DNA of 49,751 bases, the filler included, from Catajapyx aquilonaris (Eukaryota): NCBI GenBank assembly GCA_000934665.2. It is 2 parts of 2 records of this genome, joined end to end, with 100 filler letters (N's around TTAATTAATTAA, not from the genome) between each part and the next. Parts side by side here need not be neighbours in the genome. Positions count along the whole stretch, not along the records: positions 1 to 24,880 come from JYFJ02005464.1; 1 more part is not named here. One strand, written 5' to 3'. The translations under genes and the position numbers were made by a program. Below the pieces are notes generated by a model that was given only the letters and a program-made list of their open reading frames with translations, was not told where the DNA came from and ran no database searches. This document shows, piece after piece, positions 1-49,751 of the stretch (within the stretch, counting starts at the first letter, position 1; each line of letters begins with the position of its first letter).

Positions 1-559
1 CCCGGTTTGCGACATAATGAGGCGTCCCGAATGTCGGGCCCGGAAATCTGGTCACCTTATGATATGAGCCTGCTGCGTAAAACCGCAATGCTATGAGCAC
101 CTGTGGATGAGTCTTCTGGAAGGGGTCCTGCCTCTCGTAAAAGCGCCGTGTCCGTGGTACTGCTCGTTCTTCCAATAATTCGGGGTAGAAGACTAACACC
201 AGCAGGTCGTCGTAGTCGTCGTCGTCTTCCCACCTTCGCTTCCTGGCACGACGTTCCAATGCCATCTCAACCCAACTACACTGGCAGCTGCCTCCCGCAG
301 TGACTTTAAGATGGCCGCCGGGTCTGCTCGCCACCGTCCGGGTCGTTCACGTGAGCCAGAGCAGCCGTCCGGCTCACTGCCGTCCGCATTGCGTGCAAAA
401 CGACCAAAATTCAATGAAGTGTGCGACCATGAGCGGGGGGAAGATGGGCTTGGCCTACGGGGGGCGCGAAACCAGCCGGCCAATCGTGACGAGGCGCAAT
501 GCCTCATTTTTACGTCACATCGGGTTGCTCACTTCCGTACGCTTGACCAAAATACAGCC

Positions 560-955
560 CTAAAAGGGTTCATTAGTTCCGTAGGGTTGGTGTGGCAGCT
601 GGCCAATGCCTATGAAGCATTCAAGTAGCCACAACGTTTATTATCACAAAACCACAGAAACGGAAGTCTCCATCTGGTTGAGGAACATGTGAGGAAATGA
701 CACATTCAACTACAGTAGGCCTACTTGTACCGGGAAGTTACGGAATCTATCTGAGGAAAATTCATTTACAAATCTTCAACGATGAATTTCAAAACTACGC
801 CACAATATCATCAATACAAAAGATTGTAGTACAACAACGTCTCTCTTATCCACATTTCCCAAACATCCATATGAAATGTTATAATTATGCTACTTGTACA
901 ATATATATAGGCTACCAATTTATGGAGTCCTTACAAACTAACCGTTTGGCCATCA
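560..955 (-). pseudogene. Degenerate ARH3-like gene relics (two fragments)
   Basis: ~560-625 resembles the copy-3 exon at ~8915-8985 (GGTT.ATT.GTTCCGTAGGGTTGGTG...GCCAATGCCT.TGAAG). ~750-955 resembles intron 2 and flanking exon ends of copies 1/2 (CTTATCCACATTTCCCAAACATCCAT, TTTATGGAGTCCT, AAACTAACCGTTTGGCCAT; compare 5995-6195 and 3251-3269). No intact ORF. Confidence 0.7.
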
Positions 956-1877
956 CGACACTCCAACACATATCTTATGGGTTGACAACCAGGCAATAAG
1001 ATTTGCCCTTCCTCATCAAAAAGCTGAAGCAGGAGATAAAGCACTAATGATAATAATAATATGAGCGTAGTATGCCGTTATGAAACATGGGGAAAATATT
1101 TTATTGATATAAATGCCAACTGTGCTTCTCAATAAGTGATGGAAAAAGTATGTGGTATGTTGAAAATCAATAGAATAATAAATGTAGAATAAATGTAATA
1201 ATACGAGGTAACACAAGAAAGCCAGATTCAAGAACTATAAAGAACAATAATAATTTAATGAGCCACAAAAAATATAAACCACGTTAACATTCCTAAAAAC
1301 CATTTTAAAGACTTCAGTGTTATTGTTGCAAGATGTACTACTATACAGTATGTGGTTAATTGGCTATAAGATTATGTAGAGCCTGCTTTTCCTACCTCTT
1401 CTGAATCGTAGTTGCTTCCAAATATCATTGCTTACAAAATAATAGTCAATATTTGGTCATGTGCTCTGTGTACAAAATCCTTACCCATTCTACCAACATT
1501 AGACACAAGAACGCAATTCTGCTATTGATATATCGTTCTCATCATAAGAATATCGCCTACATTAATTGACCACGTGAATTTTTTAATCTTAAAAATAGGG
1601 AAAAGACGAAAACAAACACAAACTCAATTTTTCCCCAGGTGTCGATCTTTGCATTAAACTGCCACAATCACATTTCATAATGATGCTAATTTGTTACTCT
1701 TTTATAATCGAAATAAGAAATTGCAATTAATGCTAAGGAACGTGGCTTATATACATAGCACCAAAATTCAGGCACTTTGAGACACGTCAGAGCAGAATAT
1801 ACACATAACACAGCAGACAGTTGGCCCTATTGTGATTAAATAACAGCATAACCATAATTTTTTATTTCTTTTAGAGC

Positions 1878-3645
1878 TCACATAACCATACATGAGCGCC
1901 CTGGAGACCGCTTTTTCCCCATTACAGCATCGAATAATTCGTCAGCCAACTTGACAGATGTACCCAACTCCTCGCAGTGTCTGTGGAGTGTCTTTGGGGT
2001 GGCTTCAAAGCCCAAGTGTGCACCAGCTATTGCACCTGCCATTGACCCAATGGTGTCCGTGTCTCCTCCAAGGGATATGGCGTACTGGACGCATCGCTGG
2101 AACTTATTGTCAGTCTGCAAAAAGTACAACAACAGACGTACAACCATTGTTAAAATCATAATAATGTGCAACTTGCCTTAATATTGGGGAGGCTTTCCTG
2201 AGCAGAAAGGACTGCGAATATTGCTATTGGCACTGAACCTAATGCCGTAACATCATTTCCCAAGTATTCCACTGCCAGTTTATCCACATGTCTCTCTGCA
2301 CATCTTTCGCTGGAGCTGATCTCCAGTAGTTCCTTCACTGTGTCTAGCTTCTTGGCATATGGATGAGACTTGCATGACTGCTCTGACTCCACATTCTCCA
2401 TTTTCTTCTTCAGATTGGACAGGAATTCACTTGCATTCAGGGGCTTGTTTGGGTCGGATTTCAATGCTTGATGGACAGCCAAGCACTACACAAACGAGGG
2501 GGAAAAACACTATGTATTTTAGCATCATTTGTTGAGTACATGATTTGAGTCTATTGTTGTGATAAGCGGGTAATATGGAGGGACCACTGTTTTATCCTTC
2601 AAAATATTAAGACATGCATAGCATTTCGATGCAAAACGATCTCTATTTTTGCAATAGACTCCAATATTATTCTATGGAATTGCGCATTCACATCCCACAC
2701 ACCGAATCCTCAAATTCACATTCTTTCTGAGTAACTTTGTGTTCATGAATGTTTGTTCACAAAAATTTTAAAGATAGAAAAATAAATATATTACCTGTAA
2801 AATTGCGCCATTGTACCCCAGCCTGTGAGTGTGTGTTATGAGGGTGGATGTTTTGGCTAGCTCAATCATTTTGTCCTCATTGTTTAATGCAAATAGTGCA
2901 ATAGGAGCAATTCGCATTGCACCACCATTGCCGTACGAGCCTGCTCCTCCAAATTGTAGCTTTGCAGGCCCAAATGGATCCTTCACTTTGGTTTCCTTTA
3001 GCTCATCAAACACATCCACAACATGATTACCGTAGCCTCGACGTGGGTCAGAGAAAAATTCCTTTACGAATCTGCAATGACGAGCACATGCAAATGCATA
3101 TTAGCTGATATTACAGTTCACCCATACCTTGCAATTATCTGCAATTGGTTTTAAACACTTTAAGAAGTACTTTTGCAACATCCTCACATTTTATATGACA
3201 AAGTGCACTTCCTGTCACACAATTATCGATCCACTCAATTCAGAGGCAGCAAACTAACCGTTTGGCCATATCCTTCGCATCAAAACCCCTCTTTGCCAGC
3301 AATGAACGTGCAATGGAGCGGGTCATTGCAGTGTCATCTGTGTACTCCTGCAATGGCTCTGCAAATAACAAAACATTTGAGACAACAGGTAAAAAAGAGA
3401 TGCCAGTCTGTATGCTCCGTACCTCTACTGTCAGGTCGGTTGAGCTTGTTGAAGTACTTGTTGAGCACTAAGTAGTCCACCAACTCCCACTTAAATTCGA
3501 AGAGATTTCCCAGGCAGTCTCCCATCAGGTCTCCGGCCAAGCAGCCCCTAAATTTATCAGCCAGGTACTCATCTATGTCCACTTGTGCATCATCAGAGTC
3601 TGTTGGCATCTCTTCAGATGTTGTTGGGTCACTGGACTCTGCCAT
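1878..3645 (-). CDS. ADPRHL2: ADP-ribosylhydrolase ARH3-like, copy 1 (subfamily A), ~381 aa
   Basis: Exons 3645-3423, 3358-3259, 3071-2795, 2485-2177, 2114-1878 splice to a continuous frame. Motifs KFRGCLAG..GDCLG..FE, YTDDTAMTR, GSYGNGGAMR, THTH..GYNGA.LQ and LGGDTDTIGSMAGAIAGA. Intron 4 has a GC donor. Orthology to ADPRHL2 versus the other copies is not established. Confidence 0.9.
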
Positions 3646-4959
3646 CTTCAAATGGAGTACAGACAAATACAGTTACGAGCACCAAGATTGGCAGGCGCAA
3701 GGCAAATCAGGGCAGTATTTTAGGGTCAGTGCTGTTAATCACATTCAGCCACAATAACACATCATTTCACATGAAAAGAAATGACCAATGGATTGACACA
3801 ACTGTACAACCTCACAGATGCAATGTACTGTACCAAAATGGTACAAAATATTGCACCACTGTAGTTTTGTGCATCCAGGAGTGGTAATAAACGACTAAAG
3901 CTTGCATCGTAAGAAGGAGAGGCGGAATTATATGGCATTAATTCACGTAGAACAAGTTCACTTCACCAGGGAACACAAAACAACGTGCGTATTTTGATCT
4001 TAGATTAAATTGTTGCACCAGTAACAACATACCTTCTTGGCTCGCTGGGATATTCCAGTATTTGTAAATATTATGTGGCAGCTAACAGTTCTCTGCCAGA
4101 AGCTTTGTTTACTGTGACATGTCCACTGCTGCATGTGAATGACGAATCAACATCCTGCATGTCTGTCACAATAGTATTGTTCGCTAAACACATGCCAGTA
4201 CCAGTAAGTATAATGATGATGAATGACATGTCAAAGTTGAGCATTGTCTGTTCAAGTTCCATAAAATTATATGGAGTTAATGTGCAGTGATATGAATTGA
4301 TATTTTAAAACTTACTTATATTATATTCAGCAAATACTAAATAATAATGAAGTAAATCTACATTGACATTTTAGCAAGGACAGTTTCTGAATGTCATTAA
4401 AAAAAAAGCAAATGATTGACACATGGTTGCTCAGTTAATACTATTCGGAGGACAAAGACACACAGTCATGTCGCTTAGCATATGGGCATTTTTATATACA
4501 GGCCAAAATGCCTGTAAAGTCGTTGTCCTCCTCCTCCCCCCCCCCCCTCGGGGTAAAGAATTTTTTTTAAAGAGAAATAAAAATAAAACAAGCCTGTAAA
4601 ATCTTCTGTATTTCATCATTGTTTATTTGAATGCAAAAAAATAGTGACAATAAACTTCTGACCAACAGGAACTAAATACAGGAAGTAAAACATTTACAGA
4701 CTGACATACACCGGCCAAAAGGTGTGTTTTGAATTTGGTACCAACAGTCAAAACTAGACTATTATTTTGCTAGATGTGTCCTTGGCACAGTAACTTTTGG
4801 TCTTACAGCAAAATAGATGACACTTATTTACTGAACAACAGAAAATGCTGCTAACAGTTGTCTTTGCTGTAAATATAAAGGAACAGCATAAAGACTTTCT
4901 TATCAATGAAGCAAAACAATCTTGTCTTTTACACTATAGCAAGGTTTTAAAATAAATCC

Positions 4960-6885
4960 TTACATAAGCTCACATGAGCGGCCCTTCCCCATCACGACAT
5001 GAAATAATTCGTCAGCCAACCACACAGATAAGCCCAGGTTCTCACAGTGTCTGCGGAGTGAGTTTGTGGTTGCTTCAAAGCCCAAGTGTGCACCAGCTAT
5101 TGCACCTGCCATTGACCCAATGGTGTCTGTGTCTCCTCCCAGGGATATGGCATACTGGATGCATCGCTGGAACTTATTGTCAGTCTGAAAAAATATAACA
5201 GCAGACATAAAACTGTGGTTAACGTCATAATAATGTGCAGTATACTTACCTCAATATTGGAAAGGCTTTTCTGAGCATGCAGGACTGCAAATATTGCAGT
5301 TGGCACTGAACCTAATGCTGTAATGTTATTTCCCAAGGAATCTACTGCAAGCTCATCCACATGTCTCCCATCATCCCTCTCACTGGAACTCATCTCCAGT
5401 AGTTCCTTCACTTTGTCTAGCTTCTTGGCATATGGACTTGGTCCCAAGGTCTCATCTTGAGGGAAGTTCTTCTCTGACTCTGATTCCAACTGATCAATTT
5501 TCTTCTTCAGGTAGGAGAGGAATTCAGTTGCATTCAAAGGCTCATGTGGGTTGAATTTCAATGCTTGATGGACAGCCAAGCACTGCACAAGAAAGAGGCA
5601 AAAGCATTCAAATTTTCAGTAACATTATTTTATTGAGTGCTTGAATTGACTCTAGCAAATCTCCCCATTAGTTTTTTTAAAAATGTATGTCTGTTCACAA
5701 GAGTCATATAAGGAAAGAAAAATAACACTAATTACCTGCAAAATTGCACCATTGTACCCATTCCTATGGGTGTGTGTTATGAGAGCAGATTTATGGGCAA
5801 TCTCAATTAGTTTGCCCTCATTTTTGTATGCAAATAGAGCAACAGGAGAAACTCCCATTGCACTACCGTTGCCATACGAGCCTGCTCCTCCAAACTGTGT
5901 ACTTGCAGGGCCATATGGGTCCTTCACTTTGGTTTCCTTCAGCGCCTCAAACACGTCCCCAACATGAGGGCCATAAGCTCGCATTCGATCGGAGTAAAAT
6001 TCATTTACCAACCTGCAATGATGAGCTTTCAAAGTATGTCACTATCGGTAAGTCATCAATACGAAATATTATTGCGGGAAATGAGAAACAAAATTCAGCA
6101 ACTTCTCCCTTATCCACATTTCCCAAACATCCATGTGATATAGTCATACAGAATACTGCTTTTATGGAGTCCTAGAAAACTAACCTTTCGGCCATGTCCT
6201 TTGCATCAAATCCCTTCTTTGCCACCAAGGAATGTGCAATGCAGCGGGTCATTACAGTGTCGTCTGTGTACCTCTTCAGTGACTCTGTAAATAGCAACAG
6301 GTGACGCAACAGGTGAAAATGAGATGCCTGCATGCATACTCCATACCTATGGTTTCAGACTGGTTGAGATGATAGAAGTACTCGTTGAGCACTGAGTAGT
6401 CTACCAGTTTGCACTTAACCAATTGGTTCCTAGTGTCCTAATATATATAGGACGGGCAGGAAAAAAATTATTTTTCGCAGTTATGATTATAAATCACAGA
6501 TTAATGGAGCTGATCCTCATCATCATGAAAATCTACTTTATTGAAGATACATCAAATTTCAGTGATTGCATCAGTCACAAATACAAGTTGAATGTTGGGA
6601 GAGGATGCCTTGTAACTTCTGTTATTTAAAATAATTTTACGCTGAACTATTTTTTTTCCATCTTAGTTTCTAATGCATGCCTTAAAAATATTATTAAAAT
6701 ATCATCAGTAGATCAACCTCAGGAACATGTGGGTTAAATTCAAATGGATGGCCAAGGCAGTCTCCCATCAGGGCTCCGACCAGGCAGCCCCTGAACTTGT
6801 CGGCCAGAGGGTCCATATTCACTGGTGGATCATCAAACTCCCTTGGCGTCTCTCCAAGTGTTGTGAGGTGACTGGATTCTGCCAT
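4960..6885 (-). CDS. ARH3-like copy 2 (subfamily A); exon 1 interrupted by an insertion, so either a pseudogene or rescued by splicing
   Basis: Exon 1 starts at ATG 6885, is interrupted at 6419-6737 and resumes to 6347. Then 6284-6185 (YTDDTVMTR), 6012-5736, 5582-5250 and 5184-4960 (GGDTDT), all GT-AG and in frame. Confidence 0.8.
6419..6733. mobile_element. TTAA-flanked 315-bp insertion (piggyBac-like non-autonomous element)
   Basis: TTAA at 6415-6418 and 6734-6737, with imperfect CC..GTTCCT inverted termini. Removing it restores PFEFKCKLVDY, colinear with copy 1 LFEFKWELVDY. Confidence 0.8.
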
Positions 6886-8289
6886 CTTCAAATGGAGTCC
6901 CAGGCAAAAAAAAAAAAAAATAGAGTCACCAGCACCATGGTTGACAAGCGCAAAAAAAAAATCAGGCGGTATTTTAAGCGCAGTACTATTGATCACATTG
7001 GGCCACAATAACAAACATCCCTTCAGATGACAAGAATACCCAAGTGATTGGTCTGTATGTACAGTACATTCACACAGACGCAATGGACCAAAATAATTAT
7101 ATTGAATTGTCGCACAGTGAGAACACTACTTATTGGCTCACTATGAGTGCCATTTCAGTACATGTATATGCCAAAAGGTCTCTGCAGTCTCTGCTCTAGA
7201 GCTGCATTAATATTATGTACCCGACACTACACACGGGTTTGGTGCTATAAATATATTAATAAATAACATTAATTATTTTCAAAATCTACATATGTAAGAC
7301 GAAGGTTCTTTGTTTTTTTGTTTGCAATGGCCACTGGATTTTGTTGGTGATTATCATGGAAACAGGCCGTGCGAAGAATGGGCTCCGCTTCTAGTATGCA
7401 TATTATAATACTATCTTGGTATTTGCGGAAAGTTTGCAACCCTACGGACTAAATAATATGGCAACAGGTAGAAACATCACATTCCTTGCTCTTGAGACTT
7501 TAAAATCTTTACCTCAGCAATGTAAGCATACTGTACCTCACACTAATGAATATATGGTGCCACTGTCCGCTGTTTTCAACTTCAAACCAGTACTATTGCA
7601 AATGCAAAAAACCGGTAGGAGTAGAGAAGAGAGGCACCGTCGCAGAAGGTGTGGGTGGAGGCTGTGTCTCAAACGCAGTAGGGAGGATGTATTGATTATT
7701 TGGGAGGGCACATAAAAAGCTGTAGAAGGATATCATACATCAACCTCCCCTGCAACACAATCGTGACTGTTAAATAAACATCCTGAACATCTGTCAGAAA
7801 ATTCAGAGCTATTGTTCACTAAACACACGCTAAGGTTGTATGGAGGAATTTCTCATGCAGAAAGAGTTTTAATGGGCACTCTCCCTGTTCCCATTGGTTT
7901 CTCAGGACTCGCACCTTCCCATCCGCAATCAAATTCCATGACCATTGGCCAGGCAATGGAGCAAGTCAGGTTTTGGAAAGAAAATAGCCTAAAAGGTCCC
8001 AGTGGACTTATCATGTATACATTATGTTCCACTGGAACTAAAAAATCTTTACACTCAACAGTAACCACACCTCACATTTACGAATATGGTGCCGGTGTAA
8101 GCTGTTATCTACTTCAAACCCTCACTATTGAAAATGAAAAAAATAAACAGCACATTCTGCTGCTTCCCAAGATTGCTACGTAGAAGAATATTTGGTTATA
8201 GAGCCATAGCAGTCTAGGCAGTGTACTGGCTCAAGAATATCTGATGGCTTGGCATTAACTGAATAATTAATAATAAAGAAACAGTTATG

Positions 8290-10397
8290 TTAATGTCCCT
8301 TCTTTCGAGCCACATGAAAGAGCTTGTCAGCCAAGGAAGACACGTCATCCAACTCCTCACAGTGGCGCAAAAACACAGCAGGGACTTCTTTCTCGCCAAA
8401 GCATGCGCCAGCAATAGACCCTGCCATTGCTGCAATTGTGTCGGTGTCACCTCCCAGCTCAATGGCATATCGAATGGCTCTCACCGCAGATGTCTCACCC
8501 TGAGGGTTTAAAAAAAGCAATATTACTGATTGTCCAAAACTTGTAATCAGAATGGTCACCTTGATCCCTGAGTCTGGAAGCTGTGCTCGTAGGAAGCAGT
8601 AGATGGCAGTCACCACAGATCGAAGGGCAGTTTCCTCATTTCCAAGGGATGAAATCACATGTGCTACATCAACAGAATTCCCTTTTTGCAGCAAAGATTG
8701 AGCTTTACGCAGCTGGGACACAAATGGCATTGCCCGGATTCTGGGAATTAATATTGATCACATCACAAACACTTTGCAATAATGTCAAAAAATACAAATA
8801 ATGAATCTCATAAGTTGTCAGTTCTGTTCAAAGGCACCAAATCAGGGTGTTGAACTTACTCATTGTCAGGACGTTCCACTGTCATCATGGCACTTATTAG
8901 GTCGGAAATAAATGTGTGAGGGTTAATTGGTTCCGTAGGGTTGGTGTTCAGAGCTTGGACAACAGCCAATGCCTGTGAAGTATTTAAAATGTTAAATTGT
9001 ACTTTTAAGATCTGCAAATCAGATGGATTCATCTGCTTGATACCTGATGGCACATATGCATTGTTACTCAAACTAAAATTGTCTAAATGAAAGTGAGATC
9101 TTATGTTATCATATGATGCACATTTAAAATGTCACTGTTTGTTAATCATCACATCCTTCTCCACTTTGAGTGTAGGAGTACAAAATGACACCAAACAATG
9201 TAAATTCTTCAATCATAAAGGTATTTCTGGTACTGTCCAATGAGGACCAGCTGTTACCTGCAGTATAGCGCCATTAATTCCATCCCGATGGGCATGAGTG
9301 ATGCGTGCACTGTCTGTCACTAGAGATTTCATCTCCTTAACATCTTCATGGTACAGGAGTGCCACAGGTGCTACTCTCATGGCACCACCATTGCCAAAGG
9401 AGCCACAGCCATTGAACTGCTCATGTGCCGGTTTGAATGGCTCGCTGCTGTCACTCCGTAGCTGGTGAAACACGGTCCTGACGTGAGCCCCGTACAGCCT
9501 ATTTGGTTGAGGTCGGAAGTAATCTTCAGCAAAGTTGGCTGCAACCTCTTCAGGAATCAGGGCACCGTTGTTTTTAACCAGAGACCAACCCAGTGTTCGG
9601 GTCATTGCAGTATCATCCGAGTAATGAAGAATGGTCACTAACATGCGAAAGTAAAAAGTTAAACATAGTGTGTTCAATTTACAATTGAGACAATGTGATC
9701 AAAAATAAATGTGGTCAGCATACAAGTGAAAGCCATTAAGTCAATTTTGTGTTATTTATATCACAATGTTACGTTTTTTCTGCTCTATCACACGCTGAAG
9801 TCAGTTTAGTCCTAAAGATGCATAATGAGTCAACAAGCCAAGATTTGGGTAGGAGGGATGGGTCTTGACTTGTATGTAAGCAAGTGCAAGGTCAAATCTT
9901 TGGTTTCGATTAAGTTTATATCAAAACTGTGTTTTTTTATTATTATTTATTTTTAACTTGGTCACTTTCACTTGTGTGCCGACAATATAATTATGATGTA
10001 TGGTAACAAGCAGCACCTATTAAATTGAATTTTATTATTTTTTAAAATTTCTTTTACCCCATGCTGGGCCATCAAGGTCCTTATTAAATTGAATTAAAAG
10101 TAACTAAATTAAATTATTAAACCTGCAGCTCAACACGATATCACATGATACATAAATACTTCCTCAGAAACATCTTGTACAGTTTATCTTCAAGGTTCAC
10201 CTTGAATCTTGAACACTGTAGTATAACAGGTGCATTATACCTTCTTGTTCTGGGTCCCCATAGGTAGCAAAAAAGCTGTCAATTTTTTCTTGAGCAGCAG
10301 CTGGACGCAACTCAAATGGGAATCCTAAACAATCCCCCAACAAAACTCCCATCAGACATCCTCGGAATTTTGAATGCAGCGTCTCTGCATCTGCCAT
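8290..10397 (-). CDS. ARH3-like copy 3 (subfamily B), ~346 aa
   Basis: Exons 10397-10241, 9637-9258, 8972-8860, 8740-8560, 8499-8290, GT-AG, continuous frame. Motifs KFRGCLMG..GDCLG.PFE, YSDDTAMTR, GSFGNGGAMR, THAH and GGDTDT. Confidence 0.9.
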
Positions 10398-10460
10398 GAT
10401 TTGCTTTGGTTCACCACTGCACTGGCACAACACCTTACAGGCTTACGCAATATTATTACT

Positions 10461-10560
10461 TGGACTTCCTTCTAGAGGGCCAGACCAGTTGGTTGGGTGG
10501 TGTGACTCAAGGTTGGTGTGACGACCCTGGAATAAATAAAAGCTTACAAACAAAAAAAAA
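10461..10560 (+). mobile_element. Short retroposed 3' fragment (AATAAA + A tail)
   Basis: ~100 bp ending AATAAATAAAAGCTTACAAACAAAAAAAAA, flanked by near-direct repeats CAATATTATTACT / CAATATTACTACT. Absent from the duplicated segment at ~12205-12220. Confidence 0.5.
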
Positions 10561-10963
10561 CAATATTACTACTTTGTAGTAACACGTAGTAATCAGTACC
10601 ACACCACCATCTTGTCAGGATATAACTTATCACTAAGGACGTTAGGCTACTTTTTAAAAAGAGGAAATTGTTTTGATAAGATAGGCTGTGAGGCTGTGAG
10701 GGTGCAGAGGTCTACTCCAATCATTGTTAATGGGGGTAATATATTGCTTCCATTTGCACTAGATGACTAGAAGAAATGTCCTATTCACTGAGGGCAAGGT
10801 TTCATTTTTTTAAACAGGCCATTCATACACTGTTTAAACACAGGATACAGGGACACAAAGGTTTACTACATGTCACATTTGGTTGTACAATACAAGAATT
10901 TATTGCATGTCTACTGTGCCATGACAGCTTTAGTAGGGTAACAGTTCTCACCAAAATCTGTTA

Positions 10964-12167
10964 TTATTTTTTCAAGGTGTTCCTTTGGGATATTTGAAAC
11001 AGCTCATCAGCCAGGCGACTTACGTCATCCAACTCTTCACAGTGTCTCAAAAGAACAGGAGGGACGCTTTTCTCTCCAAAGCAAGCTAGCCATGGTTCCA
11101 ATAGTGTCCGTGTCACCTCCCAGCTCAATGGCGCATCGGATTGCTCTCACCACCATGGTCTCACCCTGATTTTTTAAAAAATTAACGTTTAATATTTGAA
11201 TAATAATAATATATAATAATAATAATAACTGGGGTAGTGCTTTCACCCCCAACTGGGGGTATATCACACGTTCCTTTATTTTTGTTATTATTATTTTTAC
11301 AGTAGCTGGTGCAGGGACAAGGTAAGGATAGGAAGGGGGGACACTGGTGCATGTGCAATCTCTCATGTTGGGGGTCGTGTGCAGTCCCCCAGGGGGTCCG
11401 TTCGCCATAGATGGCCCCCCTAGATGCGGGTCAGAAACCCCCGACTGACCCGCATCTCCTCCAGGACAGGGAAAGGAGGGAAGCGGCTGTGGCCTATATT
11501 ACGGTACGATCCCGGAAATTATTCCTGGAGTGACCTTGGGAAACCACAGAAAACCAAGGTCAGGATCGCCGGCCTCCGGGATTCGAACCCAGGACCTCCC
11601 GATTAGCAGTCGGACACCATATCCACTACACCACTACTGCTTCGGTGTTTAATATTTGAATATTTATCACATGAGTAGAGGTTGAACCCACCTTGATCCC
11701 AGAGTCTAGTAAGGTTGCCCTCAGAAAGCAGTAGATGGCCGTGACAACCGATGTCGGAGCAGTTTCTCCATTTCCTAAAGTGTCGACCACTTGTTCTGCA
11801 TCTACACATTTGGCTTGTTGCAGCAGTTTGTCAGCTTCTTGCAGCAGTGACACGTACAAGGTTTTTGTTTGCCTGTTGAAGATTCAATGTCTCCATGTTA
11901 CCATGAAATTAGTACTGCCAAGTAAAATCACCGTAACAATAGGTGGAAATATAGACTGTCTAATAACGGTTTACACTCTACCTTGTAGCAGGCTGCTCAA
12001 GTTCCGTCATGGCGTCTATAGGGGTCCCCATAGGCAGCGAAAAAACTGTCAATTTTTTCTCGTGCAGTACATGGACTCAACTCAAATGGGAATCCTAAAC
12101 AATCTCCCAACAAGACGCCCAACATACATCCTCGGAATTTTGAATGCATCGCCCCAGATTCTGCCAT
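10964..12167 (-). pseudogene. Chimeric ARH3-like pseudogene, copy 4
   Basis: A copy-3-like exon 1 (MAESGAMHSKFRGC..GDP) is fused out of frame at ~12020 to the end of a copy-5-like exon 3. The SDDT/GNGG exon is absent, the last exon has a frameshifting deletion after TIGTMA, and the last intron holds a SINE. Confidence 0.85.
11203..11646 (-). mobile_element. tRNA-derived SINE
   Basis: The minus strand begins with an A box (TGGTGTAGTGG) and B box (GGTTCGAATCC) and ends in a (TTA)n tail. 16-bp TSD GTTTAATATTTGAATA at 11187-11202 and 11647-11662. Second copy at 26139-26568. Confidence 0.85.
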
Positions 12168-13642
12168 GATTTGCTTTGACTCATGACTGGCACAATGCAT
12201 TACACAGTAATTATTACTTTGCAGGAAGTCAGTAACAAACCACATGAGGAAGTAACTAATCACCAAGGATGTCAGGCTACCTAAAAGAAAGGAAATGTTT
12301 TGATAAGGTACTGTGTGAAATTACGTTTTTTGAATTTCCACACCTTCCCTGCACATGACTTTGTGATGTAGTAACTATACAATTGCAGTATAGCAGAACA
12401 GGTGACCAGTGCATCAAACAGCATGCAAATAAATTATACTTGCAGACAACAGTGGAACATCTTTGGTTGATCAGAAGCAACTAGAAGAGTGACAATGTGA
12501 GATTTCGCACTATTGGTCCAGTTTGGCACCATATTTGACCAGAAAAGTCGAGCTACTTTCAAACGAGGCTGCAGAGGGTGTACAGTACTGGAACCATTGT
12601 TAAAATAATTGCTTCGATGCACACTAGATGAAATTCCCTGTTCAGTGAGGACAAGGATACCTTTTAAAGGCGTCATTTAAGCAATTATGTTTTAACACAA
12701 CATGCAGGATAGCACAAATTTATTGCACATAATACTTGCTAGTAGTGTACAAGAATACTGCATTGCATGTGTGCCTACTTTTTGCATGTGCCATACAGGC
12801 AATAATGGTGCTCCATAACAGAAAAAAAACAGTGCATGATATGGTGCAGAAAAGCCCACTCGTATTGGAGTGTCAGACAGTGTAGCTCACTGAAATCATT
12901 TCTATTGCACAGGGCAGTGTTGACAACAAATCTGACAATGGCATTACTCATGAGTACATGCATGTGTGGATAGCGTCATATGTTTACAAAACAACATCTG
13001 GTACTCTTATCACAACTTGCAGAAAATTAAGTAACATTGCAGGGACTTACAAGAGCACTTGTGCTGAAAATATGACATAATTGGTTGCAGGAGATGCTCC
13101 GTCTAACTAACTTGGAGGATAATAAAATAGCACATCAGATGTAATGGTTTTTATAATAATACTATGTAACATAGGCAGCTCATGTTACATTTTTATCAAG
13201 CACACTGCATTTGATTATTAAAAATCAGTTACATCAGCTTTTGCAATTTTTCTCAGCTGTAAATGTCCCTTACCAGTAAACGCTAACAGCTTGCCACCAG
13301 AGGAGTCCTGACAACATCAGTAAATATCCCCTACGCAAGGAGTAAATATGGTGACCGAATTACAGCAAGGAAAATTGTCAAGCTCCTCTTCATTCATTTC
13401 TGTACCTTTAATTTTTGAAATGGTGGTCTTAGATCTAATAAATCAACAATTAGGCCATTCTCATCTTTGTGATCAAATTGTGTTCAAATCACGTGTTGAT
13501 CGTAATTCGTTGTTGAATCAACAATTAAGCACGATAAAAGACACGAATGTTACAGGTTACAATCTTCAGATTCTCATGCCTTATGTATGGTCTGATTAAT
13601 GCTTAGCTCAAGCAGGGTAACAGTTCTCACCAAAAGCTGTCA

Positions 13643-14279
13643 CTATTTTTTTAAAGCCTTCCTTTGGGATATTTGAAACAGCTCATCAGCCAGGCGACTT
13701 ACGTCATCCAACTCTTCACAGTGTCGCAAAAGAACAGCGGGGACACTTTTCTCCCCACAGAAAGCTCCAGCAATGGCTCCTGCCATGGTTCCAATAGTGT
13801 CCGTGTCACCTCCCAGCTCAATGGCGCATCGGATTGCTCTCACCACCGTGGTCTCACCCTGAAGTCATTTTTAAAAAAATAACGAGGCTTATTAGAAAAT
13901 TAAGCTTAAATATCTGAATAATTATCACACAAGTAGATCTTGAACCCACTTTGATTCCAGAATCTTGTAAGGTTGCCCTCAGAAAGCAATAGATGGCCGT
14001 GACAACCGATGTCGGAGCAGTTTCTCCATTTCCTAAAGTGTCGACCACTTGTTCTGCATCCACAGATTTGCCTTGTTGCAAGAATTTGTCAGCTTCTTGC
14101 AGCAGCGACACATACAAGGGTCTTGTTTTCCTGTTAAAGATTTTTGTTAACCTGTTGAAGATTCAATGTGTCTAGGTTACTAAGAAATGTATTACTCCCA
14201 AGTGCAACCTCCCTGATAATAATATAGGTGGAAATGTAGCTCTAATATCAAGCTTTACAAAGGCTAGATGATCACAATA

Positions 14280-14348
<69 letters not shown>

Positions 14349-15320
14349 GTGATGTCCACATGAACAGTGATATCAAGAGGTGCAGGGTAAGAAGTTAATT
14401 ACACTCTGCTGATAGCAGGTTGCTCAAGTTTCATCATGGCATCTATTAAACCAGCAAGGAATTCTGAGGTGTTGATTGTTACATCAGAATTAGTGTGTAG
14501 AGCTTGCATAATGGCCAGTGCCTGTGGGTGAAACACATCATATAGAAATGGGCCGTGAAATTAATTGCACACTGCGGTTTGTAATGTAGAAGCAAGCTCT
14601 TCACTTTACTGTACTGAAGCGCCTGATTGTACCTGCAATGTCGCTCCATTTATTCCATCACGATGTGCATGAGTGATACGTGTGCAGTCTCGGACATTGG
14701 CTTTCAACTGATCTACATTCTCATGGTACAGGAGTGCCACAGGTGCTACTCTCATGGCACCTCCATTGCCAAAGGAACCACTTCCATTGAACTGCATCTG
14801 GGCAGGCTTAAATGGATCGCTGGAATCTGCCTTCAATCTGCTAAACACAGCTCCAACCGCAGCACCATAAAGTCTCTCAGGTTGAGGACGGAAGAAATCC
14901 TTAGCAAAATTGACTGCTACATCTCTTGGTATCAGGACACCATCGTTTTTCACTAATGACCATCCCAGTGTTCGAGTCATCGCAGTGTCATCCGAATAAT
15001 GAAGAAGGCTAACTGTTTAATATGAAAACAAATGTAAAATTACAACACTACCTTGCTTAAAATGTGATTTGGCTATGATTCTAGCCAAGTGACATGGTAT
15101 TTGACTTACTGTATGGTAATATTACATTTGATTTACCTGGTGCATTACGCAGTCATGTTGATAACCTACCTTCTTGTTGCGGATCGCCATATTTAGAGAA
15201 AAAATTATCAATCTTCCTTTGATGAGCAGCAGGGTGCAGCTCAAACGGGTAGCCCAGACAATCGCCCAGCAAAGCACCCAGGAGGCACCCTCTGAATTTG
15301 TCGTGAAGACACTCGCTCAT
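13643..15320 (-). CDS. ARH3-like copy 5 (subfamily B), ~348 aa
   Basis: Exons 15320-15170, 15012-14633, 14521-14403, 14130-13950, 13858-13643, continuous frame. YSDDT, GSFGNGGAMR, THAH and GGDTDT are intact. Confidence 0.9.
14279..14346. repeat. (ATT)n microsatellite
   Basis: Uninterrupted ATT run in intron 3 of copy 5. Confidence 0.95.
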
Positions 15321-15764
15321 GGTGTGTCGTTCAACTTGATCAGCAAACCAAAATCTCCTGTTCCTCTTTACGCTGCTACGTGCCACTGGATCAGCTTCAG
15401 GCCAGACGTGCACCTAAAAGCAAAAGTCTATGTAGAAAATATAAACACACAACCCGGATGGGGTGCAATTACATGTTGTACATGGCTGACCTCGTTACTG
15501 ACTGACACATCCCAGATGTTGCAGTTGCATTGTGGCTATTTATGAAATAACACAGAAAATCACCGGCTCCCACCAAAGGGTTTAGGGCTGGTTTTAGACT
15601 AGTTTTTGGGAGACTAATCTGACAATAAAGTCGTGTGCGCCGCCATGTTTGAAAAAACAAGGTTGCCAGATGAAGAAATAAGACCGATGACGTCATTTAA
15701 AAAAAATTCAAACTGTAATGCGGGAGATATTTTACAATCATTTTTTCTACATTAAGCAGACAGT

Positions 15765-18038
15765 TCATTTCTTTTTGGCGCTGGCTGCTGGCTTCTTCCC
15801 TTCTGCTATCCTGAACAGTTCGTCGGCCAAATGAACGACGTCGTCAGTTTTCTCACAGTGACGCAGAAGATTCGAAGGTACACTTGATTCGCCCAAATAT
15901 GCTCCAGCAATTGTCCCTGCCATGCTTCCGATGGTGTCTGTCTGTCCTCCTAGCTCCATGGCACATCTGATGGCTCTCACCACTGTTGTCTCACCCTGTG
16001 CCCATATAGATAAAAGACGAAAATGTTATTATCGTACTAAACCCACAGTAGAATGGAGACCTACTTTGATGCCCGAGTCTGTCAAAGTTGCTCTAAGGAA
16101 GCAGTAGATGGACGTGACGACAGACTTCGGAGGTGTGTCTCCATTTCCCAAAGTTTCGACTACCTGCTTTGCATCCAGTGACTTGCCTTGTTGCAAGAGT
16201 TTGTCAGCTTTTTGCAGCAGCGTCACGTACAGAGTTGGCTCATCAGATCTGGTGGACATTCAAATATAAGATCACCAGTATGAATCATTACATATTGCAT
16301 TTTGCAGCATTTGGTGAGGCAAATTGGAAACACTTTTGTAATAATTAGTGTACTTTCGATTGCCAGAAAACAGTTTGTGTAATACATGTTCAACATGACT
16401 TCACCTTAAAAGCACCTACAAACTGATTAGTTAGTAACTCTACAGAACCGTGTTTCGCTATTAAGATGTTAAGTGCTCAGTTTGCAAGGACAGGTACTAC
16501 ACAACGTCAGATGTGGAACGAAAAGGGAGGATGCCATTACTCTCTGGTTGACGGTGGGCGTTCCACTTTGATCATGTCGTCCATTAAGCCGGAAATAAAT
16601 GCTCCGGCGTCGATCGTCCCGTTTGGGTCGGCGTGTAGTGCTTTTACGACAGCCAGTGCCTGCGCACAAAAAGAAACCTCTTACATTAAGTTGTCCACTC
16701 ATTTCATCCTCAACGTTGCCACAAACAAACGACAATACTTGTTTGTTTGTCCAGATTTGGCGGCTGGCTTTCTAGAGCTAACCCGTTGCCAAATTTTAGC
16801 AACATTCTAATACATGATGTTTCTCTCCATCGGATGTTTGTCCGACCCGTACCGCGCTGTATTTACCACTTAATACTATTTTTCGCGCATAGATGGCGCA
16901 CCATTCCCCTGCACACTCCTGCCACTCTCAAGCCATGCGTGTGATAGGGGTACTATCAGGTCGGACAAACATCCGACGGAGAGAATAAGCGGATTGCTGG
17001 ACCTGCAGTATTGCTCCTTTGATGGCGTCTGGATGTGCGTGAGTGATTCTTGCTGAGTCTCTGACCGCTCTCTTCATGGCTCCAGCATCCAAATGATGGA
17101 TGAGCGCCAGAGGCGAGATTCTGGTGGCGGCACCGTTTCCCAAAGAGCCTGTCCCATCCAGATGATCTTGTGCCGGCTTGAAAGGGTCGCCGGATCTGTC
17201 CGAAAGCAATTTGCTGAACACGTCTCCAGCAGTAGCCTCGTACATTCTGTCGTGCTGATGGGGTCGATAAAAATCGTCGGCCAAATCGACCGACACTTCT
17301 CTGACCACCAGAGAACCATCGTTCTGCACCAGGGACCAACCCAGGGTCCGGGTCATTGCCGTGTCATCCGAGTAGTGCAGTCCCGACACTTTTTTATTAT
17401 TGGAAAGGCAGAAAATGCGAAGGGTTATAACCAGCACAGTTTGTACGGTTTGAAATTACACTCATCATGCCATTGTTGCCACTGGTAATAAATCAGTTAG
17501 AACAGTGTCATATGTAAAGCGGAAATATGCAGGGTTATAACTAGCTTTACAGTATGAAATTACAGTCACGCCGGACACCACCGATCGTTATGAAGAGTAT
17601 GGAATGAGCTCAGGTTATTACTGCTTCTGCAGCGTTTATACTAATAATAATAATTAATACTGTAATTTGGAGAGATCTGCTTGGGATGAAATACACACAA
17701 ACAAAATCGTAGAGTGAAACTTGCTAGATTAACACATCACATATCTTATCGGTCTTATCACCACAGATATTTCCTGAAAGCGACTGAACTGTGACGTTTC
17801 CTCGCAGACATTGCAGGTATGTAGTTCCTCATTAAATAAATTTAAAAAATATATATATTCTCGAATGAGAGCTGTAAATACCTTCTTTAGTGTTGGGGTT
17901 GGCGTAGGTATTGAAGAATCGATCAATCGTTTCTTGAGGAGCAGCAGGTTGCGTCTCAAATGGAAACCCAAGGCAATCCCCCAGCAAACCACCCAAGAGG
18001 CATCCTCGGAATTTGGCGTGCAGTAATTCCAGCTCCAT
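15765..18038 (-). CDS. ARH3-like copy 6 (subfamily B, divergent active site), ~358 aa
   Basis: Exons 18038-17882, 17388-17003, 16659-16541, 16248-16065, 15995-15765, continuous frame. YSDDT is retained, but the motifs read GSLGNGAATR and GGQTDT. The exon 2 acceptor (AAAAAAG) is weak. Confidence 0.85.
16821..16985. mobile_element. Small inverted-repeat element (MITE-like) in copy-6 intron 2
   Basis: TTCTCTCCATCGGATGTTTGTCCGACC (16821-16847) is inverted at 16959-16985 with one mismatch. Confidence 0.65.
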
Positions 18039-19088
18039 TTCGAGTCGTGTATAGATTCAAAGCAGAGAGACACACAGCAAGCACCTCAGCTTATTCTTTT
18101 TCTCTTGCACCGTCGGAGCGTCTATAATTCACGTCTGCACAGAGACAATGAAGAGTGATATCGACGGAGCTTGTTGGCACAGCATCTGAGCTACTTATCC
18201 TCATTCCCTACTGAACCAATCAGTTTCCAGAGAGATATTGTGTGAGTCACGGTTTTAGGAATATCAGTGAGAGTATGATTGCACCAAATGCTTTTCATGC
18301 TGTTACTCGGGAGATTTTGAAGATAATATCTGCAGGATAGTGGTTATATATACATAATGGCACCAAATCAATTTGAACAATTCAGGTTTAAATATATTTA
18401 CAAGAAACGTAAAGTCCAGACGACGCCATGAGCACCAAGTGTATAAAAGCATTACTATTGTATATAACCACTCTTACGTATTAATTTGTGTCCAATATAT
18501 TAGTACAGTAAAAAGCCGCTCATGCACGCCTCGCAGTCATTTTAAATAAAATATGGGAGCTGAAATTAATTATGCTGCATGAAGTGACATGTCACTGCAA
18601 TGCGCTCTTCTACAGTATGCATGACAGCGTTGGTGTTGTCTTTGACGTGTATGCAGATTTGCAACCCCAAAAAATGCATACCACGCCTACACGAAACAGT
18701 TTATATCCTGCGTACTGGTAATAGCAAATTAATTAGGGCCTGATTATGTGCACTTACAAAATTATATGAAATGCAGCAAGTAAATTCCCAAACAAAATTA
18801 TCTGCTCATACTAAACCATCACAAATTGTCTGACATTATAAAAGCCATTAGGGGTTATACGACAAACATCTCATATTTTATTATAACATTCCGTGAGGCC
18901 TTTATATAATGACGAAGTGCAGTTGGTGGACAAATAAGTGCTGATAGCAATATATTTGAGGCCATGTTGCTGGGTCCCGTATTATGCATTATATGCTATA
19001 CAGTGAGTAATAATAGATGGTGATGATGTCGGGCAGTTTGTTGTTCCAGGAGCGCTGTAATAATCCCATCGTCTGGCGCCTGTTGTGC

Positions 19089-21091
19089 TCATAGGAGCGG
19101 ATCAAAGGCGGTCAGGGACCTGCAAATGCCTGCGTCCAGACGGCACCCTGTTAGGAATTCGTCCAGCGTCACTACCCCGTCTCGGTTCAGGTCCAGCTTC
19201 TGTAATTACACGCATAATTTTGTTTTTGGCAAGGTCGCATCGAAATGAGCATTAAACGGGGTATATAAAAGTACCTGACCTGAAAAAGCACTTCGACTCG
19301 TTCCCTGAGATCCGAGTCCGGCAATGGTGCGACACATCGTCCGAGTAAAGAGTGGACAGCGGCCACTACCATACCCAGCTCGTCTCTGGTCACCTTCCCA
19401 TCTCCGTCCAGGTCATACAGTGTGAACACCCATCGAAGACGTTCCTCTGGAGAACCTCGAGCCAGAACGGACAGGCCCAGGACAAACTCCTCGAAGCTCA
19501 ACAGGCCCGTTTGGGCTTGAGAAAACGTGTTGAAGACGTACCGGGAGTACGGACTGGCACTAGCTAAACAGGTCATACACCAATTTATATAGCAGTACAC
19601 TCCTCAAACAATGATTTATTAAACGGAATACTAGCCTCCGCTTGGGAAGAACCGTCCGTAGATGTCCCTAAATGCGTCCTCTTTGACCACTCCTGTTGGA
19701 CACTCGGCCTTGAAGCTTCTGTAGATGCGCTTCAGCTCAGATTCGGAGAATCGGGTCTGTCGGGTCAAGGATCGGAGGCTGTCGGGTCTGTACCGAGGCT
19801 CTTCTTCCTCCAGCTCCGAATCTGTGGAAGAAACCACCGAATAATCTCGTTTCAGTTTCCAAACCATTAGTGATTAATGCATTTCGGATTATCACTGCAG
19901 GGGGCGTAATAATAAGGATGTGACAAGGACACTGTTTTTGTATTCATAAAGGCCAGGAAGGGTGTAAATGAGAATATTCGATTTTCACTTGTGCAGCACC
20001 GATATTAGAAGGGGTGGGAGGATGCAAATGTGCAAAGGGTTCTGTATATGAACAGGTCTCAGCATTAATGACCCATACACATTACATATTGGCTTCAAAA
20101 TATGAAAATAAATGACAGACTCCTGTTCCAATTGCGCTAATTGCCGGTGTAACTTGATAAAGACGGACTTTAAAATGGCAAACGTCAGAAACATGCACTG
20201 CGTTTCATTCAAACCGGAAACCGATTGAAGTGCTGACAGAACTATAAGGGCTGAAGCAATTTGGTTCCATTCGGAGTTAATGTAAATCCCGTGCAACTAA
20301 CTGCTGTCCCATATAACCTAACACTTGAACCAAAATTGAGCTACACTAGGTTTTGGACAGCTCTTCAAATACTTCTGGCAGACGCGACACGGCATTGCAC
20401 TAATGACACTAAATTGATTAACAAACACTGGGGGAACCGCTCTTTACTAAAAATGCAATTCACTACTAAAAATATTTCGATGAGTGAAAATTCTATGCAA
20501 ACAAAGCTATAGCACTACAATCATTTTCTGCTGCGTATGTTGCGAGACTTAAACAGTGAATAAATCACTAAATCACTGAAAGAACTGCAGGGGGTCGAAT
20601 CTTAAATTTCTTTTGTCCAGGAGCAAAGTTTGGACTCCAGACTTTCTTCTGGAGTACAAAGTCTTGAAGTGCTTAATTTTTTAATTACTGGGTTTAATGC
20701 AGGACCAACTGGAGTGCAAACTTTTGCACTCCAAGGCTCAGTTTGGGAGTGCAGATGACAATTTCGGGAATGCAAAATTGCGAATATTTCGACCCCCCCT
20801 GGAACTGCTTTTTTTTATCAAAAATCGCCTAAGTCCATTAATTTCACAGCAATTGAGCAATATAATTCAGACGAGTGACGCGCACTGAATGTAATGACCT
20901 CAATGTCTCTCTCTCTTACCACTCCAGGCTTTGACTCCGCTCCAGGCCTGCCTTGCAAAACTCCTTATCTTCCTGCACAGCGATTGGTCCCTGCTGCTGC
21001 TGTCCACCTCTTTGTCCCTGTCCCTGTCCCTATTCCTGTCCCTCTGAGCCTCTCTGTCCGACCCAGAATCAGTGCTCATCACCCCGTACAT
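19089..21091 (-). CDS. KCNIP: Kv channel-interacting protein (KChIP)-like neuronal calcium sensor, ~250 aa
   Basis: Exons 21091(or 21079)-20920, 19821-19632/19636, 19559/19563-19280, 19199-19089. Motifs RYRPDSL..L...TRFSESELKRIYRSFKAECPTG, EF-hands DLDGDGKVTRDE and DLNRDGVVTLDE. The first exon is less certain. Confidence 0.88.
20588..20801. mobile_element. MITE-like element in KChIP intron 1
   Basis: Termini CAGGGGGTCGAA / TTCGACCCCCCCTG with internal GGAGT(G/A)CAAA repeats. No clean TSD. Confidence 0.5.
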
Positions 21092-24000
21092 GACCCCAAA
21101 TCCGATTGCCGCTCACCTCTTCATGGACCGAACAACTAATCTAAATGAGGAGGGACGAGAGGGTTTTTGCCAAATCCTGCGATGAAAATTTGCCTAACCA
21201 CCACCACACACAAATGTCCCCCCGAAGGAAGGAAAGAGATTGGTTAGTATAAAATGGGTGTAGTGGCGGTGGCGACGGCGGGTGAAGAGAGATGATGTCG
21301 CTTAGCGACGGTTGCCCGGAGACGGTCATTAATTGGCCGCAGCTCAGTCTAATCAAGCACCCCCCTGAGGGTGAGGTAAAGCCGAGGAAAAGCTCGCATT
21401 CCGAGGCTTTTAAATCATTTTTTAAAAAAATTACAGAGTATTTTAAAAAAATCCAGCGATTCACTTATTTAGGTGATGTATTACGTCATGATTTTTTTTA
21501 AAGGAGACAGGGTGGAAGGGAGCTGGATTTTGTCCCCCTTATTTTATCGATCTCGCACTTGTTGATCTTCTCCCCGGAAGGCATGCTTCTTGGGGAGCCG
21601 AATGCAAGCAAAAGGTATAGAGATATAGGAAGAAAAAAAAGGAAAAGGAGAGGGGGGTTAACGAACGTGCATTGTTATTCAAAGAGCGTGTCAAAATTTT
21701 CGGGATAAATCGGTGTGATTAGGATATGAAACGGCTTGTTAGCGCAGAACGAGTAAATTCCGGATGAACGGGCCCAATCTGGAGTGTTTCGAGTGATAAT
21801 TTCCGCTCATTTTGAGTGCTTTGGGGGGGGGGGGGGNNNNNNNNGGGGGGGGGGGGGTTGTTCTCCCCTAGGTCAAAACGCGTGTGCTGTACATAGATAA
21901 TTCAATAGAACAAGCGCATATTATTAACCTAAGTCCGAAGTTACTGCGGTGATAACTACAACTCCAATTACAAATGGATTTCTTACCAGGATGCCCTTGT
22001 CCTGTTGAATCATTCACGTACACTTCAAGTCTTTTTTTTTTTGCGAATCGTCCATACAGACAGCATGATTGGCAATATGCTCGAAATATTATTTGGAGTG
22101 GTCTGCTCCTCACTATGAGTGGTGTACCGACTTATGACACTAAGAAGAAGAGCACTCTCCTTTTGAGTGCACTATTTCAATCAATTCTTAAAGCAATATT
22201 TTTCTGTCCGCATCAGTGAAAAATCGGCTCAAATCGTCGAAATTGCGTTACTGGGTAACTCGAAAAAAAGCATTCAAATAGAGTGGAGCGAATATCCACT
22301 TTAAAAAATTAATAGAGCATGCATTTTTTTCTGACAGTATCAATTAAGATGCAAAATTATACAAATAATCAGCTTGTTTCTCGGAAGTGTATATTTTTTT
22401 TATAAAAATTATAGTTTCCGCAATAAAACACACTCAAATCCGGATCCGTATATCACTCGAATGCACACACGTCACAACCCACCGAATCTTTTCTATAGAC
22501 AGCCTCGCAAAAAAAACAACAATGAAGCAATTCCTCGCGCACTTTTATATATCCGACCCAACGACACTCGACCGTCCGACCTTCACGTGCCCAGCACCAC
22601 TTCTCCCCTTGGTATATATCCAACAACCCCCCCTTGCTTCTGGACTAAAATCTGCCCACACCCATTTTTACAGCTCCAACCATTGCACTATACCAAGTGT
22701 GTCAGTAGTATGTCGCGTGTTGATATCAAACCCGTCCCATTTGAAGAATTGGGGGAGGGCAGCTGTGTTAGTATAATACCCGCCCTGGTCAGGGGTTGAA
22801 TTGCGTTTGGTAGTACGAAGGAGGATTGGAGATGGTTTTAAAGAGGTGAAAGGGTGGGGGTGGAGGAGGAGAGAAAGGGGCACCTGTTGCCAGGACGACG
22901 CGTTGCCAAGCGACGCCCGTCGACATGGAGAGACCCTATAGGATGAAGAGAGAAGCCTGGGACATGTCGGGTTCACAACACACAGATATATAGGCCCAGA
23001 GGTCCCCCTCTTTGCCGCGGACAGTGGTCGACCTCCCACTGCGGATGAGGTCAAAAATAATAAAAAAAATGGGACGTGATGCTTCATTTTTTGAGGGGGG
23101 GGGGGGTTGGGACAGCAATGTTGAGAGTTGCGACGGAAAAAAAAGTCGGTCAAGTTCTTTCTCAGGATTGGATTTTTTATGGAGTGGATAGGGAATAATG
23201 ATTGCGTGCATGTCGAGTAATGAGATTAGGTTTAAGCTGCTCGATATGTGTGAGGGGGAAAAAATAGCTAAAGTGTGTTGGCCAGAAATCTGACATAGGG
23301 GTCATCCTTGCATGATGCAACCCAAACTTGCTTAACTTTGGGTACATTAAATGCCCTTGAAAATTGTAGTCCTGAAGTTCCCCTTTTACAGTGTACCATC
23401 ATTCATAGTGTTTCCATTGGAGTTTGAAGAAATATTGCTTGAAGCCCAGAAATGAAAATAGCAATGCATAGAATACGGAATCATGTTCTTCTCAATAATT
23501 CTAGAGCCTCCAGAAATATTGACAATAGAACCCTCTCCAGGATTTCATCACGCGTGTGATTCGAGGCTTTTCTTTATACAAAAAGCTCCCCGAAAGCAAT
23601 CTTCCCAAGCTTGGTATACTTTATCCGGAGCTCCAAAATTGACTTGATTTGAATCGTCCCTTACCAGCCACGAATTTCCTACGGCCATCTCCTTGATGAG
23701 GAGAGTTTTTTTTTCCAACGCAGAATCTTTTATCCTGAGGCAATAGGCAACCCAAATGCCACCGTAGTTCTGCGGGGTTGTATCTTTTCCAGGAGCATGC
23801 TTGTTACCTGGTTTCGGAACGAGACGCGCCGGAGAGATCTACTTCCTGGCTAAATATGGGAGGTAATGAGATCTGCGGGGGGGTTCTGATCTCATTAGGT
23901 CGGTGGGAAGCCACGTGTAAATCGCGTTACACAGACGCAGTGTCCCGAAGTTTGCGCCTCTATTTTGTAATTTGCCTCGGCAGCCACGATCATCCCCAAA

Positions 24001-24880
24001 CGATCGATATACGAGGAGGAGGAGGAGACGGGAATCTGCGTACTACAGGAGATATATGATAAGATCTGAAGGATGCTGCGAGTGGTACCCTGTCCAAAAA
24101 AGAGGAAATGTATACAGGTGGAAATAATCGACTCACCTGATGAGACTTCTTCCCACACTTGTCGTTTCCTCTTTTCGGGTACGCCGCATACTCTCTGCCA
24201 GGCTGGAATAATTAATATCCGGGGTGAGATGGAGAAAAAAAAGGACAAATTTTTTTTTTGGGAGGTGTGTTCGCTTTCGGAAATCACTTTTCAAGGCGAT
24301 TGCCTTTGGCGCTTTGTTTGCTCCCATTGATTGATTCGCTTCGACTTGGAGTGGGCGTCGTCGCTAAAAAGGCCGCTCTCTCTCTACACTTGGAAAAAGG
24401 TGGTCGGAATCGATAGCTCTTCCGGACATTTTTCTTACGGGGTGCAAAAATAAACAGTAAGTGATGAAGTCTCATGGGTTATCCGAAAAGTGTCATCTCC
24501 ACTAACCGAGTTAATAATGAAACGCAATATTTGAGCAGGAATGCAGCCGATCAAAACATTTTGCTCCGCACCGCATAATATTACGGAGTCTATATAATGA
24601 TGCAGGTAAGCAAGACTGCAGGCTACGTAACATAAGCAATAATTACACTATACAGTGGTCTACTAATGCAAAAAAATAACCATTTATTATTGACACCTGC
24701 ACTAGAGGGAACAAACCGGGACCTGGGAAATATACTACGCAGTATGTAGCAATATGGTTTATGTGTAGTAAAGTACCGGTAGGAGTAGTATCCCACGGCT
24801 TATTACGGCGACTCATGGAAAAATTCCGCAGTGTCGCCACCGTCTATGCGAGTTTAACATGGGAAAGCGCCACTGCGGCG

Positions 24881-24980
24881 NNNNNNNNNNNNNNNNNNNN
24901 NNNNNNNNNNNNNNNNNNNNNNNNTTAATTAATTAANNNNNNNNNNNNNNNNNNNNNNNNNNNNNNNNNNNNNNNNNNNN
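24881..24980. other. Artificial assembly gap linker N44-TTAATTAATTAA-N44
   Basis: Exactly 100 bp, symmetric, with a central 12-mer giving stop codons in all six frames. Confidence 0.92.
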
Positions 24981-25404
24981 TGGATGACATAGAGCTGGCC
25001 GCTGGGTAAAGGATATTTTCAACAAGACGGTGCCACATGCCATAAATCAAACAAATCCATGGAGGTCATTGACCCTTCACCCAGCTCGACGTCATCCAGT
25101 TCCTCAACAAACTCCATGAAAATGCGTCGGTACTCTTCGGTGTTAACAGTCCTGTGGAAGAAAATTGGTCCCACTATTCTCTGTGCGGAGATTGCGCGCC
25201 AAACCTGCATCTTGGCAGCACCTGTCACAAAATGGCGCGAAACAGCTGGCAACACCGCAGTTATGAACACCCGCGCAATCTACTGACAAGGAACCATATC
25301 TCCCATGGATCCCGCTTAATTCGAAACTAAAAAGGGGTCATTATGTTCATGTCCATCCGAATAAAGAAAGAAAAAAATGTGTCAGTTTTATATGAATCAC
25401 CCTG
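24981..25404 (-). mobile_element. Tc1/mariner transposon remnant (rearranged)
   Basis: Minus strand VWRAISAQRIVGPIFFHRTVNTEEY..LDDVEL, plus strand GYFQQDGATCH (DDE-domain motif), and a TA-flanked terminus CAGGGTGATTCATAT on the minus strand at 25404. Confidence 0.75.
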
Positions 25405-26138
25405 TAGTAGAAGGCTGCAAAATAATGGTGGACCGTAACAGTAGATCCTTCAAGATCATGAAGCTAGCCCTGATGAATAGGCCTAGGACTATGATGCTTA
25501 CGGTGATTTTATTTGCATTATAATTGGCATAATTATGCCTCCTTTCCTATGCTCTCATCGTGTCATTTCCTCACAGGTTATCAGCAGCAAAAGGGGCACA
25601 TTCCAAAATGGTTACACAACAATGCCAATAAATCCTCCAAACAATCAAGTTACACAACAGAGTCTAAATGAATATGAATAACAATGACAGGCGTCCCCAG
25701 TGCCGAAGGTTATTCGAATGCTGCATCAATACCTGATTTATGATAACACAATACAACTTTCAAAGTGCTCTCCTCCTGTGAAATTGACTTTTTGGACTTG
25801 TGCCCCTATTATTGCCGGGGTGCGATATGTTTGTCGACATGTTTAGTAAATGCTTCAAGAGAGACTAGTAACCTAATAATGTACTTAACATGATGCCTAT
25901 ACAGTACAGTTTCAGAATTTATCTCACATTCCTACTTGTGGATATGACATTGTCGCTCTTGCACCATAAAATTCCAATCAGTAAGTCTAATACATATTTC
26001 ACAACGTACGTATGTTCCCGATGCAAATCAATACGGAGGCCTCGACGTATGCCCCAGTGCGATCATTAGGGGCAGTTTTTAACGGGGAAGATTTTTAGCG
26101 CATTGGGCATGTTGCAGTAACAACAAACTCAATGAGTT

Positions 26139-26568
26139 TTTTTTTTAGTTTTTTTTGTTATACCCCGTGCTAGGGCCCTAGGCCCTCTTAGGGGAGTGGA
26201 ATACCACCATTGATGCAGGGGACAGGATAGGGATAATGAGGGGGGGGGGGACACTGGTGCAGGTGCAAGGTCTCAAGTTGGGGGTCGTGTGCAGTCCCTC
26301 AGGGGGGCGTTCGCCAAGATGACCTCCTAGATGTGGGTCAGAAACTCCCCCACCGACACCGCACCTCCTCATGGACGGGACAAGAATAGCAAAGTAAGGA
26401 AGCGGCTGTTGCCTATTATTTAGGAAGCAATCCCGGAATTCTCCTGGGGGAACCGTGGGAAACCACAGAAAACCACGGTTAGGATTGCCGGCCCCGGGAC
26501 TGGAACCCAGGACCTCCCGATTAGCAGTCGGACACTTTATCTACTCCACCAAACCGCTTCGGTCAAAA
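26139..26568 (-). mobile_element. tRNA-derived SINE (same family as 11203-11646)
   Basis: Colinear with the 11.2-kb copy, A-rich tail, TSD TCAATGAGTT at 26129-26138 and 26569-26578. Confidence 0.85.
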
Positions 26569-27284
26569 TCAATGAGTTACTCCAATGGAAAAGTATTTTA
26601 TAACCCGGGCAACGCCAGGTATCCCGCTACTAACCAAACGGCTTTCCATATTATTGCTACTCTCGTTCACCTTTGACAGCAAGTTTCAGCGTATGCTATG
26701 TCCTAAGTAGTAGTCTAATACTGCATGAAAGTGAGCCTTTGACATTTCTCATTAGTCTACTAGTTACTTGGCCATTGCATTGGTGTAGTTCTTCGGATCT
26801 ATACCGTCTTCTCCCTAGGATCTAAGCAACCAACCACCATCCAATATTTGGGTTTCAATTTACACTCTATTAATAACCCTATAAATAACTCCGGTAACCA
26901 CATTGGAACACGTATCCGCTAGCACAGAAGCTCCACGAATAGATATCACCCCGACTTGAAGGCTGAAAGCCTTCCTAAACGAGGTGCAGCTAATGACGAG
27001 ATCCTCTTTCTTGGTCCATTCCTGAGAAGACTCTCCCAAAAAGCCATCCTCGCTTCTGCGCCGAGCGCGCGGAAACCGAAGCAACAAGTGAGCTGCTTCA
27101 ATGTTCACTGGACCAATATGCCAGTTGACAGCCGCGATCTCGTTGAGATAGTTGGAAATCCGCGTCGTTCCGATCAACACGCTTCCTGAGGTGTGTGCGT
27201 ACCCTCTCAGTGACTCTCAATTGCTGACCTGCTCAAGTGCGGTTTCCATTCAATTAAAAGAAGAAAAGCGGGAAAAGTGCAATT

Positions 27285-30200
27285 ATGTTGTCCCTGCCTC
27301 TTCTTGTTTATTATTTCTTTCTCTCCTTTTCCTACTCGATCGAAACCCAATCATGGACTGCGAGTAAGCAAACGGTCACCATGGGAGTCATTTTGCCCCA
27401 TTCAACCTTCCGCCAGCGGCAATACAGGAGCAAGTTACACACTTCCATTATGGGCTTGCAAAAAGCGAGGCCCAGTCTCACGTTCTTGGAGAAGTATGAG
27501 TTGGATTACGTCTTGATGCTGCAAGAAGCTAGACCTAGCCCCACTGGTAAGAAGTTCGTGCCGTGTGAATGTTGCTGATTAGATGTGTGAGCGGGATATG
27601 TGGTATTTTAAGGGCTCCCCAATGGGAGCAATTCCGCAGAGCCACAAGTGTCTATTACAATGAGCAATTCCAGGCAAAATGTGTGGTGCTAAAATAGTTT
27701 GTGCAGTTTAACTCTCTTATACTGTACTATCACATCGCGTGCGTTTTGTTAGACGTATGAGGTACAGTATTTGAAGATTTTAGATGTAGAGAAAAAGGGA
27801 TGTCGAGACGAAGTTTTGAAAAATGATAATTTTGCCATTTCTTATTTTAAACCGTACTCCCTTGCCTTATTCCGGACATAATTTAGGCACAGTTATGATG
27901 TATAGTTTACAGGAGTTCTCTCTAGAGCGTTGTTGGTGTTATTACAGAATACCATGTGCAAGGACAGGTATACTTTCTTATTGGTAGAAATGTCTGGCAC
28001 GTGACACCTCGATTGAGTTATTTTTGGCATGCAAACCAATAAGTTTCTGCTGATGACCTATTACTAAGTTAGCCTAATAACTCGTGCTTCTCACTATAAA
28101 CTGACATAACTGTTTCAATCAGAGGTATGACTTCTCGCTCTTACACTGTGACTCCAAAATACAGTAGTAGCAGATTTCAAAATCCGCCGAAGTTCATCCT
28201 GTAGTGCAAGATTATCCGATCGTTAATTGCCACTGGCTTTTCGTTATTTTCCAATGTTTCGTGGTTTTGAATAAAATTATAGTATCCCACTGAAGAGCTT
28301 AACTGTAGATAATTAGGTTGGCTTACATTCCTTTTTGAGACAGTGTTTCACACTCCAAGCCTCGTGCCCTCAGTTTTCTTGCGGAATAATATACCATAAA
28401 AATTTAATACTAATAAAATGCAACTTATATAATTATACAGAATATACCACATTATGGAAGTATTTGAGCATGTTTTACTATTTATTACAAATGAAGATCT
28501 GAAAATATGATGAACTTTAGAATATTTTACTGATTTTGAGATATGAAGGTTTGACAAACATTTTGTGCCTTTCTACAATGTACAGTTCGTCTTTAGAAAT
28601 TGACCAATGTTAAAATATTAAATATTTTAAATAACAATATTAAAAGGTAGGTAGCTTTATCCTCCTGATACCCGAGAAGAATTGAGTAATGCAATGTCAG
28701 TTCCTATTGCATTTTCTGCACATTTTCCCAATAGGAAACGAGAAAAAAATTATAATTCTAAAATATTGAAATAAATAACGACAAACAACCAATGAGAACA
28801 TTGGGACTCAATTGATGCTACAAAAGCAGAACGGATGAAAGCTGAAAATTTAAATACCACTTAATGGATCACTCACATAGTGCTCTATCCTCAAAACAAT
28901 GTTTTTTACATTCATTTGTGGAATTCATGGTAGCAAATCCTCTCGGAAGAAGACAATTAAAGATAAATATGAAATTATATGAAAGGCCACCACTCCAGGC
29001 ATGGGCCTTGCTCCTTCCCTTCTGACCTCATAGCATGGTACTTCGCTGTTCTAGATTTTAAAACTGAACTCTAGTGCAAAGAACACTTCCTTATGGGTGT
29101 ATAGGTACAGGCACTTAAAGAAAAGTCACAGCCCATTCAGCTAAAAAAAACTTTTTTCGGATGTCCATTCAAATGGACCTTTGGTCTCAGGAAGAAAAGA
29201 AAATTACCAATTCTCTACAGCAACAAAGATTGTCACAGACACATCTTTACGTATTTCCTAATGCACATTCCTTGTGAATCCCAGGACATTCGCTGCATTG
29301 ACGAAAATCACACTCTAAATATGAAGAAAAAAATAAAACTTATCAGAGGAGCGCCTAGCTTCAGCAGCGGCATCCGCCATTTTATCCGCGATTCAATTTT
29401 CGCGGCCCAAGTCAGATATTCGACACTAGGTGGATACAGCTATTGAGACCAGATTGTAATCATGGGATACCAACAGATTACAGTTCTGTTGGCATCACTA
29501 GTTGGCGCCAAAGAAACTTTTCCAGATGTCCAATATATTGGACGCCAGGTCTCAGGAGGATATTAGAGCCTATAATGCACAATGTCCTAATTTATGAGAG
29601 TCCCCAGTACTCTCTTACAATGCAATGCAGTATAATGTACTGTTCCTTTTACTTTGTAATAAGTGTGTTCCATGTTGACTATGCAATGCTGCGCAAATCA
29701 CCTGCAAGTCACAGAATCAGTGGCGGAAATACAGGGTGTTTCTTACTAGTAGGTCAAGCCGCAAGTTGCATATTCCTTGGCCCCATATTAATCATCATGA
29801 TAATTGAGGTCCCGGCTGGTTCGCCAGCGACGCGACGGTACTCTCTTGCTCGAGCGGTCCTCGGACCTGACTCGCATTTCTTGGTTGGACGGGGTGCTTG
29901 GGAGAATATCCCACCCCCGTCCCTGGGTTGGACCCGGCATTGCAGTACAGCCGGGTCCAGTCCTCCTCTCCCCCGCCCTTCTCACCCACCCCTGCCCTGC
30001 AATCCCACTCCTTCCTCTCCTACCCCCGGCTACCAAGGCTCGACTCAGACAGAGCCATACAAGCAACCCTTCCTACCAACCAACCAACCAACCAACCAAC
30101 CAAATATTCCTTGGCCCAAACCAAGCCTAAAATGTAGGGAGAGAGAGGGAGGGAGGGAGGGAGGGAGGGAGAGAGAGAAATGCCGAGGGACCAACCTGTA

Positions 30201-33200
30201 ACGAGGTAGACGACCCGACATTGGCCTACCACTAGACACAGGCGGCAACACACACGACTCCTCTTTGTAGGGATATCTCCTGGCAGATGGACTCACGTTC
30301 CTCATAGGGGTTGCCTAAGGAGCAGGATATGAGCGTGATAATCATAATTGGTGGGATGTTGCGAGATCACCTCCTTCACAGAAGCAATTATCACGCTCAT
30401 ATCCTGCTCCCTAGGCAACCCCTGCAAGGTGCGCTGATCCATCTGACAGAGTGAAGATCTCCAGGCTACAACGAGATGCTGTGTGTGTTGCCGCCTGCAT
30501 CTAGGGGTACGAGTCTAGAGGAGCGAGAACAAACACGGTAACGAACCAAAGTTTTGAGGACACGCATTTCTGCACCGGGTTACACTGCGTAATAACTCTG
30601 CGAATTCTAAGTGGTTATGATGGCAGTATAGAGATGCTCTAGAGAAGAAAAGTGTGAGGAATCTATTGGTCACCTTGCATTATACCGGTATCTGCTTTTC
30701 GTTGCATCGTAGCGCAACAATACTCTCGGTAACGAACCAAGAAAAAAAAGTAACGAACCAAGGCGTGCGATTTTCCACCGTTCAGAACCTTTTCACGGGC
30801 ATAGTATTTGTGAGCTGTTTTACCACTTCAGGTCGTACATAATTAAAACGAGACACATCAGGACACTGACCAGTCATCTGAGGATTCTCATATATTGGTC
30901 GATTGAGATGGCTGGGTCGTATGACCTGGTCATCGCTGACTATGTATAACTCATCATGGGACTATGCCGTGATGATTGTGTATGTTGGATGTAACCCAGT
31001 ATATGAAAAGGGTGCTGCCTGCCTATACACACCAGTCTTTGGGGACCAGGCTAACACAGACACATCAATGAAGTTATGAACTGACTAGAGGGGAAATATT
31101 CAAAAATTTATAACAGCAAATTACAATTTGGCTGGTGAGTACAAAAATTATCTCGGGCAGTGAAAGACAAGGAATTTCATCAGTACCACAGATAAATGCA
31201 TATTTTTAAATTTACGGCCTATAAAAAGCGGGATGCTCTCATGACTGGGAAGAACCAACAAAGACTAGCTACCACCACCTGCCACCTTGACCGCTATAAA
31301 GACAATTAACTTCCGGACCACCCATCTTGCAGTGGCATTGTAAATAGAGGTTACTGTTTATAACCTGAGGGATTCGTGAAAATTAGTTTTCATCATCATA
31401 ATTCATAAATAAGAACCACTGAAGAGTACGGGCCCTCCTCTGGAGCTGTATCCCTCCCCCTTCCTCCCCCAAAAAATCGTCGGTAGCATCAGGGCATATC
31501 CGTATAACACATCGCGCCACCTTGATTGGTAACTTTTTACATTGAATTTGAAATCAGAGCTCTCTAAAGTCCCCGTAAACTCATTTTGACGCTAATATTG
31601 TATACCTGTCCAACTCTCGCATATGCTGTCTGCCATATAGGATCTGCCATTTTAAATTTTGAATTTTTGACATCGGATCTGAAATCAACGCCATTGAAAA
31701 CCATTACATAAAAATATCTGCATTTTTGGCCGTGGATTTGCTTATTATCTGAGCCGAGATCGGAGGGAGCGCGCTCGGCGGCAGGAAAATGCCTTGGTTC
31801 GTTACCGTCCAAATAAACACATGAAGATATGGTATTGGGCTGAATCTTTGCACACTGCTGTATTGAACGACTCCCACGGAGGTTTGCAAGTTTGACGCTC
31901 CAAATCATTGGTATAGGGTGCGTACGGGATTTCTTTGTAATTTTTGGTTACGAACCAAAGTTTTCGGAAGACTCTGGTTATATAGTTACTAAAACTGACG
32001 CACACAGAGATCATCCTCCGACAATTTAAGCACATCAATCGAAAGAGGACATCAAGCTGCATCCAACAGACATGCTTGAGAAGTGATCGAATGAATGGAA
32101 ATTCTTACAGAGGCGCCAAAAGCCGCGCGTGTCCCCAGATACCAAAAGGCCGTCTGCGCGCACAGTTGAACGTATGAGCAGCTGGTGCCAAAGAACAGCA
32201 ACACTGGGCAATTTTAAGGTTGGCATTGTTTAGTAGAGATGTTGAGCATCCGATTGGTGTGATAAAACCCGGTATTCAACGAAAAAAAATCGTCGCTTCA
32301 TGTCCGCTCTATCGCAAAAATGCTCAGCACATATGACTGTACTGTACTGTACGTGGAGTAAGAAATAATTTTTTTTGTGCTCTCTTCCTTTTTCCCATAT
32401 TACTTCGTCGCCATTGCTTGCCCTGATTTTTACATTTTGTCAGGTCCAATACAAGGGCACTTGCTCAAGAAAACATGTGTGACTCGGTAAGGCAAAAGGA
32501 AGTTATGACAAAATTGAAGGAGAACAACTATTCTTTTTGACTTGTGCTTTTCAACTTCCTCAGCCCTCGTTTATAGCTATGCCCTACTCGCAGAGGGAAA
32601 CAGTGATCGTGTGAAAATCAATACGCAAATAATGCCACATGACTTATTTCCATTATTCCCTTCCAACCAAGGAGAATAGCTGCCGTACAAATATGGTTTG
32701 GCCGACACGACAACGCTGAGTGTCTCAATGGTCAATAGTGTAACAGTTTAAAATTCCTCTGTCTTGACATTAATACAGTATTATCCGATGCAACCCGTAT
32801 ACAGTAGCTGTGGTCCATGCAGCACATTATTTTGCTGGATGAGTTGGAAAGGAGTCCACAGTACTGACTGTACTGTACAGTATACTCCCTCGTACAGAGT
32901 TGTGTTTTCTATGCTTACCCATCATCCGATGTCCCAACTCCTTATTACTCAGGAAAGTTTGGTTGTCATAAGCCATAACATGGAACATTTCAGGGGTGAA
33001 ATGTCGAGTCACATCCTCTTTTCTGCAAATCATCACTGACAGGCAGTCAACAGGGTACCGGGTAATTAGGATCTCAGGAAGGAACGACACTGAAAGCACT
33101 GAATGATATTCAAGTGCTGCTGATGAAGAAACTGTATTTTCTTCAGGCAATAAGTTAGTCTATATTTTAAAGTATTATATTGCATATCCAATTTTAGCTG

Positions 33201-36200
33201 TATGTATCTAAATTTTTATATGGAAATTAATATTAATCAATGTTTCATGCACTTTATAATTATATAAGTTACAGTATGCCACCGACTTGGTTGTGCAGTA
33301 TACGCATAACTTTTATCGTGTTTTAAACTGATGACTACCCAAGAGTGCAAGTGATTTTACAGTATTTTAAAATTCTTGTCAGCATTGAATTGAGGAATAC
33401 TGCAGGTCTGCGCATTCTCAAAAGACACTTCAAATGACTACTCGCAAATATACTGTACATTCACTACTACCAGCACTGGGTCACATCCTGATATTGAGCG
33501 CATTACATTCACCTCACTGCTTCCTAGCGCGATCATTAATGTACTACACATTACTGTATAATCAGGGTGATAATGCTCAAGAGCTGGTATTAACAGGTTG
33601 GCTTACCGGCATTAATCGCTATGAAATATGAAAAGACTGCAATTGACACATTCTGCTGGTTCACACACACTGGTTTACAAAGTTGGCTAATATTGGTCTG
33701 GCTTCAGTGCAGTGCACCCAGTAAATAATTCTGCAAAATGTCACACACTAAATGTAGGTATACTGTGGCTATTCATATGTGCCTGACTAATTTTACTCCA
33801 TGCCCTTTGAGAGAAGCGTGATTATTGATGTTTCAGCTCTTTGGCACACGACAGAGTAGTTCTATTGCACTTTACATAATTTTATATTGTCCATTAGGAT
33901 ATTGGCTGAAAATTAGTAAAATACAATAACAACAATGAAAAAGGCAACGCATTGACATCAGGATTGCAGCCTGGCTAAAATGCCTAAAAGCTTCGAAAGG
34001 ATGGGATACTAATTATATTTATTACCACTTTCACCAAATAGAGTCTAGTTATTGATGACTGCATGATGGGGGGGGGGGGGCATGAAGTAGTTTGNAGTAG
34101 TTTGAGGCAACACGTTGTCTCTTTCATTTATGGAATGGCAATGGATTACTTAAATTGTTGCAAAATAATGCGACATGTAAATTAGGCTACTACTATACTC
34201 GGTATTAGCAATTTTAAAAATATGCAGAATACACAATATGCCCGCTTTGAAGCTTTCTCTTGCATACTATAGCACAATATCATTGCATTGAAATGAACCA
34301 TTCATACGAATCCGTACTTAGTCTCACCCAATCTAAAGATTGTAGTGGATTCTATGACTATAGGGGTTTAAAAAAGATTCTGATGCCTGTGTACTACTGC
34401 TAGTTCTGAAAGTGGTGCCCTTATTATTATAAAATTTTTGTAACTAACACGGCTAAAAAGTTACTGTCACTTTTTGAGAGTTACTTTTAAGTTCAGCAGC
34501 CCACTGCAGAATACTAGTAAATTATTCCAGACCAGGAAATCCTACAATGTGAATAGTGGAACAGCCCTGGTGGACGTGAAACTGATTGGTGTTCCTGTGC
34601 AGCCATTTCTGACTGCCATGAACTTTGACCTCTTCATTACGGGCAACCACCTGTAATCCAACTAGAATCGTCATTTGACGAGACCTCTTCTTTCCGCTCG
34701 TAGCTGCGAAATTGGGTACAGTAATTGGACTAGTCCGCAAAATCTTACCTTCTCTATCCTCTCAGAGCCGAACTTGCCTACTCCCTTTTAACTTCTCATT
34801 TTGCCTATATTGCATAATATTCATGTAGGTGAAATGAGAATAATTCTAATGGAGTCAAAAAATTGGTGCTACTAATTGAGATTCGACATGAATCTTTCTT
34901 GTTGTATTACTGTACTGTAATAGGGCGAATATTTTTTTAAAAAAAGTTTCTTTCTCCAACACGCTGGGTGAGAGGGGGGCGATTCTGAGGGGTTAGGTAT
35001 GCCACACTGTAAGGCCAGCTCAAAAATCCACTAGGTTGATTTAAAAAAAAACAAAACACTTTCATGACGCAAATATTGACCTATTACAACATTCTTCGCC
35101 TTTGGCGTGTATAGGAGTTTTGTTTCGAAATACTGCAGAATTTTATTATTATTTTACTTAAATGGAAGACACCGATGTATTGTATACTTGCAGCTTATTC
35201 CTAGCAAAGAATTAAAGTTCAAGAGTCATTTCGCAGGTCTCCAGTAGAGACAACATGTATTGAGATGGAAAGTCATAAGTGTCCACATTGATTCGGTCAC
35301 CATGTCCTAGAATATTTTTTGATACATAGCAGTACAGTATAGCCTACGCTGCGCTAATAATGAATTACACTGCATTTTCCAACCAATCGTTCTAATTAGT
35401 GCGATACCTGTGAAAGCACATATTTTTGCATGTAAGCTGTTACCACGCATTACCTCCGATCTGAAATATCACGGCCAGAAATCCCTGCAATTCATGCCAG
35501 AGGCTATAATTTGATTTTCGAGACTATATCGGGCTCAATTCGAACTTGGAATAAGCCATCCGTCCGTAAAATTATACATCCTGCAGCGCTTCAAATGGAA
35601 GAACAAATATGGATTTTCCAAGTAGTCTCATTAACATGTACAGTAAAACTCTCAGTCAAAACTCCCCCTCGTCCACATATAACATTTTGATTTCAGTTTC
35701 TAACTATTCTAGTAGCCTACTGGCCAAATCATAACGGAGACTGTGCTCATTATTTCCGTAATTGAAGCTATAGGATAATAATAATATTGTATCGTCACAC
35801 GAATTCTGGGTGCGTTAGGTGGAGTTTATATCCATATTTCTCCCTTAAAAGCTGAGTCACCTGTTGCATATTGTAACTTGCTAAAAGTAGCGTATTTTAT
35901 CAGTTATTATCAGTCTGAAGGGATGCATACTTCGAACATAATGCGCGAAAGTCTATGCTGAGACAAACGGGCTCACATAATATTGACCTCAGGTCAAAAT
36001 GAGTAACACAGCTTTTTATGGCCATAAATAATGTTTCCTTACAACCTAATATTAGCAGATATACCGGTACCGGTATTATTTTTGGTATCCTGTAAAAGCA
36101 ACTGTTCGAAAGTAACTGATTAGTTGTAAGCCACGTAATGCAACACTGTCCAACTTCGTGTAGCATAATTTTAACATTTCATGTTCATACCATAAGCGTT

Positions 36201-39200
36201 ATTCATTAAAGCCGATTATCCTTTAAAATATGGTGATTTTGGTTCTGCCACAAGTTAATGTGGTGAGACAATTTGTCAGATAGGCTTTAGCCAAACCCGG
36301 AGCAAGGGAACTGTACAAAAATCGAACGTGACTGTTACAGCGGCTATAGGTTATTAAATCAGGCAATCAGCGTAAAATCAGCCCTGGGGTATTTGATTTA
36401 GGCTAATGTCCAACCAGCTGTAAACTAGGATCCGCACTAGGGGAAAATTGCTGGTCGAAAATACTGTTATTTCTAATGTGGGAATTGCCACGATAGGATG
36501 ATGATTGCAATGTGTCCCTAATTAGGGAAATTACACTGGTTATGACGAACCATAACACCAAGATATTCGCGTCACACCAAATTTCTATTTCAAAATTTGG
36601 GAGTATCAATATTATTTTTGGTACCTACACAGTTGTAGGCTATATGAATGTCAGTTTGCATTATATGAAAATGCTATTTAGTTCCGTTTTGTAATACATG
36701 TATATATACAGGGTGTATTTGAACTCAGTGCCCCGACGTATATGACTGCCTTCCTAGCCGCCAGATGATCGATTTAAGTATAGGAGTCATTATGTCTGGT
36801 CGCCGCATTACTGAGATAATTGGCCGCAAACATGTAGTATACAAAATATCCTGTCGGTTAGGCCACCCATCGAACCCTCCCCCAGTCAGAAGGCTCTGGA
36901 AGGTCTGGGGGCCGGACTTTGTTGCCCACAGGTGGTAAGGCCTCTTTGGCTAGTTACACCAGAAAATTCTATTTAAAAGTCAGGAGGAGCGATTAGGCAA
37001 AAATCGCTAAAGAGTGTATCTCCGTAATGAGGCTGCCCAGACATAATGACTCCTATACTTAAATCGATCCTCTGGTGGCTAGGAAGGCAGTCATATACGT
37101 CGGGGCACTGAGTTCAGATACACCCTGTATTGTAGATTGTAGTACACAAGAGAGTAATACTAGTGAGTGACTTTCTTAACTTTAACTTCGTGCAAATATT
37201 GTCAAAGACATTGTGGCAAATACTTGATTACAAAAAGCGGTACAAGGAAAATTTAACAGCAGGTCTGCACGTCACATGTGAAAAATTGTCCCCAGTTATG
37301 TCAACCTGATTTATGCAATCCCCACGTTGGAGTTCACGAGAAGGCAAACAACTCTCTAGAAGAGAGAATAAATATTAGGTCTTGACATGACGAAAATTTG
37401 ACTCAGTTTTCAGTTTCACATCTTGCCAATGGGCAGGGAAAACTGAACTTGAAATGGGGGTACAGTAGGTAGTATCTGCATGGACTGTAGGTTATCAAAG
37501 GAGACCCCAAAATAAAATTCAGTGTCATACGTCGCAGAAAATGTACGGGCATACGGAAAATTCCCAAGTGGTAGCTATGATATTTTTCATTGTCACTCTT
37601 CATTGCGGTGACAGTCACTCCTTGTGGATGCTACTTTAAATTTATTTTGGCTCTAAATTGGAAAAAGGAAGAAGAGAAAAAGAGTTATTCCAACAGAAAC
37701 GAAAAGGCAAGACGGTGCCTACTGCAATAATACATACCGTCTAACGGGGTGAACTTGGTCCGAAATTTACGTTTTACGAAGATATAAGTATGAAGATATT
37801 AACCCCCCCCCCCCCGGCCACGTCCATGGTTCCGCTAGGAAGTTTTAAATGTGTTTTTAAGGAACGGCATAATCTGTAATAATATTAACCCCACTGGAAA
37901 GGTCCTCTCCTAAATATTATTGACAAGACACTTGTTTCGCAATTTCTTGATTTGCCAAATAAAGTTTGCACACCATGAAAATTTGGTGGTTTAATGGGGT
38001 GGCCTTTAACTTACATTTATTTCCTTGCTCAGCTATGTCGGCACAGATGAATTTATTTGGTGTACAACATGCTAAGCGCTGCTGTAATGACATGGAGTGA
38101 TTGAAAGTATGATTTCCATAACACATGTTACCTTAAATATTCGTTAATGACATTTTTGGAATTGAGGCCAAGTTCACCCTGCCAGCCAACGTCACCCAAT
38201 TTGACGGTACGTGAAGTCTTGTGCTGCACTCGTAGTTAGTGTGTATACCTAATATCAAAAGGCTATTATAGTAGTTCAAATGCTAAATTCCTGGCAAATA
38301 ATCGGAAAGGTTCCCAAGATTACTCGGAAAACATTGAAATCAGAATCATCTGATAACATTTCCGGCTAGGTTTTCCCCCAAAAGTCGAGAACCTTCCACA
38401 CGGGTGGAAATGAGACTGGCTAGAATATTGGGTTTTTAGAATTTTAAAAGGTAAATTTGAATATTTTAATGGAATAAATTATGTGAGTAATAAAGAGGTA
38501 CGTCTAGACTACACGGCCTAAATAAGGGATAATGATAATATTGTTGAAAAATAAATTTTTAGAAATGTGAAGAGTCAGAATTTTCTCGTTAGAAAATTCT
38601 TTTCTGCGTTTGAGTGCGTTTGAGAGTGAGTTTCATTGGAAAAAATATATGTGGAGTAGATAATTACGTACTTGGTATATTTCCTAGAAAGCATTAACCC
38701 AGTGGTTTCCAACCTTTTACCAACTGCGACCCCCTAAACATGTTTCCATAAATGTGCGACCCCCCCTTCCTCCCCTCCCCCGGCCCCTCCTACAACTGCC
38801 CCCTTTCCAGAAAACATACACTCTGTAATGCGGCAGAAATGGTTCAATAGTATTAGCCTAGAAATTGCACACAAAAAAAAGTTTAACCAAGGCCCCACCG
38901 GTTTGAAACAGGGTTGGTAAAAACCAGGGTTTTTCTTAAAAAAAACCAACCCACACGGGTTTTATTGTGTTTTATTCAGGGTTGTGAACCGAACCGAACC
39001 CGGAACTCGTGAACCCGATAACATTGAACCAGCTCCGGAGCAGTAGAGTCGGGTTCGGAGCGAGCGTCGCGTCAGAACGGGATACAGGTTCAAGCCGGTT
39101 CAGGAGCCAAGGTCGGAGCGGGTTCGGGGTTCGGTTCAAGCCAACGGGTTCAGGAGCGGGTTCGGAGAGGTTCAAATCTTGGTTAGGTACAACATACCAA

Positions 39201-42200
39201 CCCAACAGGGGGAAAGGCAGTAAAACCGCTGGATTTACTCCAGAGTATGCATCATGTTTTCATGGTGGGAGAATGACATTTCCAAGCACCCGCGATACAG
39301 GGTGTACCGCAAATGTCACATTTTCATGTCATGCGCATTTTTGTACGTTACAATAATTATGTCATACCCATTTTTTGGATGTCACATTCTCATGTCACGC
39401 GCATTTGTTGTAACATACAAAAAATGCGTATGACATAAAAATGTGACATCCAAAAATGGGTATGACATATTGTAACATACAAAAATGCCTATGACATGAA
39501 AATGTGACATACAACAAATGGGCAGGCCTCTGACATATTGTGGCATACAAAAGTGCGTATGACATATTGTAACATACAAAAAATGCCTATGACATCAAAA
39601 TGTGACATTTGCGGTACATCCTGTATCGCGGGGCTTGGAAATGTCATTCTCCCACTATGAAAACTTGATTCATACTCTGGAGTAAATCCAGCGGTTTTAC
39701 TGCCTTTCCCCCTGTTGGGTTGGTATGTTGTACCTAACCAAGCTTTGAACCGCTCCGAACCCATCCGAACCCCTGTGAACCCCTCTGAACCCGCTCCGAA
39801 CCCGCTCCTGAACCCGTTGGCCTGAACCGAACTCCGAACCCGCACCGACACTGGCTCCTGAACCGGCTTGAACCCATACCCCGTTCCGACGCTCGCTCCG
39901 AAGTCCGAACCCGACTCTACTGCTCCGGAGCTGGTTCAATGTTATCGGGTTCACGGGTTCAGGGTTCGGTTCGGTTCACAACCCTGGTTTTATTGTGTTT
40001 TTTGGGGTTTGGGGGGGGGGGGTTCTGGCAATTTNGGGGGTTCTGGCAATTTTATGTTCGTGTTATCACTGCGTAATGTCCACTTACTCGGGAGAACCAA
40101 TGGCTGTGCAAGATGCGAGGGAATTCCCCACTGATGCAGTTCGAATTTTCACATTGGATCTGGGATGGGAGACTGCCAGATGGGAGAGTGTTCAGAGAAT
40201 CAGAGTTCAACAGACTCAACAGTATGAATACTTAAAAATTATCAACATTAGGATGAAAAACTGAAAAAGCCAAGGTGGATTTTTACTTTTTAGTGGGTTT
40301 TATACAGGGTGTTCGTGAACCGACCAGTCAGACCTGTACCTGTGGCTCCATTGACACCAGAGGATCATGTTATGTAGAGGAGTCATTATGTCTGGGCAGC
40401 CTCATTACTGATGAGATAATTGATAATTTGCGATTTAGCGATTGGGCCTAAGAGTGATTGTCACAGATTGTCACATTGGATTGTCACAGATCACATGCGA
40501 CATGCAGTACACATGCGACATGCTAGTAGCCAAATGGAACAGCTGCTATTTTCACCCGTGATGCGATTTCGGGGCTGAAGGTTTCCATACCTCCCAGGAT
40601 ACTTTGTACCAATTTGTACTTGTACTTTGAAGGCAATTATCTCAGTAATGAGGCTGCCCAGACATAATGACTCCTCTACATAACATGATCCTCTGGTGTC
40701 AATGGAGCCACGGGTACAGATCTGACTGGTCGGTTCACGAACACCCTGTATAAGGTGGGGGTTTTTTTTTGGGGGGGGGGGGGTGTCGGGCCCACCTGTA
40801 ACAACCCTGGTTGGAAACCACTGCATTAACCCTTTTAGGCATACGAGCAACATAATTATGATGTCCTGCTGGTTTTTGAACTGGGCGCGTTAGAGTTTAG
40901 ACAGAAATGGCCAAGGAAATGGCGCAGTTTAAGGCTCATGCTGCTCACACCTCGTGGAATGGGGCTCAACTACCATGGCGTATGCTCATCAGTTTTTCCG
41001 CCTCCCAGCGTGAGCTAAAAATCGTCAGAACAGGGTGGCCCATAAGTCTGGACTCTTAGGGATTTCTCATAGTACAGTGTTTTAGTATTATTATGTAACC
41101 ATAGTAACAATTTTATAATAGTGACTTTAAAATTTTAAATTAATTTAATTCAGTTTAAAGTTAATTGCACTTCAATTTCTTTCTGAAACACCCTATATAT
41201 GAATTTTTTCGGCATTCTACATTCAAAAGGACCACCACGAGCGACCACGAGTTAAAATTATAAATATTGGATCATTTTGTTTTTCATTAACCCCTTCGCT
41301 ACCAGATAGAACCACACAGATTTCGGCTTACGCGTACTCCGAAGATACTGACAAGATATTTTACAAATAATAACAGCTATACTTACCAGATCTGGGAAAA
41401 CGTTGTGAATGTGTCTGGAACAATTTTACTCGTCTAGAAGTCCCGGAATTAATTTCCAAAAAAGGGCTATAAAAACTCGAAATTGGAGTACTGCCGACCA
41501 ACTGTTAGGCGGATTTAATTATGAAATGCGTGAAAATGTGCGGAATAACAACCTTGAGAACCATGCCAGAAAAATTTGCTGAAATTGTCGTACTTTGCGA
41601 GAAATAAATTAGTACTTATTTGCGGCTTCGCTGGCAAACTCGGAAACCTCGGAAAACTCCCAAATTTATTTGCTTCTCATGAAGTACGACCAATGCAGAA
41701 AATCATCTCATACTCATTTGGGAGTTTTCCTAAGTGCCAGAAAGCCGCAAATTAAGTATTAATTTATTTCTCGCAAAGTACGACGATTTCAGCAAATTCA
41801 TCTGGCATGGTTCTCAAGGTGGTTATTCCGTATATTTTCACGCAATTCATAATTAAAACCGCATAACAGTTGGTCGGCAGTATTCCAATTTCGAGTTTTT
41901 ATAGCCCTTTTTTGGAAATTAATTCCGGGACTTCTAGACGAGTAAAATTGTTCCAGACACATTCACAACGTTTTCCTAGATCTGGTAAGTATAGCTGTTA
42001 TTATTTGTAAAATTTCTTGTCGGTATCTTCGGAGTACGCGTAAGCTGAAATATGTGTGGTTCGGGCCTATCTGGTAGCGAAGGGGTTAATCTCACTTCTA
42101 CTGTATATATTTTTTTTCAAGAAATGAAAAAAAAAATGCCCAAAAAACTCCGCCGTAAAAGGGTTAATGGGCGTATGATTTTCTATTTCAGTGATCTTGG

Positions 42201-42931
42201 ATACCCTCTGCAAAGAATTCCTGGGTAAGAACGTGTCGACCATCTTGTACCTGACCAATTATGAGAAATACGGGCGTGAAACAGCATCAGCGCAGTACTT
42301 CCTCAAACTGACTTCCTACCTGGGAATTCCTGTCATATCTTGGAATGCGGACAATTCTGGACTGGAAAAGGTTAGATGAATACATCAGGATTATGCATGT
42401 CAATGTCAAGTTAGTGTGTAATACTGCATTTTACAGACATACAATAAATCGTCTTATTATACAGTATAATGCTAGGATGAGAATGGATGCCCTTGTGCAC
42501 TAATTTGGCACACAATATTTTTGTTTGAAAAAATGCATTGTTGAAGTACAGTACATCACCCTTCAGAAAGGGGGGAGGGGAGTGAAACCCACAGGCTTTG
42601 AGTGCGGACAGAGTACAGAGACCATCCGTACAGTTGCACTTGCCATAGTCGCTCAAAGAGATTCAATGAATGAGCTGGGGTAAACATGAACCACCAACTC
42701 CAGCTTACATGACAAGTCAGAATGAGTGAGTGCCCTTGGCTAAGAGAGATTTACGGCAACAAATAGTAAACTAAAACAGAGTGACGGCACACGACGCGAC
42801 GTCTCAATCGAGATTGTGATGGAGATTTATTTTTTTTTGTCTATAGTTGTCTGGTATGATGTTTTCTGGAAAAGTAGCTTTTTGGAATGTCACCTTGTAA
42901 GTTACGTGTATTAACATTTTTATGAACTTCC

Positions 42932-42962
<31 letters not shown>

Positions 42963-43194
42963 ATTATTATTATTATTACAGAGGTTCGTTAGGGCTGCGG
43001 CCGGCAGGCTAATTATTTCAGAAGTGCTTCCACAAAAATAATTTAATTATAAGAAAAATATTCATTATGTAAATTAAAATTTTGTGTTGACCTTAAAGTC
43101 ACCTCATGTATTTAATTGCAGGTAGGTCAAGCATACACTACTGTTACTTAGAGATCAGCCTTTACAAACAAGTAATACTTTTCAGTACCGGTAC

Positions 43195-43233
<39 letters not shown>

Positions 43234-46200
43234 TGTTTATTATCTCACCCTGGGCCAATTAGCTGTGTGGGCGGGGGATTCTCCCTTTACAGCATCCAAA
43301 TTAATATCACAAAATTTGAGTTTTACACTTACAGGACAAAAAAAATTGAATAGTTGGTACAGTCGAAATTCTGGGATGTTTACAAAAATAAAAAATATGT
43401 CCTGCGGTGGCATTTGCGGAAATTTTTTAAGGAAAAATGATTTCTCGTTCCGGAAAAATTGGCAATCATACAGAACAGTTTCTCTTAGATAGTCTTCATC
43501 TTTAATATTATTGCATAATTTCTATATCTGGAGGACGCATGCAGATCTTCAAGGTCTTTTTGTATAGATCCATCTATCAGGGTTCTCATTAGTGAAAAGA
43601 AATATGTCGTCGGATCAGATATCAGGTAATGAGCCAAGGCGACAATTTTGTTTTTCAAGTGACAGCAGATATCGCATACTTATTGCCGCAAAGTTTTTAC
43701 TATTTTTGTTACCAGGAATCTCCTTGATAAGTTTATTCAAAAAGTTAAGTGTAATTTTGAGTACTTTTACAATAAGAGGCCTTCTTCCGGTTTCTAATCT
43801 CACAAAGTACCCCGCTGAATACAGTGGGACAATACCGGTGTATTAATTACAGTACACAGCTTCAAAGTTCCTCCCTGCACAGTCCTTTCCCTCCAGTTAT
43901 AATCCACTTGTCCTAGAAACCGCGACCACTCGGCACTGGAGCAAACACAGAAGATTTACGACTTCATCTGACCTCATGTCACAGGGTAACGGTGAGGGCT
44001 AAGCAGTATGGAGCAGGACCTGGTCGATATGTCCGCGATGCACACTCAATGGAATACTTTTAAAAAACAGTAATGACTATGTAAAGTAGATTTGCAAGGA
44101 AGTTCAATCGAATTCCACTTTCATGGTTTCAGTCATATTTCTAATGGTCATTACACACACAAAATCTTTGCATTTTTCCCTCCCACATTTAGGTTTATTA
44201 CATTTGATGACGAGAATACGTCTGCAAGAGATTGTAATATTTCCAACACCCAAATGGCCGTGACTGCTGATCTTTGCTCTTCTGATGACTGCTAGCTCGC
44301 TGTCATCTTTCTGTCTAATACTCTACATAAAATACTAAATACCAATCTCTCACCGAGTGAGGAAGTAAATTGCACTTTTTAACGTGGGTCATTAAGCCTA
44401 TAGATTTAAATTTTAAGTTCAGAAAATTATCGCACGCATGATTGCCTCTGTTCGCAGTTAATTTCGATTTGGTATCAAAATGAAAACTGGTAATATTTTC
44501 CAGCTGGTTATATGTTACAGTAACTTATATTTTATTTTCCCCGAGTAGTTATTCATACAAAGACCCTATGCGTGCAGGATCACATTCAAAAGACTTTGCA
44601 ATACTATGGAATTGGTTGCCGATATTTCGAATAACAGACGCATCTAGTGAAAGGGAGAGGGTTGCATTTGGATACTTTTGAGATAAGACGCCCACGTTTC
44701 TGCTGTATAAATGCCGACAGGGAATTTTCTAAAGCAATATTATACCATACCCTTGCTGCTTTGCGGACGCAATCTGTCCCACAAAAACTCTCAGTGAAAA
44801 GAAAATCCATAAAACCTATTGAAAATCCTATGGCTTGTAATTATAAATGGGAAAAATTATAATACGTTCATGGACGCCCAAAAATAGGCAATTTTCCCTC
44901 TAAAAGGCAAAAAAAAGGCCAAAGAGAGCAGGGATTCAATGCATACTTTGATAAGGGGTAATTTAGTGTCTTGAGAAGAGTAACGCAGACTTCAACCGAA
45001 AAAGATTGACAAAGAGAGATACGGTAGTTGTGTATATTCGTCCGTATTGTCAGCGAGTATTAAACCCTTTGCTTTCCGAAGGAATAATGTACGGTATACT
45101 TGTTCTCTAAAGAACGTAGTCCATGACGTAATAAAACGAGTACAGTACAGAGGATATACTGTACGTACTAAATTTTCCGTTACCTTATATTAGCGCGAAA
45201 ATCAGTAGAGAGTGAATAAAATATATTTCTTAGTAATGTACTGGCATAAGTGTACACAGAATTTATCTCATATGTCACGTAATTTGAGCGATCATCTTGG
45301 CATGAGCAAAAGAAATAGTAGGCCTACTTAGGCGTGTTACATACTGTGCACTTGTACCAAAGAGAGTTTCGGGGAAAAGTTATAGAAAACGCAGACTACT
45401 GAAGCGTCTATAGAGGCTATAGCAATGATGCAATTAGGGTGCAAAAATAGATTTACTAGGCATAGGTGAGTTATACTTGTAAGTGTATTTTGAGACACAC
45501 TGTATAGTGTACTGTAGAGCCTATAACTTATGAAATCTAGAAAATAGCTGTCGCCATTTCTATTATATCGGGCGGGTAGCATACGGCACGAGTATAGTGT
45601 CGCAATACACTATAATACTTTCAACTACTTACATAATTATAAGCTACTGTAATCGACAACCCAACATAAACGACGATGACATAAACGCATGGTGGACTTT
45701 GTTAGGGGGCTTTCTATATACTCACGTTCCAATCAAGATAAGGTGGAAGGCGATGTGTCTAAAGGATGCAACAAGTGTTCATCGTCGTCTAAGTCGTTTT
45801 CGATTGGTTTCTCGACATTTCTTACCCCCTACATTTTAGACTTGCATTATGCAAACAAGTACCCTGCCGAAGGGATATTGACCTCGAGTCCGGACTCACC
45901 CTGTACACAAAGTCATAGATTAATAGTTGAATATACGTGAAAGCGGAACAAAAACTAATTTTGTATTTTAAAAATTGTTTAGTGTTCCATCCAATTTCTA
46001 CATGCATAGTTTCTAGACCGATTTATTCGCTGTCCGAATGAGAGATGCCTCTGTTCTCCCGCTAGCTGGGATTGTAAAGCAAAGAAACCATCTATTTTTA
46101 GAAGAAACACGGATACATGACAGCTCACTCAATCCCCAGCTCATTCTTCCTTCCGTCGTGACGAGGAAAATTCGAAACGAACGACGCTGATGGAATGACT

Positions 46201-47412
46201 AAAAGTGCGACTTACAGACGTCACGTTGTCATTACCGTGTCGCATTTCACAGTGAGCGACAGAGAATGGAACCAGTTTGCAATATCCCTCTCGTTCGCCG
46301 ACGACTTCTATTTATGTACTATGGGGCTCAAATTGTTTTGGCCACTTTATCCGGGTCTTGATGAGCAACCCTTCACACACATACACACACCTGCTCAACG
46401 TGGGGCCTGTGCGAAGGGTTGCTTCAAGACCAGGATAAAGTGGTCAAAACAATTTGAGCCACGTAGTAGCCTACTAGCAGGATACCCGGCGTTGGCCGGG
46501 TTATAAAATACTTTTCCATTTGAGTAACTCATTGATTTTGTTGTTACTGAAACGTGCCGTGACTTGAGCCTTAAGGAATGTTGTCCCCAGTCTTTAGGCT
46601 ACAGCCTAAAACCGGTTGGTATTTAAAGCACCAGCTTGAACCCTGGGCCTGCCCCGAGGCCGCGTAGCTGGACCGTGCCACCGTGTCTAGGATAAAAATG
46701 GAATAAGAGCGAATCATGGCCAAAGAAACCGTTGATGGAAATAACAGGCGTTCGATTTGGAAGGGGTTCTGAGAGATGGCGAGCCGGAAGTAACAATCGC
46801 TGCTTTGGCTGGTTTGGGAAGTAGCTATAATAGAACTGTTGGTGATGAGGGTATTAGCCGCGTGATAAACGTGATGGGACCTTATAGGGTCGTGGTATTT
46901 CGCCTCCTGCGGCCAAGGGTGACCTCGGAGGTCAAGTCCTATGTGCTAAAAACCTTCCCCGTTAAAAACTACCCCTAATGATCACCCTGGGGCATACGTC
47001 GAGGTCTCCGTATTGATTTGCATAGGGAACATACGTTGTGAAATATGTATTCGATACACAGAATACTCATTTTATAATGTAAGTATCATACACAAAATTT
47101 TATATGCTTATTATTTGCAAGTGTATATTTAAAACTGAAAATAATGGTAGTCCTGCTATTCGTAAGATCGTGAGGCACCATGATGTCCATTACTATAGGT
47201 CATAAGTCCATGACATTTTTTTGACAGGCTTCTACTGGAAGCATGCAAGTGCAGCTGGCTCCTTCAATTGAACATCAGACTGCAGCTATGTTGAGTATAT
47301 TGGTACGCTATTCTTGGCACCAATTCTCAATCGTGACCAGCCAAATTGCAGGTTATGACGAGTTTGTCCAGGCGGTACGAGATGGAATTTTTCAGCTACA
47401 AGCAACATTCAA
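27285..47412 (+). CDS. Nmdar2: NMDA receptor subunit 2 (GluN2/Nmdar2-like), 5' part of the amino-terminal domain; continues beyond the window
   Basis: Exons 27285-27546 (signal-peptide-like start, [19 protein letters not shown]), 42192-42370 ([37 protein letters not shown]) and 47228-47412 ([40 protein letters not shown]; not in the ORF track). GT-AG, compatible phases. Confidence 0.9.
30232..30504. repeat. Long imperfect inverted repeat (hairpin)
   Basis: AGGGGTTGCCTA.GGAGCAGGATATGAGCGTGATAAT (30306-30342) is inverted at ~30388-30423. Outer arms CAGGCGGCAACACACAC / GTGTGTGTTGCCGCCTG. Confidence 0.8.
36709..37127. mobile_element. Tc1/mariner-type MITE
   Basis: TA|CAGGGTGTAT...ATACACCCTG|TA with ~100-bp inverted arms. 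Confidence 0.88.
37737..38206. mobile_element. TA-flanked MITE (pogo/Tc1-mariner-like)
   Basis: TA|CCGTC.AA.GGGGTGAACTTGG ... CCAAGTTCACCC..GTCACCCAATTTGACGG|TA. Confidence 0.65.
38977..39986. mobile_element. Palindromic hAT-type MITE (third layer)
   Basis: CAGGGTTGTGAACCGAACCGAACC termini, arms inverted over >300 bp with GAACC repeats, 8-bp TSD GTTTTATT. Confidence 0.88.
39298..39623. mobile_element. Tc1/mariner-type MITE at the palindrome axis (fourth layer)
   Basis: TA|CAGGGTGTACCGCAAATGTCACA ... TGTGACATTTGCGGTACATCCTG|TA, with internal TGACAT-rich repeats. Confidence 0.72.
40305..40748. mobile_element. Tc1/mariner-type MITE
   Basis: TA|CAGGGTGTTCGTGAACC...GGTTCACGAACACCCTG|TA with ~105-bp TIRs. 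Shares GGAGTCATTATGTCTGG with 36709-37127. Confidence 0.88.
40830..42163. mobile_element. piggyBac-type MITE (host)
   Basis: TTAA|CCCTTTTAGGC ... GCCGTAAAAGGG|TTAA. Confidence 0.6.
41291..42085. mobile_element. piggyBac-type MITE with long TIRs
   Basis: TTAA|CCCCTTCGCTACCAGATAG ... CTATCTGGTAGCGAAGGGG|TTAA, arms inverted over >300 bp. Confidence 0.9.
42932..42977. repeat. (GTT)n-(ATT)n compound microsatellite
   Basis: Read directly from the sequence. Confidence 0.9.
43194..43233. repeat. (AAT)n microsatellite
   Basis: Read directly from the sequence. Confidence 0.9.
46319..46466. mobile_element. Short TA-flanked hairpin MITE
   Basis: GGCTCAAATTGTTTTG.CCACTTTATCC.GGTCTTGA is inverted at ~46424-46460, with TA on both sides. 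Confidence 0.75.
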
Positions 47413-47491
47413 GTGAGTATAAACATAGTCTTAGTGGCGTTTTTTATAGCATGCAAGATTTTTTTAAACATTTCTTGTGGTCACTGATAAT

Positions 47492-48146
47492 TAGAGTTCG
47501 CATTTTTAGGCAAATGCCTATTTAGTTCCGTAACAGTTAGGATGGTTTTATGAACAGATCTATCCGTTTCTTAAGGGCAATGTAGGTTTTATAGGCCTAA
47601 AATGCCATATTTCGTGGTTTTGGGAACTATTATGCCTATTATGCCTTTTTGCGACTTTTCATGCCTATTTGGCCTTTTTTGGGATAGTTTTTGACCTTTC
47701 TGAAGGAATTTCGGGACTTTTTGGGCCTATTTCTTCAGAGGCATGTTTGGTTTTTTTCCGGAGTATTTTTTGTGCTCCTGAAAGGACCAAAATCGTTCAG
47801 AAGTAATATACTACCGGTACTAATCATGTTTCTGTAACGTGTATGCCAAATATTGTACAAGTGGAAACTGGCTATAAGCGGTAGAGTCCAGAGCAAGTGC
47901 TACTTGCTTGCACTTTGTGTCTTTTGCGTTTTGCCCGAGTTTCGTGATTTCCTGTCAGTTTATCGTTGTCATTCGGATGTTGCTATGGTTTGTGACCTTA
48001 TTAGACTTTATGCCTATAAAATTATTCTAGCTTTTTATTATCTCTAACATTATCCTCCCGAAAAAGTAAAATTTTTGTGCATATTATTTTGAGGGTTTTT
48101 TCGTGCCTATTTCGGGGTTTATTCGGGCCTAAAAATCCGGACTCTA
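47492..48146. mobile_element. hAT-type MITE
   Basis: TAGAGTTCGCATTTTTAGGC / GCCTAAAAATCCGGACTCTA, 8-bp TSD CTGATAAT. Confidence 0.82.
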
Positions 48147-48879
48147 CTGATAATAATGATACAGTAGGTCTGTATTAGTCTATTGTGTTAAAGGAATGGT
48201 TCAGTGATTTTGCATGTCGGGCTTCAAAAATCAAGCAAAACTTCCTGATTCTGAATATCTGGTCCGTTTTGGTAGCAAATGCACCATAAGCGTAAAATTT
48301 CAAGTCAAAAGTCCATTTTTAAAAAAAATCAGCGGCGAACATGCGTGCTCTCTAGCGGTGAGTAGGGAAGCACCAAAGATCAATAAAGATGGCCGCCCCC
48401 AGGGCCGCATTAAGGTTTTTTGCGCCCCAAGCCCGAAGAAGAAATGCGCCCCCCCCCCCCCACTTGTTTATTTTTAAATTTGAAATGCCAAATTATTTTA
48501 CAATTTTATGTCATTAGGTCACTTGCAGGTGAGTAATAATTATACAATTGAAGGGGTCGGTGCAATACCGCCCTAACCCTCCAAAACCTGATTTTGAGAA
48601 AACTGAAGTTGAAAGTTTGAGATGACCCATAAATCACGTTTTCCATAGGACAATTTTCATATCTCCCCCAATATACAAGGCACTAATAAGGGTCATTTAT
48701 GTGCTATTATGATGATGATGATGCAACACCCACTCTTAGAATGGACAAAATAAGGTGGCCACGCGTGAAAAAAAGGGTTAAGGCAGTATTGCACCCAACT
48801 TGTAATGCGAACTAAATTTTGGTCAAGAACGTATCACAAGCATCACAAGTTAGTTTAGTGGTCATATAAATTATATCAA

Positions 48880-49329
48880 ACTAGCAGGTTACCCAGCGTT
48901 GCCCGGGTATGTTGGGGTGCTGGTAAAGGTAGGGGTACATATACAGTATATTAGGAAGTGTGTTTGTTTGTAAAAATTTCCCGTCCATACACTCGAAACT
49001 CGAGATTCCATCAAGACGATATAAACGTTCACTCCGGCTGCGGTACGATGCTGGGAGGTAAATAGCCATATTTTTAAAAAGGCATTTCCATGGGAATGCA
49101 AAGTGATATATTGTTATTGATGTAAGAAGTGTGAAGATTCGGGAATATGCGTGTTGTGGGAGTTAGGTACATTTTCGGAAGCTGAAACATGCGGCGTTAG
49201 ATTCCTTGGAAAAAGTAACCCCCGATATGCTAATTTAAGGCGGTGTAGGGGCCTTCCCCTGGATTTCTATAAGGGACAAACATCCAAACTCACAAACTCA
49301 CCAACAAACGAACTAAAATATAGATAGAT
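48880..49329 (+). mobile_element. Helitron/Helentron-associated-like non-autonomous repeat
   Basis: Starts ACTAGCAGGTTACCCAGCGTTGCCCGGGT and ends with a CAAA-rich tract and ATAGATAGAT. The same head is at ~46473-46540 (+) and ~26565-26630 (-). The family assignment rests on recalled resemblance only. Confidence 0.5.
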
Positions 49330-49751
49330 CAAAAACTTTCCCTTCAGTAAAAAAAGAGAAGTAAGACCTCCGCGGCGGAATAAAAGTACTGAAACAAGGC
49401 CGGCGCACGTAAGACCTTCACCAATTGATTTAAGCTGTACCATAGGTCTTACTCAAGCAATTACCAATTTACTATTCATGAAATCTCCTTTCTGAAAACA
49501 AATTTGTGGAATGTCTGTCGTACTACTAGTTACTTCTAACTTAGCAGCACCAGTGTAGTGCAATGGTACTGCTATGTTAGCAGTAACTACAGACCTATAG
49601 TTAATAGTAATAGTAGTACGACCAAAATTCCACCCATTAATTTTCCATGAGCCCCTCCATATTAGCGTTTTATGAAATATTAGGAACTTCAATATTAAGC
49701 ACCTTGCGAATTTCTATGCGATTGGTGCGAATTATTGCCATGAAACATTCA

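What the first reader, a model, noticed from the sequence alone, without database searches (positions are those of the whole stretch)
1878..18038. Tandem expansion of six ARH3-like ADP-ribosylhydrolases with diversified active sites
Seen: six co-oriented paralogs in 16 kb plus relics, four with intact frames and clearly diverged protein sequences. Known: ARH3 is a single-copy Mg2+-dependent eraser of serine-ADP-ribosylation in mammals. The same fold has been co-opted as jellyfish J1-crystallin and as bacterial DraG and Tri1 anti-toxin hydrolases. Inference: a birth-and-death array may be a lineage-specific de-ADP-ribosylation repertoire, for example a defence against microbial ADP-ribosylating toxins or a specialisation for different linkages. 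This is the best candidate for an undescribed system in the window.
Basis: partly seen in the sequence, partly recalled or inferred. Interest (0 to 1): 0.85.

Follow-up and report, generated by a model that had tools for sequence, protein, structure and literature searches.

The report
Tandem family of ARH3 hydrolase genes
An arthropod-like animal genome carries six neighbouring copies of the gene for ARH3, an enzyme that removes ADP-ribose marks from proteins; four are intact and transcribed, one of these has lost key active-site residues, and two are dead, so this is a real but fairly ordinary gene-family expansion.

Summary
Six co-oriented minus-strand ARH3-like genes (PF03747) fill 1878-18038. 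Four splice into full frames: A 381 aa, C 346, E 345, F 354. B is broken by a 319-bp insertion in exon 1. D is a mosaic relic without the catalytic exon.

A run of unrecorded kind (X1) holds contigs that skip 6 of the 16 predicted introns of A, C, E and F at GT/GC..AG sites, so all four are transcribed and spliced.

There are two old subfamilies, A/B and C/D/E/F, with 40-45% amino-acid identity, saturated dS and different intron positions. Pairwise dN/dS is 0.15-0.44, which indicates purifying selection.

A, C and E keep every Mg2+ ligand of human ARH3. C, E and F share G115->L/L/M and T76S. F also has D314Q, F143L, Y149L, M155T and G117E, and evolves faster than E, so it looks like an ARH2-style pseudoenzyme.

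No public protein is closer than 54% (C exon 2) or 66% (A exon 3).

"Birth-and-death array" is supported. "Diversified active sites" holds mainly for F. The anti-toxin defence idea has no evidence, and earlier scan notes report many tandem arrays in this genome. Verdict: new members of a known family, moderate interest.

The parts
1878..3645 (-). Copy A: intact ARH3 gene, 381 aa. Exons 3645-3423, 3358-3259, 3071-2795, 2485-2177, 2114-1878. The most canonical copy.
   Evidence: Model. PF03747 on exons 3 and 5. All catalytic residues present; 1 of 70 conserved columns departs. Intron 4 has a GC donor and is spliced in run X1, with one letter different from the window.
4960..6885 (-). Copy B: sister of A (71% aa identity), disrupted. 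Exon 1 carries 319 extra bases, followed by an in-frame stop at 6696-6694. The rest of the frame is open.
   Evidence: A/B DNA alignment. No GT/GC..AG pair in the ranges scanned removes the insert in frame. X1 contig 6596-6893 runs unspliced through the insert's 5' end. Substitutions R156G, G153S and G115A.
6415..6733 (-). Insertion in exon 1 of B: a 315-bp AT-rich body (6733-6419) plus a duplicated TTAA (6418-6415; original TTAA at 6737-6734).
   Evidence: Absent from A at the homologous site. Sequence read. That TTAA duplication is typical of piggyBac-type elements is recalled, not tested.
8290..10397 (-). Copy C: intact divergent ARH3 paralog, 346 aa. Exons 10397-10241, 9637-9258, 8972-8860, 8740-8560, 8499-8290.
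   Evidence: Introns 1, 2 and 3 are skipped exactly in X1 contigs. RNA chose my second-ranked donor (10241) for intron 1, not the top-ranked 10217. PF03747 E = 2.9e-26. ARH3 structures E about 1e-25.
10964..12167 (-). Copy D: pseudogene relic. Pieces: exon-1-like 12167-12021; an 11-aa exon-3 scrap 12019-11987; exon-4-like 11859-11653; exon-5-like 11168-11088 and 11086-10967, separated by a frameshift. Exon 2 (the TDD and GNGGAMR motifs) is absent.
   Evidence: tblastn and three-frame reading. Mosaic origin: the 5' end is closest to C (84% nt), the 3' part closest to E (86% and 80% nt).
11307..11646 (.). Repeat (SINE-like) inserted in D's last intron. A second copy lies at 26211-26563.
   Evidence: 80% identity over 360 nt. 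Summed contig depth of 3954 in this bin of run X1. No Rfam or Pfam match.
13643..15320 (-). Copy E: intact divergent ARH3 paralog, about 345 aa. Exons 15320-15166 (or 15170), 15008 (or 15012)-14633, 14521-14403, 14121 (or 14130/14151)-13950, 13858-13643.
   Evidence: Model. Intron 4 is skipped in an X1 contig. The boundaries of introns 1 and 3 are predicted only and may shift by a few residues. All catalytic residues present.
15765..18038 (-). Copy F: intact, transcribed, with a degenerate active site, 354 aa. Exons 18038-17882, 17388-17003, 16659-16553, 16248-16065, 15995-15765.
   Evidence: Intron 4 is skipped in an X1 contig with 0 differences. GGQTDT aligns with GGDTDT of 6d36_C, so the change is D314Q. 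Also F143L, Y149L, M155T, G117E; 11 of 70 conserved columns depart. Faster than E: 55 versus 21 unique changes, p about 1e-4.

Best explanation
This is a lineage-specific tandem family of ARH3-type ADP-ribosylhydrolase genes in an animal (arthropod-like) genome, shaped by ordinary birth-and-death evolution.

History (inferred):
- An old local duplication produced two subfamilies, A/B and C/D/E/F, which have since changed intron positions.
- C, E and F separated long ago (dS above 1).
- A and B separated more recently (dS about 0.45).
- B was then knocked out by a mobile-element insertion.
- D arose as a C-like/E-like mosaic, probably by unequal crossing-over, and decayed.

Function (inferred, not shown):
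- A is the canonical Mg2+-dependent eraser of serine-linked mono-ADP-ribose, PAR ends and O-acetyl-ADP-ribose.
- C and E are still active di-Mg2+ hydrolases. Their pocket is slightly remodelled (G115->L, Y149->F, T76->S), and they have subfunctionalised in expression, location or preferred substrate.
- F has lost the Mg-B ligand D314 and both adenine-stacking aromatics, yet stays under constraint. It is most likely a non-catalytic or weakly catalytic pseudoenzyme, comparable to vertebrate ARH2.
For: Shown here:
- Family assignment: PF03747 on every copy; ARH3 is the best solved relative.
- Four full reading frames with consensus splice sites.
- 6 of the 16 predicted introns of A, C, E and F are skipped in contigs of run X1 at GT/GC..AG sites. 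That is at least one spliced junction per intact gene.
- dN/dS: A-B 0.39-0.44, C-E 0.16-0.18, C-F 0.21, E-F 0.15-0.20. dS is 0.42-0.45 for A-B and 1.2-1.7 among C, E and F. It is saturated between subfamilies.
- Intron positions differ. A/B have an intron after 'AKR' that C, E and F lack. C, E and F split the A/B exon 4.
- Trees: A/B and C/E/F are each 100%-supported clades with no foreign sequence inside, among 73 and 37 rows.
- Catalytic residues: E41, T/S76, D77, D78, D314, D316 and T317 are kept in A, B, C and E. F has D314Q, F143L, Y149L, M155T and G117E.
- F versus E relative-rate test: 55:21, p about 1e-4.
- B insertion and in-frame stop. D mosaic structure and defects.

From papers:
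- Adenine stacks between Phe143 and Tyr149 (PMC7050489, passages).
- ARH2 has no demonstrated activity and differs at critical residues (PMC9738213, passages).
Against: - No enzyme activity, substrate or location was or could be tested, so 'active' for A, C and E and 'inactive' for F are inferences from residues.
- The kind of run X1 is not on record. That it is cDNA is inferred from the intron-skipping joints, and contigs cannot rank expression.
- Only 6 of 16 introns have a listed joint. E's introns 1 and 3 and F's introns 1-3 rest on prediction.
- dS above 1 makes the omega values of C, E and F imprecise. Branch-specific omega for F was estimated only by hand from pairwise distances (about 0.19).
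- All three C/E/F copies carry a bulky residue at G115, next to the distal ribose. That could mean a real change of substrate rather than simple subfunctionalisation.
- Monophyly of the five copies is borderline (AU p = 0.061). A pre-lineage origin of C/E/F is therefore not excluded; it groups weakly with barnacles and Daphnia at 80/88.
- Whether another, more canonical ARH3 exists elsewhere in the genome is unknown, because no genome is held.
Confidence: 0.65

Rival explanations
1. Specialised de-ADP-ribosylation repertoire. The C/E/F subfamily has neofunctionalised towards other ADP-ribose linkages or targets, possibly as a counter to microbial ADP-ribosylating toxins or viral factors. F acts as a non-catalytic ADP-ribose or target binder or regulator.
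For: - Long stem branch to C/E/F (0.74-0.85 changes per site, against 0.42-0.46 for A/B).
- C and E are faster than A with a crab outgroup (58:30 and 56:28, p about 0.003).
- All three carry G115->L/L/M and Y149->F/F/L near the ADP-ribose.
- Selection has kept them since (omega 0.15-0.21), and they are transcribed.
- ARH3 is listed as single-copy in all but one of the animals that have it in Table 2 of PMC4245714 (passage), so four live copies is unusual.
Against: - C and E retain every metal ligand and depart from only 1 of 70 conserved columns each.
- The rate excess over A is not significant with barnacle or shark outgroups (p = 0.058 and 0.21).
- There is no infection or tissue expression data. 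The proteins begin directly at the conserved core or with an acidic extension.
- No immune gene is linked in the window.
- Earlier scan notes (unchecked) report many tandem arrays in this genome, so expansion by itself is not a signal of defence.
Confidence: 0.25
2. Non-enzymatic recruitment. One or more copies (above all F) serve a structural or binding role unrelated to ADP-ribose, as J1-crystallin does in jellyfish or ARH2 in vertebrate muscle.
For: F lacks D314, F143 and Y149 and has 11 of 70 conserved columns changed. It nevertheless keeps an open frame, is spliced, and shows pairwise omega of about 0.15-0.21.
Against: F keeps E41, S76, D77, D78, D316, T317, the GNG core and TH182, so residual ADP-ribose or metal binding is possible. 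There is no expression-level or tissue information. The J1-crystallin comparison is recalled, not tested here.
Confidence: 0.08
3. Artefact: the copies are assembly duplications or uncollapsed haplotypes of one gene.
For: None found, apart from two chimeric contig joints between copies in X1 (2122->5337 and 9345->14721). These show that short identical stretches can confuse assemblers.
Against: The copies differ by 29-60% at the protein level, and the subfamilies differ in intron positions. Separate X1 contigs match C and F with 0-3 differences (table 8).
Confidence: 0.01

Closest known systems
Animal ARH3 (ADPRS/ADPRHL2), e.g. human ARH3 structures 6D36 and 2FOZ, Latimeria ARH3 6G1P
   Same: Same Pfam family, and the best solved match. 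Similar length (345-381 aa against 363). Copies A, C and E keep E41, T/S76, D77, D78, D314, D316, T317, the GSxGNGGAMR loop and TH182. Exon 2 of C is about 50% identical to vertebrate and arthropod ARH3.
   Different: Here there are six tandem copies, whereas Table 2 of PMC4245714 (passage) lists a single copy for all but one of the animals that have ARH3. Subfamily C/E/F has a long stem branch, its own intron pattern, and G115->L/L/M. No copy is closer than 54% (C exon 2) or 66% (A exon 3) to any public protein. Activity is untested.
Vertebrate ARH2 (ADPRHL1), the catalytically silent ARH paralog
   Same: Like ARH2, copy F is a retained, transcribed paralog whose metal-binding motif has changed (GGQTDT in place of GGDTDT). 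This predicts loss of the normal activity (ARH2 description in PMC9738213, passages).
   Different: F is derived from ARH3, not from the ARH1/ARH2 branch. It has changed only one of the seven critical residues, plus the adenine stack. No tissue or function data exist for F.
Two-copy ARH3 duplications in other invertebrates (e.g. Cylas formicarius, Larinioides sclopetarius, Glandiceps talaboti: two 'ARH3-like' proteins on contigs of the same length)
   Same: These are lineage-specific duplicates that cluster by species in the tree. ARH3 duplication therefore recurs in animals.
   Different: Those listings show pairs, not six loci, and the pairs sit on short branches. I did not check that they are tandem; only equal contig lengths are given. 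No case with an old, divergent subfamily was seen among the rows listed.
Bacterial DraG and the chain 6dre_A (both deposited as ADP-ribosyl-(dinitrogen reductase) hydrolases; that 6DRE is the Serratia Tri1 immunity protein is recalled)
   Same: Same fold family. Both are weakly matched by exon 5 of F (E = 6e-3 and 4e-4).
   Different: Far weaker than the ARH3 matches (E about 2e-9). Nothing in the sequence points to arginine specificity or toxin immunity.

Membership tests
ADP-ribosylglycohydrolase superfamily (Pfam PF03747) | Significant match to the family profile | tested here: met
   Exons of A, B, C, E and F score 41.8-93.2 bits, above the 26.2-bit cut-off. D's exon 1 alone scores 19.8 bits (below the cut-off), and D's exon 4/5 ORF gave no hit because of the repeat and the frameshift.
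ARH3 subclass | Closest solved relatives are ARH3, not ARH1, DraG or Tri1 | tested here: met
   11 of 12 PDB sequences hit by C's exon 2 are ARH3 (E from 1.6e-25 to 5.7e-24). ARH3 at E about 2e-9, against 4e-4 and 6e-3 for the two chains deposited as dinitrogenase-reductase hydrolases. No ARH1 chain is listed.
ARH3 subclass | Di-Mg2+ site: E41, T76, D77, D78, D314, D316, T317 (PMC8141533 Table 2; PMC9738213 Figure 1 legend) | tested here: met
   A and B have all seven. C and E have all seven with T76S, which keeps the hydroxyl; 13% of the 144 reference ARH3 proteins also differ from T here. This row applies to A, B, C and E only.
ARH3 subclass (copy F) | Di-Mg2+ site: D314 present | tested here: not met
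   F has Q at the position aligned to D314 of 6d36_C (chain index 317, offset 3). The D314E and D314A mutant chains 6d3a_C and 7l9i_C differ at the same column.
ARH3 subclass | Adenine stacked between two aromatics, F143 and Y149 (PMC7050489) | tested here: met
   A and B have F/Y; C and E have F/F, still aromatic. F has L/L, so this feature is not met for F.
ARH3 subclass | Mg2+-dependent hydrolysis of Ser-ADPr, PAR and O-acetyl-ADP-ribose | not testable with these tools
   Needs recombinant protein assays.
ARH3 orthologue group of animals | Placement inside the animal ARH3 tree as the species' orthologue | tested here: inconclusive
   Both window clades sit inside the animal ARH3 radiation, but on an unresolved backbone. 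Monophyly of the five copies is not rejected (AU p = 0.061). A/B have the shorter stem and the higher identity to other arthropod ARH3 (up to 66% in exon 3).
ARH2-like pseudoenzyme (by analogy, for F) | Changed metal-binding motif together with retention under selection | tested here: met
   D314Q. Pairwise omega of 0.15-0.21 against C and E. A spliced transcript contig. Loss of activity itself is not testable here, and F is not a sequence member of the ARH2 clade.

The most novel reading that the evidence does not exclude
The C/E/F subfamily is a neofunctionalised clade of ADP-ribosylhydrolases not described before. It is restricted to a poorly sampled arthropod lineage. The bulky residue at position 115 and the changed adenine stack retune which ADP-ribose linkage or target is erased. 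F has become a catalytically dead ADP-ribose or target binder that regulates its neighbours. Together with the canonical copy A, these genes form a private multi-eraser set, possibly used against ADP-ribosylating toxins or viral factors.
Probability: 0.2. Interest if true: 0.6.

Novelty: new member of a known kind. Interest (0 to 1): 0.35.

Why it matters
ARH3 is the only known eraser of serine mono-ADP-ribosylation in mammals. In one published survey it is listed as single-copy in all but one of the animals that have it, and it has been lost outright in some insects and nematodes (PMC4245714 and PMC10238386, passages).

A lineage that instead keeps four live, old paralogs offers a natural experiment on how this fold tolerates change. 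One paralog has lost the Mg-B ligand and the adenine stack. Three carry a bulky residue beside the scissile ribose.

If C and E have shifted specificity, they would be handy reagents and would widen the known substrate space of ARH enzymes. If F is a pseudoenzyme, it would be a second, independent ARH2-like case. As it stands, the locus is a well-behaved gene-family expansion, not a new system.

Tried and rejected
- Whole-genome copy count: no genome is held for this window, so I cannot say whether further ARH3, ARH1 or PARG genes exist elsewhere.
- RNA holders: the look-up of sequencing runs listed no holder on record as RNA, only one run of unknown kind (X1, share 0.21). I treated it as cDNA-like only because its contigs skip introns. 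Depth was not used to rank genes. Parts without cover are not interpreted.
- Close relatives: three word-based searches and one exhaustive HMMER search of 1.84 billion cluster representatives found nothing closer than 54% for C exon 2, 50% for E exon 2 among short proteins, and 66% for A exon 3. Cluster representatives at 50% identity could hide closer members.
- Rescue of copy B: I looked for a GT/GC..AG pair that removes the exon-1 insertion in frame while keeping the A-like exon 1b, scanning donors at 6770-6690 and acceptors at 6480-6395. None was found. The only open models skip exon 1b and have no RNA support.
- Literature: searches for ARH3 or ADP-ribosylglycohydrolase with gene duplication, expansion, tandem, paralogs, arthropod or invertebrates listed no paper on ARH3 arrays in arthropods. 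This covers only the held open-access library, and supplementary tables (for example Supplementary Data 1 of PMC10238386) could not be opened.
- Structure prediction and complex prediction were not run. The spliced proteins are not contiguous translations of the window, so I did not hand them in.
- Pfam on six other long ORFs of the window and Rfam on the whole window gave nothing.
- My impression that the ORF at 2-346 resembles a Harbinger-type transposase is recalled and unsupported.
- Earlier findings by sequence or near this place: none.

Full report
**What is there.** The window is animal DNA with short introns; no whole genome is held for it. A stop-to-stop ORF list and tblastn with the window's own exons and with fetched ARH3 proteins show six ARH3-like loci. 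All are on the minus strand, and they run from 18038 (ATG of F) to 1878 (stop of A), which are exactly the finding's limits. Exon translations of all six match Pfam PF03747: 41.8-93.2 bits for A, B, C, E and F, and 19.8 bits, below the cut-off, for D's exon 1. The best solved relatives are ARH3 chains (E about 1e-25 for C's exon 2; about 2e-9 for F's exon 5). The two chains deposited as dinitrogenase-reductase hydrolases match far more weakly (E = 4e-4 and 6e-3).

**Gene models.** I chose splice sites by scoring all in-frame GT/GC..AG pairs near the tblastn blocks against a guide protein, then assembled the CDSs.
- Four copies give uninterrupted frames: A 381 aa, C 346 aa, E about 345 aa, F 354 aa.
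- A/B have five exons, with an intron after 'AKR'.
- C, E and F lack that intron and have another inside what is exon 4 of A/B.
- E's introns 1 and 3 have alternative sites that would change a few residues.

**Copy B.** B is 71% identical to A. It carries 319 extra bases in exon 1: a 315-bp AT-rich body plus a duplicated TTAA, at 6733-6415. This brings an in-frame stop at 6696-6694. No canonical splice pair in the ranges scanned removes the insert in frame while keeping the rest of exon 1.

**Copy D.** D keeps only pieces resembling exon 1, exon 4 and exon 5. It lacks the catalytic exon 2, has a frameshift in exon 5, and has a repeat inserted at 11307-11646, with a second copy at 26211-26563. 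Its 5' end is closest to C (84% nt) and its 3' part closest to E (86% nt). It therefore looks like an unequal-crossover mosaic (the mechanism is inferred). A relaxed tblastn found no further relics in the window.

**Transcription.** Only one public run held the stretch: X1, kind not on record, kept as contigs, share of words 0.21. Laid on 1800-18200, its contigs skip C introns 1, 2 and 3, E intron 4 and F intron 4 exactly at CT..AC ends, which read as GT..AG on the gene strand. They also skip A intron 4. The A joint was reported with one extra letter; a script showed that it equals my predicted GC-AG junction plus a single-letter difference from the window in the last exon-4 codon.
- That makes 6 of the 16 predicted introns of the four intact genes, with at least one per gene.
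- For C intron 1 the RNA chose my second-ranked donor (10241).
- For B no spliced joint is listed, and a contig (6596-6893) runs unspliced into the insert.
- Two joints join different copies (2122->5337 and 9345->14721, the latter sharing 41 letters). I read these as assembly chimeras.
- Contigs cannot give expression levels, and X1's being cDNA is my inference from the skipped introns.

**Divergence and selection.**

| Pair | Amino-acid identity | dS | dN/dS |
|---|---|---|---|
| A-B | 71% | 0.42-0.45 | 0.39-0.44 |
| C-E | 69% | 1.24-1.35 | 0.16-0.18 |
| C-F | 59% | 1.48-1.56 | 0.21 |
| E-F | 64% | 1.39-1.66 | 0.15-0.20 |
| A/B vs C/E/F | 40-45% | saturated | not usable |

These are old duplicates kept by purifying selection, not a recent burst. 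F has evolved faster than E (55 versus 21 lineage-specific changes with C as outgroup, p about 1e-4). C and E are faster than A with a crab outgroup (p about 0.003), but not significantly so with a barnacle (p = 0.058) or a shark (p = 0.21). B is not significantly faster than A.

**Active sites.** I aligned the five models with 144 full-length animal ARH3 homologues fetched.
- Of 70 columns at least 90% conserved, A, C and E each depart at 1, B at 4 and F at 11.
- I mapped residues to human numbering through the alignment to 6d36_C and its D314E and D314A mutant chains and through a seal ARH3 in the alignment.
- A, B, C and E keep E41, T/S76, D77, D78, D314, D316 and T317.
- F has D314Q, F143L, Y149L, M155T and G117E.
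- C, E and F share G115->L/L/M, T76S and Y149->F/F/L.
- B has R156G, G153S and G115A.
- According to passages I read, D314A loses Mg-B and binds ADPr 44-fold more weakly, D314E eliminates Mg-B, and the acidic ligands are critical for hydrolysis (PMC8141533). Adenine stacks between Phe143 and Tyr149, and Glu41 is crucial (PMC7050489). ARH2 shows no activity and differs at the critical residues (PMC9738213).
- So A, C and E are predicted to be active, and F is predicted to be impaired or inactive. This is inference only.

**Relatives.** No public protein is close.
- The best hits for C's exon 2 are 52-54% identical: unnamed records, barnacles, ticks and insects.
- E's exon 2 reaches at most 50% among short proteins.
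- A's exon 3 reaches at most 66%.
- In trees of 73 rows (quick) and 37 rows (careful), A/B and C/E/F are each fully supported clades with no foreign member. Their stems are 0.42-0.46 and 0.74-0.85 changes per site, on an unresolved arthropod/invertebrate backbone.
- A tree that forces the five copies together is 8.4 log-likelihood units worse (AU p = 0.061), so a single local origin is neither shown nor rejected.
- Several other invertebrates list two ARH3-like proteins on contigs of equal length (Cylas, Larinioides, Glandiceps). Duplication of ARH3 therefore recurs, but I saw no six-locus case in those listings.
- Table 2 of PMC4245714 (passage) lists ARH3 as single-copy in all but one of the animals that have it. 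PMC10238386 (passages) reports its loss in nematodes, Lepidoptera and most Diptera.
- My paper searches listed nothing on ARH3 arrays in arthropods. Supplements were closed.

**Context.** The only nameable neighbour is an EF-hand gene at 19.2-19.9 kb. Earlier notes of this scan (AI notes, untested here) describe many other tandem arrays in the same genome, and one PARP12-like gene elsewhere. Tandem expansion therefore seems to be a habit of this genome, which weakens any special reading of this array.

**Verdict.**
- The 'birth-and-death' reading is supported.
- 'Diversified active sites' is true for F, subtle for C and E, and false for A.
- The defence or 'undescribed system' reading has no support so far.
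- Most likely this is an ordinary lineage-specific ARH3 family with one canonical enzyme, two divergent but probably active paralogs, one ARH2-like pseudoenzyme, and two dead copies.

Noticed in passing
window 19187-19873, minus strand: Two exons of an EF-hand calcium-sensor gene lie just upstream of copy F (Pfam EF-hand_1/7/6, E about 1e-8). By recall, the sequence resembles Kv-channel-interacting / neuronal calcium sensor proteins.
   Followed up: partly
window 11307-11646 and 26211-26563: Two copies of one repeat, 80% identical over 360 nt. The bin holding the first copy reaches a summed contig depth of 3954 in run X1 with many loose ends, so this is an abundant, transcribed interspersed repeat. 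No Rfam or Pfam match.
   Followed up: partly
window 6415-6737: The insertion that breaks copy B is flanked by a TTAA direct repeat and has loosely similar inverted ends. This suggests a small cut-and-paste element. No second copy is present in the window.
   Followed up: partly
window 9345 and 14721: A contig of X1 joins copy C to copy E across a stretch of 41 letters that fits both. This long identical tract between paralogs with dS above 1 lies in the most conserved part of exon 2. It could reflect strong constraint or a small gene-conversion tract.
   Followed up: no
window 2122 to 5337: One X1 contig joins the 3' exon of A to exon 4 of B, with 20 unmatched letters between them. It may be an assembly chimera or a rare read-through or trans product. 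Unexplained.
   Followed up: no
window 14271-14355 and 43193-43237: Long trinucleotide (ATT/AAT-type) microsatellite inside intron 3 of copy E, with a similar run on the other strand at 43.2 kb.
   Followed up: no
window 2-346, minus strand: An open frame running off the window start reminded me of Harbinger/PIF-type transposase N-termini, but Pfam found no family.
   Followed up: partly
window 21837-21844, 24881-24924, 24937-24980, 34095, 40035: Runs of N (98 in all), which are small assembly gaps outside the array.
   Followed up: no

Follow-up and report, generated by a model that had tools for sequence, protein, structure and literature searches.

A TTAA-flanked, putatively piggyBac-like insertion in exon 1 of an ARH3-like gene probably marks a young null allele rather than a newborn intron

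Results

A tandem array of ARH3-like genes

The window (the whole 49.7-kb stretch of DNA that was analysed) is eukaryotic DNA with short GT-AG introns. Its minus strand carries six tandem genes of the ADP-ribosylglycohydrolase family (PF03747), as follows.

3645-1878, minus strand: copy 1, ARH3-like
6885-4960, minus strand: copy 2, ARH3-like, host of the insertion
about 10400-8299, minus strand: copy 3, ARH3-like
about 12152-11037, minus strand: copy 4, without exons 2-3 and with a frameshift in exon 5
about 15314-13670, minus strand: copy 5, ARH3-like
about 18030-15798, minus strand: copy 6, ARH3-like

Intron content already differs between members of this gene family. Three exons of copy 2 exceed the PF03747 cut-off of 26.2 bits (exon 3 with 58.0, exon 5 with 54.1 and exon 2 with 30.2 bits); exon 1 (17.5 bits) and exon 4 (20.5 bits) stay under it. 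A distant homologue from the protein collection (P0001, 362 amino acids) aligns with copy 2 and matches mouse ARH3 (2qty, E = 1.5e-81), as well as human and coelacanth ARH3. Because P0001 matches these ARH3 structures, the gene family is ARH3-like, with predicted ADP-ribosylhydrolase activity. The same alignment to solved ARH3 structures through P0001 bears out the sequence-only reading in its identification of a Glu41 equivalent in copy 2.

Copy 2 shares with ARH3 (ADPRS/ADPRHL2), a serine-ADP-ribose / poly(ADP-ribose) hydrolase, the PF03747 signature, the catalytic Glu41 equivalent within GHPFE, and the Asp-rich metal-binding motifs TDDT (in copy 2, YTDDT) and GGDTDT. The Glu41-equivalent column holds Glu in 45 of 53 homologues. 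Unlike plain ARH3, copy 2 belongs to an array of six tandem paralogues that have diverged, and it departs from conserved columns with R160G, G119A and F108L; it is best described as a candidate hydrolase.

A 315-bp insertion between two TTAA sites splits exon 1 of copy 2

The features of the interrupted gene, and of the matching place in copy 1, are listed in the direction of transcription.

6738-6885, minus strand: 5' part of exon 1, from the ATG (6885-6883) through GDCLGHPFE, which ends in the Glu41 equivalent
6734-6737, unstranded: target-site duplication TTAA on the 5' side of the gene, bordering a blastn match
6419-6733, unstranded: inserted element, 315 bp, with ends CCAATTGGTTCCT... and ...AGGAACATGTGGG and CC..GG termini
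6694-6696, minus strand: premature TAA stop inside the element, reached after 63 codons when exon 1 is read straight in
6415-6418, unstranded: target-site duplication TTAA on the 3' side of the gene, corresponding to a single TTAA in copy 1
6347-6414, minus strand: 3' part of exon 1, KCKLVDY...SETI, up to the real donor TAG/GTATGG (GT at 6346)
4960-6284, minus strand: exons 2-5 (6284-6185, 6012-5736, 5582-5250 and 5184-4960, the last including the stop) with introns 2-4
3491-3494, minus strand: empty site of copy 1, the paralogue, where one TTAA lies within GAATTTAAGTGG

Exactly 315 bp separate the two TTAA sites. The borders were taken from blastn matches between the two paralogues, as a MAFFT alignment of both exon 1 regions misplaced the 3' half. 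The match of copy 2 to copy 1 breaks exactly at the element: positions 6174-6418 correspond to 3248-3494 and positions 6734-7050 to 3491-3795, and in copy 1 the two matches overlap only at the TTAA of 3491-3494. Because they share this single TTAA, copy 2 has gained 319 bp, namely the element and one extra TTAA. TTAA by itself is common in the window (277 sites, one per 180 bp). Copy 1 reads uninterrupted through the matching place (...LFEFKWELVDY), and copies 3, 4, 5 and 6, together with all homologues that align over the segment, are without an insertion there. The TTAA-duplicated insertion in exon 1 that the earlier reading described is thus confirmed by the two TTAA sites, the empty site in copy 1 and the break in the match.

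When read straight through, exon 1 of copy 2 runs from its ATG to ...GDCLGHPFEF, enters the element and terminates at the TAA, as had been predicted. The remaining coding sequence (1,152 nt) is free of disabling change: exons 2-5 are open and all introns are GT-AG with canonical splice sites, in agreement with the claim that the downstream exons are intact. We also considered a later in-frame start that would bypass the element. The downstream frame opens only at 6437 and its first Met comes no earlier than residue 84 in the numbering of the empty-site protein, past the Glu motif, and this option was rejected.

The empty site in copy 1 can be given a different history, in which the element inserted before the duplication that produced copies 1 and 2, was precisely excised from copy 1, and in copy 2 is old, tolerated and hence spliced. 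PiggyBac excision restores TTAA, and a single TTAA in copy 1 is the leftover expected of a precise excision. This history needs two events where one suffices, and the insertion is absent from the other copies and the aligned homologues as well; an old element that was not spliced should also have let the gene decay, and the donor available for splicing is poor (see below). We consider it very improbable. An insertion after the split of copies 1 and 2 is the history on which our preferred reading, a young null allele, is built.

The element resembles a non-autonomous TTAA-specific transposon

The element is short, AT-rich and non-coding, without a noteworthy ORF. Next to the TTAA copies it begins with CCA... 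and ends with ...GGG, and 10 of its 17 terminal bases are complementary. Among the 1435 pairs of TTAA sites in the window that lie 100-1000 bp apart, 12 reach 10/17 and 3 have CC..GG ends; both features occur together only in the 6415-6737 pair and in the pair at 41287-42089. Farther inside, an inverted repeat of A/T runs (6459-6473 and 6645-6659) is 87% complementary.

The pair at 41287-42089 delimits a different TTAA-flanked element, whose termini read CCC, whose 24-nt ends are perfect and whose arms of 328 nt are at 93%; TTAA-flanked elements therefore exist in this genome. A second copy of the 315-bp element was not found in the window by blastn at word size 7 (best other match 17 nt, E = 0.16), and none of the 15 ORFs scanned with Pfam (of 51 ORFs of at least 95 amino acids in the window) matched a transposase. 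Rfam gave no matches over the whole window and ARAGORN no tRNAs, and by these tests a tRNA-derived SINE is ruled out.

A TTAA duplication together with CC(C)..(G)GG ends is the hallmark of the piggyBac type, and the element at 6419-6733 is putatively piggyBac-like. Kolobok elements also duplicate TTAA. The element has in common with non-autonomous, MITE-like piggyBac elements the TTAA duplication, the CC/GG termini, the short AT-rich non-coding body and the subterminal inverted A/T runs. It differs from the piggyBac type in its poor terminal inverted repeats and in one end that reads CCA and not CCC, and from piggyBac families in that neither another copy nor a transposase was seen within the window. 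From these features we infer a short non-autonomous TTAA-specific DNA transposon, probably of the piggyBac-like superfamily.

The candidate intron combines a good acceptor with a weak donor

The sequence-only reading had proposed that the insertion became a new intron. Such a newborn spliceosomal intron would be spliced between 6717 and 6438 and be under selection for a functional enzyme of 397 amino acids. We regard this as unlikely, although it is well established that new introns can arise from transposons (PMC11282704, in the part drawn on here). Both splice sites that had been pointed out are present, at the following places.

6712-6720, minus strand: candidate cryptic donor GAG/GTTGAT, GT at 6717-6716, phase 0, 16 nt inside the element, weak
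6438-6467, minus strand: candidate acceptor, a pyrimidine-rich tract and TAG, AG at 6439-6438, 19 nt inside the element

The acceptor reads ...TATATATTAG and is followed by GAC. Its pyrimidine-rich stretch (6467-6441) is part of the subterminal repeat of the element. With 14 pyrimidines in the 20 positions before NAG and a T at -3, it is matched in quality by only two further sites among the 127 AGs of the gene (3 of 127 in all), and these two are real acceptors. It would also bound, together with the real donor of exon 1, a downstream exon piece of 91 nt (6437-6347). Both observations speak for a newborn intron, and the first counts against a simple knockout.

Each GT was given two scores, the stability of its duplex with the U1 snRNA 5' end and the number of positions that agree with the 9-nt donor consensus. 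The candidate donor reaches -4.2 kcal/mol and 5 of 9 consensus matches. The four real donors of copy 2 reach -6.1, -6.7, -8.1 and -12.6 kcal/mol and rank 8th, 5th, 3rd and 1st among the 95 GTs of the gene; the four donors of copy 1 range from -5.4 to -8.1 kcal/mol and the three inferred donors of copy 3 from -5.7 to -8.0 kcal/mol. None of the 11 donors compared in copies 1-3, real or inferred (-5.4 to -12.6 kcal/mol), thus pairs as weakly as the candidate. It ranks 22nd of the 95 GTs, and 17 unused GTs in the same gene are equal or better. It has neither a purine at +3 nor an A at +4 nor a G at +5; all eight copy 1 and copy 2 donors have at least two of the three, and one inferred donor of copy 3 has a single one. 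The donor is therefore as weak as had been suspected, and while the scores place the acceptor on a par with real sites, they place the donor below every donor used for comparison, which counts against a newborn intron. Joining this donor directly to the acceptor of exon 2 was rejected, as phase 0 would meet phase 1.

In-frame splice-site pairs are frequent by chance

Removal of 6717..6438 (280 nt) yields PFEF-NPHVPEDTRNQLV-KCKLVDY, in frame and stop-free, as the sequence-only reading had computed. The predicted product has 397 amino acids, compared with 384 for the empty-site reading. The 13 extra residues (NPHVPE and DTRNQLV) would stand just after the Glu41 equivalent, two positions past the Glu. 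Of the 319 added bases 280 would be removed and 39 nt would stay in the mRNA.

That a phase-0 GT-AG pair keeps the frame open without a stop is in itself a point for a newborn intron, but 20 GT..AG pairs in all bring back an open frame over the insert, 4 of them adding residues (+2, +5, +10 and +13) and 16 deleting 6-54. The 6717/6438 pair is the best of the 20. Near-exact alternatives with poorer sites join 6726 or 6717 to an AG formed from the TTAA and the adjoining G and add 2 or 5 amino acids. Mock inserts were placed at the same site, 500 of them dinucleotide shuffles and 500 of them random 315-bp pieces of the window; a pair adding 0-20 amino acids was present in 277 and 410 of these, respectively. 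Because in-frame pairs are so common in mock inserts, the restored frame is no evidence for an intron.

Few mock inserts have an in-frame pair adding 0-20 amino acids in which both sites at least equal the observed quality, namely 1 of the 500 shuffles and 6 of the 500 genomic pieces, with thresholds that were set after the data had been seen. With the acceptor bar lowered to 12 pyrimidines, the counts rise to 16 of 500 and 61 of 500. The quality of the pair is thus somewhat unusual by post hoc thresholds, and its rarity is due to the acceptor alone. We count it as a point for a newborn intron and against a knockout.

The same 20 pairs bear on the idea that copy 2 is a leaky null, in which some transcripts would be spliced, either at 6717/6438 or at a different cryptic pair, as happens with transposon alleles of other animals and of plants, and the product would be inactive or irrelevant. 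The good acceptor fits this idea, as does the documented removal of Tc1-type elements from mutant mRNAs (PMC12779559, in the part drawn on here). The other pairs, however, either have still poorer sites or remove the catalytic motif, and we give leaky expression a minority chance, some way short of probable. Low-level cryptic splicing from 6717 to 6438 may nevertheless take place without being under selection.

The insert RNA folds well, by short stems

The minus-strand RNA over the insert folds at -74.3 kcal/mol compared with a shuffle mean of -59.4 kcal/mol (z = -2.93), and 1 of 100 shuffles is as stable. The fold draws both ends of the proposed intron together and closes them by three short stems of about 7-9 bp, formed by the duplication with its flank, by GUUCCUG/UAGGAAC, and by the A-run with the U-run. 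As it joins both candidate splice sites, the fold is a further point for a newborn intron, and its stability is a further point against a knockout. A hairpin test of the plus-strand DNA gave nothing unusual (z = -1.35).

Paired ends recall SOS splicing, a spliceosome-independent excision of DNA transposons from animal mRNAs that is triggered by pairing of the terminal repeats and is reported in C. elegans and human cells (PMC12779559). In the part of that source drawn on here, Tc1 and similar elements are removed from mutant mRNAs, the trigger repeats of Tc1 are 54 nt long, and the outcome is imprecise, with some products in frame. Applied to copy 2, the paired inverted ends would lead to excision and RTCB ligation near the ends, giving mixed in-frame and out-of-frame messages. 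The stability of the insert RNA relative to its shuffles, the three stems closing the ends and the existence of the mechanism in animals (PMC12779559) favor this idea. Set against it are the brevity of the stems, the terminal complementarity of 10/17, the length of the published trigger repeats (PMC12779559) and the ordinary fold of the plus-strand DNA. We rate an SOS-type route for copy 2 as decidedly improbable.

Copy 2 resembles the Tc1 alleles that undergo SOS splicing (PMC12779559) in that a DNA transposon sits in an exon and that its imprecise excision from the RNA could re-establish the reading frame, with a small insertion left behind. The Tc1 case, as presented there, has RNA evidence and long paired terminal repeats, whereas the pairing predicted for copy 2 is short.

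Thirteen residues after the catalytic Glu have no counterpart among homologues

In the spliced product the 13 residues would enter two residues after the Glu of GHPFE, the aligned counterpart of Glu41 in human ARH3. The E41A variant of ARH3 is catalytically dead, and the Glu41 flap (Glu41-Tyr75) toggles between closed and open states, admits the substrate and positions the Glu (PMC8319183, in the part drawn on here). We aligned 53 homologues, 49 of which align over the segment and 4 of which have a gap at the Glu column. Local length just after the Glu varies by 0-4 residues among the 49 and is at most about 3 above that of copy 2. Where homologues have long natural insertions (up to about 20 residues), these stand at the opposite end of the flap, directly ahead of TDDT. 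None of the 49 homologues thus offers a precedent for a 13-residue insert after the Glu, which speaks against an enzyme left unperturbed but not against one that is changed. The narrow length range, the loss of activity in E41A and the need of the flap to open and close (PMC8319183) all weigh against a newborn intron encoding a working enzyme.

Searches of a collection of 5.8 billion proteins retrieved no copy 2 protein, whether spliced, unspliced or in the empty-site form. With exon 1 as query, 'longer' lengths gave 1 match among 9 candidates, a distant ARH3, and 'near' lengths gave 2 matches, both exon-1 pieces of the same distant ARH3. The exon 4 query gave none among 737 candidates at 'longer' lengths. 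Exon 3 had 654 matches in the representative library, the best with 60% identity over exon 3 and none close. The absence of a junction-bearing protein from the collections searched is one more point against a newborn intron.

An intact remainder is compatible with a young knockout

Copies 1 and 2 differ by a dN of 0.16-0.18 and a dS of 0.39-0.45 (dN/dS 0.37-0.44), with identities of 76-91% in exons and 72-82% in introns. Taking P0001 as the outgroup, we count 27 private amino-acid changes in copy 2 against 17 in copy 1, a difference that is not significant (chi-square 2.27). At the 57 columns that are at least 85% conserved in the 53 homologues, copy 2 departs at three (those named above) and copy 1 at none. 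These values hint at relaxed constraint in copy 2. Departures at three or more of these columns are also found in 26 of the 53 homologues, so that the three in copy 2 are not unusual, which is a point against a knockout.

We also estimated how long a neutral gene would look intact, that is, without a new stop, lost start or lost splice dinucleotide after the insertion. With substitutions only, the probability falls from 0.51 (K=0.01) to 0.13 (K=0.03) and then to 0.03 (K=0.05), and it is lower when indels are included at an assumed one tenth of the substitution rate. Intact exons are thus expected for a knockout younger than about 0.03-0.05 substitutions per site, and the state of copy 2 fits a knockout whose age is below roughly one tenth to one fifth of this copy's branch. 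The undamaged 1,152 nt of coding sequence can be held against a knockout and in favor of a newborn intron, but they are equally expected of a young null allele; because a young knockout would look alike, the intact remainder cannot tell the hypotheses apart. Gene death does occur in this array, as copy 4 shows by its lack of exons 2-3 and its frameshift in exon 5.

Discussion

We consider it probable, with a fair margin of doubt, that a recent piggyBac-like TTAA-specific insertion created a young null allele of one redundant ARH3-like paralogue. In support of this reading are the exact TTAA duplication with an empty site in the paralogue, the stop after 63 codons and the weak donor. The decay of copy 4, the hints of relaxed constraint in copy 2, the lack of a precedent for the insert site and the TTAA-flanked element at 41287-42089 count in its favor as well, and the intact exons fit a knockout that is young. 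The insertion with its exact borders, the stop, the intact remainder of the gene and the weakness of the donor are observed; the superfamily of the element, the recency of its arrival and the loss of function of copy 2 are the parts of this account that we infer. A short non-autonomous TTAA-targeting transposon would have entered exon 1 of copy 2 after the split of copies 1 and 2. The read-through mRNA would stop upstream of four introns and encode a protein without nearly the whole fold. A premature stop upstream of introns usually leads to nonsense-mediated decay of the message. The remainder of copy 2 would look intact because the insertion event is young, and the loss of copy 2 would be tolerated because the array has spare copies.

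As regards the transposon-mediated intron gain that had been put forward, the insertion itself holds, by its TTAA duplication and the empty site in copy 1, whereas the status of intron does not, given the weak donor and the frequency of open frames by chance. The fallback offered with it, a recent knockout, is the better reading, as the donor is weak and intact exons are expected when the insertion is young. An intron at birth would present an animal-type gene with an element that itself supplies the acceptor and whose terminal repeat provides a weak donor, with ends paired in the RNA, and the product would have a Glu41 flap that is longer by 13 residues and altered in its gating. We hold this picture to be improbable.

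A comparison with introners points the same way. In the part of PMC11282704 drawn on here, introners have one splice site at the end of the element and the other made in the duplication, are removed exactly and form large families; these and other transposon-derived introns are described from Micromonas, Aureococcus, dinoflagellates and Fritillaria. In copy 2, too, a short DNA transposon that has inverted ends and is flanked by a duplication sits in a coding exon, with a GT and an AG available (PMC11282704). The insertion in copy 2 is unlike the introners of that source in its weak donor and in that neither splice site is made by the duplication, which weighs against a newborn intron. With both sites inside the element, 39 nt kept and one copy known, it does not follow the introner design. 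By analogy, copy 2 would be closer to classic alleles in which cryptic splicing partly rescues a transposon insertion than to introners. Maize Ds/dSpm are transposon insertion alleles that are removed from mRNA.

If the insertion in copy 2 is only a knockout, which is the reading we prefer, it represents ordinary birth-and-death turnover in a tandem family and a marker of the activity of TTAA-specific elements in this genome. If the element were spliced, copy 2 would show a DNA transposon giving rise to an intron in a single-copy case that can be dated, and, as the insertion lies at the hinge of the flap that gates ARH3 catalysis, its consequence for the protein would be testable.

Array composition and a degenerate copy

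The ARH3-like ADP-ribosylhydrolase genes form an array; its extent, and features in and beside it, are as follows.

1878-18100, minus strand: array of six tandem ARH3-like genes (PF03747)
5985-6141 and 746-877: intron 2/exon 3 boundary of copy 2, and a stretch downstream of copy 1, 68% identical
11037-12169, minus strand: copy 4, a decayed pseudogene
about 15950-15930, minus strand: motif region in exon 5 of copy 6
19190-19603, minus strand: EF-hand calcium-binding protein gene, one exon (Pfam EF-hand_1, E = 1.2e-8)

The six ARH3-like genes in the window fall into two subfamilies. Copies 1 and 2 share ~81% identity in their coding DNA, and copies 3-6 are separated by a far greater distance than that between copies 1 and 2. 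The likeness between the stretch downstream of copy 1 and the intron-exon boundary in copy 2 may reflect either a repeat or what is left of an additional gene copy. Copy 4 is reduced to fragments of exons 1, 4 and 5 and is frameshifted directly after GGDTDTIGTMA. Copy 6 carries GGQTDT where all other copies have GGDTDT, as well as GNGAATR where other copies have GNGGAMR; it may be catalytically altered. The exon of the EF-hand gene adjoins the array.

Mobile-element-like repeats

Two further repeats in the window resemble mobile elements.

41287-42089: TTAA-flanked foldback element
36716-37120: inverted repeat of 84 nt (96%), arms 237 nt apart

The termini of the foldback element are perfect over 24 nt, TTAA included, and start with CCCC, while its arms span 328 nt with 93% complementarity; it is likely a piggyBac-type non-autonomous element. 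The shorter inverted repeat is probably another short DNA transposon.

RNA folding and intron content

The minus-strand RNA of 6405-6747, which crosses the TTAA-flanked insert in exon 1 of copy 2, has a fold z of -2.93, and this predicted fold draws the candidate donor and acceptor near each other because the duplication and the terminal repeats pair. Elsewhere in the family, two splice features were located.

6184-6013 (copy 2) and 3258-3072 (copy 1), minus strand: intron 2, phase 2
2176-2175, minus strand: intron 4 donor of copy 1, GC type (AAG/GCAAGT)

The intron 4 donor of copy 2 is GT (GAG/GTAAGT at 5249), in contrast to the GC of copy 1. Intron 2 of copy 2 has AGGTT on either side. Copies 3, 5 and 6 lack the intron 2 of copies 1 and 2, their exons 2 and 3 forming a single open frame (9213-9698, 14606-15016 and 16928-17455, respectively); intron content therefore already varies within the ARH3-like family.
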